64,000 nt of DNA, taken from contig CBDCLE010000020.1 of the NCBI GenBank assembly GCA_965218585.1, positions 28,232 to 92,231 on the forward strand, written 5' to 3'. Both the position numbers and the translations under genes were made by a program. This stretch comes from Terriglobia bacterium. Lineage in GTDB: Bacteria > Acidobacteriota > Terriglobia > 20CM-2-55-15. Under the pieces are notes generated by a model, which was not told where the DNA came from, did no database searches, and was given only the letters and a program-made list of their open reading frames with translations. This document shows, piece after piece, positions 1 through 64,000 of this stretch. Every line of letters starts with the position of its first letter. Positions within the stretch are counted from its first letter, which is position 1.

Positions 1-2
1 AA

Positions 3-1073
3 ATGTCCAAGTCACGTGGAAACGTGCTCGATCCGGTTCTCTTGCGCGATGTCTTCGGAATCGAGGTGCTGCGGTATTTCCTGTTGCGCGAAATGGTATT
101 TGGTCAGGACTGCAATTTGAGTTTCGATGCCATCATCCAGCGCGCGAATAGCGACCTCGCAAACGACCTCGGGAATCTGCTCAGTCGGACTGTTGCCATG
201 ATCCGGAAGTACCGCAAGGGCGTTGTTCCTACATCGGGCAGCGCACGAGGAGATGCCGATGTCGAGGACGTCGCAGCCCGCGTTTTGGTCGAGTACAAGA
301 AGCACTTCGACAGCTACGAGTTTTCACGTGCTGTCGAGAAGGTATGGGAGCTGATCTCCCGGGTGAACAAGTACATCGTAGAAAACGAACCCTGGGCGAT
401 CGCCAAGGACGATGACAAGGCCTCACAGCTTGACGGTGTGTTGTTTCATTGCGCCGAGGCGTTGCGACTGTCAGCGGTCATGTTGGCTCCGGTGATGCCG
501 GAGTCGTCCCAGACGATCTGGGAACAACTTGGACTTGACGGGACGGTGGCCGACGCGTCCCTCGATGAACTCGCCTGGTCCGATATCCTGTCTGGGATCA
601 AGTTGAGGGGTGGTGATGCTCTGTTCCCGCGTGTCGAGGCTAAGGCCGTATACGCGAAACTCGAAGCCGGTCTCGATGCTCAAGCTGCGTCTGCGACTGC
701 CGGCGCGGGCGACGAGAGCGATGCGGGCGTGCCTCCTCTGGCGCCCGAGATCACGATTGACGATTTCGTAAAACTCGATCTCAGGGTAGCAACGGTTCTC
801 GAGGCCGAAAGGATCAAAGGCGCTGACAAACTCCTGCGGTTGGTCGTCGATGTTGGCTTCGAAACCCGTCAGGTGCTGGCCGGGATTGCCCAGTACTATG
901 AACCCGCCGATCTTGTCGGTCGCAAGATAGTTGTCGTGGCAAACCTGAAACCCCGAAAGATGCGCGGACTGGAATCGAAAGGGATGATCGTGGCGGCATC
1001 GGTTGGCCCGGAAGACACTCCGGCCCTTGTGGGCTTTGCCGACGAAGTCATAAATGGTTCCAGGTTGAGGTAG
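3..1073 (+). CDS. metG: Methionyl-tRNA synthetase, 3' part (5' end outside window)
   Basis: Begins at (K)MSKS motif; anticodon-binding helices; C-terminal tRNA-binding OB domain (VVVANLKPRKMRGLES). Confidence 0.97.
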   Translation: MSKSRGNVLDPVLLRDVFGIEVLRYFLLREMVFGQDCNLSFDAIIQRANSDLANDLGNLLSRTVAMIRKYRKGVVPTSGSARGDADVEDVAARVLVEYKKHFDSYEFSRAVEKVWELISRVNKYIVENEPWAIAKDDDKASQLDGVLFHCAEALRLSAVMLAPVMPESSQTIWEQLGLDGTVADASLDELAWSDILSGIKLRGGDALFPRVEAKAVYAKLEAGLDAQAASATAGAGDESDAGVPPLAPEITIDDFVKLDLRVATVLEAERIKGADKLLRLVVDVGFETRQVLAGIAQYYEPADLVGRKIVVVANLKPRKMRGLESKGMIVAASVGPEDTPALVGFADEVINGSRLR

Positions 1074-1081
1074 CAGGTCCG

Positions 1082-1849
1082 ATGCTGGTCGACTCTCACG
1101 CTCACCTGGACGATGCCCGGTTCGATGACGACAGGGACGCTGTCCTTGGCCGGGCTCGAGAAGCCGGAGTCGGTACGATCCTGACAATTGGAAACGGTGA
1201 CGGGCCCGACGACATGGGCTGCGGCCTCCGTTTTGCGGAAACCTACGATCGAGTTTACACCAGTGTCGGCATTCATCCTCACGATGCGGTTCGCACACGG
1301 GCGGAGCACTTCGAGTTGATGAAGGAGCTGGTCGATAATCCGAAGGTCGTCGCGATTGGAGAAACAGGGCTCGACTATTATTACGACAACTCGCCGAGAG
1401 ACATCCAGCGCAAGGTGTTCCGTAAGCAACTCGTAGTAGCCCGGGAAGTGGATCGTCCTGTCATCGTCCACACGCGCGATGCCGACGAGGACACCATTCA
1501 GATTCTGGAGAACGAGAAGCCCCGGCGAGGCGTAATCCACTGCTTCACAGGCGGCGAAACGCTTGCCAAGTGTGCCCTGGATCTAGGATTCATGATTTCT
1601 TTTTCCGGAATCGTTACTTTCAATCGATCTGCTGGCATTCAGGCAATCGCGGCCAGTGTGCCCGAAGACAGAATTCTTGTGGAGACAGATTGTCCCTACC
1701 TGGCACCGGTACCCCATCGTGGGCGTCGTAATGAGCCTTCGTTTGTGCGGGACACTGCTCTGAAGCTGGCCGAGCTGAGGGGCGTTACAATTGAAGAAAT
1801 AGAAACCCAGACATCCCGAAACTTCCACGAATTGTTTGATTTGTTATGA
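1082..1849 (+). CDS. tatD: TatD family deoxyribonuclease
   Basis: DSHAHL, GIHPH, IGETGLDY, ETDCPYLAP motifs; usual metG-tatD synteny. Confidence 0.95.
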   Translation: MLVDSHAHLDDARFDDDRDAVLGRAREAGVGTILTIGNGDGPDDMGCGLRFAETYDRVYTSVGIHPHDAVRTRAEHFELMKELVDNPKVVAIGETGLDYYYDNSPRDIQRKVFRKQLVVAREVDRPVIVHTRDADEDTIQILENEKPRRGVIHCFTGGETLAKCALDLGFMISFSGIVTFNRSAGIQAIAASVPEDRILVETDCPYLAPVPHRGRRNEPSFVRDTALKLAELRGVTIEEIETQTSRNFHELFDLL

Positions 1850-1904
1850 GGCGCCGATCTGGCGTCAGGAAAGATAAGAGTCTGGCGGCTCGTGCCGCGC
1901 GGAC

Positions 1905-2912
1905 ATGTCGTACAATGCATCTTCTGTGAAGACCACTCTCACACAGCAGGAAATTTACAGCCTCGTCGTTGATGACCTGGTGCGGGTCGAGGAGGAGCTT
2001 GAAGAATATTCCGAATCCTCGATAGGCCCGATCTCCGAGATCGGCCGCTACCTGATCGAAGCCGGTGGGAAACGTGTACGACCTGCGCTCTTGGTTCTGA
2101 CTGCGCGCATGTTGGGGGAGGTGTCGCCGTCGGTTATCCGTCTGGCGGCCGTAGTGGAGCTCATTCACAATGCAACGTTGCTTCACGATGATGTGATCGA
2201 CCAATCGGACACGCGGCGTGGCCGGCCCTCGGCGAACACTCACTGGGGTAATCCGATGACCGTGTTGGTGGGCGATTGGCTGTACATGCAGTCTTTCGCT
2301 GCTGCGCTCAGAGAAAAGAGTTTTGATGTCCTGACGACACTGATCGGCATCACGCAGAAAATGGTTGAAGGTGAACTGTTGCAGCTGACGCTTCTGGGTC
2401 GTACCGACGTTGGGTCTCAGGAGTTGTTGGATATCGCGGAGCGCAAGACTGCACATCTGTTCTCAGGATGCATGCGATTATCCGGCATTCTTGCATCCGA
2501 ATCCTCTGCTTCAGTGGAAAAGCTGACCCGGATCGGTCTGGATCTGGGGATGTCGTTTCAACTCGTTGATGATCTGCTGGATCTGACCTCGACCAAGGAA
2601 GCCATGGGCAAACCGGTTGCCAGTGATCTCAAAGAAGGCAAAGTCACCTTGCCCCTATGTTACGCGATAGAGGACAAGGTGGTCGGAGCCTCAGCCAAGA
2701 TTCAGAAAGTACTCGATGAAGGTGAATTTCGTTCTGTAGCTGTGGCCGACATCCTGGGCCTGGTAGATGAGGCCGATGGTGTCAATCGGACGCGGACCCT
2801 TGCAGCGGAATACGCATCGCGTGCCACCAGGGTACTGGAATCTTTCCCTCCGTCCGTTTATCGCGATGCCATCGTCAGCATTCCCGAATTTATTCTGAAT
2901 CGACAGTCCTGA
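1905..2912 (+). CDS. Polyprenyl diphosphate synthase (IspB/HepT-like)
   Basis: GGKRVRP, LLHDDVID..RRG, FQLVDDLLD, DLKEGKVTLP. Confidence 0.95.
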   Translation: MSYNASSVKTTLTQQEIYSLVVDDLVRVEEELEEYSESSIGPISEIGRYLIEAGGKRVRPALLVLTARMLGEVSPSVIRLAAVVELIHNATLLHDDVIDQSDTRRGRPSANTHWGNPMTVLVGDWLYMQSFAAALREKSFDVLTTLIGITQKMVEGELLQLTLLGRTDVGSQELLDIAERKTAHLFSGCMRLSGILASESSASVEKLTRIGLDLGMSFQLVDDLLDLTSTKEAMGKPVASDLKEGKVTLPLCYAIEDKVVGASAKIQKVLDEGEFRSVAVADILGLVDEADGVNRTRTLAAEYASRATRVLESFPPSVYRDAIVSIPEFILNRQS

Positions 2913-2973
2913 GGTCCTTTAGGTGCGCTCTTGATCGCATAAAGAAGGACGTGCCCTCAGGTGTAGTTGCGCT

Positions 2974-3459
2974 TCATCGTTCCGAGTTAGCCGTCAGTGA
3001 AGCAATGACTGCAGTCAGGACAAAGAAGACGGCTCCCTTTTCTTCGGGTTTTAAGTCCAGGCCATCGGTCGCCGCATGGTGAACTTCCGAAATGACGTAG
3101 CTGATGAGGTGGGGCTCATCACCCAGATCCGATAACGTAGACGATGGAAGTTCGGTGGCCTGTGATTCGCTCATCCTCTGGACCCAATGTTCGCTTTCAT
3201 GGCAGGCGTGGGCAATCTCCTCGCTCGTGACTTCGTCCAGAGATCCAGCTCTGTCGACCATCAGAGCTTCGTAAACCACGTAGCTCAGGTAGAGGGCCAG
3301 TTCGCCGACAGACTGACGACTGGTTGATGTCAGTTCCATCACAAAATCACAGAGAGCGGGCTGTTTCTTGAAGAAGCTCTCGAATTTCTTTTCCAGGATT
3401 TCGTCAGAGCACTCCACGGCCCTGGTGCGGATGGTGGCGATAGTCTCTCTCGTTACCAT
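2974..3459 (-). CDS. Hypothetical helical protein
   Basis: 161-aa ORF with protein-like composition, co-oriented downstream of the lepA-PBP1A genes. Confidence 0.7.
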   Translation of the reverse strand: MVTRETIATIRTRAVECSDEILEKKFESFFKKQPALCDFVMELTSTSRQSVGELALYLSYVVYEALMVDRAGSLDEVTSEEIAHACHESEHWVQRMSESQATELPSSTLSDLGDEPHLISYVISEVHHAATDGLDLKPEEKGAVFFVLTAVIASLTANSER

Positions 3460-3524
3460 GACAGTATTTGTCGGATAGGACCGGATGGCGGGGGAAAGGG
3501 CGGAGAATCGGATGTCGAATCAGC

Positions 3525-4058
3525 TCACGGCCGTCCCCAGCCAGCAGGAGCTCCAGATCGGCGAAGTTCCTGCTGGAGATCAGAAATAGCCTGGTTTGCC
3601 GCCGCAATACGAGCTTCGGCCTCCACGATTTCTTCTTCCTTGGCCTGTATTTCAGGAAGAAGCAGGCCTTCCCGGTTGAAGAGGCCGCTTTCGGTCAGGA
3701 GACGCTGATTCAGCTCAACGAGTTCCTGCTGGTTCAGCTGCAACCTCTCCCCGGCGCGTATCACTTCAGCTCGTGCCTCGCTGAACAGCTGACGCCACTG
3801 CTGTTCCCCGCGCACTTCGGTGCTTTCTTCGTTCTCTGCACCAGCCTGGGCCGGCGTCGCATCAGCCGCGGTGTCAGGTCGGGTTCCGACGATCGAAATA
3901 GAACCCCCTGTGGCCAGAGTCTCGTTCGTGAACACTCTTCCGCTGATGACTTCCCGCCGCCTCTCTCTTTCGCTTCGGGCTACATCTGGTAATGACTGGG
4001 CGCCGACCTCGGTCGAGAACAGTCCTAGGACCAGCAAAGCGATAAAGCGAATCCTCAT
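3525..4058 (-). CDS. Exported coiled-coil protein
   Basis: Signal peptide, QSLPDVAR start of mature part, coiled-coil C-terminus; 4-bp overlap with PBP1A stop. Confidence 0.8.
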   Translation of the reverse strand: MRIRFIALLVLGLFSTEVGAQSLPDVARSERERRREVISGRVFTNETLATGGSISIVGTRPDTAADATPAQAGAENEESTEVRGEQQWRQLFSEARAEVIRAGERLQLNQQELVELNQRLLTESGLFNREGLLLPEIQAKEEEIVEAEARIAAANQAISDLQQELRRSGAPAGWGRP

Positions 4059-6256
4059 GGCAATCTCCTATCGGTAAGTCGGGTGCTCTCGACAACGTTG
4101 GGCGATTCCATTCCGCCCGGCAACAGACTGGTGGCGGGCGCCGCGCCGAAGACTTCCACGGGTGTGTCTTCATAGACTTGCTCCATGAAGGAGAGCCAAA
4201 CGGGAAGGGCGGCCCGGCTGCCGGTTTCCCCGTTGCCGAGAGTGATTTTTTCGTCAAATCCAACCCAGACGCCTGCCGTCAGAGACGGCGTAAACCCCAT
4301 GAACCACGCATCGGTGAAATCGTTCGTCGTTCCCGTCTTTCCACCGACAGGCCGACCAAGCACCCGAGCGCGAACTCCGGTTCCGCTTTCAACGACTTCC
4401 CGCAACAGGTCAACCATTTCTCGGGCCAGGTCGGACGAGATCACGTCATGAGGTTGGGGGAAATTCTCTTCGAGAATGTCCCCGTCGTAGTCGGTGACAC
4501 GATTGATCAGGCGCGGTTCTACCCGGACACCACCGTTCGGAAACGCCGAATACGCCGATGTGAGTTCGATCAGGGTCATATCAGTCGCGCCCAGGGCAAT
4601 AGGTAGGTAGGGCTCGATGACTCGGCGAATGCCGAATCGGGCGACCATCGGAATCAAAGTGTCGAAACCAATCTCGCTCAAGACGCGAACAGCAGGTACG
4701 TTTCGCGACTCTGCCAGTGCCCGTCGCAATGAAATCGGACCCACGTATTGCTCATCGTAGTTCGTTGGCATGTAGCCGTCGAAATCCACGGGTTCGTCTA
4801 CGATCATGGATTCGGGGCGCATGCCGTAATCAAGCGCGGCGGTGTAGAGCAGCGGTTTGAATAACGATCCGGTCTGGCGAAGCGCCTGGTTCGCTCGGTT
4901 GAACTTGCTTTGTTCGAAATCGTATCCACCGACCATCGCCTTCACTTCGCCAGTACGTTGGTCGATCGCCAAAAGCGATCCCTGGACCTCCGGTGTCTGT
5001 TCAAGTGTGAGCGTGATCGTCTTTTCCCCGGGATCGATCGACTGGACAAGAAACTCGGCGACGTCTCCGCGAGAGAGGATTTCTCCGGGCGATCGACGTC
5101 CGGTCCAAGCGATAGCGGACCCACCGATGTCGGTCTGGTATTCACCGACCCGCACCGTGGCAGTCCGGGAGCCAGCTTCAAGGACAATTCCGGGAACGAT
5201 GTCTCCGTTCTGAAGTGGTTGCTTCCATTCCTCGAGGGAATGAGATGCGAGATCTTCCAGGCCGTTTTCGATCAGGTTCGTTCGGGCACCTCTCCAGCCA
5301 TGGCGCTTGTCGTAGTCCCGGAGTCCCTGTTGCAGGCTGTCCTGGGCGGCGCGTTGCATCCTGGAGTTCAGCGTCGAATAGACACGGAGTCCTCCCTCAT
5401 GGACTGCATACGTTCCATAGGTCTCTTCCAGATACTGACGGAGTTCCTCGACGAAGTAGGGAGCGAGTTCGTCATGATTCTGGGGCGCGTTCAGGCGGAT
5501 CGGGCGTTGCTTGGCCTGCTCACCGTCCTCCACCGGAATCTTTCCTTCGGCGACCATCCTGTCGATTACATAATTGCGCCGCATCAGAGAGCGTTCGGGG
5601 TTGGAGACGGGCGAATACAGTCCCGGGGCACGAGGCAAGGCGGCTAACGTGGCCGCTTCCTCAAGTGTCAGTTCCTGAATGTTCTTTCCGAAATAGAACT
5701 CGGCCGCAGCCGCAAACCCGTACATGCCGTGGCCCAGATATATCTGATTGCTATACAGCGTGAGAATCTCTTCTTTCGTATAGCGTCTCTCTATCTGGAT
5801 GGAAAGAAGAGCTTCCTGAAGTTTCAGAGCCCATTGTCGTTGGGGCGAAAGGAAAAGGTTCTCAGCAAGTTGCTGCGTGATCGTGCTGCCGCCTTCGACG
5901 ACCCGCCCTGCCAGGACGTTCTTGAGAGCTGCGCGCGATATGCCGTAAAAGTCGAGTCCCCAATGCTGGAAGAAATTCTGGTCTTCCACCGACACGAGAG
6001 CGTCAGTCAGTACCAGAGGTATCTGTGCGGGTTCGATGATGATCCGGCGTTCGAGTGCGAAGGAGCCGATGACCTGCCCGTCGTCGCCATACACTTCGGT
6101 CACGACGTTCGGGCGGTAGTCCTCGAGAGATTCGACCTGTGGCAGTTCGCTGTTGTAAACGAAAAGGACACCACCTGTTGCGCCCAGAGTGATCGAAACC
6201 ACAAGGAGTACGGCAAACAGGACCGATCCGAAATATCGCCGAAACGCGACTTTCAT
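4055..6256 (-). CDS. mrcA: Class A penicillin-binding protein 1A
   Basis: EDQNFFQH, GGSTITQQL transglycosylase motifs; SLFK, SRN, KTGT transpeptidase motifs. Confidence 0.95.
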   Translation of the reverse strand: MKVAFRRYFGSVLFAVLLVVSITLGATGGVLFVYNSELPQVESLEDYRPNVVTEVYGDDGQVIGSFALERRIIIEPAQIPLVLTDALVSVEDQNFFQHWGLDFYGISRAALKNVLAGRVVEGGSTITQQLAENLFLSPQRQWALKLQEALLSIQIERRYTKEEILTLYSNQIYLGHGMYGFAAAAEFYFGKNIQELTLEEAATLAALPRAPGLYSPVSNPERSLMRRNYVIDRMVAEGKIPVEDGEQAKQRPIRLNAPQNHDELAPYFVEELRQYLEETYGTYAVHEGGLRVYSTLNSRMQRAAQDSLQQGLRDYDKRHGWRGARTNLIENGLEDLASHSLEEWKQPLQNGDIVPGIVLEAGSRTATVRVGEYQTDIGGSAIAWTGRRSPGEILSRGDVAEFLVQSIDPGEKTITLTLEQTPEVQGSLLAIDQRTGEVKAMVGGYDFEQSKFNRANQALRQTGSLFKPLLYTAALDYGMRPESMIVDEPVDFDGYMPTNYDEQYVGPISLRRALAESRNVPAVRVLSEIGFDTLIPMVARFGIRRVIEPYLPIALGATDMTLIELTSAYSAFPNGGVRVEPRLINRVTDYDGDILEENFPQPHDVISSDLAREMVDLLREVVESGTGVRARVLGRPVGGKTGTTNDFTDAWFMGFTPSLTAGVWVGFDEKITLGNGETGSRAALPVWLSFMEQVYEDTPVEVFGAAPATSLLPGGMESPNVVESTRLTDRRLP

Positions 6257-6296
6257 TACGAATGATTATATCAGTGGGGAGTTCCCAGGACCCGTC

Positions 6297-8099
6297 TTAT
6301 TGAGAGCCGACCTTGAGGACGGCCAGAAAGGCCTCCTGGGGGATGTCTACCTTGCCGACCCGTTTCATCCGCCGTTTGCCTTCCTTCTGCTTTTCTATCA
6401 GCTTACGTTTCCGCGTGATATCGCCTCCGTAACATTTGGCGACCACGTTCTTTCGCATGGCCGGTATCGACTCACGGGCGATGACCCGGCTCCCGATCGC
6501 TGCCTGGATTGCTACTTCAAACATCTGGCGCGGTATGAGTTCCTTCATTTTTTCCACCAGGGCTTTGCCGCGCGGATAAGCAAAGTCCCGATGAACGATC
6601 CACGAAAGGGCATCCACCTGTTCTCCACCGACCAGAATATCGAGCTTGACGAGATCCGAAACGCGGTATCCAGATAGTTGATAGTCAAGGGAGGCATAAC
6701 CCCTGGAAATCGATTTCAGACGATCGTAGAAGTCTAATACGATTTCGTTCAACGGCAATTCATAGGTGAGCAGGACGCGCGAGGCCGAAACATACTCAAA
6801 GCCCTTCTGAGTTCCTCGGCGTTCCTCCAGCAATTTGAGGATCAGTCCCAGATACTCGTCGCCTGTCATTACCAGAGCTGTGATGATCGGTTCCTCGATC
6901 GCTTCGATGTCTGCGGGGTCCGGGAAGCGACTGGGATTGTCGATCTCAACCATCGCCCCGTCTCTGATGAGAATCCTGTAGCGAACCCCGGGAGCAGTCG
7001 TGATGAGCGAGAGTTCAAACTCACGCTCCAACCGTTCCTGAATAATTTCCATGTGGAGCATGCCCAGAAAACCGCAGCGGAAGCCGAAACCCAGGGCCGT
7101 CGACGTTTCAGGCTCGTAGAAAAAGGATGAATCGTTGAGCCGGAGCTTTTCCAGCGCGTCTCGCAGCCCCTCGTACTGATTCGGCTCGATGGGGTACAGA
7201 CCTGCAAATACCAGAGGTTTGATTTCCTGAAAGCCTGGAAACGGCGTTTCCGTCGGGCGTTGCTCCCCGGTGATCGTGTCCCCGATCTGCGTGTCGGACA
7301 CGGTCTTGATGTTGGCGATGATGTAGCCGACTTCGCCGGCCTCGAGGCAATCTGTCGGCTGCATGTGTGGCGACCGGATCCCTATCTCCTCGGCCTGGTA
7401 GACACTGCCGTTGGACATCAGGCGGATGCGCATGCCCTTCTCGATCTTTCCATCGATCATCCGAACCAGCACGATGACGCCGCAGTACATGTCGAACCAG
7501 GAATCAAAGATCAACGCCTTCAGTGGCGCGTCCGGGTCGCCTTCCGGTGCCGGGACCTGTTTTACGATAGCCTCAAGCACTTCGTCGACCCCATCGCCAT
7601 GCTTCGCGCTTATCTGCAGCGCATCTCCCTGATCGAAACCGATTACAGACTGCATTTGTTCCTGGACGCGTTCGATTTCGGCACCGGGCAGATCGATCTT
7701 GTTCAGGATCGGAACGATTTCGAGCTGATTGTCCAGGGCAAGGTAGGTGTTGGTCAGGGTCTGCGCCTCAACGCCCTGTGAAGCATCCACCACCAGCAAT
7801 GCTCCCTCGCTTGCTGCGAGGCTTCGTGAGACTTCGTAGCTGAAATCTACGTGACCTGGTGTATCGATGAGGTTCAGAACGTACGCGTTTCCGTCCCGTG
7901 CGGTGTAGTTCAACCGCACAGTGGCCGCTTTGATAGTAATTCCGCGCTCTCGTTCCAGATCCATCGCATCGAGGACCTGCTGAGACATCTCTCGTTCTGT
8001 CAACGCGCCTGTCATTTCCAGGAGGCGGTCGGCCAGCGTGGATTTGCCGTGATCGATGTGGGCGATGATGGAAAAGTTCCGGATATGGTCCAACTGCAT
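6297..8099 (-). CDS. lepA: Elongation factor 4 (LepA)
   Basis: [40 protein letters not shown]. Confidence 0.99.
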
Positions 8100-8265
8100 A
8101 AAAATTGATTGTAGCTTAAACAGATGAGTGGTGCTCAGGGGGCAGCGACCTGAAAAAAGGCACCTGCCCGGCTCCGATTATCTCATTGCTCTAAGGCCCG
8201 CTGTGTCCCTAAATGGGCTTGCGATCAGGCGAGCGAAATCTTCCCTCGGGGTTAGTGAGCGTGAT

Positions 8266-9165
8266 TCAGGATGGCTTCAAAGCAAAAAGGGCCGCGCCAA
8301 TAATCCCCGCGTTGTTACCAAGCTTAGAACCGACAATGCGGCAGTTCGAAAAGGTTTGAGGATAGGTTCGGCGCTGGGCCTCCTTTCGCGCTGGCTTGAG
8401 TAAGAGCTCGCCCACTCGGGAGAGGCCTCCTCCGATCACGATCATCTCCAGGTTCAGCAGGTTGATCAGAGTTGCACAGGCGATGCCCAGATACCGTCCC
8501 GCTTCGGCAATGACAGCCAATGAAGTGGAATCTCCCTCGCGGGCGGCCTTGTGTATGGCTGTTGCCGTTAATGATTCCTCCGATTTCGTCTTTTCCCGTG
8601 CCAGATTCACCAGACCGGTGGCGGAGGCCACCGTTTCCAGGCACCCGCGTCCACCGCAGGGGCAGGGCAGTCCGTCAGGCTCGACGACGATGTGGCCGGC
8701 CTCAGCCGCGTAACCCAGAAGACCCGTATAGGGACGCCCGTTCAGTATCAATCCGGAACCGACGCCTGTCCCCAGCGTCAGGCATGCCAGATCGGAAGTA
8801 CCGATTCCGGCACCGACCAGGAATTCGCCCCAGGCACTCATGTCGGCGTCGTTTCGGCCCACGACGGGCAGTTCGATCCGTTCCGAGAACTCGCCCTCGA
8901 GGTTTACACCGTTCAGGCACGTCAGATTGGGTGAAAATTCGATGACACCGGTATCTTTGGAACGCAGTCCGGGAATACCCAGTCCTATCGCCTCGGGACT
9001 ATACCCGCGACCGAGGTCTTCGACCAGAGAGGTAAGTGTCAGGACCAACGCCTCGGAGCTTTCTGCTACGGTCGGTCGAACGCGAGTGTCGAGGACGGTA
9101 CCGTCCTGATCCACGAGACCTGCTTTGATCGTCGTTCCACCGATATCGATGCCGATCGCCTGCAT
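8266..9165 (-). CDS. ROK family sugar kinase (glucokinase-like)
   Basis: GIDIGGT, NDA, LGTGVG, EAGH, CPCGGRGCLE. Confidence 0.95.
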   Translation of the reverse strand: MQAIGIDIGGTTIKAGLVDQDGTVLDTRVRPTVAESSEALVLTLTSLVEDLGRGYSPEAIGLGIPGLRSKDTGVIEFSPNLTCLNGVNLEGEFSERIELPVVGRNDADMSAWGEFLVGAGIGTSDLACLTLGTGVGSGLILNGRPYTGLLGYAAEAGHIVVEPDGLPCPCGGRGCLETVASATGLVNLAREKTKSEESLTATAIHKAAREGDSTSLAVIAEAGRYLGIACATLINLLNLEMIVIGGGLSRVGELLLKPARKEAQRRTYPQTFSNCRIVGSKLGNNAGIIGAALFALKPS

Positions 9166-9198
9166 AGTATTCCTATGGTACGGGAAATCGTCCTTGGT

Positions 9199-9290
9199 CA
9201 GAAATTGGGGTCAGAGCCCCTATTCCCGGATTTTCGTCTGAATCCAGCGCTGGTCTAAATAGGAAATAGGGGCTCTGACCCCAATTTCTG
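9199..9290. repeat. 26-bp perfect inverted repeat, REP-like (GGGGTCAGA...TCTGACCCC type)
   Basis: CAGAAATTGGGGTCAGAGCCCCTATT at 9199-9224 and its exact reverse complement at 9265-9290. Confidence 0.85.
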
Positions 9291-9322
9291 TCGTACCATC
9301 CCTTAGTCGTACCATCCCTTAG
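9291..9322 (+). repeat. 16-bp tandem duplication
   Basis: TCGTACCATCCCTTAG twice (9291-9306, 9307-9322), abutting the inverted repeat. Confidence 0.9.
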
Positions 9323-9336
9323 AGGAGGGGAGACAA

Positions 9337-9783
9337 ATGGGCATCAAGCAGATAGGTGCAGAGGAGGCGCGGCAGGCCATGGAAGCCTCGGGCGACGTCG
9401 TGTATGTGGATGTTCGAACACCCCAGGAATTCGAACAGGGACATCCACCGAGAGCTATCAACATACCGGTCGTATTCCCCAATCCCCAATTGGGCCAGAT
9501 GGAACCGAATCCAGACTTCATAAAAGTCGTGGAATCGCATGTAGGAAAGGACAAGTCTGTGATCGTCGGTTGCAAGATGGGCGGGCGGTCTCAAATGGCT
9601 GCCGAGTTGATGGATGGTGCCGGCTACGGGGACGTATCGAACATGCAGGGCGGTTTCGGCGGTGCGCGAGACCGCATGAGCGGAGAAATCGTCGTGCCGG
9701 GCTGGACCCAGCTGGAGTTCCCCGTAGAGATGGAGGTAAACGCTCGGAATGGCTACGAGGAATTGAAGAAGAGCGCTTTCTGA
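9337..9783 (+). CDS. Rhodanese-like domain protein
   Basis: DVRTPQEFEQGHP, CKMGGRS active-site loop; GGAGG RBS. Confidence 0.93.
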   Translation: MGIKQIGAEEARQAMEASGDVVYVDVRTPQEFEQGHPPRAINIPVVFPNPQLGQMEPNPDFIKVVESHVGKDKSVIVGCKMGGRSQMAAELMDGAGYGDVSNMQGGFGGARDRMSGEIVVPGWTQLEFPVEMEVNARNGYEELKKSAF

Positions 9784-9793
9784 AGCGTTTCCG

Positions 9794-10999
9794 CTAGAGT
9801 AATATTCCTGCGATGGATGCCGTCATGAACGTCGCCAGCGTCCCGCCCAAGAGCGATCGCAAGCCCAGCCGGGCGAGGTCATGACGACGATCCGGGGCAA
9901 TTCCTCCGATTCCTCCGATCATGATGCCGATCGAGCCGAGGTTCGCGAAACCGGCTAGCGCGTAAGTGACGATCGTGACGGACCGCGGGTTCAGCGCGCC
10001 GGGTGTTTCCATGATCTGGGTCAAATTGCTGTAGGCGACGAATTCGTTCAGTATGACCTTCTGTCCCAGAAGACTGCCGACGGTGACAACATCCGCCCAC
10101 GGGACGCCCAGCGTGAAGGCGACAGGCGCAAACAGGATGCCCAGGATCTGTTCCAGCGTGATTCCGACAAGTCCCAGGATTCCGTTGGCCAGCGCAATGA
10201 GTGCCACGAAGGCGATCAGCATGGCGCCGACATTGAGGGCCAGACGCAGCCCATCGGAAGTCCCGCGTGCGATGGCGTCGATAAAGTTGACGTCCTCCTG
10301 GTCCATTTCTACCTCGATCCGGCCGCGAGTCTCGGGCGTCTCGGTCTCCGGGTTCAGCATCTTTGCGATAACCAGCCCGGCCGGGGCGGCCATGACACTT
10401 GCGGTCAACAGATGCCCCGCATCCACACCCATCTGTACGTACCCGGCCATCACGCTTCCCGCGATGGTGGCCATGCCTCCGGTCATCAGAGCCATCATTT
10501 CCGATTGAGTCATCCTGGAGACGAAAGGTTTGACCACAAGAGGGGCTTCGGTCATTCCCATGAAAACGTTCGCCGCAGCCGCCAGCGATTCGGCTCCACT
10601 TGTGCGCATCGTTTTTTTCATGATCTTCGCGAACACCAGAACGACGCGTTGCATGATGCCGACGTGGTAGAGCAGTGAAAACAGCGCAGCTGTGAATACG
10701 ATGATCGGCAGAACCTGGAACGCGATCACGACTCCGAATGAATCCGTGTCTGAAGCCAGGGGGCCGAAAACAAAAGCGGCACCCGCATTGGCGAATTCAA
10801 GCATGGTGGTTACCCCGCGACTGATGAAGTCGAAAACAGCCAGTCCGGGACTTGTCTTGAGGATGAAGAGAGCGAAGGCCAGTTGCAGGCCCAGCCCCCA
10901 GCCGACGATCCGATAATCGATAGCCCGCCTGTTGTTGGAGAGTCCGTACGCGACGGAGAGCATGAGGAGCAGCCCGCCGACACTGATGATGTTTGTCAT
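9794..10999 (-). CDS. CNT family (NupC-like) nucleoside transporter
   Basis: TSGAESL, FMGMTEAPL, NEFVAY, GFANLGS; start set at MTNIISV. Confidence 0.95.
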   Translation of the reverse strand: MTNIISVGGLLLMLSVAYGLSNNRRAIDYRIVGWGLGLQLAFALFILKTSPGLAVFDFISRGVTTMLEFANAGAAFVFGPLASDTDSFGVVIAFQVLPIIVFTAALFSLLYHVGIMQRVVLVFAKIMKKTMRTSGAESLAAAANVFMGMTEAPLVVKPFVSRMTQSEMMALMTGGMATIAGSVMAGYVQMGVDAGHLLTASVMAAPAGLVIAKMLNPETETPETRGRIEVEMDQEDVNFIDAIARGTSDGLRLALNVGAMLIAFVALIALANGILGLVGITLEQILGILFAPVAFTLGVPWADVVTVGSLLGQKVILNEFVAYSNLTQIMETPGALNPRSVTIVTYALAGFANLGSIGIMIGGIGGIAPDRRHDLARLGLRSLLGGTLATFMTASIAGILL

Positions 11000-11084
11000 G
11001 TGTTCCTCTCTTGGGATGTTTGTCTCGATGAAGCGCCACTCGAGCTCTATCGGTGAAATTTCCCGGGCAGTATAATCGAAAGCT

Positions 11085-11615
11085 ATGGAAGTCAGTGTCG
11101 GTGGGGTCCTGTTGCGTGTGGTGGAAGGCGACATAACCCAGATGGCGACCGATGCGATAGTGAACGCAGCCAATAATCATTTCTGGATGGGCGGAGGCGT
11201 CGCAGGAGCGATCAAGAGGGCCGGTGGCGGTAATATTGAAACCGAAGCAATGAGTCGAGGTCCCGTGCCGGTCGGGGAGTCTGTGGTGACAAGGGCAGGG
11301 AGCCTGCCTGCCCGATACGTTATCCATGCAGCTGTCATGGGGCAGGACCTTCAAACGAATACGAAGTCGATTCGTGATGCCACCCGGAGTACTCTCGAAC
11401 GCGCCGAAGAGCTTGGAATCGAGAGCGTGGCTCTGCCGGCATTCGGGACAGGAGTCGGTGGATTTCCAGCAACCGAATCGGCCGGTGCCATGCTAGGTGC
11501 TGCGCTCGAATTTGTTCAGCAGGACGAACTTGCACTAAAGTTGATCGTTTTCGTGCTGTTCTCCAACGATCTTGCAGAAATTTTTGGAGCGACCCTTGCC
11601 AGCGCCCTCAGATAG
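11085..11615 (+). CDS. Macro domain protein (ADP-ribose/O-acetyl-ADP-ribose binding or hydrolase)
   Basis: GDIT, IVNAAN, GGGVAGAI, FGTGVGG. Confidence 0.93.
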   Translation: MEVSVGGVLLRVVEGDITQMATDAIVNAANNHFWMGGGVAGAIKRAGGGNIETEAMSRGPVPVGESVVTRAGSLPARYVIHAAVMGQDLQTNTKSIRDATRSTLERAEELGIESVALPAFGTGVGGFPATESAGAMLGAALEFVQQDELALKLIVFVLFSNDLAEIFGATLASALR

Positions 11616-11627
11616 GAGAACCTAACC

Positions 11628-11984
11628 ATGTTTTGTCCGACCTGTGGATCTGAATACCTAGAGGGAATCACCGAATGCGGAGACTGTGGTGTCGCACTTG
11701 TCGCCGAACTGCCTAAATTCGAAGACAACGATGAGCCCTTGAAGATGATCCGGATCACTGGACCGACCGAGGCGCCGATGATTGAAGAACTGCTCGAACA
11801 CAATGGGATCGACTCGATTCTGCAAGGTGAGGCGTCGGCAGCCACAATTCCAGCCACTGGCCAACTCAACGCAGTGCGTATCTGGGTGCCCGCCTCCAAT
11901 GCGGAAAGGGCCTACGAAATAGTCGAGGCATTTTTTGACGATGAGAGCGAGAAACTTGAAGAGAATGAGGGTCCGGTTGAATAG
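11628..11984 (+). CDS. Zinc-ribbon + DUF2007-like protein
   Basis: MFCPTC..ECGDC then putative signal-transducing domain. Confidence 0.8.
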   Translation: MFCPTCGSEYLEGITECGDCGVALVAELPKFEDNDEPLKMIRITGPTEAPMIEELLEHNGIDSILQGEASAATIPATGQLNAVRIWVPASNAERAYEIVEAFFDDESEKLEENEGPVE

Positions 11985-12025
11985 TGGGTATTGTCCGAGA
12001 CCCGCGTAGTGTAGGAATATAAGGC

Positions 12026-12157
12026 ATGGATAATTTTACGCTCGCCGTAGTTATAGGTATCGTAGTCGTTCTTTGCGTTCTGTTGGGCCTCGTAATAGTG
12101 GACAAGGGTGCGCCCGATCCCGACCAGATTCCTAAGTCCCGAGGAAGAAAGTCGTAA
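12026..12157 (+). CDS. Putative 43-aa single-pass membrane protein (below ORF-track cutoff)
   Basis: MDNFTLAVVIGIVVVLCVLLGLVIVDKGAPDPDQIPKSRGRKS; co-oriented between two + strand genes. Confidence 0.55.
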   Translation: MDNFTLAVVIGIVVVLCVLLGLVIVDKGAPDPDQIPKSRGRKS

Positions 12158-12227
12158 GTCTGGCCGTTGTTTCGGCGTTGCCAAAGATCAATTCCACAGA
12201 TTCCTCGTCATCGATATCAGTTCCGAT

Positions 12228-13109
12228 ATGTCCGAATTGTTCGGGGAACCTCGAGACACGACCGGTATCTGGCGCGTGGGTACCGCTGGTTGGAGCTATC
12301 CACCCGGCAGTGGGTCCGGGACCTGGACGGGTGTCTTCTATCCGCTCAAGAAGACTGACGAACTGAAGTTCTATTCCCGCTACTTCAACACTGTTGAAGT
12401 CAACTCCACTTTCTACAGGCCCTGCTCGAGGGAAGTTGCCCGGGGTTGGGTTCGCCGCACGCCGGATGAGTTCGAGTTCACGGTTAAGGTCTGGCGCGAG
12501 TTTACTCATACGCGTGGATCATGGTCTCGAAGCGAAATCGATCTGTTCAGGGAAGGGCTGGAGCCTTTGGCCGAGAGTGGCAAGCTGGGGTGTATTCTGT
12601 TTCAGTTTCCCGCTTCGTTCCACCGGTCGGAGGAAAATCTGGCCTATCTGGAACGGGTACTTTCCCTGTTCAGCAAGTTCCCATCGGTCGTCGAGTTGCG
12701 CCACCGATCCTGGAATGATTCGTCGGATCTGATCACAACCATGGGCGCGACGCCGGCTTTTATCGATGAACCCAAGTTTGCTACTTCCATACGGCAGATC
12801 CTTCGGCCCTCCGGAGTGATGCTCTATGTTCGGCTTCACGGGCGCCGCAAGGACACGTGGTGGACCCATGAGAACCGGGAGGAGCGTTACGACTACCTCT
12901 ACAGTGGCGAGGAAATCGATCGTTACGCGGGAGTGCTCAAGCAGTTGTCCCAAGACAGGCCTATCGAAAAGGCTTACCTGATATTCAACAACCATCCGGG
13001 TGCGAAGGCCGTAGCGAACGCCGTTACGCTGCGCAGCAAGCTCGAAATCCCGAACCCGACGCCGCTTCCCGCGCCTTTGCTCGAACGCTTTCCGGAGCTG
13101 GGCGCATAA
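12228..13109 (+). CDS. DUF72 (YecE/YunF family) protein
   Basis: VGTAGWSY, VEVNSTFY, LFQFP, YVRLHGR, FNNH. Confidence 0.93.
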   Translation: MSELFGEPRDTTGIWRVGTAGWSYPPGSGSGTWTGVFYPLKKTDELKFYSRYFNTVEVNSTFYRPCSREVARGWVRRTPDEFEFTVKVWREFTHTRGSWSRSEIDLFREGLEPLAESGKLGCILFQFPASFHRSEENLAYLERVLSLFSKFPSVVELRHRSWNDSSDLITTMGATPAFIDEPKFATSIRQILRPSGVMLYVRLHGRRKDTWWTHENREERYDYLYSGEEIDRYAGVLKQLSQDRPIEKAYLIFNNHPGAKAVANAVTLRSKLEIPNPTPLPAPLLERFPELGA

Positions 13110-13247
13110 ATTTAATTTATAGCGCGAATCGGCCCCACAGCTGGACTCGCGGAACTAAGAACCTCGAGAAGGTTGGTGAAATAAAGCGCTTTTTCTTGCA
13201 CATTTAGCATGAAAAGGACAAGCTACCGGGAGGAGTACGCTAAGAAT

Positions 13248-13826
13248 ATGAGATTCGTTTCCCTGTGCTTGTTTCTGGCCGGCGTTCTTCTGATCCTGCC
13301 ATCTGTGACCAATGCCCAGCAGTTGCCTGGCGGACGAAACACCGACTTGGAAATGCTGGAAAAGGGCTTCGATGTGCTGGGAACCAATGTGCCCAGCTTT
13401 CCCCCGGGCTTTTGGAGTACACCTGAAGGAAAGGCCAGGCTGGAACAGCTTCAGATGGAGCGTTTCAGGGAGAGCATCGAGGAGTTGGCCGAGCTGGGTG
13501 AAGAAGACTGGACCGCTCAATATGTTTCGACTTCGGATCGGTCGGTTCGCCGGGAATTTGAGGACAGGGTGGAGGATCTGGAGGAAGTCACCGACGGGTT
13601 GATCAAGTTCTTCGAATGGAGATTTGCTGCCGAGCCGATCGAAGTTGAAGAGCCTTCCCGGGAGGGTATTCGAGAACGGGTGGTACAGATGACTCCGATG
13701 CTGGGACAGATCCTTGAGGCGATCGACACTCTTCAGGCCGGTGGCGGCATTCAGGTTCAGCAGTTCGTCACAATGCGGGAGAACCTGGCCCATATCCACA
13801 CACTCAGTCGAATCCTGCGCGACTGA
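13248..13826 (+). CDS. Exported hypothetical protein
   Basis: Signal peptide after GGAGGA; helical acidic body. Confidence 0.75.
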   Translation: MRFVSLCLFLAGVLLILPSVTNAQQLPGGRNTDLEMLEKGFDVLGTNVPSFPPGFWSTPEGKARLEQLQMERFRESIEELAELGEEDWTAQYVSTSDRSVRREFEDRVEDLEEVTDGLIKFFEWRFAAEPIEVEEPSREGIRERVVQMTPMLGQILEAIDTLQAGGGIQVQQFVTMRENLAHIHTLSRILRD

Positions 13827-13911
13827 ACCTGCTCGAAAGATCGCCCGAAATCTTCCTGTTTCCCCGACCGACACGACCGGCACGGTCCGGGGTGCTTCGA
13901 TCAACTGGTTA

Positions 13912-14505
13912 ATGAACATGTGGACAAGCCGAATCGTCGCGTTGTTTTTCGTCCTGGGTACCTTACATGTGTCAGCAGAGGCGCAGGATCCCGTTCGTGT
14001 CCGGATCCGAACAGGGATGGGCAACGTCGACGTTGAACTGTACCCGGACAAGGCTCCCGGGACGGTGGAAAATTTTCTCAGATACGTGGATGGTGGTTTC
14101 TATCAAGGCGGGCGTTTTCACCGTACGGTCACGCTCGACAATCAACCGAACAACGACGTGCTGATCGAGGTCATTCAGGCTGGCATTAACCCGGAGCGGG
14201 ACGGGGAAGGTTTCGACCCTATTCCGCTGGAGCGGACCAGTGTGACCGGGCTCCGGCACGAAGACGGCGTGATCTCGATGGCCCGGTTCGAGCCCGATTC
14301 AGCGCGGTCGGATTTCTTCATCTGTATCGAAGATCAGCCGTCGCTGGATTTCGGTGGGGCCCGCAACCCGGACGGGCAGGGATTTGCAGCGTTCGGGAAG
14401 GTCATCGACGGTATGGACGTTGTGCGCGCGATTCAGGGCGCGCCCGTCGAGGAGCAGCGTCTCACCCCACCGGTGGGTATCCTTTCGATAGAGCGGCTCC
14501 GATAG
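13912..14505 (+). CDS. Cyclophilin-type peptidyl-prolyl isomerase, exported
   Basis: KAPGTVENF, FHR, SMAR, FFI, AAFGKVIDGMDVV. Confidence 0.93.
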   Translation: MNMWTSRIVALFFVLGTLHVSAEAQDPVRVRIRTGMGNVDVELYPDKAPGTVENFLRYVDGGFYQGGRFHRTVTLDNQPNNDVLIEVIQAGINPERDGEGFDPIPLERTSVTGLRHEDGVISMARFEPDSARSDFFICIEDQPSLDFGGARNPDGQGFAAFGKVIDGMDVVRAIQGAPVEEQRLTPPVGILSIERLR

Positions 14506-14548
14506 CCGGAGAATAGCCGCGGAGCCCGGAGCGGGAGTCCGACACCCG

Positions 14549-15604
14549 TTAGAAGGACGCCAATGCGTTAAATGGGCTTGCCGTGCCTCCCCGGATCGGA
14601 TTGATCTGAATGGCTGTCAGGAATTCCCATTGCCGCAATCGCGCAGCTGTCGCCGCAACTTCTTTCAGGTAGCCGTTATCGACGATGGGCAACCCCAGAT
14701 TCACCTGTGTGAGTTGATGTATGGGGCGGTTGATGCCTTGAACACCGGATGGCTGAACATCGTTCACGGCGTCACCAATCAAAATCGCCACATCCCTTTC
14801 ACGTAGCCAGGGCAGAACCGATGCGTGCAAGCCCGCTCCCCCCTGTCCGTATCGCCAGGGCCCTTCAGCTTCACGTTTCGCCCAGCGACCCGTGCGAACA
14901 AAGAGCGCATCGCCGCTGCCGATTTTAACGCCGGCAAATTCCTCCCAGGCTTCGAGGTCGGACACGTAAATGGGCGTGCTCGGCTCCAACCAGTCGACGC
15001 CTCGCATCAGGGGCATATCCACCAGGACACCCCGGGTCACATAGGACGTGCCCATACGATCGATCGCCAGGTCTTCGCAACCCGTGGCCGTAAGATTCTG
15101 CGGATATCCGTTAAAGATCACGTATTCGCCATCTATTTCAGTTCGGTAATGGCAAAGCGCATCCAGATGAGAAAGCATACCGTCGTGAAGAGAGAACTGT
15201 ATTTCATCCAGTGCAAAACTGGGTTCGCCGGTAACCGGATCGAGTCGACTCATCCAGTGTTCTGTGGGTCCGAAGGTCTGGCTATCCAGCGTTTTCTCCT
15301 CGGTCACAAAATGCTGCAGGGTTACGGTTTCACCTGCCCGCACTAACGAGGCAGCCTGCCGGGTCTTTTCCGGCGTGATCAGATTCAAAGTGCCGCGTTG
15401 ATCGTCCGGTCCCCACCTTCCCCAGTTGGACAATTCCTGCTCCCAATTACTCAGGGTCTCAAGAGTAACCAGAACAGACGGGTCCTGGGTCGACGGATGC
15501 ATCTGAAATTCCTGCGCCGCCATCGCATCGAACAGGAACAACGCGAGCATCATGCAAACTGCTCTCATGGCGGTCTTTGGTTGTGCCTTAAAGATTTTAG
15601 TCAT
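14549..15604 (-). CDS. Cyclase family (kynurenine formamidase-like) metal hydrolase with signal peptide
   Basis: SNWGRWGPDDQRGTLN, HLDALCH, TRGVLVD, RTGRW, GGTASP. Confidence 0.88.
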   Translation of the reverse strand: MTKIFKAQPKTAMRAVCMMLALFLFDAMAAQEFQMHPSTQDPSVLVTLETLSNWEQELSNWGRWGPDDQRGTLNLITPEKTRQAASLVRAGETVTLQHFVTEEKTLDSQTFGPTEHWMSRLDPVTGEPSFALDEIQFSLHDGMLSHLDALCHYRTEIDGEYVIFNGYPQNLTATGCEDLAIDRMGTSYVTRGVLVDMPLMRGVDWLEPSTPIYVSDLEAWEEFAGVKIGSGDALFVRTGRWAKREAEGPWRYGQGGAGLHASVLPWLRERDVAILIGDAVNDVQPSGVQGINRPIHQLTQVNLGLPIVDNGYLKEVAATAARLRQWEFLTAIQINPIRGGTASPFNALASF

Positions 15605-15636
15605 GGGACCAGACTTCCACAGCCTTCCTCACCAAA

Positions 15637-17022
15637 TCATCTCTGTGGCACGACGCGAAACTCTTCGTTGGGAGGAGGGATCACAGCGATCTCCGTGGGG
15701 CGCTCTAGCTGGGGCACCCAGTCGTATGGAACGCGGTATGCACGGTAGACACGGTTGCTCCGGTTCGGAACTGTGGTGAAATACGGATTGACGTACTCCC
15801 AGACGATCTCATTGTCGCTGGTCACCTCGAACATGCGTCCGATGGCTCCTTCATTGATCAGCGTGTTGCCATTCGGCAACCGCTGGGCCGAGCTGATGTA
15901 CTGACTGAAGAACGTGACCCGTTCCTGGCCAGCGATGGAATACTCCCAGACCTTTTCGAACGTTACCGGGTTCACCTCGAGGACGCGTGAGCCCAAGCGT
16001 CGGACGGTTCCCCTTCCGGTCGGCGCCGACAGGTTCGGAGCGCCGTAGCCAGCCGCCCCGCCATTGTCAAAGACCAGCAGGTTGCCGGCGCCGGGGAGCC
16101 CGGTCGGGATGATGTGCGGTTGATGCTGGCCCACGACCTGGCCCAGCCGGGCCAGGGCCGGGTCATCCCGGTAGTCGGGTCCCATCTTCCAGACGACGTC
16201 GCCGTCACGGTCCACGATGGCGATGATGTTCGACTGGCGACTGCTCCACATAACATTCTCAGGATGGAACCGCTCATCTCCCTCGTCGTACCAGTGGTTC
16301 GGGCCGACGTATGCCATGGCGTTGATGTGCATCCAGTCGGCGGTGCCTCGTGCTTCGCTCCAGCCGGGATAGCGGTAGATCGTGTTGCGCGCCTCGCCGC
16401 TGAAACCGAACTCGTCGATATGGTCGCTGGCCAGCCACTCCCATGTGATGTCGCCATCCCAGGTGACCTCCAGAATGTAGTCGTCTTCGAGCGTCTTGTC
16501 GGTGATTTCCGGATTCAGGACGTCGCGATGCGCTAGAACGAGCGTCCGCCCCTGGTCTACCATTGGCTCTGCGTCGGGCGCGTAGTAGCCGACGGGGCTT
16601 CCCTCACGCTGCCAGTCGTGGTGCATCCGGACCATCCACCTGGGTTCTTCGCCTTCCTCTTCCACCAGTTCGGTGCGATCGAACTTCCAGACGATCTCGC
16701 CGTCCCAGTCCACCTGGATGAGTTCCAGCGCCTCCTGCCGCCCCCGCCGGGCGCTGGAGCCACCGACGAGATAACCGCCCGGCAGGACACGAACCGGCGC
16801 TGAAGTTACTTCCGTCCAGTGCTTCAGCACGTTGCCGTTCATGTCCATAAGCACAGTGCCGCCCTCTCTCTCCCCCTCCCCCCGAATTTCGAAGACGGTG
16901 TAGCCGCTCCAGGTCTTGTCCGGGTGGAACACGGTGGTGCCCGTCGGGAAAACGGACTGAAAAGTGAGCGATAGCGACGGCGTCAGAACGAGAGCAGCCG
17001 CCAGCATCATGAGTCTTTTCAT
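15637..17022 (-). CDS. Arylsulfotransferase (ASST)-like beta-propeller, exported
   Basis: HHDWQREG, DWMHIN, GQHQPH, FDNG, SAQRLPNGNTLINEG. Confidence 0.85.
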   Translation of the reverse strand: MKRLMMLAAALVLTPSLSLTFQSVFPTGTTVFHPDKTWSGYTVFEIRGEGEREGGTVLMDMNGNVLKHWTEVTSAPVRVLPGGYLVGGSSARRGRQEALELIQVDWDGEIVWKFDRTELVEEEGEEPRWMVRMHHDWQREGSPVGYYAPDAEPMVDQGRTLVLAHRDVLNPEITDKTLEDDYILEVTWDGDITWEWLASDHIDEFGFSGEARNTIYRYPGWSEARGTADWMHINAMAYVGPNHWYDEGDERFHPENVMWSSRQSNIIAIVDRDGDVVWKMGPDYRDDPALARLGQVVGQHQPHIIPTGLPGAGNLLVFDNGGAAGYGAPNLSAPTGRGTVRRLGSRVLEVNPVTFEKVWEYSIAGQERVTFFSQYISSAQRLPNGNTLINEGAIGRMFEVTSDNEIVWEYVNPYFTTVPNRSNRVYRAYRVPYDWVPQLERPTEIAVIPPPNEEFRVVPQR

Positions 17023-17196
17023 TTCATCTCTCCTCTTTTGCTGCTGCGATGCCAGACGAAGGGCGATGTAGTCAACCCAGGACTGCTCGACATGCCGGAT
17101 TCCGTGCTTGGCAGTTGGATAATAAGACTACACGCGGGACTTGAGGTCAATCAAAACGGCAATAAATCACCCGCGAATGAACCCGCTCCTTGCTAA

Positions 17197-18039
17197 TCAA
17201 AAAAACTGGGTCGATACCTCGTTCTCGATGCAGATGTATTCGATCATGTTTGTGTCGAGCATAACGCGCTGGTTCACCCGGACGGTGAACGGCTCCGTGT
17301 ATGCCATGGGGTCTTCGATGGTGACATCGATTTCCAGATTTCCGTAGTTCACTCGACGGAACCGCTCAGTTATCTTCCCTGACGAGGTCAACGGGCTGCC
17401 GTTGTAATCGAGCCACACATCATCCCTAAAACCGATCGTTTCCACGACCAGCGTGTCTCCCTCCCATCTGCCCACCGAGTAACCAAACCACCACGGTAAC
17501 GGGTCGTTGTCGGGCAAGGACCGACCATCTGTGAAGATCTGCCGAATACCCGAGTTGGCTTCATTCAGAATGACGATCACATCCGGAGTCTGGATGATCT
17601 TCCTCGGAAAGATATGCGTGTGATACAGCATGTGGCCCATCGGCAGACAGTGAGCGTCGGGGTTGCCTTGCGCATCGTCCGCCATGCGCTGTTGTCCGAT
17701 CTCTTCAGCCCATTCTGTATACGGAACCTCCATCTGGGCTCCGATCTCAAAGAAGTTCGCGACAGGAGGCGAACCTGGCGGTGGGCTCGGGCGTTCCCCA
17801 GCAGCACCCCGACCCAGTTGTCCCCCTACCGGAGCACGCTGGCCACCGACGTTCTCCCAAAGGCCCGTCAAATCCGGTCTGCCTTCGCTTGTCCTGGGTA
17901 TTGGCCCTTCCAGATCCGGTTCTCCGTCAGGCATTCTGGGGACTCCGGACGTGGGAAAAGCCGCCCACTGCGCCGAGAGCGAACCCGAAACGAGAGTCAA
18001 GGCAGCGATCAGACCAGCCGTACGCAGCAACATTTTCAT
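17197..18039 (-). CDS. Exported conserved hypothetical protein (Acidobacteria-expanded type)
   Basis: Signal peptide; PDLTGLW, AHCLPMG, GYSVGRWEGDTLVVET, EYIC. Confidence 0.8.
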   Translation of the reverse strand: MKMLLRTAGLIAALTLVSGSLSAQWAAFPTSGVPRMPDGEPDLEGPIPRTSEGRPDLTGLWENVGGQRAPVGGQLGRGAAGERPSPPPGSPPVANFFEIGAQMEVPYTEWAEEIGQQRMADDAQGNPDAHCLPMGHMLYHTHIFPRKIIQTPDVIVILNEANSGIRQIFTDGRSLPDNDPLPWWFGYSVGRWEGDTLVVETIGFRDDVWLDYNGSPLTSSGKITERFRRVNYGNLEIDVTIEDPMAYTEPFTVRVNQRVMLDTNMIEYICIENEVSTQFF

Positions 18040-18280
18040 CTTCAGCCTCCCGATTGGACGCGGTTGTAACTATTGGAACAGTCTCCCGGATGACAGAGTC
18101 CGGAGTTTTTCCAAAAAGCAAGTCTATAGACCGAATGGGATTGGAAGCAATCAGAACGTCAGTGTTGCAAGGTGAGGCTGTTCACTGTTGGAATCCATTA
18201 CAGTTTCTCTCCGATTATTGAAAAGGTAAGCTCCCTGGCGTAGGTTCCGGAAGACGCTAATCGAGCAGGAATAGTTCTCA

Positions 18281-18315
18281 ACTTCCGAGAAGATGATTTC
18301 TCGGGACTTGACCTC
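18281..18315 (+). other. dif/Xer-like site A
   Basis: ACTTCCGAGAA-GATGAT-TTCTCGGGACT (11-6-11) + TGACCTC. Confidence 0.55.
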
Positions 18316-18339
18316 TGTGGGAGGTAGGAGCGTTGGTTC

Positions 18340-18729
18340 CTAATTCTTGTTCCTGAACGGCAACGTAAACTCGTCGTCCTGAATGTTGCACATCATTCTC
18401 GCGTGCACCTTGTACTCTCGCCACAGCTTGCCCGCTTCCTCGTCATCCGGCAAGAAACACCGACCCAGATACATTCCATCTCTGGGCGTTGTTGAATACT
18501 TTACGTAATAGCAATCCGGACGGTCGGCAAGATCACCGAGAAGGCGGCTCAACAAGTCTTGGTCAGTCGCTGTAAAACAGAGCTTCTTTCGTGAGAACTC
18601 TTGTTCATCATTCCAGCCTGCACCTCGACGTCCCATGAAGACACCATTGTGAGTCACATGGAATGTATCTGAGTTCAAGAACTCACCTCCTGAATGGGCC
18701 TGTTCAACATTTAGCTCAACGTCCGACAA
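18340..18729 (-). CDS. Hypothetical protein between sites A and B (true start uncertain)
   Basis: 129-aa ORF; its TTG start overlaps site B. Confidence 0.6.
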   Translation of the reverse strand: MSDVELNVEQAHSGGEFLNSDTFHVTHNGVFMGRRGAGWNDEQEFSRKKLCFTATDQDLLSRLLGDLADRPDCYYVKYSTTPRDGMYLGRCFLPDDEEAGKLWREYKVHARMMCNIQDDEFTLPFRNKN

Positions 18730-18753
18730 GATGATTTATCAGGACTTGACCTC
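18719..18753 (+). other. dif/Xer-like site B (direct repeat of A)
   Basis: ACGTCCGACAA-GATGAT-TTATCAGGACT + TGACCTC. Confidence 0.6.
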
Positions 18754-18758
18754 GGAAA

Positions 18759-18901
18759 TCAGGGGACCGGCACCCGCATGGCATGCACCAAGGACATGCC
18801 GAGCACGTTGAGTAAAAATTGGCCGTCATCTTCATGTCTTCGGTCGTTAGCGCCAAATGGTGCACGCCATGGGTCAGCGCCACGGGTTTTGTATATGCCA
18901 T
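18759..18901 (-). pseudogene. VOC/glyoxalase family 5' fragment
   Basis: MAYTKPVALTHGVHHLALTTEDMKMT.. frameshift ..NVLGMSLVHAMRVP, ending next to site B. Confidence 0.75.
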
Positions 18902-18997
18902 GGAAGCCTCCGTCAGGGAACGGGTACTGTGGACCGAAATGTAGTATTGGAGGCCGCCATGTTGCACAATATGCCCCGAACCAAATTGGGAAAATCA

Positions 18998-19954
18998 ATG
19001 GCACCGTCCGAAACACGTATCGATGTACACCACCATGTGCTGCCTGAATTTTACAAGGACGCGCAGCGTGCCGCAGGTATTTCCGGCAGCGCATATCGCG
19101 GGTTTCCGGAATGGACACCGGAGAAATCGCTCGCGCTGATGAACGACCACCAGATCGCCTCCACCATTTTGTCGTTTACCGCGCCGGGCATCTATTTTGG
19201 CGACCCTGTCCAGACCTGCGATCTCGCGCGCCGGTGCAACGACTATCTGGCTGCCCTCGCGCAGGCCCATCCCGGGCGTTTCGGGGGATTTGCGTTCCTT
19301 CCCTTACCGGATATCGATGCGTCCCTGGCGGAAATTGAACGGCTCGTGGACGATCTGAAACTCGACGGCATTACGCTCCTGACCAGCGTCGATGAGCGCT
19401 ATATCGGCCATCCGGATTTCGAGCCGGTCTATGAAGAGCTCAACCGGCGGCGGGTGGTAACCTTTATTCACCCCTGTTATCCGCCGGGAACCGAGGCACG
19501 GGGCTGGAACATCCCGCGCATGATGATCGACTTCCCGTTCGAGACCACTCGCGTGGCCACCAATCTGATCCTCAACGGAGTGATGGAACGACACCGGGAC
19601 ATCCCGTTTATCCTGTCACATGCGGGCGGCACGTTACCGTTCCTCGCCCATCGCATCGCCATCTTCGACAAGAAAATATCGCTCCAGGACAACTACCCGG
19701 AAGGGGCACTCGCTTACATGAAACGGTTTTATTTCGACACAGCGCTGTCGGGCAACAAGGTACCGCTCGATGCCTTGTCTGGGATTATAGATCCCTCGCA
19801 CATTTTGTTTGGCAGCGATTACCCCTACGTGTCGGAAGATGTCGTCGCCATCGAGACCGACGGGTTGGATAGCTACGTCGGCTATGATGAGACGACACAC
19901 GCGATGATCAATCGCGGCAATGCCGAAAAACTGTTTCCGCGCTTCGCGGCTTAG
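18998..19954 (+). CDS. Amidohydrolase_2 family (aromatic decarboxylase/hydratase-like)
   Basis: IDVHHH, FIHP, LSHAGGTLP, FGSDYPY. Confidence 0.9.
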   Translation: MAPSETRIDVHHHVLPEFYKDAQRAAGISGSAYRGFPEWTPEKSLALMNDHQIASTILSFTAPGIYFGDPVQTCDLARRCNDYLAALAQAHPGRFGGFAFLPLPDIDASLAEIERLVDDLKLDGITLLTSVDERYIGHPDFEPVYEELNRRRVVTFIHPCYPPGTEARGWNIPRMMIDFPFETTRVATNLILNGVMERHRDIPFILSHAGGTLPFLAHRIAIFDKKISLQDNYPEGALAYMKRFYFDTALSGNKVPLDALSGIIDPSHILFGSDYPYVSEDVVAIETDGLDSYVGYDETTHAMINRGNAEKLFPRFAA

Positions 19955-20199
19955 GCCGATTGCACGATAGCCATTTCGGAAGCTTTACGAATTGCGGGGC
20001 GGTCCATCAGCCGTTTGCGCCAACGTAAAGGATTGCGACAGCCTCGATCGAGACCGGACCTGAAGTGTCGAACCTGCATTCGTCGCCTCGTTCGTTTCAG
20101 GTTCATCATCGATGACCGCTAAGGGGATACAGGCCCTGAGACCCCATCAAGGCGCTGGCACCCGTTCCTTCAGTTCTTCAAACCAGTTCAGGACAACGT

Positions 20200-20328
20200 T
20201 TATTTGGGGCGCGTTTTGAATCGGGAGGCAGCTTGGTTCAGGGAGTTGTGTAGTTCTTCCCAAGCTTTCTGCAGGCCTGGTTTCAGATCGTCCCAAGCTT
20301 CAGCAGTCGTTTCTTTCAATTCGCTCAA
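20200..20328 (-). pseudogene. 3' fragment of small coiled-coil protein, cut by IS3
   Basis: [37 protein letters not shown]; abuts IS3 left IR. Confidence 0.6.
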
Positions 20329-20382
20329 TGAACCGCCCCGGGTTTTCCGGAGACTCCATTTCTTGAGAGGATGGGAGTCATC

Positions 20383-21641
<1,259 letters not shown>

Positions 21642-21644
21642 TAG

Positions 21645-23381
21645 CCCGCATATTTCACCGATAGGACCAGAAAAGGCCGCCCTGTCTGGCATAAAGCGTT
21701 TTGAAATAAACGTTTAACAAGCCAAACGGAGACGGCCCTTATGAGAACAGAGTGTAACCAAACGACGTTCGAATTTCACGGACTTCTTCAACGAAAAGTG
21801 AAGGCGCGTTTTGACGGCGGAAAGATCACCTCCGACGCTGGGGTTCTGCTGTTGAGGGAAGTGGAAAAGCGAACGGGTCTGATCGCCGGACTGGCCGAGT
21901 GTTTCAGGGATTACCGGGACGCGAGGTTGATCGAACACACGGTGAGCGAGTTATTGGGGCAGCGCGTCTACGGACTCTGTCTGGGCTACGAGGATCTGAA
22001 CGATCATGACCAACTGCGGACCGATCCGATGCTGGCCGTGGCGGTGGATAAGGCCGATCCACTGGGGGAGAAGCGGCGGCAGGCCCGAGACCGGGGAAAA
22101 GCGTTGGCGGGCAAGTGTACGCTGAACCGGTTGGAACTGACCGGGGAGCAAGTCGATGGGAAGGAGCGGTACAAGAAGATTGCCATGGACCCGGACAAGA
22201 TCGACCGCTGGATGGTGGATGCATTTGTGGCGGCTCACGGATCGGCGCCCGAGGAGATTGTTCTGGACCTGGATGCGACCGATGATCCGATCCATGGCCA
22301 TCAGGAAGGACGGTTCTTTCACGGCTACTACGGCAACTACTGTTATCTGCCGCTCTACATCTTTTCGGGAGAGCATCTGCTATGCGCCCGGTTGCGGTGC
22401 TCCAATGTCGACGGTGCGGACGGCGCCGTCGAGGAATTGAACCGCATCATCGGCCAGATCCGGCAGAGCTGGCCGGAGGTGTCGATTATCATCCGGGCCG
22501 ACTCGGGCTTTTGCCGGGATGAATTGCTGAGTTGGTGCGAGGCCCACCAGGTCGATTACGTGGTGGGTCTGGCCAAGAACGATCGGCTCAAGCGCGAGAT
22601 CGCTGAATCGATGAGTCAGGCCGAAGCCGAGTTTAACGACACCGGGAAACCGGCGCGGGTGTTTAACGATTTCCGGTATCGCACTCGGAAGAGCTGGACC
22701 TGCACCCGACGCGTCATCGGCAAGGCCGAGTTCCTGGAGAAAGGCGCCAATCCTCGATTCGTTGTGACCTCACTGTCGCCGGAACGCCTGGACGCCCGCG
22801 CCCTCTATGAAGACTTTTACTGTGCGCGGGGCGACATGGAAAATCGCATCAAGGAACAGCAGTTGGATCTATTCGCCGACCGGACCAGCGCGGCAACCAT
22901 GCGCGCCAATCAACTCCGGCTCTATCTGTCCTCGGCCGCCTACATGCTCCTGCACGCGTTACGCCGTCTGGGACTGAAGAATACCGATCTGGCCCGCGCT
23001 CAGTGCCAGACGATCCGCTTGAAGCTCCTCAAGATCGGAGCTCAAGTCCGTCTGACGGTTCGCAACATCTGGATCTCCATGTCGGAAGCCTATCCCTACG
23101 CCGAGGTCTTTGCCCTCGTCCATCGAAACCTGCAGGCGCTTCCTCTGCGCTGCTGAGAACCGACCCGATCCCCTGCGCCAAAATCGACTCGCTCTTTTCG
23201 GCTCCGCCGAGGTTTGTCTCAGTGCGTTTCGTCACCCTCTTCTGAACCCGAAAACGCAGCAACTCCCGCTTGTCGACACCGCCGAGTCACGCCACACATG
23301 CCCAATTCGAACCCAGATCCTCCCGAATCCGATTCTTACTGCCCAAATCCCCCTGATCGCCGGACTGGTGAAACATGCGGG
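21645..23381 (+). mobile_element. IS1380 family element, copy 1
   Basis: IRs CCCGCATATTTCACC / GGTGAAACATGCGGG; CTAG duplication at 21641-21644 and 23382-23385. Confidence 0.95.
21741..23156 (+). CDS. IS1380 transposase
   Basis: FDGGKITSDAG, GYEDLNDHD, DLDATDD, RADSGF, RGDMENRIKE. Confidence 0.95.
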   Translation: MRTECNQTTFEFHGLLQRKVKARFDGGKITSDAGVLLLREVEKRTGLIAGLAECFRDYRDARLIEHTVSELLGQRVYGLCLGYEDLNDHDQLRTDPMLAVAVDKADPLGEKRRQARDRGKALAGKCTLNRLELTGEQVDGKERYKKIAMDPDKIDRWMVDAFVAAHGSAPEEIVLDLDATDDPIHGHQEGRFFHGYYGNYCYLPLYIFSGEHLLCARLRCSNVDGADGAVEELNRIIGQIRQSWPEVSIIIRADSGFCRDELLSWCEAHQVDYVVGLAKNDRLKREIAESMSQAEAEFNDTGKPARVFNDFRYRTRKSWTCTRRVIGKAEFLEKGANPRFVVTSLSPERLDARALYEDFYCARGDMENRIKEQQLDLFADRTSAATMRANQLRLYLSSAAYMLLHALRRLGLKNTDLARAQCQTIRLKLLKIGAQVRLTVRNIWISMSEAYPYAEVFALVHRNLQALPLRC

Positions 23382-23542
23382 CTAGCCAGTCGGTCACTAT
23401 CCTTGGCGAACTCTTCCGGAAGGGTCTTGATCGCGACGTCACGACCAAGTTTCGTGTCCTCGGCACGCCACACTTCCCCCATACCTCCTTTACCCAAGAG
23501 CGAGAGGAACACTTAGTGGCCGAGTTTGGTGCCGGATTCCAT
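23382..23542 (-). pseudogene. Hanks-type Ser/Thr kinase 5' fragment
   Basis: [52 protein letters not shown]; internal TAA; cut by IS1380. Confidence 0.85.
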
Positions 23543-23624
23543 GTTTAAAGTGTGTCGCTGAAATAACCGTGAAAAACTCGGTAAAGGACACTAAGGCAGG
23601 AAGTTAGGCGCTATTAAATTCTCA

Positions 23625-23652
23625 GGTCCTCACAAACGACCTTGTCGGACGT
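23625..23652 (-). other. dif/Xer-like site C
   Basis: Reverse strand reads ACGTCCGACAA-GGTCGT-TTGTGAGGACC; flanked by ATTCTCA/TGAGAAT. Confidence 0.55.
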
Positions 23653-23971
23653 TGAGAATCCGATCTCTAGAATAAAAAGTCCTAATCTTAGTTCTTGTAT
23701 TTAATTTCAAGCACTTAGACGTGTACCGCCTATCCGGACATGTGGAATTTGCCCAAGGATCCCGAAGTCCGCGTCCATCCGGGAAACCTGAAATGTTCCG
23801 CAACAATTACCCGCGAAAAACGCCGTTTCGTTTACCGATATGTGCGACAGACGCTCGGGCCTTTTTGTTTGCTGCTCAACAGGTTCCCAGGACCCTCACG
23901 TTTCTCGCTCAACCTGCCCGGACAGTGTCCACAACATCCTCAGATTTGAAGTGCCCGCACGGCCGCGCGCG

Positions 23972-24000
23972 GGTTGATATAACACCCATATAACGGCACT
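23972..24000 (-). other. Degenerate dif-like site G
   Basis: Reverse strand ends TTATATCAACC (XerD-arm-like); other arm and spacing imperfect. Confidence 0.3.
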
Positions 24001-24023
24001 TGTCAGAGCTGCCATAGTCGTCA

Positions 24024-24051
24024 GCCCCTGCTTATATCGCTTATCCGCACG
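24024..24051 (-). other. dif/Xer-like site F
   Basis: Reverse strand reads CGTGCGGATAA-GCGATA-TAAGCAGGGGC + TGAC; left arm is 2 nt from E. coli XerC arm GGTGCGCATAA. Confidence 0.5.
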
Positions 24052-24210
24052 CAAGATCAAACTCTAATACGGCTTGATGGTCGTGTGGCCGTCCAGGTAG
24101 TCGAAGTAGATCGGCCGGCCGGTCGAGAGCAGGTAATGGAGGTTCCGGAGGTTCCGTTCGCGCCGCGCGGTACCCCTCCAGTTTGCGTACCGCTCGAAAG
24201 TCAGCGCCTG

Positions 24211-24875
24211 GCTTGGTTTCTTCGGCCCGCAGTCCGCTGTAGATACCGTCGGCCCAGACATAGACCCAGCGATCGGCATCCAATCGCTCCTCGCATCCCC
24301 GGCGGTACTGCTCGGCCCAGACCTGTTTCAACCGCGATACCGTGCTCGCCGACAGGCCCTGCGCCTGGGGTCCGACAAGAACTTTTAGAGCGTCACCCAT
24401 CTCGCCGCTGGAGACGCCTTTCAAATACAACCACGGCACCGCTGCTTCCAGCGATTTCGTTTTCCGAATGTAGGGAGGTACCAGGGCCGACCGGAACGTT
24501 ACCGGGTCGCCAGTCTTCGCTCGGACTTTCGGGATCTGGACCGTTACCGGCCCCAAACCGGTCTGCAGTTCACGTTCAGGCAGATAACCGTTGCGCACCA
24601 CCCCGGCGTTGCCCGTCTCGGTTCTCCGATCGCCGTGGTGGGATAGCAGTTCCGCCAATTCGGTTTCCACCGCGCGTTGGATCAGTTGCTGAGCTCCAAC
24701 TCGTAGTAGCTCTGTTATCGGATCCTCAATCGTCTCTCGACCCTCCGGTCCATTCACGTTACTCTTGCTCATAGTGGCGTATCTCCCTTGGTTGCTTTGA
24801 AGTCTGGTAAACAACAAATCAACCAGATACGCCGCTCTTCCTCAATCCCTTAAACACCAGATTCGGTTATAACTC
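24211..24875 (-). mobile_element. IS256 family element, truncated (left end + 5' half of transposase from 24772)
   Basis: End GAGTTATAACCGAATCTGGTGTTTA; RNGYLPERELQTGLGPV, LYLKGVSSG, YVWADGIY. Confidence 0.88.
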
Positions 24876-25223
24876 GATGGCGGCGCCTTCGCGCTTAAAG
24901 ACGGCGTTGCCGAGATAGTGGTCCCCGTGGTCTTGCCCGTTGACGACCCATTTGATAGGGTCGGCCGTTTTCTTGCGGATCTCCGCCAGCAGCGCTTCGG
25001 CGGCGCGCCGATTTCCCTGGGAGTCGACGATGAGTACCCCTTCCTCGGTGATCAGCACGGTGGAGTTGGAAGCTCCACCCGTGTAGTAGAAGTAGAGGTC
25101 GGGGCCGACCGGTGTGAGCGAGAAGGCGCTCTGCGCCTTCATCGCAGACCACTCGCCGCTGACGGCGATTCCCAGCAGCAGCGCCAGCAGGACCGTACGC
25201 ATCATGGGCATGCGCAGTGTCAT
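24876..25223 (-). pseudogene. Exported MBL-fold hydrolase 5' fragment cut by IS256
   Basis: Signal peptide, EGVLIVDS, QDHGDHYLGN, then IS256 end. Confidence 0.8.
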
Positions 25224-25382
25224 GGTGCTTTCCTTTCAGCCGGATTTAGTTTTTTCCCTTCCGGCTCGTGAGTATACATCCATCTGCCTCTGGCTGAGCC
25301 TTTCCAGCGTACGATTATCTCCGGAGGCCAGTTCGCAACTCCGGCAGAGACATTTAATGCATGTTGTTGCATCGACCGGACC

Positions 25383-25410
25383 GGTTGAGCCGGCAGACAT
25401 TGTTGGACGT
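25383..25410 (-). other. dif/Xer-like site D
   Basis: Reverse strand reads (GATTCTCA)ACGTCCAACAA-TGTCTG-CCGGCTCAACC; TTGT(C/T)GGACGTTGAGAATC shared with site C. Confidence 0.45.
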
Positions 25411-25722
25411 TGAGAATCATCCTGATCCACTGTTCGCATTCCAGTCGCCGGCGACGCATTGTCCTTTCGACCTTCAAAATCTGAGTTTCCGATTTCAAAT
25501 TTCGTTTTCCGGCTTTCGAAACCCGCTTCGGACTTTGCAAACTAACCGGGCAAGCTCCGTACTATGGCTTCCCAGATTCGGTTTCGCCAATAGATCTACG
25601 CTTTGTGCTGAGCAGACGTTTCCGACATGCCGGATCCTTCGCTCACCGTGTCGGTAAGTGACGATTGGCGAGTAAGGTCAGCTATCGGACGGAGGGCGTC
25701 TGAGATACCGCGCCTTGCGCTC

Positions 25723-25872
25723 TCAAGGCTGGGGATTCTCGTCGGTATCTTCGAGGCGATTCCGCAGTTCGTCAATACGCCGGTCGAGGTCTTTCTGCTT
25801 GAGCGACATGCGGACCGTGTACGCGAAGAAGATCACGAAGAAAGCCGAGTAAGCAGCGACGAGCCACGTCAT
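25723..25872 (-). CDS. ccmD: CcmD-like small membrane protein (49 aa, not in ORF track)
   Basis: MTWLVAAYSAFFVIFFAYTVRMSLKQKDLDRRIDELR..; ATGA overlap with ccmC stop. Confidence 0.8.
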   Translation of the reverse strand: MTWLVAAYSAFFVIFFAYTVRMSLKQKDLDRRIDELRNRLEDTDENPQP

Positions 25873-26543
25873 CGGGAGAGTACCACCTGTTCGAAGTATT
25901 CGACTTGCTGGCTGCTTCGTTCAACATCGAGGCGTCTGCGAAGTAGGTAGGTGTAAAGCAGCAAAAGGGACAGAATCGCTCCGAAGAGAACCAGTTGCAT
26001 GTCGGGATCGAGTCCGGAGCCTTCACCGCCGGCAAGGACGGGAGACGGATGTTGTGTCCGCCACCATCGGATTGCCATGTAATTGATTGGCACGTCGGCG
26101 GCTCCGAGGATGCCGAACGCTGCCTGCAGGGACGCTCGCTTCATCGGATCGGACACATATGCACCCAGCATCAGGTACGACACAAAGATAAGCGCCAGTA
26201 TTAACTGCAACGTCAACCGGGCGTCCCAGGTCCACCAGATGCCCCACACCGGCTTCGCCCAGAGCATCCCCATCGAGATGTTCGTTGCGATAAACAAGAC
26301 GCCGATCTCAGCAGAGCAGTGGGCCAGGCGGTCCCACTTCAGCTTTTTGCTGTAGAGGAACATGATGCTCGAGAAGCCCACGACCATGAACGCAAAGTAG
26401 GAAATGACCCCTGCGGGCATATGGATGTAGAAAATGCGTTGAACCGTCCCCATGCTCGCTTCGGTGGGCGCGTATATGAACGCGCCATAGAACGTGGCCA
26501 GCATTCCGACGAGCGTCACGATTCCCAGCTTGCGGTCAGCCAT
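25869..26543 (-). CDS. ccmC: Heme chaperone-loading protein CcmC
   Basis: RIFYIH, WAKPVWGIWWTWDARLT, WWRTQHP. Confidence 0.97.
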   Translation of the reverse strand: MADRKLGIVTLVGMLATFYGAFIYAPTEASMGTVQRIFYIHMPAGVISYFAFMVVGFSSIMFLYSKKLKWDRLAHCSAEIGVLFIATNISMGMLWAKPVWGIWWTWDARLTLQLILALIFVSYLMLGAYVSDPMKRASLQAAFGILGAADVPINYMAIRWWRTQHPSPVLAGGEGSGLDPDMQLVLFGAILSLLLLYTYLLRRRLDVERSSQQVEYFEQVVLSR

Positions 26544-26558
26544 AGTGGCTATCTCCTC

Positions 26559-27224
26559 TCATTCCTCTACCACGTATTCGAACACAAGGTACGAAATTAC
26601 GAAAAAGATGATATCAAAACCGATCACCAAGTTCACCCACGAGGAATACCCTCCGTCTTCGTCTCCGAGCGCGGCGCCGGTAGCAGCGACGGCGGCCAGG
26701 ACGAGCGGGAGCGTCAGGGGGAGCTGGAGAACGGGAAGCATGACTTCGCTCATGCGGGTGTGCGAAGAGATCATCGAAAGGATCGTGCCGACCGCGGCAA
26801 ACCCAGCCGTACCGAAAATCATGATCAGAATGACCCACAGCAGGCGGGCATCCACCGGGAGATCATAGAAGATTACGAAGAATACGAAGATCACGACGTC
26901 GGAGAGCAACATGAACAGGAAATTGCTGACGACCTTTCCTGTGTACAGCGTTCCCCGGTCTACCGGGGCCAGCAGCAATCCCTGGAGGGAATCGTTGTCC
27001 AGGTCGATCGCGAGCGAGCGGTTGAGGCCGAGTATTCCAGCAAACGTCAGTGCAACCCAGAGCACACCCGGAGCGATGAGGACACGTTCGGTCCCGGCTG
27101 GCTCAAAAGCGAAATTGAAGATCACCATGACCAGGAGCCCGAACATCATCATGGAGACGACGGTTTCCTTCCGGCGCAATTCCAGTACGATGTCTTTGCG
27201 GATTAAGGCGATGAGCGCGTTCAC
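26559..27224 (-). CDS. ccmB: CcmB permease
   Basis: KDIVLELR, APGVLW, LPVLQLPLTLP. Confidence 0.93.
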   Translation of the reverse strand: MNALIALIRKDIVLELRRKETVVSMMMFGLLVMVIFNFAFEPAGTERVLIAPGVLWVALTFAGILGLNRSLAIDLDNDSLQGLLLAPVDRGTLYTGKVVSNFLFMLLSDVVIFVFFVIFYDLPVDARLLWVILIMIFGTAGFAAVGTILSMISSHTRMSEVMLPVLQLPLTLPLVLAAVAATGAALGDEDGGYSSWVNLVIGFDIIFFVISYLVFEYVVEE

Positions 27225-27937
27225 TGCCGATCCTTCCGTCGAACGTACCGCTCGTAGGCTTCTCGGACACCGGGGTCGGCGGCCTCTCCCGAATGCACGA
27301 TCGTGCCCCGGTCGATGATGTGGACGTGGTTCGCACCGCGCAGACCCAGTTCGAGGTCATGCGTTGTCAGAAGTACGGTTCGTCCTTCGCCGACCGCTTC
27401 ATCCAGCATCCGGTTCAGGATTTCGACCGCATTGGCGTCGAGCCCCGTGTAGGGTTCGTCGAGGAGAAGCACGCGGGGATTGTGCAACATGACCCGGGCA
27501 ATGCCGGCGCGCTGCAGAAGGCCGCGGGAAAACGTGCGTACAGGGTCGTTCCGTCTCCTGCCGAGACCGACTCTTTCGATCAATCCATCGATCTCGTCCT
27601 GTGTCTGGTCGAGTCCGTAGAGTTTAGAAAAAAAAGCCAGGTTTTCTCTCGGGGTCAGATCCCGGTAAACGTAGGTGTTGTGTGAGAGAAGTCCGATCGA
27701 ACGGCGTGCCTCCTCGGGTTCTTCTCCAATGTCGGCCCCGCAGATGGAAAGCGTTCCATTGCTCGGCTTCGCCAGCGTTGCGGCAATTTTCAGAAATGTG
27801 GTCTTGCCGGCGCCGTTTCTGCCAAACAAAGTCACGGACACGCCCTGGGGCACTTCGAGATCAACCTTGCGGAGGGCGGGGAAGTGGCCGTAGGTCTTCT
27901 GTATTCCTTTGGCCTCGACGGCGAGGGTGTCAGTCAT
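27221..27937 (-). CDS. ccmA: CcmA ABC ATPase
   Basis: GRNGAGKT, FSRG, LLDEPYTGLD; start set at MTDTL. Confidence 0.93.
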   Translation of the reverse strand: MTDTLAVEAKGIQKTYGHFPALRKVDLEVPQGVSVTLFGRNGAGKTTFLKIAATLAKPSNGTLSICGADIGEEPEEARRSIGLLSHNTYVYRDLTPRENLAFFSKLYGLDQTQDEIDGLIERVGLGRRRNDPVRTFSRGLLQRAGIARVMLHNPRVLLLDEPYTGLDANAVEILNRMLDEAVGEGRTVLLTTHDLELGLRGANHVHIIDRGTIVHSGEAADPGVREAYERYVRRKDRQ

Positions 27938-27989
27938 TAGCAATTGTGAGGAGTGGCTGATGGCGAGCTTGATTCTGGGAATCAAGCTT

Positions 27990-28361
27990 CTACGCGTGCT
28001 TCTTCTCCCGAGGCGAGGACTGAATTTTTCCGATCACGCGTGACAACTCTCCCCGCAGTTCTTTCATGCGCCTTTTGTGACGATCCTTACTGATGGTACC
28101 CGATTCCCGTGCCGTTTCGAGTTCCGTGATCTTGTCGAGGATAGTTTCGCGGTGCCTGACGAGATCCCGACGGTCCTTTTTATGGGTGCGTTCCTTCATT
28201 ATCTGAGCGGAGTAACTCGCAGCCCAGACCAGGAAAGCTGCGGTGATCAATATAATGAAAAGCGTGTGAGCAGCCATCGGGTTGGGAACCTGAATCGGAG
28301 CCTGAGCCCGGGCCGGTATGGCGAGTGCGAGGACGAGGGCGAACGTAACGAGACTCCACAT
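27990..28361 (-). CDS. Membrane protein with coiled-coil tail in ccm operon
   Basis: Signal + TM helix, then ILDKITELE..RESGTI helix. Confidence 0.7.
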   Translation of the reverse strand: MWSLVTFALVLALAIPARAQAPIQVPNPMAAHTLFIILITAAFLVWAASYSAQIMKERTHKKDRRDLVRHRETILDKITELETARESGTISKDRHKRRMKELRGELSRVIGKIQSSPREKKHA

Positions 28362-28370
28362 CGATGGTCG

Positions 28371-28790
28371 TTAGTCCAGATTCCTGCCGCAGTCGGCGCA
28401 GAACTTGTTCTTAGGCGGATTCGGATGACCGCAGCCTGAGCAGACACGGGAATTGGCCACACGCTCTTTCCTTGAGCCCACTTCCCGGCGGATCAGGGCG
28501 TCGAGATCCTGAGATGACTCGATCCGATCTATGTGGCTCATGACTGCCGCCGCTTCGGCGGCCATCTCTTCTCGAATCTTCTGATAGTCTTCCTCGGAAA
28601 GCTTGCCGCACTTGTACTCGAAATCGAGATCCTGAATGTTGCCGAGTATCACGTCCTTTTTACGTTGGAGCAGGTCCCACTCAGTTTCTTCGAGTATCGA
28701 GGATTCGATCGAGTCGTCCCGGGCGAAGAGCGGCCAGCAGATGGCGGTGAGAACGCCGCCCGTCAGGAGTCCGGAGAATAAATAGATCAT
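28371..28790 (-). CDS. CcmI-N-terminus-like membrane protein with C-terminal zinc ribbon
   Basis: TM, IQDLDFEYKCGKLSEEDY, CSGC..FCADCG. Confidence 0.75.
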   Translation of the reverse strand: MIYLFSGLLTGGVLTAICWPLFARDDSIESSILEETEWDLLQRKKDVILGNIQDLDFEYKCGKLSEEDYQKIREEMAAEAAAVMSHIDRIESSQDLDALIRREVGSRKERVANSRVCSGCGHPNPPKNKFCADCGRNLD

Positions 28791-28799
28791 GGAAACCGG

Positions 28800-29297
28800 C
28801 TAGTCTTCCGGTATGAAATCGGCGAGTTCGTCTTCGAGCCGCTGCTGGAATTCCTTTGCTCCATCTTCTCCAAACACCGGTACTGTCTTGGTAAAGCGAC
28901 TTCGGAAACGTCTCGCGTAATACGCTACAAGTCCGAGGCCAAAGGCCAGGGCAGCGAACGGCATTAGCCACGAGGCGATGTTGAATGCGCCCGCCGTCGG
29001 TGGGGCTGCGAGGATAATCAGGCCATACTTCTCAGCAAAACGTCCCAGGATCGATTCCTGGTCCAGGCCGTCCTCGATCATGCCGTCGACTTCTGCGCGC
29101 ATCGGGATTCCATTCGGGCAGGCAACCATGCTGCACACGCCTAGACCCTGATTGCAACTGCAGTTGCACATCAGCTCGCCGTAAACTACTTCGGGCTCGA
29201 CGGTGTCGGCTTCCAGCCGCGCACATCCCGCCGCTGTCAGCAGCACCAGGAAAAGCGGGAGGCTAAGCGTGTACTTTTTCAGTTTCACGGGTTTCAT
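28800..29297 (-). CDS. ccmH: CcmH heme-ligation protein
   Basis: LMCNCSC..C, EKYGLIILAAPP, C-terminal TM; start uncertain. Confidence 0.85.
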   Translation of the reverse strand: MKPVKLKKYTLSLPLFLVLLTAAGCARLEADTVEPEVVYGELMCNCSCNQGLGVCSMVACPNGIPMRAEVDGMIEDGLDQESILGRFAEKYGLIILAAPPTAGAFNIASWLMPFAALAFGLGLVAYYARRFRSRFTKTVPVFGEDGAKEFQQRLEDELADFIPED

Positions 29298-31302
29298 CAC
29301 TTTCTTTCTCACGTGAGGTCTTTTCTCGCTTGGACGTTCCCGGCCCCTTGTTGGGAAGCAAGGCAATCAATGTCCCCAGTCCTACGACAAACCCGCCAAT
29401 CCACACCCAGGTCACCAGCGGGTTGCGATACACCTGCATGATGGCGAGATTTGCCTGGGAGACACCTGCGAAGACCAGATACAGGTCATCCTGCAGAGTG
29501 GCGCGTATAGAGACCTCATGGGTAGTTTGATCGATCGCCCGGTAGGAGCGGATCTCAGGGAACATAGTGGCGACCTGGACCCCGTTCTTGAAAAGGCTGA
29601 CATGGGCCCGGGTGAGGTCGTAGTTTTCTGTCCGTTCCGATTCGAAGTTCTCGGGTCGAAGAGTGTAGGGGCCGAGCGTGATCGTGTCTCCGACGTCGAC
29701 TTCTTCCTGAATCTCAACATTGAAGACCTGTCCCGTGAAGCCGACGAACATGAGAATGATGCCGAAGTGGACGACGTAGCCTCCATAGCGGCGCGTATTT
29801 CGAAGGGTCAGGTTGACCAGGGCTTCGATCGGGCCTTCCCCCGTGCTCGACTGGCGTGCCCGGGCTCCTTTGAAAAACTCCTGGAAGATCGTCATCGACA
29901 CAAAAATCGCCAGCGTGAGCGATATCAGTGCGTACGCGCTGTCGACGCCAGAAGCGGCGAGGGCGATGCCGCCCGCCAGGGCAACGATTACCGGGTACAG
30001 GAACGCCCGCTTGAGGCTACTCGGCGAAGAGCGTCTCCAGGCCAGCAGCGGGCCGATACCGCTCAGGAACAGGAGTCCCAGTCCGATGGGGATCATGATC
30101 GTGTTGAACCAGGGTGCGGCAACGGTGACCTTCACGCCCTGGATCCACTCTGAAAGCACGGGAAGCATCGTCCCGAACAGAACTGCGAAGCAGGCGGCAA
30201 CGAAGAGAAGGTTGTTCAGCATGAAGCTGCTTTCGCGCGAGGCGAACGACTCCATCGTGTTCTCTGTCTTCAGGTAGCTCAAGCGGTCGAACAGGAGGTA
30301 CATGGAGCCCGACACGGCGAGAATAATGTACGCCAGAAAGTAACCGCCGATCGGAGACTCGGCGAAGGCGTGTACCGAAGAAACGACGCCGCTGCGTGTG
30401 AGGAAGGTGCCGAATATAGCTGCGGTGTAGGTCAGGATCACCAGGACGATGTTCCACACCTTCATCATGCCTTTCTTTTCCTGGATCATCACCGAGTGAA
30501 GAAACGCCGTTCCCAGAAGCCAGGGCATCAAAGAGGAGTTCTCTACCGGGTCCCAAGCCCAGTAACCGCCCCAGCCCAGTTCCACGTAAGCCCAGGCTCC
30601 TCCCAACACGATTCCCGTACCCAGGAAGAACCATGAAACCATCGTCCATCGACGTGTCGTCCGGATCCAGGTGTCTCCCATCTGCCGACTCGCCATGGCA
30701 GCCATAGCGAATGCGAACGGGACGGAAAATCCAACGAACCCCAGGTACAACATGGGTGGGTGGATGACCATCATGAAATACTGAAGCAGGGGATTGAGTC
30801 CCCGGCCATCCGCGGCCGTAAACGCCCGCATGGTTCCGTCACCCGCCACGGTGACAAACTCATTGAACGGGTTTGCGACAAACAAGTTCAGCGATGTGAA
30901 GAAAAGTGCCCCTCCCATCATTACGGCGACTACGTACGGCATCATGGCGGTGTGCCGCTTTCGGTTCTGGACGAAGACTATTGCCGAATAGAGGCTGAGC
31001 AACCAGCCCCAGAGCAGGAGCGATCCCTCCTGTCCGCCCCATATCGCTGAAATCTTATAGAAGAGAGGGAGGTCTCGATTTGAGTTGCCCTGGATGTAAG
31101 CGATGGAGAAATCGTTTATGAGAAACAGGTAACCAAGGGATAAGATCGCGACGGAAAGAGAGACGAATACGCCGATGCCCGCGTTCCGGCCACTGGCGAT
31201 GATGCGGTCGTTCTTAATGCGTATGCCGTACAACGACGCGGCAATCGCGTACACTGCGACCGTGAAGGCGAGCGCGAGGGCAAACTGCCCTAGTTGAGCC
31301 AT
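29263..31302 (-). CDS. ccmF: CcmF cytochrome c synthetase
   Basis: WGGQEGSLLLW, HPPMLYLG, WAYVELGWGGYWAWDPVEN, SVHAFA. Confidence 0.97.
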   Translation of the reverse strand: MAQLGQFALALAFTVAVYAIAASLYGIRIKNDRIIASGRNAGIGVFVSLSVAILSLGYLFLINDFSIAYIQGNSNRDLPLFYKISAIWGGQEGSLLLWGWLLSLYSAIVFVQNRKRHTAMMPYVVAVMMGGALFFTSLNLFVANPFNEFVTVAGDGTMRAFTAADGRGLNPLLQYFMMVIHPPMLYLGFVGFSVPFAFAMAAMASRQMGDTWIRTTRRWTMVSWFFLGTGIVLGGAWAYVELGWGGYWAWDPVENSSLMPWLLGTAFLHSVMIQEKKGMMKVWNIVLVILTYTAAIFGTFLTRSGVVSSVHAFAESPIGGYFLAYIILAVSGSMYLLFDRLSYLKTENTMESFASRESSFMLNNLLFVAACFAVLFGTMLPVLSEWIQGVKVTVAAPWFNTIMIPIGLGLLFLSGIGPLLAWRRSSPSSLKRAFLYPVIVALAGGIALAASGVDSAYALISLTLAIFVSMTIFQEFFKGARARQSSTGEGPIEALVNLTLRNTRRYGGYVVHFGIILMFVGFTGQVFNVEIQEEVDVGDTITLGPYTLRPENFESERTENYDLTRAHVSLFKNGVQVATMFPEIRSYRAIDQTTHEVSIRATLQDDLYLVFAGVSQANLAIMQVYRNPLVTWVWIGGFVVGLGTLIALLPNKGPGTSKREKTSREKESDETRETEKVHA

Positions 31303-31314
31303 GAATCCGTTCCC

Positions 31315-31776
31315 CTAGAGTCCGCTTCCAACGATGGGAGCAGGGGGGTCTAACTGTGTGGTTTCCGGAAGGACAATGCCGGCCTCAAGCTCGCGTTCGT
31401 ACTTGGACGCGCACTTGGCCTGCAACTTGGTAGCCGTGAAGAGACCATCTCCGTTGTATTCCCCATCAACGACTGCTTCCGCGTAGTCTCTGAATGTGTC
31501 GGGAACGGGGTCGGTGCCAACGTAATGCACGGTCAGGAACTGGTCGCCTTCACTGATGACGAATTCGACCTTATCGCCGCTGATCTCGATGGTTCCCGGG
31601 ACAACCTCGCCGGCAACCTTTAGTCGATCTGCGTCGAGGGTGTCCGCCATGGCATAGAGTTCGGACACCGTCTGAAAGTATGCTCCGGTCTGCTGCAGAG
31701 CAGAATAGCCAATCCACGTCAAGGCCAGAACGATGATACTCGGTCCCAAGATAAACTTTAATTGCTTGCGCGACAT
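31315..31776 (-). CDS. ccmE: CcmE heme chaperone, CxxxY type
   Basis: PDTFR, AKCASKY. Confidence 0.93.
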   Translation of the reverse strand: MSRKQLKFILGPSIIVLALTWIGYSALQQTGAYFQTVSELYAMADTLDADRLKVAGEVVPGTIEISGDKVEFVISEGDQFLTVHYVGTDPVPDTFRDYAEAVVDGEYNGDGLFTATKLQAKCASKYERELEAGIVLPETTQLDPPAPIVGSGL

Positions 31777-32042
31777 AGGTTTGCCTCTCCTCTGGAATAT
31801 GTTGGCATCCTATCAGCTTGCCTGTAACGGACTCTGTAACGGCTGCTACGATACATTCTACCGAAACTTGGCAGTGAAACTTAAGTTTTTTCGTTGTTTT
31901 GGGTGGGGGAACGTCAGCGGCAAGTGCAAAGAGGCCCCGCACTGTCTTCCGTGCGAGGCGAGCCGAGGCGTCAGCGTAACAGGGCTGAGGATCCCATCGG
32001 TACAACCGCTCTCGGTTTGTTCTCGGGACCAAAAAGAGGACA

Positions 32043-32465
32043 CTAACCCCCTTCCCGACTTCGAGTAGACCTCCGGATGCTCAAAACGACAAAAAAGATC
32101 GCAGTGGATAGTCCGGCTGAAGTGAGGCAGTACCCGCAATAGGCTTCCAGCACAAACACCTGGATTCCTGTCAGGCCCACTGAAACCGTGAAGGCCGCGG
32201 CTGCGGGCCAGAAAATCAGGCGGAGCGCATCGCTTCCTCCGAAGACCTCAAAAACCGCTGCCGTGAAGACCGCGAAGTAAAATGCCAGTCCGAACCACGA
32301 GAGCGGAATCCCCCCCAGTTCCGAATAGGCACTGTTGAGTACGTCTCCGCAACCCTCGGTGACGTAGCAGGGAATTGGTCCCGAATCGCGGGACAGGGAA
32401 AGGTAGAGCGTATCGACCATCCCTGCAAATGAAAGAGCGAGAACCCCTCCGCCACTGAAGTTCAT
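32043..32465 (-). CDS. Vitamin K epoxide reductase (VKOR) family protein
   Basis: PCYVTEGCGDVLNSAYS, YCGYC; four TM segments. Confidence 0.9.
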   Translation of the reverse strand: MNFSGGGVLALSFAGMVDTLYLSLSRDSGPIPCYVTEGCGDVLNSAYSELGGIPLSWFGLAFYFAVFTAAVFEVFGGSDALRLIFWPAAAAFTVSVGLTGIQVFVLEAYCGYCLTSAGLSTAIFFVVLSIRRSTRSREGG

Positions 32466-33166
32466 TCTGTGTCTGGGATAGCCGAAGCGATCGCGTTTTC
32501 AAATTCTCCGAACGTTCGTGGCAGCGGAAGCATCTGGTCGTTGACAAAGAACGTTGGTGTGCCCGGTAACTGCATCTGCTGGGCGCGTTCCAGGTCGGCC
32601 AGGACGCGTGCTTGGGGACCCCCGGACTGATACGCAGCTTCGAACCGCCCACGGTCTAACCCCAAGCGCTCCGCGTAGGTGATGAACTGCTGTTCGGGAC
32701 TGGGATGGTTCGACCATTGAGTTTGAAGTTCAAACAGCAGGTCGTACATTTCCCAGAAAGCATCCTGTTCTGCAGCAGATTCTGCTGCGATGGCGGCAGG
32801 CAGGGCGTTGGGGTGGATCGCGATCAGGGGGAAGTGATGAAACTCGAGTTGCAGCTGGTCCGGGAACCGGGCCAGCAGTTCGTTGACTACAGGATGAAAT
32901 ACACCACACGTCGGGCACTGGAAATCACCAAACTCTACCAGCGTGACAACTGCGTCTTCAGGACCTTTAACGCGAAGGCTGTTTGTTTGAGCCTCATCTG
33001 AAGTCTGCAGGTTTACCCCGGCGCCTGGGGTTTCCTCCGCTGCACCCTGAGAAAGGAACGCGGCTATAGCGACGGCCGCGAACACGCCAAGCACCAGAAC
33101 GGCTATCGGTTTTGTTTTCGACCCTCTGGCGGTTCTCTTCGACGATGGGTTTGGATTCTTGGTCAT
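32462..33166 (-). CDS. DsbA/BdbD-like membrane-anchored thioredoxin-fold protein
   Basis: EFGDFQCPTC, HFPL, GTPTFFVN. Confidence 0.92.
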   Translation of the reverse strand: MTKNPNPSSKRTARGSKTKPIAVLVLGVFAAVAIAAFLSQGAAEETPGAGVNLQTSDEAQTNSLRVKGPEDAVVTLVEFGDFQCPTCGVFHPVVNELLARFPDQLQLEFHHFPLIAIHPNALPAAIAAESAAEQDAFWEMYDLLFELQTQWSNHPSPEQQFITYAERLGLDRGRFEAAYQSGGPQARVLADLERAQQMQLPGTPTFFVNDQMLPLPRTFGEFENAIASAIPDTE

Positions 33167-33366
33167 GGCCCCATACTAATACGCCGGGTGGCAACTGTCA
33201 CGGGGGCTCTGGTGTGGTTCAGCTACATCGGGTCCGGTTCCGGTCCGGTTCCGATGTCGGACTCGGAATACCTTAGATCGAAGGTCTAGAGCTCCGCCCC
33301 TAGGGGCTTCGGCGATGGGAGTGAGCGAGAAACGTAGAAAAAAATACGAAGAAGTGTAGAAAGCAC

Positions 33367-33395
33367 TTGAAATCCCTGCGTCACCCGACAACAAT
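33367..33395 (+). promoter_or_regulatory. Putative sigma70 promoter
   Basis: TTGAAA-17 bp-AACAAT with A-rich upstream tract. Confidence 0.5.
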
Positions 33396-33401
33396 GCTTA
33401 T

Positions 33402-33603
33402 GTCTCGTGTTCGAGACAATTTTCTTCTAGTGAGTACAAGGCTACTCCAGCCAGGGACGGTAGTCGCTGCATCGGGTTATCAGGAGGATTGAGACGGGAC
33501 GGACCCCGAACGAAACGGATTTCGTAATCAGAGCCAGATGTAGACGGTGAAGGAGACTAGAGGAAAAGGCCTCACAACGTAGGACGCGTTGTGAGCCCTT
33601 TCT
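33402..33603 (+). ncRNA. Candidate structured sRNA with multiple GGA motifs (CsrB/Rsm-like pattern)
   Basis: Promoter, nested helices, 9 GGA in 33455-33584 with several in hairpin loops, terminal hairpin; no + strand ORF. Confidence 0.55.
33565..33603 (+). terminator. Intrinsic terminator-like hairpin
   Basis: CTCACAACG/CGTTGTGAG stem, flanked by AAAAGG and CCTTTCT. Confidence 0.6.
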
Positions 33604-33698
33604 CGTTGCAGGCCGCTTTGTTGAACCTGCAAGCTGCCCCTGGGACCTCGCCAACTCCTTGATAAATTGCTGGTTGTGCCCTGTGCTATAGTCGTGGC

Positions 33699-34085
33699 GT
33701 GCCCGAATACACAGAAGCACACGCCCAATCTGGCATCGACTCCCCGTTGCCGGCAATCGAGTGCTGGGCCAATCAGTATCCCGGCTACGAGATCGACATT
33801 TCGATACCCGAATTCACTTCGATCTGCCCTAAGACCAGCCTTCCCGATTTTGGGGTGCTCCACGTCCGCTATCGACCCGACGCCCTCTGCCTCGAGTTGA
33901 AGTCCCTCAAGAACTACTTCCTTGCCTATCGGAATCTTGGAATTTTCTATGAGAACGTCGTCAACCGCGTGTTGAGAGACTTGGTCGAGGCGTGCTCCCC
34001 GATCGAGATCGAGGTAGTTGGAGAATTCAATGCCCGGGGCGGCATGCGGGCAGTCGTGAAGGCGGACTGGAAGAAAGATAGCTGA
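33699..34085 (+). CDS. queF: NADPH-dependent preQ0 reductase, type I
   Basis: PEFTSICPKTSLPDF, ELKSLKNY, FNARGG. Confidence 0.96.
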   Translation: MPEYTEAHAQSGIDSPLPAIECWANQYPGYEIDISIPEFTSICPKTSLPDFGVLHVRYRPDALCLELKSLKNYFLAYRNLGIFYENVVNRVLRDLVEACSPIEIEVVGEFNARGGMRAVVKADWKKDS

Positions 34086-34132
34086 AAGTTATGAGTTAAT
34101 AATTACAGCAGAAGTTAGTAATTCCTTGACTC

Positions 34133-35965
34133 TTAACTGACGATCTCTCTCACGCGTTCCGATATCTTCTCTGCTCCGAGACCGAAGGCTTCGAGCAGTT
34201 CGTCCGGGCTGCCTGACCGCGGCACTCCCATGACAGCGATTTTGTGGACCCTGGCCTGGTCGCCTACAGCATCGAGAACCGCGTCGCCTATCCCTCCGTC
34301 CCAGTAGTGGTCTTCGACAACCACGATCTGTCCGGTTTCCTTTGCAGCCTTCGTGAGCGTCGCAGCGTCGATCGGTTTGACGGAGTATGCGTCGATGACG
34401 CGGATGTTCACGCCCTCGGACCCGAGGGTCTCGTGGACCTTGAGAGCTTCGTGGAGCGTCACGCCGGCCCCTACGATCGTTGCTCTGTCGCTCGCGGAAC
34501 TACGAAGGACCTTGGAACCGCCGATCCGGAAGTCTTCGTCTGACGGGTAGAGCACGGAAGTCTTGGGCCGGGTCGTGCGGAGGTAGGAAATGCCTGTGTG
34601 GTCAGCCATCACTGTTACGAGGTGTTCGGTCGAGACAGCGTCGCTCGGGTACAGCACGACAGAATTCGGGATTGCACGAAACATCGCGATGTCTTCCAGA
34701 CCCATCTGCGAGGGCCCGTCCTGTCCGATCGAGATTCCGCAGTGGGATCCCACGAAGCAGATATTGGCCTGAGAAATCCGGGCCATGCGGATCTGATCAA
34801 AGGCGCGTGTCAGGAAGGCGGCAAAAGTGGATACGAACGGGATCTTGCCACAGGAGGACATGCCGGCGGCTACACCCACCATGTTTTGTTCCGCGATGAA
34901 CATTTCAAAGAAGTGATCGGCATGTTTGTCGATAAGTTTGCCGGAGAACGTCGAGTTCTTGGTGTCTCCATCAAGGGCCACCACGCGCGGATCCTGATCG
35001 GCCAATTTCACCAGAGCGTCGCCGTATGCCTCTCGTGTTGCCGTCCGGCTTCCGAGTTCTCTGGAAACCTTTACGCTGTGGGAGGCGGGTCCCGCGGACG
35101 AAGCAGGAGATTTCCGTGGCGAGGCGGAGAATCCGTCCTCGGCAAAAGGTTGGGACAATTCTTCGAGCACTGCGGCGAGCTTGTCCTTGGGAACCGGCTT
35201 GCCGTGCCAGTTGTCTTTGTCTTCAAGCAGTGAGACACCCTTACCTTTGAGAGTTTTCGCGACGATCGCCCGGGGCTTGCCCGCACCTTCGTTCCGGCAC
35301 TTGCCGAAGGCATCCACAATCTGGTCATAATCATGGCCGTCGATCGAGACGGCATACCAACCAAAGGCCCTGAAGATATCGGCAAAGCGATCCGCATCGA
35401 ATCCATACATGGTCCGCTGGCTCTGGCCCTGACCATTGACGTCGACAATGGCGAACAGATTGTCCACATTGTAATGACCTGCTAGTGCCGCCGCCTCCCA
35501 TACTGAACCTTCAGCGCATTCGCCGTCCCCCAGCAGAGTGAAGGTGTCGTATCCGGCGCCGTCGAGACGAGAAGCCAGGGCGATCCCGAGGGCCGCGGAC
35601 AGACCTTGACCCAGTGATCCGGTCGCGATGTCGATCCAGGGCATTCGGGGCGTGGGATGACCCTCCAGATCGCTATCGAATTTTCTTAGCATCATGGGCG
35701 CGTCCGGATCAATGATGCCGGCCTCCGCATAGGCGGCCCATAGCAGGGGAGCGGCATGACCCTTGGAGAGTACAAATCGATCGTTGGCCCGATTCCCTGG
35801 GTCGGCCGGGTCGTAGTGCATCTCCTCAAAAAACGTAACCGACGCCAGGTCGGCCGCCGACAGGCACGAGGAGGGGTGCCCGGAACCGGCTTCAGTAGTC
35901 GCTTTTATCGACGAGACGCGCATGCGGCGCGCCTTTTCTTTCAGGAACGCGATCGAAGTAGCCAT
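34133..35965 (-). CDS. tkt: Transketolase
   Basis: GSGHPSS, LSKGHAAP, TGSLGQG, GDGECAEG, IAEQNM, GQDGPSQ. Confidence 0.96.
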   Translation of the reverse strand: MATSIAFLKEKARRMRVSSIKATTEAGSGHPSSCLSAADLASVTFFEEMHYDPADPGNRANDRFVLSKGHAAPLLWAAYAEAGIIDPDAPMMLRKFDSDLEGHPTPRMPWIDIATGSLGQGLSAALGIALASRLDGAGYDTFTLLGDGECAEGSVWEAAALAGHYNVDNLFAIVDVNGQGQSQRTMYGFDADRFADIFRAFGWYAVSIDGHDYDQIVDAFGKCRNEGAGKPRAIVAKTLKGKGVSLLEDKDNWHGKPVPKDKLAAVLEELSQPFAEDGFSASPRKSPASSAGPASHSVKVSRELGSRTATREAYGDALVKLADQDPRVVALDGDTKNSTFSGKLIDKHADHFFEMFIAEQNMVGVAAGMSSCGKIPFVSTFAAFLTRAFDQIRMARISQANICFVGSHCGISIGQDGPSQMGLEDIAMFRAIPNSVVLYPSDAVSTEHLVTVMADHTGISYLRTTRPKTSVLYPSDEDFRIGGSKVLRSSASDRATIVGAGVTLHEALKVHETLGSEGVNIRVIDAYSVKPIDAATLTKAAKETGQIVVVEDHYWDGGIGDAVLDAVGDQARVHKIAVMGVPRSGSPDELLEAFGLGAEKISERVREIVS

Positions 35966-36006
35966 GACTCGAATTTGCTCTCTTTAAGGTTCAATAACGG
36001 GTCTTC

Positions 36007-36078
36007 TGTAGGTGCGCTCTATGAGCGCACGAAGCGTGCCGAACCTCCAAAAACGTGCGGTCACAGACCGCACCTACA
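36007..36078. repeat. GTAG-type REP doublet (REPIN-like)
   Basis: TGTAGGTGCGCTCTATGAGCGCAC ... GTGCGGTCACAGACCGCACCTACA; degenerate single copy near 2920-2940. Confidence 0.85.
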
Positions 36079-36286
36079 GTTGAAAAGATCCCGACGGATT
36101 TTTCGACAGAAGGCTGGCAAGCCGAGGGGATTATACGACGCTTCAGAGGTCAGATGCGGGGCAATTCGGCTCACGAAAGGACGCTGGTGGAAATATTTTA
36201 TGGGTTAATGCTGTTGGGGACAGTGAGGACTATTCGTGGCTGAAAGGATGGTAGGGAGTAAAACTATAAAAACTATAACAAATATA

Positions 36287-36315
36287 TTGACAGCATTCCG
36301 GCGATACCGCAGAAT
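36287..36315 (+). promoter_or_regulatory. Putative sigma70 promoter
   Basis: TTGACA-17 bp-CAGAAT, preceded by AAAACTATA twice. Confidence 0.65.
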
Positions 36316-36321
36316 TCAAGT

Positions 36322-36384
36322 TATCTCATTAATTTGAGCGTTCCCCACACTCCGGGCCCCGTGTAAGCGGGGCCTTTTTTCTTT
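36322..36384 (+). ncRNA. Candidate ~60-nt sRNA
   Basis: Lies between a strong promoter and an intrinsic terminator; C-rich TTCCCCACACTCC. Confidence 0.5.
36355..36384 (+). terminator. Rho-independent terminator
   Basis: GGCCCCG-TGTAAG-CGGGGCC-TTTTTTCTTT. Confidence 0.8.
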
Positions 36385-36454
36385 CTCCCGACAGTGTCTC
36401 TCGACGCGAGCAGGAGACGTTCATCTGTCGTAATCGGATTCCTACGAAGCCGTC

Positions 36455-36727
36455 CTACGAACTTGGATGAGACTGGCTATGCCGACTGGTGAGACTTGTG
36501 AAGAGTCCTGTATCCGTGTCCTGACAATGCGCCGGTCGGCGAAGGCAGGCGACTAAAAACGTACAGGAGGCTGCTTTGGCTTTTACGAATGTCCAGTCGA
36601 CCGGCTTGGTATGAATCGGACACTCGGGGAACGGCTCTCCCTGAAGAACGGTGATTTCGTGACCGCAATCGCTCGATGTGTAGATGCCGGGCTGTGTGCA
36701 GGATTCGCCGGTGCGAAAGATGTCCAA
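36455..36727 (-). CDS. YjzC-like small Cys-rich protein (start uncertain, IS immediately upstream)
   Basis: FRTGESCTQPGIY..CGHEITV..GEPFPECP..VDWTFV. Confidence 0.6.
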   Translation of the reverse strand: MDIFRTGESCTQPGIYTSSDCGHEITVLQGEPFPECPIHTKPVDWTFVKAKAASCTFLVACLRRPAHCQDTDTGLFTSLTSRHSQSHPSS

Positions 36728-36729
36728 CG

Positions 36730-38568
36730 CGCATTGACTCATTGAAAATGTTACCGAACTGAGGGTTGTTGCCTCATTAGAAATGTTACCCAACTCTATG
36801 AGAACGGAGGTGGGAAGTGAGGACACACATGACTGTTGCGGCAAGGCGAGAATTAGCTCTACGAACGGCGGTTCGCTACAAGAATGCGGCGCGACCGGAG
36901 AAGAAGCGAATCCTGGATGAGTTCCTTGAATCGACCGGGTTCCATCGGAAGCACGCGACACGGCTTCTGAACGACATTCTGAGGGGCGAACGGCCCCGAC
37001 GGCAACCGCGCGGCCGGGTCCGTCGATACGGCCCCGCGGTGCAGGCCGCCCTGATCGCGGCCTGGCGCACAGTCAATGATGTCTGTGGCAAACGGCTCGT
37101 TCCGTTTCTGCCGGAGCTGATCCCGACCATGGAGCGTCACGGGCATCTGTCATTGTCTGATAAAACGCGGGCGGATCTGCTTGAGCTGAGCGCCGCCACG
37201 GCTGATCGGATCTTCCGTCAATTCCGATTCGATCATCGACCGCACGGCAAGACCACCACCAAGTCCGGACAGTTACTCAAACACCGCGTTCCGATTCGCA
37301 CATTCGCCGACTGGGCGGACACGCGGCCGGGATTCATGGAAGCGGACTTGGTTGCACACTGCGGCGGGAACTCGGAAGGCCCTTTCCTCCACACCCTGGT
37401 ACTGACCGACGTGGCGACCGGCTGGACCGAATGTCTGGCGTTGCTACGGCGTACGGAGGCGGACATTCTGCAGGCGCTCACGACGGCACGGCAGATCCTT
37501 CCGTTTCAGCTTGTCGGCCTGGACACGGATAACGGTTCCGAGTTCATGAACTACGGACTCCTCGCCTACTGCGAGCGTGAAACGATTCAATTCACCCGAG
37601 GCCGGGCGCGCCGGAAGAACGACCAGTGCTTCGTCGAACAGAAGAACGGCTCGATCGTCCGCCAATTGGTCGGCTACGACCGCTACGAAGGCTCACTGGC
37701 ATACAGGCAGCTTGCCGAGCTCTACCGAGTGGTCCGGCTCTACGTGAACTTCTTCCAGCCGTCCATGAAGCTCACGACGAAGACTCGCGATGGATCCCGG
37801 GTGACGAAACGCTACGATATCGCGCAAACACCCTATCAACGGCTCTCGAATTCGGATGCGCTCGACCCGGAGGTTCGCGTTCGCCTTGCTGCGATTTATG
37901 AACGTTCGGATCCGGTCGATCTCCTACGACAGCTTGAGAAACTCCAGGATGCATTCTGGAGACATGCGAAGGAACTGGCCTCTCCCACGCTAACGGACGA
38001 CATCGTGCGCGCCGCCCTTGTGTCCCCGAACTGCGACGCAGATGCAGACCGAGCCCCGATTGAGGCGGAACTCCCCGATCCCGGCTTCGAGCAACGAATC
38101 ACGCGTCGGTATCGCAAAACACGGAAACAACCTGTGCCCCACATCTGGCGTACTCGCCCGGACCCGTTCGACGGCGTCTGGGAGGAGATGCGGTCATGGC
38201 TTGAATCCGATCCCGGGCGAACATCAAAGTCGCTGTTGCTTGAGCTTCAGCAGCGGCGCCCGGGACGTTACCCCAACGGTCAGTTACGGACCCTGCAGCG
38301 GCGCGTGCGCGAATGGCGGCGTCAGATTCTGGAGACTTTCGATGGCGAGTGGCTCGAACTGGATCGGGTCCGCCCGGCTTCAGCATCTGCGGGCGACGGG
38401 GGCTGTGGAAAAGGCGGTCGCCCCGCGACCTTGGGAAACTCGAAGAGTTTCCCACTTTCCCACAGCCTCGACGGCGGGAAGAACTCTCCCGTTTGACCGG
38501 TCGTTCGGTAACATTTTCGATGAGGCAACAACCCTCAGTTCGGTAACATTTTTAAATGAGGCAATACG
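36730..38568 (+). mobile_element. ISNCY-type element with ~60-bp terminal inverted repeats
   Basis: Both ends carry two TTGCCTCAT..AAATGTTACC units separated by GAACTGAGGG, inverted; no clear target duplication. Confidence 0.88.
36817..38496 (+). CDS. Integrase-core (DDE) transposase
   Basis: EADLVAH, DTDNGSEF, CFVEQKNG, NFFQPS; C-terminal RTRPDPF..LRTLQRR domain. Confidence 0.92.
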   Translation: MRTHMTVAARRELALRTAVRYKNAARPEKKRILDEFLESTGFHRKHATRLLNDILRGERPRRQPRGRVRRYGPAVQAALIAAWRTVNDVCGKRLVPFLPELIPTMERHGHLSLSDKTRADLLELSAATADRIFRQFRFDHRPHGKTTTKSGQLLKHRVPIRTFADWADTRPGFMEADLVAHCGGNSEGPFLHTLVLTDVATGWTECLALLRRTEADILQALTTARQILPFQLVGLDTDNGSEFMNYGLLAYCERETIQFTRGRARRKNDQCFVEQKNGSIVRQLVGYDRYEGSLAYRQLAELYRVVRLYVNFFQPSMKLTTKTRDGSRVTKRYDIAQTPYQRLSNSDALDPEVRVRLAAIYERSDPVDLLRQLEKLQDAFWRHAKELASPTLTDDIVRAALVSPNCDADADRAPIEAELPDPGFEQRITRRYRKTRKQPVPHIWRTRPDPFDGVWEEMRSWLESDPGRTSKSLLLELQQRRPGRYPNGQLRTLQRRVREWRRQILETFDGEWLELDRVRPASASAGDGGCGKGGRPATLGNSKSFPLSHSLDGGKNSPV

Positions 38569-38847
38569 GCCGGGAGTTTTGATTGTCGCTGATCAAAAGA
38601 TGGGCCTTCTGACTTCGCGGGTCTCCACGTCTCCTCCCGAGGGCGTCGTCCGAGTCGCAAACAGAATGGGCCCGGCCAACCAACCGAAAGGCCATCTTCG
38701 AGAGGGTCAGCCAGGCACGGGAGCGCTTGCCTTTGATGGAGAGATTACTCGCGCACCCAAGGGAATTATATTCCTGGGTTTGGCAGTAAGGAAGGAAAAG
38801 CGGACAGGCAATTCGAAACGAAATCGGAGGCTACAAGACAGCTGAAC

Positions 38848-39339
38848 TTACGAAGTGGCTGCTCGGGTTCCGGCCGAAGCCATCTGTTCAAATTCCCTTT
38901 CAGACTCCTCCGGAACCATCACCCAGAGAGTGTAGATGCCGAGAGCAGTGCCGAAAGGAATATTCGCTAGGTTCAGTCCGCCAAACACTATTGCTAACAT
39001 CCTTCCCCAAGGCTCGCGCGTGAGTAGACTGGCGCCGGTGACGATGCTCACGATAGTGATCACCGAGAAGAATCCTCCCAGGACAGAAAAGACTGCAACG
39101 GCTGGGGCCGGCAGGTTTGGCGGGAAGGTCGGTGCGGTCAGGGCTAGCCAGACCATGATAACGGCAGGAACCAGATGCATTGCTCCCATCCCGAGCCAAA
39201 AGATTCCCAACAGGTTCAGGTGTCCCGCTATTCGTCCTCGTTGGATGACCCGAGCGTCAGGCCGTCCGGTCGCCTTACCGCAGTCTGAGCAGAAAGAGGC
39301 GACATCCGGCAGCTCGCTTCCGCATTCAGCACAAAACAT
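38848..39339 (-). CDS. Zinc-ribbon membrane protein
   Basis: MFCAECG..FCSDCG plus TM helices, IPFGTALGIYTLWV. Confidence 0.85.
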   Translation of the reverse strand: MFCAECGSELPDVASFCSDCGKATGRPDARVIQRGRIAGHLNLLGIFWLGMGAMHLVPAVIMVWLALTAPTFPPNLPAPAVAVFSVLGGFFSVITIVSIVTGASLLTREPWGRMLAIVFGGLNLANIPFGTALGIYTLWVMVPEESEREFEQMASAGTRAATS

Positions 39340-39440
39340 AATGTCTCCTTGCAGATGTTTACGTTCCAGGTATACGGAGAACGTTCCAAGAAGGTTCCAT
39401 CGAGTATCTGTTGCTAAACCGCTGGTTACAGACGGAGGAA

Positions 39441-39452
39441 GCGGAGAGGGTG
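39441..39452 (-). other. Putative att core resembling a tRNA-Ser 3' end
   Basis: Reverse strand CACCCTCTCCGC, about 145 bp upstream of the integrase. Confidence 0.4.
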
Positions 39453-39596
39453 TCCGACTACTTGCTATCCATCAAGATCCAAGTAAATTCATTTGAGCCC
39501 ATATTTACAGGGTCTTTGTAGCCCTCTCCTGTCCAGTGTCATCCAGTATAATCTTATCAAAACCCACAAATAATGTGGGTCTGAATGTGGGGTTGC

Positions 39597-40853
39597 ATGC
39601 CAAGAAAGAAGAAAGGAAAGCACCCAGAGAAGGCGCTCTCAGCCACCCGAGTTCGCTCGGTCTCTCAGCCAGGTCGATACCCTGACGGGAACGGCCTTTA
39701 TCTGGTCGTAAGGCCGTCTGGCTCTAAGAGTTGGTTACTCAGGACAGTTGTGCGTGGAAAACGCTGTGATATTGGGCTCGGTGGGCGATCCGTCGTGCCA
39801 CTAGCGGCGGCACGTGAAGAGGCAGCACGCCTGAGAAAGATCGCTCGAGACGGCGGTGATCCTCTGGCGGAACGGCAGAAGGCGAAACGGGTTGTTCCCA
39901 CGTTCGATGAAGCGGCACGCCAAGTACACGCCAGCCTGTCTCCCTCCTTCCGGAACGTGAAGCATCGGAGGCAGTGGATCGGTAGCCTCGAAACCTACGT
40001 TGCCCCAATTTTCGGCAACCGCAGGGTAGATCACGTCGACACCGCCAATGTGCTGCAGGCGCTCGAGCCGATCTGGCTCAAAAGGCCCGAGACAGCACGC
40101 CGTATTCGCCAACGGATTCGTGCTGTTCTCGACTGGGCGAAGGCATCAGGGTACCGGTCTGGGGACAATCCGGTCGATGGTCTGAAGCGAGTGCTCCCAA
40201 AGCAGCCGACCGCTCAGCAGCATCACGCCGCATTACCGTACCCGCAGGTGGCAGCGTTCATTAGCTCTCTACATGAGAGCGGCGCGGGGATTTCGGTGAA
40301 GCTGGCGTTCGAGTTCTTGATTCTGACCGCGACCCGTACCAGTGAAGTTCTCAAGGCCCGTTGGAGTGAGATCGATCTCGAAGCCAAAACGTGGACCATC
40401 CCGGCGGACCGCATGAAGGCTGGCCGGGAACATCGTGTGCCCCTGTCGCCACTATGCGTCGAGATCTTGGAGAGCGCGAAACACATTAGAAACGGGGGTG
40501 AATACGTCTTTCCAAGTCGATCCTCAAAGCAGCCGTTGTCCAACATGGCTTTCCATATGGCCCTGCGACGCATGAACCGCTCGGACTGCACACCGCATGG
40601 ATTCCGGTCCAGTTTCCGCGATTGGGCGGCGGAACGAACCAATGTCCCGCGTGAGGTTTGCGAGGCCGCATTAGCCCATACGCTGAGGGACAAGACTGAA
40701 GCGGCCTACAATCGCACCGATCTTTTCGAGCAACGGCGGAAACTGATGAATTCGTGGGCCGTCTTCTCTGGGAAAACTGGCGATAGGAAACGCGTTGCCG
40801 TACAAAGAACTGATAATCCTTCGCTTCAACAAGAGGCTTCGTCTCGCCATTAA
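39597..40853 (+). CDS. P4-like tyrosine integrase
   Basis: Arm domain DGNGLYL; LTATRTSE, MKAGREHRVPL, HGFRSSF, LAH, AAYNR. Confidence 0.95.
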   Translation: MPRKKKGKHPEKALSATRVRSVSQPGRYPDGNGLYLVVRPSGSKSWLLRTVVRGKRCDIGLGGRSVVPLAAAREEAARLRKIARDGGDPLAERQKAKRVVPTFDEAARQVHASLSPSFRNVKHRRQWIGSLETYVAPIFGNRRVDHVDTANVLQALEPIWLKRPETARRIRQRIRAVLDWAKASGYRSGDNPVDGLKRVLPKQPTAQQHHAALPYPQVAAFISSLHESGAGISVKLAFEFLILTATRTSEVLKARWSEIDLEAKTWTIPADRMKAGREHRVPLSPLCVEILESAKHIRNGGEYVFPSRSSKQPLSNMAFHMALRRMNRSDCTPHGFRSSFRDWAAERTNVPREVCEAALAHTLRDKTEAAYNRTDLFEQRRKLMNSWAVFSGKTGDRKRVAVQRTDNPSLQQEASSRH

Positions 40854-41126
40854 GCGAGTCTCTGGGGTATCCGATCTGCCGAAGCATTTTATTATGTAGT
40901 GAAAGATTGCAGCCCGCCACAGCATTTGTTTGAGAACGGGCGGTTCATCCGGCACCTGATTTATCATCTCCAAACATTCAGCGGCAAACGCCAGATCGGT
41001 TTCGTGCAGAAACAATGCTGCAAGTCGCTTCGCTTGAGATCCATCTATCCGAATGACCTTTGCCGCGTCGGGAAAACCCTCGATCTGGATTCCTGCATCT
41101 GTCTTGGTTATAGAGAAATATTCCAT
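40850..41126 (-). CDS. Hypothetical protein, probably truncated (ORF reads on into the integrase antisense)
   Basis: GGAGG RBS; MEYFSITKT..; lower GC. Confidence 0.45.
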
Positions 41127-41225
41127 TCCGCTGCCTCCACTTCAATAACCTCCGCAAATGGCCCGCTTCAAGTCGTCGGCGGGTCATCGATGCTACCGTA
41201 ACCCCATCTGCAAGTAATCCACTAG

Positions 41226-42775
41226 GAGCCTGCGCCGTAGGAAGTGAATGAGATAATAGTGTCGCAGTTAGGAGGAGAATGCGATGCCGACGACGTTTCG
41301 CCCGTACCAGCCGGAGCAGGGGTTGCTGCTGGCGCCGGATATACGGGATTGGTTGCCGGAGGGGCACTTGGCACACCATGTGAGCGATCTGGTGGACGGA
41401 TTGGACTTGACGGCGTTTTACGCGCCTTACGAGGGGGACGGTCGTCGCAAGTCGCCGTATGAGCCGCGGATGATGGCGAAGGTGCTGATCTACGGGTACG
41501 CGACGGGGGTGTTTTCGTCCCGAGGGCTGGCGCGGAAGCTGGAGGAGGACGTGGCATTTCGGGTGTTGGCGGCGGGGAATTTTCCGAGCCATCGGACGAT
41601 TTGCGAGTTTCGCCGGCGTCATTTGTCGGATTTCAAGGCGCTGTTTGTGGAGGTGGTCGGTCTGGCGCGCGAGACCGGGGTTGGGAACTTCGGCAAGTTG
41701 TCGATCGACGGGACGAAGGTTCGAGCCAATGCCAGCAAGCGCAAGGCGATGAGTTACGGTCGGATGCAGGAGGAGGAGCGGCGCCTGGAGGGCGAGATCG
41801 AAGCGTTGCTGTCGCGCGCGCGGGAGACCGATGCGGCGGAGGACGCGCGTTTCGGGGAGGCGCATCGCGGCGATGAGTTACCCGAGGAGTTGCGCCGCCG
41901 GGAGGATCGGCTGGCGGCGATCCGGGCGGCCAGGGCGCGATTGGAGGCCAGGCAACGGGAGGCCGACGAGGCGCGGGGACGCGAGCCCGGTTCGAAGCGC
42001 AACCGGAAGAGCGGGCGGCCCTACAAGCGGGAATACGGCGAGCCGGACGAGAAGGCGCAGGACAACTTCACCGATCCCGAAAGCCGGATCATGAAGACCT
42101 CATCGGAGGGTTTTCAGCAGTGCTACAACGCGCAGGTGGCGGTGGAGGGAGAGAAGCAGTTGATCGTCGCCACCGAGGTGTCGTCGAACGCCAGCGACCA
42201 GGGTCGGCTGGTCCCGTTGGTGGACGAGGTGGAGGCCACCCATGGGGAACGGCCCGAGACGGTGCTGGCGGATGCGGGCTACTGCAACGAGGACGACCTG
42301 GAGGCGCTGGAGGCGCGCGGCGTGGACGGCTATGTGGCCTTGGGCCGGGAGGGCCGGCGCGCGGTCGCGGTAGACGCCGCCAGGCATCCGGCGAAGGCCC
42401 GCATGGCCGAGAAGCTGTCGATGGAGGCGGGACGGGTGCAGTACGCCCAGCGCAAATGGCTGTCGGAGGCGCCCAACGGGTGGATCAAGGAGGTGCTCGG
42501 CTTCCGCCGATTCAGCCTGCGCGGCCTGAACAAGGTCCAGGGCGAGTGGAACTTGGTGTGTCTGGCATTGAACGTCAAGCGGATGCAGGGGCTTCAGGCA
42601 GCCTGATGACAGGGATACCGCCCGCAAATCAGGCCGAACGAGGGTCGATTCAAGCACCCGTGGCGCACCCATCGGCGCCTCGTCGTCCAAAACGCCCATT
42701 CCCCGGTCACCGATACCGATCAATCGCCATATCGCGAAATTCGCCGAGTCGAAAATCGTCCTACGGCGCAGGCTC
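41226..42775 (+). mobile_element. IS1182 family element
   Basis: 17-bp perfect IR GAGCCTGCGCCGTAGGA; CTAG at 41222-41225 and 42776-42779. Confidence 0.95.
41284..42606 (+). CDS. IS1182 transposase
   Basis: IDGTKVRANAS, NFTDPESRIM, LADAGY, GFRRFSLRG. Confidence 0.95.
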   Translation: MPTTFRPYQPEQGLLLAPDIRDWLPEGHLAHHVSDLVDGLDLTAFYAPYEGDGRRKSPYEPRMMAKVLIYGYATGVFSSRGLARKLEEDVAFRVLAAGNFPSHRTICEFRRRHLSDFKALFVEVVGLARETGVGNFGKLSIDGTKVRANASKRKAMSYGRMQEEERRLEGEIEALLSRARETDAAEDARFGEAHRGDELPEELRRREDRLAAIRAARARLEARQREADEARGREPGSKRNRKSGRPYKREYGEPDEKAQDNFTDPESRIMKTSSEGFQQCYNAQVAVEGEKQLIVATEVSSNASDQGRLVPLVDEVEATHGERPETVLADAGYCNEDDLEALEARGVDGYVALGREGRRAVAVDAARHPAKARMAEKLSMEAGRVQYAQRKWLSEAPNGWIKEVLGFRRFSLRGLNKVQGEWNLVCLALNVKRMQGLQAA

Positions 42776-43287
42776 CTAGCCCGCATGTTTCAGTGCGCCG
42801 TGAAAAGGCGCCGATCTTCAGTGGGTGCGAAACCGACCCGGCAGCTGTCGCTCCAGCCGGTAGCAATCGGAGCGGTGATGGAGGTAACGAAATCACCGAA
42901 GCCTCTGGTGAAGAAGGTCGCCATGGGCGACTTGGCGAGCGTGCAGGCCGTAACGTGAGTGAACGCTGAGCAGGCCTCGAAAAGGGCAATGCGGTAGCCG
43001 ACCTGGCTGAGATTCAGGGAAGGCCGACGGTCCCCAGACGGGACGAGCGAATCATCTGGGGAGACCGCCGGGGTAGTGGCGACGGCATGCATGAAAGAGG
43101 AGATCGAGCGCAACACGGGAAGCCCTACTGGTGAGGGAAGCTCAACCGGAAGCCCGCGAGGGACAGGCCGGGCCGGATGGGGTGGCGGACAGGCCCGTAG
43201 AACCGACGAATCCGGGTAATGCCGGAGGAGGGAAGGGGCCTGAGTTCAAGGCGAAGGCACAACGGAGCGAGAATCGGGAGATTGGTG

Positions 43288-44607
43288 ATGAGCCTGGCAA
43301 CTCCAGAAAAGATTCGGAAGCTGCAGCGGGCCTTCTACGTCAAAGCGAAGGAGCAGCCGAGCTATCGATTCCACCAGTTGTACGACAAGGTCTGGAGGGA
43401 AGACATTCTGAGGTTCGCATACCAGCGGTGCAGGGCCAACAAGGGGGCCGCAGGTGTGGACGGGCAGAGCTTCGACCAGATCGAAGAGTACGGACGGGAC
43501 CGGTGGCTGGGTGAACTGACGCAAGACTTACGGCACAAGGGCTATCGCCCGGATGCGATCCAACGGGTCTGGATCGAGAAGGCCGACGGGGGTCGGCGGC
43601 CACTGGGCATCGCCACGATACGGGATCGAGTGGTCCAGATGGCGATCGTACTGGTAGTGGAACCGATCTTCGAGGCCGATTTGGAGCCCGAGCAGTACGG
43701 GTATCGTCCGAAGCGTAGCGCCCAGGATGCGGTACGAGCCGTGCATAGTCTGCTGCAACAGGGACACCGCGAGGTGATCGACGCGGATCTGAGCGGCTAT
43801 TTCGATTCGATACCGCACGGCGAACTGGTCCAAAGCGTGGCACGCCGGATCAGCGACCGGGAGATGCTGGCGCTGATCAAACGGTTTTTGAAGGCGCCGG
43901 TCCGGGATCAGGACGAGGCGGGAGGGTCGGAGAAGCGGAGAGAGACAGGGCAGGGAACGCCGCAGGGTTCACCCCTGTCGCCCCTGCTCGCCAATCTGTA
44001 TATCCGGCGATTCATCCTGGGATGGAAGAAGCGGGGTCTGGTGGTGCGCTACGGCGCGCACATCGTCAACTACGCCGATGATTTCGTGGTGTGCTGCAAA
44101 CGAGGATCGAGAGAGGCCCTTGTAGAGGTACGCCGGATCATGGAGCAGCTAAAACTTCGGATCAACGAAGACAAGACTCAGATCTGCCGTGTCCCGGAAG
44201 AAAGCTTCGACTTTCTGGGGTACACGCTGGGTCGTTGCTATTCCACACAGACGGGGTGCAGCTACATCGGCACGCGCCCTTCGAAGAAACGGATCTCCCG
44301 ATTCTGTCGGGTCATCAGCCAAGAAACTGGGCGAAATCGACTCCTGTGGAGTTCCACAGAGATGGTTTCCGCCCTGAATCGGAAACTGGTGGGTTGGTCC
44401 AATTACTTCTGTCTGGGGCCGGTCCAGTCCGCCTACCGCGCGGTGGATCAACACACGCGGTATCGGCTGCGTCAGTGGTTGCGCCGGAAACATCAAGGAC
44501 GGAGCCGCCCGGGTGTGATGCAGTTTCCCGACGAGTATCTCTATCAGACGTTGGGACTGGTCCGCTTGGAGCGCCGAACGCGCAACTTTCCGTGGGCGAA
44601 CGCGTAA
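43288..44607 (+). CDS. ltrA: Group II intron reverse transcriptase/maturase, no endonuclease domain
   Basis: GAAGVDG, RPLGIATIRDR, GTPQGSPLSPLL, YADD, GWSNYF. Confidence 0.95.
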   Translation: MSLATPEKIRKLQRAFYVKAKEQPSYRFHQLYDKVWREDILRFAYQRCRANKGAAGVDGQSFDQIEEYGRDRWLGELTQDLRHKGYRPDAIQRVWIEKADGGRRPLGIATIRDRVVQMAIVLVVEPIFEADLEPEQYGYRPKRSAQDAVRAVHSLLQQGHREVIDADLSGYFDSIPHGELVQSVARRISDREMLALIKRFLKAPVRDQDEAGGSEKRRETGQGTPQGSPLSPLLANLYIRRFILGWKKRGLVVRYGAHIVNYADDFVVCCKRGSREALVEVRRIMEQLKLRINEDKTQICRVPEESFDFLGYTLGRCYSTQTGCSYIGTRPSKKRISRFCRVISQETGRNRLLWSSTEMVSALNRKLVGWSNYFCLGPVQSAYRAVDQHTRYRLRQWLRRKHQGRSRPGVMQFPDEYLYQTLGLVRLERRTRNFPWANA

Positions 44608-44650
44608 TCCTTGTCCGAGAGCCGGATGCGGGAAACCCGCACGTCCGGTT

Positions 44651-46635
44651 GTGTGTCCAGCCAAGGCTGGCCTGTTCAGCGGGAGACAGCCCCGCCGGGG
44701 CAAGAATCAGGAGCCCCGTAGCTTGGATAGCAGGGAGGAGGGAAACCAAATTCCTGAAGCCTATCGACAGGGTTTCCCTAGGGGAGATTGCGAGTCATCG
44801 GGCCGTAACGTGAAGTGAACGCGGAGGTGGCCTCGAAAGTGTATTCCGAAGGCCGAGCCTGCAACCGGAAGGCGAAGGCAGCATGGGCGGTCGAAACCTG
44901 ATTGACGCGGCTGACCCACTTCGGCGGGGTGGTAGCGACAGCACGATGACAAGGACAGGCTGAGCAACTGGAGAAGCCCTCCTCGCCCCGGCGCGAAATC
45001 GCCGGAGAAAGGTAGGCTCTATAACCGGCAACACCGGGAAGTGAGCCGAAGGCGAGAGGGTGGCGGAGGGGCGTGTAGTAGCGTTGAGGCGGTGTAACTC
45101 CCGCGGAGCAAAGGCGCCCTGCTGTTGAACAGTTCTCCGACAACAAGGGAGGCAAGGACGGGATGACAAAGCCGTCCATTGGGTTGCAGGACCTACGACG
45201 GAGAATATATCTCAAGGCGAAGGCTGACCAGAAATGGCGCTTCTGGGGGCTGTACGTTCATGTATGTAAGCCGGAGACGCTCCGGGAGGCCTATGAGATG
45301 GCGCGACGCAACGGCGGTGCCGCGGGCATTGACGGTGTGACGTTCGCGGCCATCGAGGAGGCCGGCCTCGAGGCGTTCCTGGATAACATGCATGACGAAC
45401 TGCACTCCCGAACCTATCGGCCCTCGGCAAACCGGCAGGTGGAGATACCGAAGGATGGGGGCAAAGTCCGCATCCTCGGGATACCCACCATCCGGGACCG
45501 TGTGGTGCAGGGGGCGCTGAAGCTGATACTGGAACCTGTCTTCGAGGCTGACTTTCAGGAGGGCTCTTACGGGTACCGGCCAAAACGCACGGCCCATCGG
45601 GCGGTGCACCGGGTGACGACGGCGATCGTAAAGAACAAGACCACGGTGATAGACGTGGACTTGGCGTCGTATTTCGATACGGTTCGACACGACATCCTGC
45701 TTGGAAAAGTAGCTACTCGGGTAGACGACGATGAAGTTTTACGGCTATTGAAGCTCATCCTCAAGGCGGAGGCAAGCGGGGCGTTCCTCAGGGTGGGGTT
45801 ATTTCACCCCTGCTCAGCAATCTCTATCTCAACGAGGTGGACAAGATGCTGGAGCGGGCGAAGGCCGTCACCCGACAAGGATGCTACCACTACATCGAGT
45901 ATGCTCGATTCGCCGATGACCTGGTGATCCTGATCGACGGCTACCGCCGGTGGCGGTGGCTTGAGACGACCGTGTACAAGCGGCTTCTGGAGGAGCTGGC
46001 CACACTCGACGTGGAACTCAATCGTGACAAGACGCGTCGCGTCGATCTCGCAAAGGGCGAGAGCTTCACCTTCCTTGGGTTCAGCATCCGCCGCGCCTGG
46101 ACGCAGCGGGGCAAGTGGGGGGTTGCCTGTGTGCCGAAGATAGCGGCTCGCACCAAACTCCTGCGACGGCTCAAGGGGGTGATGCGACGACATTGCTCGC
46201 AACCGGTTGAAAGGGTCATTGCTCTCATCAACCCAATCCTGCGCGGATGGACGAACTACTTTCGCATAGGACAATCGAGCCGATGTTTCAGTCACGTGAA
46301 GGACTGGGTCGAGAAGAAGGTACGGCGACACCTGATGCGACAGCGCGGGCGACTGGGGTTCGGCTGGAAGAGGTGGAGTAGGCAGAAGCTATATGACCGG
46401 CTCGGGCTGTTCTCCGAATACCGGGTCGTCTATCTGCCGAAAGCGCTCCCGGTTTGAACGGCCGCATAACCCTTGAGACGAAGGCAACAGGAAAGCCCAG
46501 TGCCGGAAATCGGCATGCTGGGTTTGACGAGGCGGGAGTTGGAAACGTGCCCACGGGAGCCGGACTGAGGCCCGGTGCGAAAGCGCCGGAGGAGCCACCG
46601 GACCCTACCGGCGGCGCGCCAGCTCTCGACCCTAC
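44651..46635 (+). mobile_element. Group II intron 2 (inner), inserted in DV of intron 1
   Basis: 5' GTGTG; DV GAAAGCCCAGTGCCGGAAATCGGCATGCTGGGTTTGACGAG; 3' CTCGACCCTAC. Confidence 0.93.
45163..46457 (+). pseudogene. ltrA: Intron 2 RT/maturase with 1-nt frameshift near 45770
   Basis: RILGIPTIRDR..LKLILKA | GKRGVPQGGVISPLL..RFADD..GWTNYF. Confidence 0.9.
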
Positions 46636-46960
46636 CGATGAGCGGGATGTGGAACCGGAACATAGCCGGACTCGTGAGGCACCGCCAGACGAAAGGGGCG
46701 GCAACAGATAGGTCCGACCTACATCACCGCGCCACATCTCGACTCTACCCACTTTCGGATGAGGACCGTTTTCGAGTAAAAGGATCGGTTGCCGGCGAGT
46801 TCTGGGGCCTGGGAGGGGTTATGCGGAGGAAGTCGTGGGTTTCGATAGCCAAGCGGACGACTATTTTGGGGCCGAAACGGCATGACTTGACGTGTTCAGG
46901 CAGACCGCAGCCCAAGCCGACGGAAGAAGTGGTTTTTCCAGCGATGCATCAAGTGTGTCG

Positions 46961-48376
46961 TCAGCAGCGAAGGGGAAGCGCCTGCAGATTCCGTAGGATG
47001 AGAGCAAAGATCTCGGCATAAGGATAGGCCTCCGACATCGAGATCCAGACGTTGCGGACCGTCAGGCGGATTCGAGCACCGACCTTAAGAAGCTTCAGGC
47101 GGATGGTCTGGCACTGAGCGTGGGCCAGAGCCGTACCCTTGAGCCCGAGACGACGCAGCGCATGCATGAGCATGTAAGCGGCTGAGGACAGATACAGCCG
47201 GCGCTGATTGGCGCGCATCGTCGCCGCGCTGGTGCGGTCGGCAAACAGATCCCGTTGTTGTTCCTTGATGCGGTTCTCCATGTCGCCGCGTGCACAGTGG
47301 AAATCTTCATAGAGAGCTTGGGCCTGGAGTCGTTCCCTCCGCAGTGAAGTCACCACGAATCGGGGATTGGCGCCCTTGTCCAGGAATTCGGCCTTGCCAA
47401 CGACGCGTCGCGTGCAGCTCCAGCTCTTCATGGTCCGGTACTGGAAATCCTTAAACACCCGCGCCGGTTTTCCTGTGGCCTGAAACTCCGCTTCGGCCTG
47501 AATTATTGCTTCAGCAATCTCTCGCTTGAGACGGTCGTTCTTGGCCAACCCGATCACGTAATCGAGCTGATGGGCCTCACACCAACGGAGTAATTCATCC
47601 CGGCAAAAGCCCGAATCGGCCCGGATGATGATCCTCACTCCCGGCCAACTCTGACGGATCTGGCCGACGATACGTTTCAATTCATCAACCGCCCCATCGG
47701 CGCCATCGATATTGGATCGGCGCAGCCGCGCGCACAACAGATGCTCGCCACAGAAGATATACAAGGGTAGATAGCAATAGTGGCGGTAGTAGCCGTGAAA
47801 GAACCGGCCTTCCTGTTGACCATAGATCGGATCATCGGTGGCGTCCAGGTCCACAACAATCTCTTCCGGTGCCGGGTCGTGGGCCGCTAGAAACGCATCC
47901 ACCATCCAGCGGTCGATCGTGTCCCCATCCATGACAATCTTCTTGTACCTCTCCTGCCCATCGACCTGGGCCCCGGTGAGTTCCAGCCGGTTCAGCGTAC
48001 ACTTGCCCGCCAGCGCCTTTCCCCTGTCCCCAGCCTGCCGCCGGCTCTCCCCCAGCGGGTCGGCTTTATCCACGGCTATGGCCAGCATCGGATCGGCCCG
48101 AAGCTGATCGTGATCGTTCAGGTCTTCATATCCCAGGCAGAGCCCGTAGATGCGCTGCCCCAACAACTCCTTCACCGTGTGTTCGATCAACCTCTGGTCC
48201 CGGTGATCGGTGAAACACTCCGTCAGTCCGCCGATCAGATCCGTCCGCTTTTCCACCTCTCGCAATAGCAGAACCCCAGCATCGGAGGTGATCTTTCCCC
48301 CGTCGATCCGCGCCTTCACTTTCCGATGAAGTAGTCCGTGAAATTCGAACGTGGCTTGGTTACACTCTGTTGTCAT
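46961..48376 (-). CDS. IS1380 transposase (diverged paralog of 21741-23156)
   Basis: Same 471-aa length and motifs. Confidence 0.95.
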   Translation of the reverse strand: MTTECNQATFEFHGLLHRKVKARIDGGKITSDAGVLLLREVEKRTDLIGGLTECFTDHRDQRLIEHTVKELLGQRIYGLCLGYEDLNDHDQLRADPMLAIAVDKADPLGESRRQAGDRGKALAGKCTLNRLELTGAQVDGQERYKKIVMDGDTIDRWMVDAFLAAHDPAPEEIVVDLDATDDPIYGQQEGRFFHGYYRHYCYLPLYIFCGEHLLCARLRRSNIDGADGAVDELKRIVGQIRQSWPGVRIIIRADSGFCRDELLRWCEAHQLDYVIGLAKNDRLKREIAEAIIQAEAEFQATGKPARVFKDFQYRTMKSWSCTRRVVGKAEFLDKGANPRFVVTSLRRERLQAQALYEDFHCARGDMENRIKEQQRDLFADRTSAATMRANQRRLYLSSAAYMLMHALRRLGLKGTALAHAQCQTIRLKLLKVGARIRLTVRNVWISMSEAYPYAEIFALILRNLQALPLRC

Positions 48377-48473
48377 AAGGGCCGCCTCCGTTTGGCTTAT
48401 TATACGTTTCTTCCAAAACGCTTTATGCTAGACAGGGCGGCCTTTTCTGGTCCGGTCCGTGAATTATGCAGGT

Positions 48474-49795
48474 CACTAGTGTCCGGGACACGGTGCGACA
48501 GCCGCCGGCAACTTATAGATGAACAGTGAGTTGAATGGCATTCTGCGATTTTTCGATTTGAACCTGCCGATCACACTTTTAGCAATATTACGGTGAGAGG
48601 GGTGATACCAATGGCGCATGAACTCAGGCCAAACCGTCTTCTCACAAGTCATGGATGACGCGCCCCGATACGAGTTTCAGAAGTGTGTCGCCCGCTATCG
48701 GGGCGATTACCAGCAGAAAGGGTTTTCCTGCTGGGATCAGTTCCTGGCGATGGCATTCGCCCAATTGACCTATCGTGAAAGCCTCCGCGACATCGAAGCC
48801 TGCTTACGCGCCCTCGGCAGAAAGCGTTACCACATGGGATTCCGAAGCAAGGTGGCGCGGACGACACTGGCCGACGCCAACGAGCGGCACGACTGGCGGA
48901 TCTATGCGGACTTCGCACAGGTCCTGATCGGCATGGTGCGGCCGTTATATGCCGAAGACCCCATCGGCGTCGAGTTGGATCAAGGTCTATATGCCCTGGA
49001 CTCGACCACCATTGACCTGTGTCTTTCACTATTCCCATGGGCCCGGTTTCGCCGGCACAAAGCCGCGGTCAAGATGCATACACTGCTGGATCTTCACGGC
49101 AACATTCCCGCGTTTATCCACGTCACAGACGGGAAAGTCCATGACGTCAACGTTCTCGATGAGATCGCACCCGAAGCGGGGGCCTTCTACGTCATGGACC
49201 GCGCCTATATCGATTTTGAACGGCTCTTTCTCTTCTCCCTCTGTTCCGCTTTCTTTGTGGTGCGTGCCAAGAAGAACGTCGTCCTGCGGCGGCGGTACTC
49301 CCGTCGGGTGGACACGACCACGGGATTGCGATCCGACCAGACGGTCATCCTCACAACGAACCGCCAAAACCTATCCCGATCCGTTGCGGCGTATCAGCTA
49401 CTTCGATGCCGGGACGAACAAGCGGTTGAAGTTCCTGACCAACAACTTCGCGTTGCCTGCACTCACCACCACTCAGATCTACAAGTCGCGATGGCAGGTG
49501 GAACTTTTCTTTAAATGGATCAAACAACACCTTCGAATCAAGTCCTTCTACGGCACCAGCGAGAATGCGGTGAAGACCCAGATCTGGATCGCCATTTCGG
49601 TTTATGTTCTCGTCGCCATCATCCGGAAGCGCCTCGGCATCGATAGGAGTCTTTACCAAATCCTACAGATTCACAGCATTACGATTCTTGAGAAACAGCC
49701 CATTTTGCAGGCCTTTCACGCGCCTGATTCCCAATTCAATGAACTCCAAGATCCTAACCAGCTGATTCTATTCGACTTCTAACCGGACACTAGTG
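48474..49795 (+). mobile_element. IS4 family element (DUF4372-type transposase)
   Basis: IR CACTAGTGTCCGG / CCGGACACTAGTG. Confidence 0.9.
48618..49782 (+). pseudogene. IS4 transposase, frameshift near 49360
   Basis: LDSTTIDL, MDRAY, then YKSRWQVELFFKWIKQHL in another frame. Confidence 0.88.
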
Positions 49796-49805
49796 ATGCG
49801 GGCTA

Positions 49806-50825
49806 ATGCGGTCACTTCAAGCCGCGGTGGGGTCGGCTGGCCCAGGCGGGCCTGCGTCATCAGGTAGCGCGCCACCGCGGCATCGGAGCATCCCATGTCC
49901 AGGGCTTGCCGGCATGCGGCATCCAACTTGCGATAGCCGTGTTCCCGGCCCAGTAACAGCAACTCCACCATCTCGCGGGTCCCATGCTGTTTGCCGTGAC
50001 GCGCGATCAATGTTTGCCAGAACTGGTCATAGCGGGTCGGCCATCGGCCCTGTCGCCGCCATTGCTCCAGAGGCTTGCTCCCGGCCAGCGCACCCGGCTT
50101 CCGCTCCAACACCTCCAGATAATGTTCCAGATTGAAGAACTGCTGGCCGCTTCCATAGCCGCGCTCATGCCGCACCACGTAGCGGCCGTCGTGCCAGACT
50201 TCCACCTACGCCGGCAACACGCTGGCCCGCCCGAGGTTCCGGCCTTGATCGGTGCGGAGTAGAAGTTGTTGCGCACCCGGACACAGCCTTTACTGTCGAT
50301 TCGTGGAAAGCTGTCCTCGGCCAGAAGGAAACCTTCGGCCGATAACGCGAGCAGAAGGGCATGTTCGATCTGCATCCCTTCACCCACCGTCTGCGCCCGG
50401 TCGCCGATCTTGCGCCCCTCATCGGCGCGGCAACCCGCCAGAAGCTGCCGGTTCAGATCCGCCAGATCCCGAGCCTGGGGCACCGGCACCAGGTGATTGT
50501 GCCGAAAGTAGCCGGCTTCGCCCTCCACACCGCCTTTCTCGTGGCCCTCGGCGAGTGTGCAGAACTCGGCTCGAAACTTCCAGTGCGAGCGAACCGCAAT
50601 GAACCGTTCCGTTTCTTCTCGCCGGTATCCTCGTAGAATCTTCTTCACCGCACTGGTCAGGTTGTCATATCGCAGCCGCCCGAAAACCCCTCCGAAATAT
50701 CGGAATCCCAGTTCATGGCCCTCCAGGAATGCCTGTTGCGTCGCGCGTGGATAGGCCCGATGGAATGCGCCACCACTGCCCATGCTCCGCATGCAGAACA
50801 CCTTGACCTTCTGACGCTCACCATC
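49806..50825 (-). pseudogene. istA: IS21 IstA internal fragment, frameshifted
   Basis: [37 protein letters not shown]; limits approximate. Confidence 0.85.
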
Positions 50826-51040
50826 CAGATCGGCGCCCTGCACGGTAACCGCCAGGATGGCTCCGGTCTTCATGTCGGCGGCATGCTCGACCTTGTGCGC
50901 CAGATGCGTCCGCCCGTCCTCCATCTTCGTAATGCGGGCGTCCGTGTCGTGGGGATGTTCCTACTCTTTGTTCGATCCTTTCTTCGTTCGCTTTCGGTCC
51001 AGTCGGTCCAGGTCTGCTCACGGACTGCCAGCTTCAGCGT
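50826..51040 (-). pseudogene. IS5/IS1182-like transposase internal fragment fused to the istA fragment
   Basis: [38 protein letters not shown]; limits approximate. Confidence 0.7.
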
Positions 51041-51044
51041 CGTG

Positions 51045-51255
51045 TTAGCCTGTCCCTTTTCGTTCGGGCGGCGTTCCGTGTTCGGAGAGATAGCGACGAA
51101 GTGTCTCATTGACCGTCGCCGAGTCCTGGAATAATTTTGCCATGTCAGGCTCAAGCAGCACTACGTTGCTCCCCTGCTTGTAGCGCTCGTAGTATTTACC
51201 CCGGACACCGCCTTGGAGGTTGTATTCAGGTCTCATTTCATCACCGGCGGGTTTC

Positions 51256-51275
<20 letters not shown>
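51045..51275 (-). CDS. BrnA-like antitoxin
   Basis: DEMRPEY..GVRGKYY..VLLEPD..F..S.TVNETLR; overlaps toxin end. Confidence 0.8.
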
Positions 51276-51751
<476 letters not shown>

Positions 51752-51770
51752 CTATCCCTATGAAGATTTT

Positions 51771-51814
51771 GGTGATTATGTACTTGACGCAATAGCGTCA
51801 AGTACATAATCACC
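51771..51814. repeat. 20-bp perfect inverted repeat with 4-nt spacer
   Basis: GGTGATTATGTACTTGACGC-AATA-GCGTCAAGTACATAATCACC. Confidence 0.9.
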
Positions 51815-52336
51815 TCCCGAAATTTATGGCCAGCGAGCGGTCCGCCGTATTCATATCATTCCCAGGAGATGTACGTTTTCAGGGCCGTTGAAGCGTTCTT
51901 CGGGTGCCCTGTAGGTCAGCGAGATCGGAATTTCTGGTACGATGAAACCGGGGACGCCAAGACGAAACGGAAGGACCTGAAAGAAGCGCTTCTGCGAGGA
52001 CCCGGAATTCCAGGAGGAGTCGGCGCGGGCCGATGACGAGTGTACGCGGATCGCGTCGCCGGTTTGCGCCCGATTCGCCCAACCGTGGCCTTGCCATCCC
52101 TCCTTGCTCCTCATGGGTCCAGAGGGATCTCCCCCAGGAATAGACGGGAGAAGACGGCCCATGTGGGAGCGTGTATAACTTGCGGCGCTCCAGGCGGCCT
52201 CACCAGAAACGCGCTGGTCTCAAGCCATGACACAGAAGCTCCTTTTCGACGGAATCGACAAACGCAGTGCACTCGATAAGGAGGACGGCAACCATACGTA
52301 TTTCCATGCCCTGAGTCTAAAACCGAAAAATCGATT

Positions 52337-54605
52337 ATGACGGACCTGCAAAATATCGAGAATCTGAAGCGTGCCTGTGTCGGCTCCCAAAAGGCCGCAG
52401 AAGAAAACGAAAATTACGTGCGGTGTGGGCAACGGCTTCACGACTTTCTTACCTACGTTCGGGACGCCGACGCCAAGACGCGCGCCAGCGAAGAATTTCA
52501 GCGTCGGATTTGGGAGGAGAATCCAGTCACTGCCGTCGGAATGGGAACCATTCCCGTCGAGGGGGCCATCTCGGATCCCGATTTTCGAAAGTGGCTCGCT
52601 GAACAGTCCTTGAGACCACTGCCTCAAGCCGCCGAAGCCCGGGCGGTTGCTCTTGACGAGATGTTCGAAGAGTTGCAAGAAAGGATGGGGCAGTACACAA
52701 AGCGCACACCCCGTCTGAAGATCTACCGGGTCTTAGGCAGTTTCTTCCCGACCGACTTTACAACCCTTTCGCACGTTCATAAGCTGCGACGGCTTCAAAT
52801 GGCGATGTTCGGCCACCGAAAGGGCGGCGGCCCGAGCTGCCACCTCAGCATTCTGGCAAGAGTGCGTGAGGCGATCGGCTCGCACAGAGAAGATCTCGAT
52901 GCCATTGTCAAGCGCATGCGGCTTCCGTGGTTGTTGTTCAAAGACTACGTTGCAGCTACTGAAGATGAGAAGACCGAATCCACCAGTGAGGTCCCCGGCG
53001 AAGAGAGCCTGGTGCCGTTATCCGCTGCCAGGCGCAGGCGTGGGCTTACAGGAGTCACTGGTGGTTTTCAGGCCGCCCTGAACATCCTCGAATCTTGCCG
53101 TGACGGTGTCAGCAGAGAGGATCTGAAGAGTCACATCCGAACCGTCAGTCCGAAGCTGAAGGACTCCTCGATTGCCACTCAGATCAATGTGTTGATCAGT
53201 GAGTTCAATTGTCTGAAGTGGAAAGAGGATCAGTACGTCCTTACGGATCGAGGACACGCCCTTCTGGAATCGGGTGATCCAGTGGAGTTGATGGATTGGC
53301 TCATCACGCGGATTCTTGGCGTCGACCATGTCTTGGTGATTCTGCGGCATCAGGGCCCCACCGCGTTGTCCGAAGTCGTTGAGAGGATTCAGAAGGTCAA
53401 TCCTGGTTGGACGAGCAACTGGGCACCGTCGGTAATGCTAAACGAACTGCGGGCGTTTGGCATGCTCGAGCGTGACGACAACCGCGTCCTGTCCCTCACC
53501 GACGCAGGCAGTGAGTGGGCCAGTCGAATCGACTGGGAGCCCGAAGTTCTCGTTCGCGAAATATCACCCGAAGTTTCCGCCGAGGTAGAGGAGGAACCCG
53601 CCGACGCGGATGATTTCACGGTGGCGTTGCCTGCGTTCTCGGAAATCCTCAAAGAAGTGTCGCGACAGGGCCACTTCCCGGAGTCACTGATCGAGCGGCT
53701 CCATGCGGGGATCTGGGCCAACAGGCTCAGACATTTCGCGATCTTGACCGGTCTTTCGGGATCGGGAAAGACCTTGCTCGCCAGGGCCTACGGCAAAGCC
53801 ATTGTTGGACGCGACGAACTCCACGCCAAGCATCTGTGTACGATCCCAGTCCAACCCGGGTGGTACGACCCGACATCTCTGCTTGGGTATGTGAATCCGC
53901 TCCAAGCGGAATCTTACATGCGCACTGAGTTTCTTGAGTTCCTGCTGGCTGCGGCGGAGGATCCGACTCGTCCCTACAGCGCCGTGCTCGACGAAATGAA
54001 TCTGTCACATCCGGAGCAGTACCTAGCACCAATTCTTTCGGCCATGGAAACTGGGGCGCCCCTGAGCCTGCACCGGGAGGGAGAGAGGCTCGATGGCGTA
54101 CCGTCGAAGGTTCGATATCCCAGCAATCTCGTGATCATCGGCACGGTAAACATGGACGAAACGACCCATGGCATTTCGGACAAGGTTCTCGATCGGGCCT
54201 TCACCATCGAATTCTGGAATGTCAATCTGAATAAGTACCCCCGTTGGGGACAGCGCGATCTAAGCAGTGAGCACGAGAGTGTCGCGCGCGGTTCTCGAAG
54301 ACCTCATGTCCGCCCTTAGACCGGCGAGACTGCATTTTGGTTGGCGTGTTGTCGACGATGTTCTCGATTACATGAGTCGCGCGTCAATCGACGGGCGAGT
54401 CAGTGATCCCGCCAAGATGTTGGACAGCGTGGTCTATGCCAAGATGCTTCCAAAGTTACGCGGCGACGATGCTCCCCGGTTTCGGGATGCGTTGGATAAG
54501 TGCGCCCAGACCCTCGCCAACCACGGTCTCACGGAATCCCGAAGGAAGGTATTGGAACTGAAAGACGACCTGGAATCGACGGGAAGCGCCCGGTTCTGGC
54601 GGTAG
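52337..54605 (+). pseudogene. McrB-like AAA+ GTPase (NxD type), frameshift near 54285
   Basis: GLSGSGKT, VLDEMNLS, GTVNMDETT, SDKVLDRA; C-terminus HFGWRV..KMLPKLRG in another frame. Confidence 0.9.
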
Positions 54606-54608
54606 CCA

Positions 54609-56177
54609 GTGAGTCCAGCTCCCACCCTTTCCGTGAGTGTCAGCGGTGAAGCGGATCTACTCCCGCGATGGCGGATCACACCGAGCGATATCACCACAGG
54701 CTTCAGCGAAGGCACCGAGTACCGCATCGAGAAGCCCGTAGACGGTGGGCAACTTTTCATCGACGATGAGCTGATCGCCGAAGGCGACGGCCACTGGCTG
54801 TGGGCACCGGGTTTTTACGCCGGCCAAGTCCGGGCGGAGTTGGTGAGGGACGACCAAGTCGTATCCTGCTACGTACTCGACGTTGCTCCACACCCCGATA
54901 AACTTGGCCGTGACATATTCCAAGGAATGCTCGACGACATTTGGCAGTTTGATCCGCTCCTCGTGCTGGGTACGGAACCCCCGAAGTCGCCAATTGGCCA
55001 TCGGGATGACATCGTAGACCCGTGGCTGGAGTACGCGCGACTCCGCGCGTACGGATTGGCATTCATCCGTGCACTTGCAGTCATTGCTCGCCGACCTATC
55101 CGCGCGTTGAAGCCGAATCGAGAGAATGTTCCGTTGCAGTATGTACGACGGAGCGATCGACAAACTGCGATTACCTCTCTTCGAAACCCACAGCTGCTTG
55201 CCGCCCTCGTCGGGGAGACAAAGACCTCTAACGCGGTCGAAGCACTACCGCCTTTCGATGTGCCTGTGGTGGACGACACGCTGGATAGTGATGCGAATCG
55301 GTACATCGCTGCTGTCACACAGGCCGTCGCTCGGCGCGCAGTGCGACTTCAGAAGACCCTCGAAGCGGCCGTCGAACGCGAGCGTCAGTCCGCGACGCGT
55401 AGCGATCTGGCATCTCGATGGCCGCGTCGGCGAAGCTTTATCGAGCGGACGGTTCAGCTTTTGCGCCTGGCACAGAATAGCGCACCCATCTGTGAGGTAA
55501 CACGGCCAGAACTGTCCGCGGCGGGACTGAATGCCGTGTCCGCTGATCCGGCATACTCGCGGGCGTACGGACTGGGATGGCGGATTCGGCGTTCTGGGGT
55601 CGAAGGTCCGCCGGACGGTGAGGAGTTGTGGATCTGTCCCACGTGGGAGATCTACGAAAGGTGGTGCTTCGTACAACTTGGCACCGCCTTACAGGCGCTG
55701 ATGCCGGAGTATCAATGGTCGATTTCGAGAACGCACGGTTCGAAGGCCAAGGCTGCTCTTGTAGCCGTCGACGACGAAGAAGTATGTATGGAACTGCTCT
55801 TGCAGCCAAAATGTCCCTCCGGCGACGCAGCTCCTTATGCAGGGTTTCATTCCGTGTCCGGACTTCGAGAGCCCGATATCGTGCTGACACGCCGAAGCGG
55901 AGATCACGCGAGCTGGAACGTGTTCGACGCGAAGGACCGAACGAGTCGATCCAACGTTCTCGACGCGATGGCATCTGCGCACATCTATAAGGATGCTCTG
56001 CGCTGGAATGGACTGCGGCCTGATTATTCGTTGCTCCTGCTCCCGCGTGGTGGCGCAGCTTCATGGTTGGAACAGCCGAAGTTCATAAGAGAGAATCGCG
56101 TTGGGGTGACTGAGCTCAGCACGGACACCGGGCCTTCTGGACCTCTCAGACTCTTGGGGATGGATCGTAAGCCGTAA
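54609..56177 (+). CDS. McrC-like DUF2357 + PD-(D/E)xK nuclease
   Basis: TLDSDANR, WEIYERWCF, EPDIVL..FDAK, AHIYKDAL; coupled to the McrB-like gene. Confidence 0.85.
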   Translation: MSPAPTLSVSVSGEADLLPRWRITPSDITTGFSEGTEYRIEKPVDGGQLFIDDELIAEGDGHWLWAPGFYAGQVRAELVRDDQVVSCYVLDVAPHPDKLGRDIFQGMLDDIWQFDPLLVLGTEPPKSPIGHRDDIVDPWLEYARLRAYGLAFIRALAVIARRPIRALKPNRENVPLQYVRRSDRQTAITSLRNPQLLAALVGETKTSNAVEALPPFDVPVVDDTLDSDANRYIAAVTQAVARRAVRLQKTLEAAVERERQSATRSDLASRWPRRRSFIERTVQLLRLAQNSAPICEVTRPELSAAGLNAVSADPAYSRAYGLGWRIRRSGVEGPPDGEELWICPTWEIYERWCFVQLGTALQALMPEYQWSISRTHGSKAKAALVAVDDEEVCMELLLQPKCPSGDAAPYAGFHSVSGLREPDIVLTRRSGDHASWNVFDAKDRTSRSNVLDAMASAHIYKDALRWNGLRPDYSLLLLPRGGAASWLEQPKFIRENRVGVTELSTDTGPSGPLRLLGMDRKP

Positions 56178-56778
56178 CTGAATCAGCTGAAGCCAAGCCT
56201 TGTTGCCGTCGCGTTACAAAAGTGAAAGTTGCCACGCTCGTCGAAGAACTGCGTTCAACAGCAAGGCGTTGCCGCGCCTGAACCCGAGGCTGGAAGCCAA
56301 GCCGACACAGTGCAACAATAACCTCGTTGAAGACTTCCCTTGAGTGACGTGAATCCTCCGCCGCGTGCTAGAAGTCAGGAACCCACTGATCTCACCTATG
56401 ACCGCCAGCACGAGACCCTGAACGAAGTCGGAATTAGATCTCGACCGTCGGGGTGTAGCCCAAGCCGTTTAGCCGGATGGTCAGAGGCCAGCGTACTGAC
56501 GCCGTAGCGCTTCGCCAGCGCTTGATCTTCTGGAATCGGTGCCGGACGCAGCCGGGACCTTGATGTGCGGGCCGTGAGTGTTGAACATCTCCTGCAGTTG
56601 CCTGAACTTTCGGTTGGCCATGTCGAGATTGAGCTCAGCACTGCCCAGCAAGAACGCTTCCTCAGCAGACGTCCTGTCATCTCGGCTTTCGAGCTGGGAA
56701 AGGAGGTACAATTAGTACCGTCCGGGCCAAGCCAGTGTCGATATCTGCGGTTGTTTGGCAACCAACGAGGAGCAGCGA

Positions 56779-57000
56779 ATGACGACCGACGACCTGATTG
56801 AAAAGCTCAAGGAGATGAGAGCGGCAGCGAGGCGGGGCGACAACATGACGGCGATGACCCAGTTGTTCGGGATCATCTTCGACAAGGACATCGAAACGAG
56901 CGGCTCAAACGCCGTCGCGATCGGAAGGAGGGCGGGCATTGGTGTGAGGAGATCGCCGATGGCCGCAAGTTGGCTATGTGACCGCGAAGCCGGAAGTGCT
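56779..57000 (+). pseudogene. Small HTH-like protein, degenerate 3' end
   Basis: MTTDDLIEKLKEM..LFGIIFDKDI..AGI | EIADGRKL; GAGGAG RBS. Confidence 0.5.
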
Positions 57001-57271
57001 CCGCCCGTGCCGAGTTCATCAACAGAACGTCGCTTACGGATAATTTCGCGGCGCTCAAACTCAACCTTAGATGATGGAGGGTTATCCCAAGCCATCGGTT
57101 CCGCCAATTCAGCCGGAACCAGGATTTCCTGAGACTGGGCCTCATGCCCCCCATAGTCGTGGTCGAGCGTTTGGACAGCCTCGTCTACGCGTTGATTGAT
57201 CATCGCGAGCCATTCATCGACGCGCGTGGATTTACCCTTCTTAATCCGAAGTCTCGTAAGTTCGACTTCAT
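57000..57271 (-). pseudogene. DUF6176-like remnant
   Basis: MK|VELTRLRIKKGKSTRVDEWLAMINQR; family recalled from memory; lower limit approximate. Confidence 0.5.
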
Positions 57272-57356
57272 CCCTCCCACAGGGTCCGCCTTACCAGAGG
57301 ACTGAACCGCGGAGCATGAAGCCGTGATCTAAAGGGACCTTTCATCCAATGTGATT

Positions 57357-57758
57357 TTACCGGTCCTTAGCAAGTTGGAAGGCCCTTCTCAATAGGCTGT
57401 CGCGCCCGAACGCAACATCCCCATCTTTTTCGATGACAGGTTCTGCTGCGGCCGCTGCAAAGATGGCTTCGCGCGTAAGATCACCACCATCGGGCATCGA
57501 AATCGTCCAACCCGGCAATCCCTCTTGTATTAGATGGGCCAGTGCAGTCATCCGAAACATCACTGATACCCCCTTCTCTCGTTTATCTGGAAAGAGTTCC
57601 ATCCACGTTATGGCGCTCCTCTCAAAGCTGTAATCGTCTGGTGAAAGTTCTGCCACAGCGCTGACGAATGTGTTGATTTCATCGCGGGTTAAAAGTGTCG
57701 AGTTGATTTCATTGAGCACTCGCTGTGTTCCGGCGGGGTCACTGTTTCGTTTCTTCAT
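57357..57758 (-). CDS. Hypothetical protein
   Basis: 133-aa ORF with TACAAT 8 nt upstream of ATG. Confidence 0.65.
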   Translation of the reverse strand: MKKRNSDPAGTQRVLNEINSTLLTRDEINTFVSAVAELSPDDYSFERSAITWMELFPDKREKGVSVMFRMTALAHLIQEGLPGWTISMPDGGDLTREAIFAAAAAEPVIEKDGDVAFGRDSLLRRAFQLAKDR

Positions 57759-58394
57759 GCCCCCTCATTGTAAACCAATCTGCATGGACCACAATGTTAT
57801 CCAAGGGTGCTCCTTTCTAATCGAGGTCTGTCCCAATTCATAAAAAAGCACCATCGTCGCTCTCTTTCAAGCCGTAAGGATTCGGCGTGCGCATTAGTTC
57901 GTGGCGGTTGGGTAAGATCCCTGATCAGCGACAATTAAAATTTCCGCCTAAGGGTACTCATCGAACTTGGGATAAAACTCCTTCTCAAGATCAGGTAAAC
58001 ATTGAACGGAGAGAAAGGTCATGCGGATAAAGCTGCTTAATTCTCTTTCTTCCGCTGCTCGCGTCTGAGCTTTTCCAGTTTCGCCTTTTCCCTTTGAGAT
58101 ATTTGGTCATAAATCCGACTGATTTGAAGCGCTCGAAGAGGACAGCCGACCCTTCTGGAAGAAATAAGCGATCCTTTGTTGTTTCGATTCGCTCGACGAA
58201 CTCATTTGTCGTTCTTGTAGTCCACTTGAACTTGGGGAGACGATCCCCAGTCCCGATAAGCGCTTTCGTGAAGTGCGGCATGGTAGACATTTCCTCCGAC
58301 ACGATTCTCTGCATGGTGTGCTCTTCGGTCATTCCTTGAATCAGTACCTCTCTAATCTCCTTTGGCAGCCACTGGCTGGCCTCCGGAAGCAACC

Positions 58395-59770
58395 GAGGTC
58401 GTTCCAATCGGTGTGTAAAAAGAGAAGGCGGTGTACGCTTTCGGTGAATTCGAAACCGTAAGCAATCCCGGCAGCAATCGGGAGAAAGGTACACCACCCA
58501 TGAAGAAGAACATACCGGCATCAGTGGCGTCAACGAACGCGTATGAAGGTTTGGAGGACTGGGCGCGATCCCGGGTCCAAGTCTGGCTACAGGAGCTGCT
58601 CGAGGACGAAGTCACTCAATTTCTGGGTCGGGAAAAGTTGGAGCGGAGTCCGAATCGACGAGGATACCGGAACGGTCACGGGAAACCGCGACGCTTCGCA
58701 ATGGTGAACGGTACGATGGAGGTTCGACGACCTCGGGTTCGAAACACCGCCGAGCGGTTCGAGAGTCAGATCCTGCCGTATTTTCGACGGAAATCGAAAC
58801 AGCTGGGCGAGCTACTTCCCGATCTCTACCTCCACGGTCTGGCCACAGGGGACTTCGAGCAGGCCATGCGCGGACTGCTTGGCGCTGGCGCTCCGTTGTC
58901 GCGAGCATCGATCCAACGACTGAAATCGACCTGGCAGTTGGAGTATGACGAGTGGGTCCAGCAGGACCTGTCCGGCCTCGAGGTCGTGTACCAGTGGGCA
59001 GACGGCTTGTACGTGAAAGCGGGGATCGCGAAAGAGCGAGCGGCATTGCTGGTGATCATCGGAGCCTTGTCAGACGGGCGCAAAGTGCTGTTGGCCTGTG
59101 AGAGCGGGCAGCGGGAAAGCAAGGAGTCCTGGAGCCGCATTCTGCGCAATCTCCAGAGACGGGGCCTGAAGCTGGGACGGCTGACTGTCGCGGACGGTCA
59201 CCTGGGCATCTGGTCCGCGCTGGCCGAGCAACAGCCCCAGGGCCAGGAACAACGCTGCTGGAACCACAAGTCGATCAACGTGGTCGATCATCTGCCGAAG
59301 ACCGAGCAGCCCGCGGCCAGACAGCTGCTTCATGGGATGGCCTTCGCGAACTCCCGCGCGGCCTGCGAACGAAAGCGGGATCAGTTCGTCCGCCGATATG
59401 AGAAGAACTATCCCAAAGCGGGTGAGACGCTGTTGCGGGACTGGGACCGGATGATTACTTTCTATGAGTTCCCGAAACAACACTGGGTGCATCTGAGAAC
59501 GACCAACATCGTCGAATCGCCCTTCGACATGGTTCGCCTCCGTACCAACGCCGCTCGCCGATTCAAGCGTGTCGAGAATGCAACGGCAATGATCTGGAAG
59601 CTACTACGTGTCGCTGAGAAGGCTTGGCGACACTTAATTGGCGACACTTAAAAGGATCCGAACTCTTACAAGAGGTCTATGATGGTCAGCAATTCGCTGA
59701 CGGCATCAGAGTCGTGATGAAATCGAAGGCCGCCGCCTGATGACTTTTACACACCTTTTGTAATGACCTC
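58395..59770 (+). mobile_element. IS256 family element
   Basis: IRs GAGGTCGTTCCAATCGGTGTGTAAA / TTTACACACCTTTTGTAATGACCTC; 8-bp duplication AAGCAACC. Confidence 0.95.
58500..59740 (+). pseudogene. IS256 transposase; 14-bp duplication stops it early at 59651
   Basis: YQWADG, VADGHLG, QRCWNH, RTTNIVES; tail KGSELLQEVY..AAA out of frame. Confidence 0.88.
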
Positions 59771-60451
59771 AAGCAACCACATGAGATGGTCTACTTCCTC
59801 AAACGGCGATACTGGCGGACCGCCTAGGTCGCTGTGAAAATAAGCACTGGATACCAAACCCGGAAAGTATTCTCCGAAGTTAGGGTCCCGGAATATCCAT
59901 TCGTCGTCACAAACAGGTGGAAGCTTTGAAACGGTCAGCCCTGAACCAGAAGACGACCTTTCCTCTCACGCAGCTTTGCTTGCAAGGGGGCGACGGATTT
60001 CTGGTACGCATGCTCAAACGCCTCTTCAAGTTCTCCGCCGAATGAAGCAATTGTAAGTTGAGGGGCGTACTCTGCAGTGAGACTGGGGTATACCAGACAG
60101 GTGTCGTAAAGCCCCGGTTGAGAGCGGATGAATTCCAAGGCTGCCGATGGTGGCGTCATTGGACTGATTGCCATTTCCTCTGCTGCTTGAGACCAGTCAA
60201 CTTGCATCGCAGTCCACGCCAATCGTTCGCCCAAAGATTCAGCGTTGTCAACCCTTGGCGGTAATGGGAATGTCCATCGCCCCCAACATGCTTCGTCGGG
60301 AACTGTAAATCCAAAAGCCGAAATGCGATTCGATGCCTCGACAATTCCCAACCAGTACCTATCGGTGATCACGGGCGGCACAATTCCGTGATTGAGCAGA
60401 ATGTCTCGGGCAACTATAAGTGGGCTTCCTTGAGGCTGACACAATGCCGGG

Positions 60452-60562
60452 ATGAAGACTCGCCGATCCCGTTACATTAGGCATCGCTTTCCGCCAGAGA
60501 TAATCCGTCACACCGTCTGGGCCTATTATCGGCTCAGTCTCAGTTTTCGTGAGGTAATCTGA
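60452..60562 (+). pseudogene. IS6 family transposase 5' fragment
   Basis: MKTRRSRYIRHRFPPEIIRHTVWAYYRLSLSFREVI*. Confidence 0.8.
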
Positions 60563-60567
60563 AGGTT

Positions 60568-60864
60568 ATGAAGAATCCAGGACAGTACCACCACCTGCGC
60601 GTGGACTGGGTGGGCGAGTCGTCCATCCAGTCGATCACGCTGTGCGGCGTCGAGGGTGAAGACATCGGGACGGGACGGACGCTTTGCCCAGACTGCGCCC
60701 AGGTTGGCGATGCCTTGAAGGTTTGCGGGTTGGGACCGGAGAGCCTACGCGAGTTATTTGACACGCTCCGGGTGATCGACCCTTCCGAGGTCAGAGCGAA
60801 GATGGAGACGCTGGGGGCGGTGGGGGCGCTGCTGGATATGCAGGATCGGGGGCCACTCAATTGA
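60568..60864 (+). CDS. Hypothetical protein
   Basis: 98-aa ORF with C..CPDC. Confidence 0.4.
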   Translation: MKNPGQYHHLRVDWVGESSIQSITLCGVEGEDIGTGRTLCPDCAQVGDALKVCGLGPESLRELFDTLRVIDPSEVRAKMETLGAVGALLDMQDRGPLN

Positions 60865-60955
60865 CAGAGTGTCGTCAGGGTATCCGGAGCCCCCCATTAA
60901 AAGTTCCCTCCCTTTCTGTGGTTCCGATTTCCCCTTCCATGTAGCCTGCACTTGC

Positions 60956-61915
60956 TCAGAGAGAGATTCGTTCGAGCTGTTGAATGTCCCATTGGTTTTC
61001 CCTGGCTTCGTAGCCTTTGACGAAAGCCGCCTCTTCCACGAAACGCCGCCCCTCGCGGCGCGTCATGTGAATCACCATAGCGATGCCGTCGACCACACCC
61101 CGGCAGGTGACTTCCCAGGGAAGCTCCCCGCCGCCTTGCATGGCGCAACTAGCAAGCCGGGATAAGGCGCTCTCTGCGTTGTTGGCGTGTACGGTCGTCA
61201 GGCTCCCTCCATGCCCGGTGTTGAGCGCCTGCAGCAGATCGGCCGCCTCCCCGCCGCGAACCTCGCCTACAACGATGTGATCCGGGCGGTGGCGCAGCGC
61301 GTGGCGCACAAGATCCCGGATCGTGACCGCTCCTTCCTCTAACCCGCGCGCCTCGAATCGGACGCAATTGGAGCGATCGATCCGAAGCTCTAACGTGTCC
61401 TCGATGGCGACAATGCGTTCGTCTTCCGGTAGAAGTTCGATCAACGCATTGAGCAAGGTGGTCTTGCCCGATCCGGTGCCCCCCGAAACCAGGATGTTTT
61501 GCCGCGTGTGCAACACCCGCTCCGCTTCCGCCCGCACGTTTTCGGGGAGCGCGCCTTGCTCGACTAAATCCGCCGCCGAAAACGCCCGCTTGCCGAAGCG
61601 CCGGACGGTGATGGCGACCGTGGGGCTTGCGGGCGGAACACAGATGGCCACCCGCGAGCCGTCGTCCAGGCGCGCATCGACAATCGGCGAGCTTGCCGGA
61701 TCCAGGCCCAAAGGCCGGGCAATGTGGATGGCCGCCCGCAACAGGGCCGATTCATCCAGGTCCGGCGCGGCATGAGAAGTCAAACGCCCCGCCCGTTCCA
61801 CCCAGACGTTGCCGGGGCCGTTAATCATGATCTCGCTCACTTCGGAATCTTCCAGGGCGTTCTCTAGCCCCGGTAGAAAGGGTTTCAGGTGTTCCAGCCC
61901 GCTTGCGCCGCTCAT
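60956..61915 (-). CDS. VirB11/TrbB/CpaF-like secretion ATPase
   Basis: EIMING, GGTGSGKT, IEDTLEL, RPDHIVVGEVRG, NTGHGG..TVHA. Confidence 0.92.
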   Translation of the reverse strand: MSGASGLEHLKPFLPGLENALEDSEVSEIMINGPGNVWVERAGRLTSHAAPDLDESALLRAAIHIARPLGLDPASSPIVDARLDDGSRVAICVPPASPTVAITVRRFGKRAFSAADLVEQGALPENVRAEAERVLHTRQNILVSGGTGSGKTTLLNALIELLPEDERIVAIEDTLELRIDRSNCVRFEARGLEEGAVTIRDLVRHALRHRPDHIVVGEVRGGEAADLLQALNTGHGGSLTTVHANNAESALSRLASCAMQGGGELPWEVTCRGVVDGIAMVIHMTRREGRRFVEEAAFVKGYEARENQWDIQQLERISL

Positions 61916-64000
61916 AGCTGCCCCGCTTCTTTCGCTCTCCAATAGGAGTGCTCCTGGGACAGATAATGAGGTTTCAGGTAGACCCGGCGCGGCTCAAGCG
62001 ACTGCGCCCCGTCATAGGGCAGACAGATCGCCTGGCAGTTCCCCAGCAAAGCGAAGTCTCGCGGGTGAAACACAGCCTCGCGGCGCTCCTGGAATGACTT
62101 GGTAGCGCCGATGCTGCCGCCGCCTCCCCCGGCGCGGCCAGAGAGCGGAGAGACTTCCGCCCGCCTGGAGGTTTCGCTGATCGTGTACGATCCCTTGATC
62201 TTCGCCACCTGCCCGCACAACTCCGACGCAATCTTTGTGGATGCATCGTCACTGAGCGACAGGAAGATGCGAGTGCGGAGCGTCTGCAACAACGAACGCC
62301 ACGCTTCCGAGCTCCCTAGGACAGAGCGAAGCGAGGAAATAGACTGTGTGGCGACAATGGGGATGCAGCGGCATTGGCGGGTGAGAGCAAAGGATTTTTC
62401 ATCGCCCGACGGGTCGTCCTCTCCCACCGAAGCGAACGCCTGATATTCATCGCAGATAAAGACGGCGGGCCGGAAGTAGACCCCCGGCGACTCCTTCATC
62501 CGGGCCGGGCGCATGAGAAGGGCCTGGAGCCAGGCGTTCTTGAGCATCACGCCCACGGCGCGGGCCAGCGCCGGGTTGATACCGGCGGGCATGTTCAAGG
62601 CCAGCACCTTGCCCCCCTCGATCAGTTCATAGAGTGGGGGCAGATGGCGCGGCCCCTCGATTCGTTCCTCTTCGACCGGCGGAATCGACGTGGGTGCGTG
62701 TTTGTCTCCTGCCGCGCCGTCCGGCTCCTGGGTTTCCCGCGCCGCCCGCATAGCGGCCCTGGCCTGAACTGAAATCGCCCGGGGATCGTCGGGGACTTCC
62801 GGCGGTCCCGGACAAAACACACGGGCCACATCCGGCATATCGAACATGGACAGGAAGACCGAAACCCCTTCGACAATCGAGGACTTGATTTTGTTGTCGA
62901 GCGTTTGCCAGTCATGGACAAACCAACGTTTGACCGCCTCCACCCGTTCCCGCACATCGTCACCGCGTCCGGGCTCCCAGACCACCCGGTAGGTGAGCTT
63001 GAGTTCGTCCAGTTTGTTGATCAACGGGCGGCTGTAGACGGCTTGTTGTTCGTCCGTGTCCGGGGCGTCTTTCCAGACCCATTCCGCGAGTTTCATGAAT
63101 TGGGTTTGAAACACGTCCTCCGGGACGAAAACCGTCCCTGTATTCAACTCGTCGCTGAATCCTTCGGCTCGCTTGATCGTGGCCGCGAAAAGATCCGGGT
63201 CGATGGCGCAACGGTAGACCTGCCGCAACGTTACCCAACGCTCCGGGAGCGCCCGGTGAAGCTCGATAATCCAGCGGACCAGATTGGTATAGGCTTGCTG
63301 CCAGAACGGTTCCTTGCCCTTGCCGAACAACTGATTGAGCAGAGAGGAAACGGTGTAGGCCAGCGAGTAGGAATCGAGCCACCAGGCCGAGAGCGGGTTC
63401 CACTGCCAGTGCCCCTTCATCCCCAGTTCGATGTAATCCTTTCCCCGTTTCGCCTCGATCAGGATTCGGCGAATGTCGTGACAGAAATCTCCCTTGACTT
63501 CGAGTACCAGCGCCGCCGCACGCTTCTGTGGATTCTCGGCTTGCCAGGAGAGAAGTTGCCGGGCGAAGGGGTGAATGCACGCCGAAGTTTTCCCGGAGCC
63601 CACGGCCCCGAAGATCGCCACTCCGGTATACAGTCCCCGCTCTGGGATGATGAGCCAGGAAGGATTGAAGATCTCGCGGGCCTCGACCGGATGATGAACC
63701 TCGCCGACGACGATGGCGGGGCCCGCTTGTTTGGAAGACAGCGGCCACACCGGGAGTGCTCCGAAGGGGGCGAAATCCCGCCTCCGGCCCTCCAGCCAGA
63801 CCTTCCAAACGGACAGAACAATGAGCCCACGAGCATGACCAGGACGAATGGGGAAACGTAGTACCAGAGCAGCACCCACCCGTAGAAGTTGGGGGTGTAA
63901 TAGTCCATCAGATCGAGCAATGGACTCTCCCCGAGCATGGGGAAGGGACGCCGGACAAAGCTCCACACGGCGTAGCCGAGACCGCCGAGAAACAGGAGGA
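61912..64000 (-). pseudogene. VirD4/TraD-like coupling protein, frameshift near 63825; 5' end outside window
   Basis: GAVGSGKT, FICDEYQ, VATQSISSL; N-terminal TM segments lie in another frame. Confidence 0.85.

What the first reader, a model, noticed from the sequence alone, without database searches (positions are those of the whole stretch)
18275..25418. Chromosomal array of dif/Xer-like sites partitioning a 7-kb cargo patchwork
Seen: an 11-6-11 motif recurs at 18281 and 18719 (+) and at 23625, 24024, 25383 and weakly 23972 (-). The left arm is ACGTCCGACAA-like (site F: CGTGCGGATAA), usually preceded by (TT)CTCA. The right arm is TTATCAGGACT-like with a TGACCTC-like tail. Outermost sites A and D face inward and coincide with the switch from intact core genes to decayed DNA. 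Established: 11-6-11 is the XerC/XerD dif architecture, and pdif modules are known on Acinetobacter plasmids. Inference: an integron-like, Xer-driven gene-capture platform with no dedicated recombinase in the window, possibly at the replication terminus, with a non-canonical REP-like right arm.
Basis: partly seen in the sequence, partly recalled or inferred. Interest (0 to 1): 0.75.

Follow-up and report, generated by a model that had tools for sequence, protein, structure and literature searches.

The report
Genus-specific palindromic repeat, not dif
The supposed dif/Xer sites are copies of a 40-base palindromic repeat found about a hundred times in this acidobacterial genome, where it marks the borders of swappable gene modules and attracts jumping genes; the chromosome's real dif site lies elsewhere.

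Summary
Three of the six sites (A, B, C) are full copies of a 40-nt imperfect palindrome. D is a left half cut by the end of an IS30-family element. The sites at 24024 and 23972 are not members. The family has 88 copies in this genome, is common in two sister species, rare in two others, and at most one copy in 36 further relatives.

Copies cluster in IS-rich, lineage-specific islands, mostly co-oriented, between gene-sized modules. Those modules are far more alike between species (85-97%) than core genes (72-83%).

The Xer/dif reading is not supported:
- A canonical dif-like site, single in this genome, lies on another contig, about 36 kb from xerD.
- The window shows no GC-skew switch.
- The sites do not alternate in orientation as pdif sites must.
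- Conservation runs beyond the 28-bp core.

It is not a canonical attC either. This genome has no integron integrase, and sister integrons use other attC sites. RAYT and MITE tests also failed.

Best reading: a REP/BIME-like repeat that serves as a hot spot for IS30- and IS91-family insertion and for module exchange. A dedicated cassette recombination system is not excluded. Earlier notes of this scan describe similar integron-like arrays with other palindromic repeats in other Acidobacteriota.

The parts
18275..18314 (+). Site A: full copy of the 40-nt palindromic repeat (GAGAA/TTCTC variant)
   Evidence: (43.0 bits); ssDNA fold -6.6 kcal/mol, z -1.40
18713..18776 (+). Site B: full copy (18713-18752) plus 'tail a'. 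On the opposite strand the tail is a relic of the last codons (..RVPVP stop) of the kinase-PD40 gene family
   Evidence: 49.2 bits; up to 19 other copies; fold -4.6 kcal/mol, z -1.13
18340..18729 (-). Orphan 129-aa ORF between A and B, no Pfam family
18857..19954 (+). Amidohydrolase_2 gene, unique in the genome
   Evidence: (PF04909, 121.6 bits)
20146..20208 (-). Relic of the 3' end (..NWFEELKERVPAP stop) of a kinase-PD40 family gene, with no repeat beside it
   Evidence: (6 copies), 65 for the motif
20329..21650 (+). IS3-family element with a broken orfB (approximate ends)
   Evidence: NF033516, 219.4 bits
21651..23386 (+). IS1380-family element, transposase 21741-23156 (approximate ends); multi-copy
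   Evidence: NF033539, 397.9 bits
23387..23618 (-). 5' fragment of a Ser/Thr kinase gene (ATG at 23548, with an internal stop) and its conserved leader, cut off by the IS1380 element
23619..23658 (-). Site C: full copy, 'type c' (centre GGTCGT), 75 nt upstream of the kinase ATG
   Evidence: (47.1 bits); fold -9.0 kcal/mol, z -2.32
24024..24060 (-).
24212..24875 (-). Fragment of an IS256-family element, 99.5-100% identical to about 20 other copies
24867..25223 (-). N-terminal fragment of a metallo-beta-lactamase-fold gene
   Evidence: PF00753, 27.3 bits
25330..25392 (-). About 60-bp remnant of the end (inverted repeat) of an IS30-family element
25393..25416 (-). Site D: left arm and part of the centre only; the repeat was split by the IS30-family insertion
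   Evidence: (model positions 1-26)

Best explanation
The sites belong to a genus-restricted family of 40-nt imperfect palindromes. The consensus in alignment A3 is TTCTCAAC-GTCCGA[C/G]AA-GATGAT-TT.TCAGGAC-TTGA.. and is best described as REP/BIME-like. Shown: about 90-100 copies in this genome, clustered and mostly co-oriented in IS-rich, lineage-specific islands between gene-sized modules. Shown: the centre of the palindrome is the preferred insertion point of an IS30-family element here, and IS91-family (recombinase + Y2 transposase) elements sit in or beside copies in sister species. Shown: homology between species often stops at or inside a copy. Inferred: the repeat works as portable homology and as a palindromic hot spot at which transposases and recombination break and rejoin DNA, so modules are gained, lost and swapped there. 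No Xer recombination and no integron integrase acts on it in this genome. The 7-kb 'cargo patchwork' is then ordinary decay. A Ser/Thr kinase-PD40 gene that began at site C was shattered by IS3- and IS1380-family insertions. Around it lie an orphan ORF, an amidohydrolase gene, an IS256 fragment and a broken metallo-beta-lactamase-fold gene. What copies the repeat to new places is unknown.
For: Family and spread:
- 88 copies at 20 bits or more.
- Pattern counts are 53, 141, 96, 7 and 1 in the five genomes of the genus, 1 each in 3 of the 36 other relatives and 0 in the remaining 33; the reversed control is 0 in all 41.
- Public scans found 1 genome record, 2 metagenome contigs and 0 viral contigs.

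Arrangement:
- Sharp left boundary, with subfamily-specific tails on the right.
- 56 of 70 neighbour gaps are 5 kb or less, against a random mean of 8.0 and a maximum of 19 in 500 trials.
- 40 neighbour pairs are co-oriented and 16 opposed.

Content and exchange:
- Cargo is diverse single enzymes plus IS256, IS1380, IS5-like and IS21 elements.
- Modules of one array lie scattered in G001 and G003 at 85-93% identity. Core DNA is 72-83% identical.
- A 1364-bp module is 97.4% identical between G000 and G003. It runs from one repeat to the next and stops between GAT and GAT of the second repeat's centre.
- The PCMT module has a different upstream partner in each of 3 genomes, and homology starts inside the repeat.

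Insertion hot spot:
- IS30-family: 2 of 3 full copies, plus at least 8 further split sites carrying its ends or a miniature form, sit in repeat centres.
- IS30 is known to prefer nearly palindromic hot spots (passages of PMC9333248).
- REPs are known IS targets and recombination junctions (passages of PMC1525189).
- IS91-family elements split 4 repeats in G001 and G003.
Against: - No mobiliser was found. The two Y1-transposase genes are not flanked by the repeat.
- No target-site duplication: best 4 of 28.
- Heavy clustering in co-oriented arrays is unusual for REPs and is what a cassette system would give.
- The 6-nt centre is as conserved as the arms, as expected if crossing-over happens there.
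- Base-pair covariation is no better than shuffles: 75.1% of cells paired against 75.0%. Sites A and B fold weakly. A hairpin form is therefore not demonstrated.
- No clean filled-versus-empty site was found in 20 sister loci and 4 own loci.
Confidence: 0.55

Rival explanations
1. The repeats are the recombination sites of a dedicated, integron-like cassette system. A tyrosine recombinase would cut in or beside the 6-nt centre and move single-gene cassettes. The enzyme could be an IntI acting in trans, the Xer-like partner of the IS91-family elements, or one not yet recognised. In this genome the enzyme would be lost, leaving an orphan array like a CALIN.
For: - Co-oriented arrays of gene-sized modules.
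- Modules are shared between species at 85-97% identity while core DNA is 72-83%.
- One block ends exactly in the centre of a repeat.
- The outer boxes TCTCAAC/GTTGAGA match 6 of 7 positions of RYYYAAC/GTTRRRY (consensus from passages of PMC5027507).
- 3 of 4 sister genomes have a true integron integrase.
- Sites of only about 41-43 nt occur in a genuine sister integron array.
- Xer-like recombinase genes sit within about 100-330 nt of repeats in G001 and G003.
- Earlier notes of this scan report similar arrays beside Xer-like recombinases (unchecked leads).
Against: - No IntI over the cut-off in G000: best 83.7 bits against 265.
- No repeat better than a chance-level hit (E 0.94) in about 133 kb around the IntI genes and fragments of G001, G002 and G003; the arrays seen beside the G002 and G001 IntI genes use canonical attC sites.
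- Repeat number does not follow IntI presence: G002 has IntI and 7 copies, G000 has none and 53.
- No 5-6-nt unpaired spacer, one bulge rather than 2-3 extrahelical bases, and 40 nt rather than 57-141.
- The PCMT and MBL modules do not carry their own 3' site between genomes.
- The recombinases next to repeats are partners of IS91-family transposases, and in G002 (4 of 4 copies read) they sit at non-repeat targets.
Confidence: 0.25
2. One reading: the inner 11-6-11 is a dif-like site, and the host XerC/XerD shuffle the modules as in Acinetobacter pdif modules.
For: - The inner 28 bp has the 11-6-11 layout.
- Read by hand, it shares 13 of 22 arm positions with this genome's own dif-like site, including the inner ..AA and TTAT...
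- The centre GATGAT is the same in most copies.
- One homology block ends in the centre.
Against: - A separate canonical dif-like site is single in this genome and found in relatives.
- Conservation extends 6-8 nt beyond each 11-nt arm.
- Right-arm positions vary (TTATC, TTCTC, TTGTC, TTAAC), and TTCTC occurs only with the matching left-arm change: 10 of 20 against 0 of 26, counted by hand. Two different Xer monomers would not require that.
- Neighbours are mostly co-oriented, whereas pdif modules need alternation (passages of PMC13141974).
- About a hundred active Xer sites would endanger the chromosome (inference).
Confidence: 0.05
3. The palindrome is a regulatory element of the expanded Ser/Thr kinase-PD40 gene family: an operator at its promoter, or an RNA element in its transcripts. 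It would have spread by duplication of those genes, whose remnants now litter the islands.
For: - 17 of 23 copies of the family's start motif have a repeat within 250 nt upstream, 11 of them at a fixed 74-88 nt.
- 15 of 88 repeats have the family's C-terminal motif on the tail side, 13 of 88 have the leader on the right, and 6 have it on the left.
- The right arm overlaps a TTGACC/TTGAGA hexamer.
- On the gene-sense strand the common C.A mismatch becomes a G.U pair.
Against: - 59 of 88 repeats have neither kinase flank.
- Either orientation occurs upstream of the kinase genes.
- No sigma-70-like promoter and no terminator-like site coincides with A-D.
- Copy number varies 1 to 141 within one genus, which fits mobile DNA better than a regulon.
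- Context is mixed: 32 between tandem genes, 21 between divergent genes, 14 between convergent genes, 9 other.
Confidence: 0.1

Closest known systems
REP / BIME elements, including CGTC-tagged REPs (Di Nocera et al. 2013, PMC3733652; Tobes and Pareja 2006, PMC1525189; passages read)
   Same: Short (20-40 or 21-65 nt) imperfect palindrome. Intergenic, high copy number, and very different numbers in close relatives. Single units plus some head-to-head pairs. Specific target for IS insertion and found at recombination junctions. Contains CGTC, and CGTC REPs have no known transposase.
   Different: CGTC is internal, not terminal. No RAYT is flanked by the repeat. Copies are concentrated in co-oriented arrays inside accessory islands rather than spread through the core genome. 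The targeting IS is of the IS30 family, which is not among the five families listed in PMC1525189.
Integron attC sites and integrase-less attC clusters (CALIN); attC features from Nivina et al. 2016, PMC5027507 (passages)
   Same: Co-oriented palindromic sites between single-gene modules. The outer boxes are one position short of RYYYAAC/GTTRRRY. One bulged base lies on the 3' arm of the strand opposite the genes. Cassettes are shared between species. An integron integrase is present in the genus.
   Different: 40 nt long, with no unpaired central spacer and one bulge only. The repeat is not found beside any IntI of the genus. Modules do not keep their own 3' site. The sequence itself is highly conserved rather than only the structure.
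pdif sites and dif modules of Acinetobacter plasmids (PMC13141974, passages)
   Same: An 11-6-11 core with a largely constant 6-nt centre, bounding small accessory modules.
   Different: Chromosomal. Sites are mostly co-oriented instead of alternating. The conserved region is 40 nt. The arms co-vary. The chromosome has a separate canonical dif-like site.
IS30 'hot spot' targets (Szabo et al. 2022, PMC9333248, passages)
   Same: A nearly palindromic sequence into whose centre an IS30-family element inserts, with a short duplication (CAT in the C13 copy). The arms resemble the element's own inverted repeat (CTCAAC..GTCGA).
   Different: Here the hot spot is itself a repeat family of about 100 copies with conserved tails. 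It is also used by an unrelated IS91-family element.
Neisseria dRS3 repeats and intergenic mosaic elements (named as CGTC-1 in PMC3733652; their role as phage and recombination sites is recalled, not checked here)
   Same: Short palindromic repeats in large clusters that separate exchangeable modules and serve as integration sites.
   Different: Unrelated sequence and phylum. The modules here are whole genes of 0.4-3.5 kb, not 50-150-bp repeat units.

Membership tests
XerC/XerD dif site | One canonical 28-bp site per chromosome, conserved in relatives | tested here: not met
   That role is filled by G000:C10:37495-37520. It is the only hit of a loose dif probe in the genome. It was found in 7 of 25 genomes searched, this one included, at up to 3 mismatches, with 0 control hits. 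The window's sites are a family of about 100 copies.
XerC/XerD dif site | Location at the replication terminus (GC-skew switch) | tested here: not met
   No sustained sign change of GC skew at 18-25 kb of the window. The assembly has 26 contigs, so the terminus itself could not be mapped.
XerC/XerD dif site | Binding and cleavage by XerC/XerD | not testable with these tools
   xerD (347.1 bits, cut-off 329.6) and a second Xer-like gene are present.
pdif / dif modules | Neighbouring sites alternate in orientation (C and D modules) | tested here: not met
   40 of 56 neighbour pairs within 5 kb are co-oriented. The rule comes from passages of PMC13141974.
pdif / dif modules | Identical or nearly identical 6-bp spacers in sites that recombine | tested here: inconclusive
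   GATGAT in most of 45 aligned copies. Type c copies have GATCGT, GGTCGT or TGTCGT.
Integron attC | R boxes RYYYAAC / GTTRRRY | tested here: inconclusive
   TCTCAAC / GTTGAGA match 6 of 7 positions each in types b and c. In type a the second box is TTGACCT.
Integron attC | Unpaired central spacer of 5-6 nt per arm, 2-3 extrahelical bases, length 57-141 bp | tested here: not met
   40 nt. One bulged A, plus a bulged C or a 2x1 internal loop. No 5-6-nt spacer (definition).
Integron attC | Arrays start beside an integron integrase, or score with the attC covariance model if they are a CALIN | tested here: not met
   No IntI over the cut-off in G000. No repeat better than a chance-level hit (E 0.94) in about 133 kb around the IntI genes and fragments of three sister genomes. 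The attC covariance model could not be run here.
REP / BIME | Imperfect palindrome of 20-65 nt, intergenic, many copies, lineage-specific numbers | tested here: met
   11 of 88 lie inside a called ORF, 1 at a contig edge, and 76 between ORFs.
REP / BIME | GTAG or CGTC tetranucleotide at one end | tested here: inconclusive
   CGTC is present at alignment columns 12-15, but 8-10 conserved bases lie outside it.
REP / BIME | A RAYT gene flanked by the repeat | tested here: not met
   Two Y1_Tnp hits (40.4 and 37.1 bits), neither flanked by the repeat. One has its own 15-bp inverted repeats.
REP / BIME | Specific target of insertion sequences | tested here: met
   IS30-family in the centre. IS91-family in or beside copies in G001 and G003. 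Other IS ends lie within tens of bases.
MITE derived from an IS30-family element | Terminal inverted repeats flanked by a target-site duplication | tested here: not met
   At best 4 of 28 full palindromes have a matching flanking 2-mer at any offset. The right flank falls into conserved subfamilies, so the unit does not end there.

The most novel reading that the evidence does not exclude
The 40-nt palindrome is the recombination site of a gene-cassette system that does not depend on an integron integrase. It would be shared by a few related Terriglobia species. Single genes would be cut out and inserted at the centre of the site by a Xer-like recombinase, for instance the partner of the IS91-family elements, or by an enzyme not yet recognised. 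This genome would hold orphan arrays left after the enzyme was lost.
Probability: 0.2. Interest if true: 0.8.

Novelty: new variant of a known kind. Interest (0 to 1): 0.45.

Why it matters
If the ordinary reading holds, this is a well-documented example from a little-studied phylum. It shows a short palindromic repeat organising genome plasticity by focusing IS30- and IS91-family insertions and marking where accessory genes are exchanged between species. That is useful for annotating such genomes and for not mistaking these repeats for dif or attC sites. If the bolder reading holds, it would add a second kind of gene-cassette platform beside integrons. This scan has flagged similar arrays with other palindromic repeats in other Acidobacteriota and other phyla (unchecked notes), so a common mechanism would be worth a bench test.

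Tried and rejected
- Rfam: scanning three arrays gave only a tRNA.
- Covariation: 75.1% of cells paired against 75.0% in shuffles, and a covariation score of 0.045 against 0.052. There is no statistical support for a conserved hairpin. Only one pair (columns 19/30) shows a two-sided change.
- Promoter and terminator scan of 18000-25600: 0 promoter-like sites, and 10 terminator-like sites against 6.9 expected, none at A-D.
- Target-site duplications: none.
- RAYT link: rejected.
- Filled-versus-empty site test: none of 20 repeat loci from G001 and G003 has both flanks contiguous in G000. The same held for 4 own loci searched in the sisters. The flanks are unique, IS, or matched on one side only.
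- Public reads: four runs laid as contigs confirm the window's arrangement across A and across D with 0 differences (records 9, 15, 27). The listed 'joints' (for example 18749 to 20157) have sides of 22-39 letters at 90% likeness. They match the tail and C-terminal relic modules of other copies, so I read them as cross-mapping of the repeat family, not as excision. The runs may include the sample the window came from.
- My crude attC finder failed, so I read the sister attC sites by eye.
- A self-BLAST for low-copy duplicates around repeats was swamped by IS copies.
- A loose right-arm pattern gave thousands of chance hits and was dropped.
- The multi-copy Xer-like recombinase of G001 and G002, first suspected as the missing enzyme, is the partner ORF of IS91-family elements.
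- Literature: one search for 'Acidobacteriota' with 'repetitive extragenic palindromic' found one paper (listing and abstract start only). It was not read, so I cannot say the repeat is undescribed.

Full report
OBSERVATION

The window is G000:C20:28232-92231. Sites A (18275-18314, +), B (18713-18752, +) and C (23619-23658, -) share a 40-nt imperfect palindrome. D (about 25393-25416, -) has only its left arm.

Inside the window alone the left-arm 15-mer is not significant: 4 matches at up to 3 mismatches against 2.23 expected, and 19 of 100 shuffles did as well. The right arm plus tail is significant: 2 matches against 0.04 expected.

The sites at 24024 (F) and 23972 gave no profile hit, do not fold, and lie in unique DNA.

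A GENOME-WIDE FAMILY

A profile built from 45 seeds finds 122 hits at E<=10 in the 4.55-Mb genome, 88 of them at 20 bits or more.

- Information content is high over about 40 nt.
- The left boundary is sharp. To the right, conservation decays into subfamily-specific 'tails'.
- A 23-nt pattern (up to 2 mismatches) occurs 53, 141, 96, 7 and 1 times in the five genomes of the genus.
- It occurs once each in 3 of the 36 other relatives and not at all in the remaining 33.
- The reversed control pattern gives 0 hits in all 41 genomes.
- Exact-match scans of public collections found one other genome record (a Terriglobia MAG), two short metagenome contigs and no viral contig.

Copies are strongly clustered. 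56 of 70 neighbour gaps are 5 kb or less, against a mean of 8.0 and a maximum of 19 in 500 random placements. 40 neighbour pairs are co-oriented and 16 opposed.

WHAT LIES BETWEEN THE COPIES

The arrays hold diverse single enzymes: methyltransferases, glyoxalase, MBL-fold proteins, amidohydrolases, cupin, esterase, sulfite-oxidase-like and others. They also hold many IS elements.

About a third of the copies are tied to one expanded gene family, Ser/Thr kinase fused to PD40 repeats.

- 'Type c' copies, including site C, sit 74-88 nt upstream of the family's ATG in 11 of 23 cases. In 6 more cases a copy lies upstream in the other orientation.
- 15 of 88 copies have the family's last codons (..NWFEELKERVPVP stop) on the tail side, often as a non-coding relic behind an unrelated gene.
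- 59 of 88 copies have neither flank.

THE WINDOW ITSELF

DNA to the right of about 25739 (cytochrome c assembly genes) is syntenic in all four sister genomes. In three of them (G001, G002, G003) it is preceded by a block equal to window 1-12155 plus a block that in G000 lies at the end of contig C26. Window 12155-25739 is therefore lineage-specific, and its left limit is not at A. No repeat lies in the equivalent 20 kb of the sisters.

Read on the minus strand from C, the 'patchwork' is as follows:

- the leader and first codons of a kinase gene, cut off by an IS1380-family element;
- an IS3-family element;
- a relic of the kinase family's 3' end (20146-20208);
- an amidohydrolase gene on the other strand;
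- site B with a short relic tail;
- an orphan ORF;
- site A.

To the right of C lie unique DNA, a 664-bp IS256 fragment identical to about 20 other copies, a broken MBL-fold gene, a 60-bp remnant of an IS30-family end, and the half site D.

Contigs of public runs cover A and D with no differences. The 'joints' reported there are cross-mapping of repeat modules.

WHY D IS A HALF SITE

A 1.25-kb element with 25-bp inverted repeats and a frameshifted IS30-family transposase (NF033563, 206 bits for the C-terminal piece) sits in the centre of the palindrome.

- 2 of its 3 full copies in G000 are placed this way.
- At least 8 further split sites carry its ends or a 90-bp miniature form.
- One copy shows a CAT duplication. 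One full copy, and the G004 copy, are not in a repeat.

IS30 is known to choose nearly palindromic hot spots or its own inverted repeats (passages of PMC9333248). The arms of the repeat resemble this element's inverted repeat.

In G001 and G003 an unrelated element, IS91-family Y2 transposase plus a Xer-like recombinase, splits four repeats just right of the centre. It sits about 30 nt beside others. In G002 its copies lie at non-repeat targets.

TESTS OF THE XER/DIF READING

- A loose dif probe hits the genome once, at C10:37495-37520.
- That 26-mer was found in 7 of 25 genomes searched, this one included, at up to 3 mismatches, with 0 control hits.
- xerD (347 bits, over its cut-off) lies about 36 kb from that site on the same contig.
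- GC skew shows no sustained switch at the finding.
- pdif modules require alternating site orientation and matching spacers (passages of PMC13141974). Here most neighbours are co-oriented.
- The conserved region is 40 nt, not 28.
- The right-arm variant TTCTC occurs only with the matching left-arm change: 10 of 20 against 0 of 26, counted by hand.

By my hand reading the inner 28 bp does share 13 of 22 arm positions with the real dif-like site. I keep a small probability for Xer involvement.

TESTS OF THE INTEGRON READING

- G000 has no integron integrase: best 83.7 bits against a cut-off of 265.
- Three of four sisters have one, at 440-458 bits.
- About 133 kb around those genes and two broken copies holds no repeat better than a chance-level hit at E 0.94.
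- The arrays seen beside the G002 and G001 integrases use canonical attC sites.
- Repeat number does not follow IntI presence.
- Against the attC definition (R and L boxes, unpaired central spacer of 5-6 nt, 2-3 extrahelical bases, 57-141 bp; passages of PMC5027507), the repeat has near-consensus R boxes. It has no such spacer, one bulge, and 40 nt.

EVIDENCE THAT THE REPEATS MARK EXCHANGE POINTS

Modules of one G000 array (PCMT, glyoxalase, CDO-like, MBL) occur singly and dispersed in G001 and G003 at 85-93% identity. Syntenic core DNA is 72-83% identical.

The PCMT module has three different upstream partners in three genomes, and homology begins inside the repeat. Its 3' flank differs between genomes, so it does not carry its own downstream site.

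A 1364-bp module is 97.4% identical between G000:C12 and G003:C2, with no other homology in the surrounding stretches compared (about 8 kb of G003 against 11 kb of G000). It spans from one repeat to the next and ends between GAT and GAT of the second repeat's centre.

Of 20 repeat loci taken from G001 and G003, none has both flanks contiguous in G000.

TESTS OF OTHER KNOWN KINDS

- REP definitions (20-65 nt, palindromic, extragenic, IS targets, REP-REP recombination; passages of PMC1525189 and PMC3733652) fit.
- A CGTC is present but internal.
- The two Y1-transposase genes are not flanked by the repeat. One has its own inverted repeats with the GGGGWSAS motif described for acidobacterial TIRYTs.
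- No target-site duplication was found.
- No covariation beyond shuffles was found.
- A and B fold weakly, while type b and c copies fold well, with z -4.3 and -2.3.

VERDICT

The sites are a genus-specific REP/BIME-like palindromic repeat, not dif and not canonical attC. It acts as an insertion and recombination hot spot in fast-changing islands (confidence 0.55).

A dedicated cassette-recombination system using the repeat remains possible (0.25, including the boldest form at 0.2). Earlier notes of this scan describe similar arrays with other repeats in Acidobacteriota, some beside Xer-like recombinases. I tested that lead here only in part. The recombinases next to repeats in this genus belong to IS91-family elements.

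I could not run the attC covariance models or any binding test. Supplements of PMC8352920, which hold the Acidobacteria attC model, were not seen.

Noticed in passing
G000:C10:37495-37520 (not in the window); G001:C2:108118 and 111514; G003:C2:3812530 and 3801332: Canonical dif-like site, single in G000. G001 and G003 each have a second, degenerate copy 3.4 and 11 kb away, as left by an element integrated at dif.
   Followed up: partly
L119:2875-5480, L120:3028-5603, L121:2085-4336, L101:460-600 (G003 and G001): IS91-family elements (Xer-like recombinase + Y2 transposase + a 103-aa ORF in the two G003 copies) inserted into the palindromic repeat just right of its centre. The motif GTTTG stands on both sides in the two G003 copies.
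   Followed up: partly
window 20146-20208 and 18753-18776; many loci, e.g. L009:12213-12292: The last ~20 codons of the kinase-PD40 family (..NWFEELKERVPVP stop) occur as non-coding relics fused to the repeat behind unrelated genes. The family's leader and first ~12 codons occur in front of unrelated genes.
   Followed up: partly
window 39585-40853 (+): Phage-type integrase with an arm-binding domain (PF13356, PF22022, PF00589), followed by a stretch of high GC (0.61) and high GC skew at 40-47 kb. Probably an integrated element. No tRNA gene anywhere in the window.
   Followed up: no
G000:C10:115411-116257: Y1-transposase gene flanked by 15-bp perfect inverted repeats GGGGTCAGAGCCCTA, matching the TIRYT type described for Acidobacteria. 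A few short copies of the flank occur elsewhere.
   Followed up: partly
window 20329-23386 and 24212-24875; whole genome: Very many IS copies at 99-100% identity: up to 38 copies for parts of the IS3/IS1380 stretch, about 20 for the IS256 fragment, and others with 24-27 copies. Several end within tens of bases of a repeat.
   Followed up: partly
window 12155 and G000:C26:375502-377508 (contig end): In three sister genomes the block equal to window 1-12155 is followed by a block that in G000 lies at the end of contig C26. This marks a rearrangement or assembly break in G000.
   Followed up: no
L041:2614-2655 and 8550-8593 (G002 integron array): Two canonical-looking attC sites of only about 41-43 nt in a genuine integron array, shorter than the 57-141 bp range quoted in PMC5027507.
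   Followed up: no
G000:C14:31851-31965 (L052:350-470): Miniature (~90-bp) derivative of the IS30-family element, made of its two inverted repeats only, sitting in the centre of a repeat.
   Followed up: partly
G000:C2:96132-96215, C9:71185-71283, C11:3385-3478, C24:213551-213646: Head-to-head pairs of repeats about 20 nt apart. Two of them, read in full, share a spacer of the type CCCCCGTTTTTAGGCC, and the second member is of type c.
   Followed up: no
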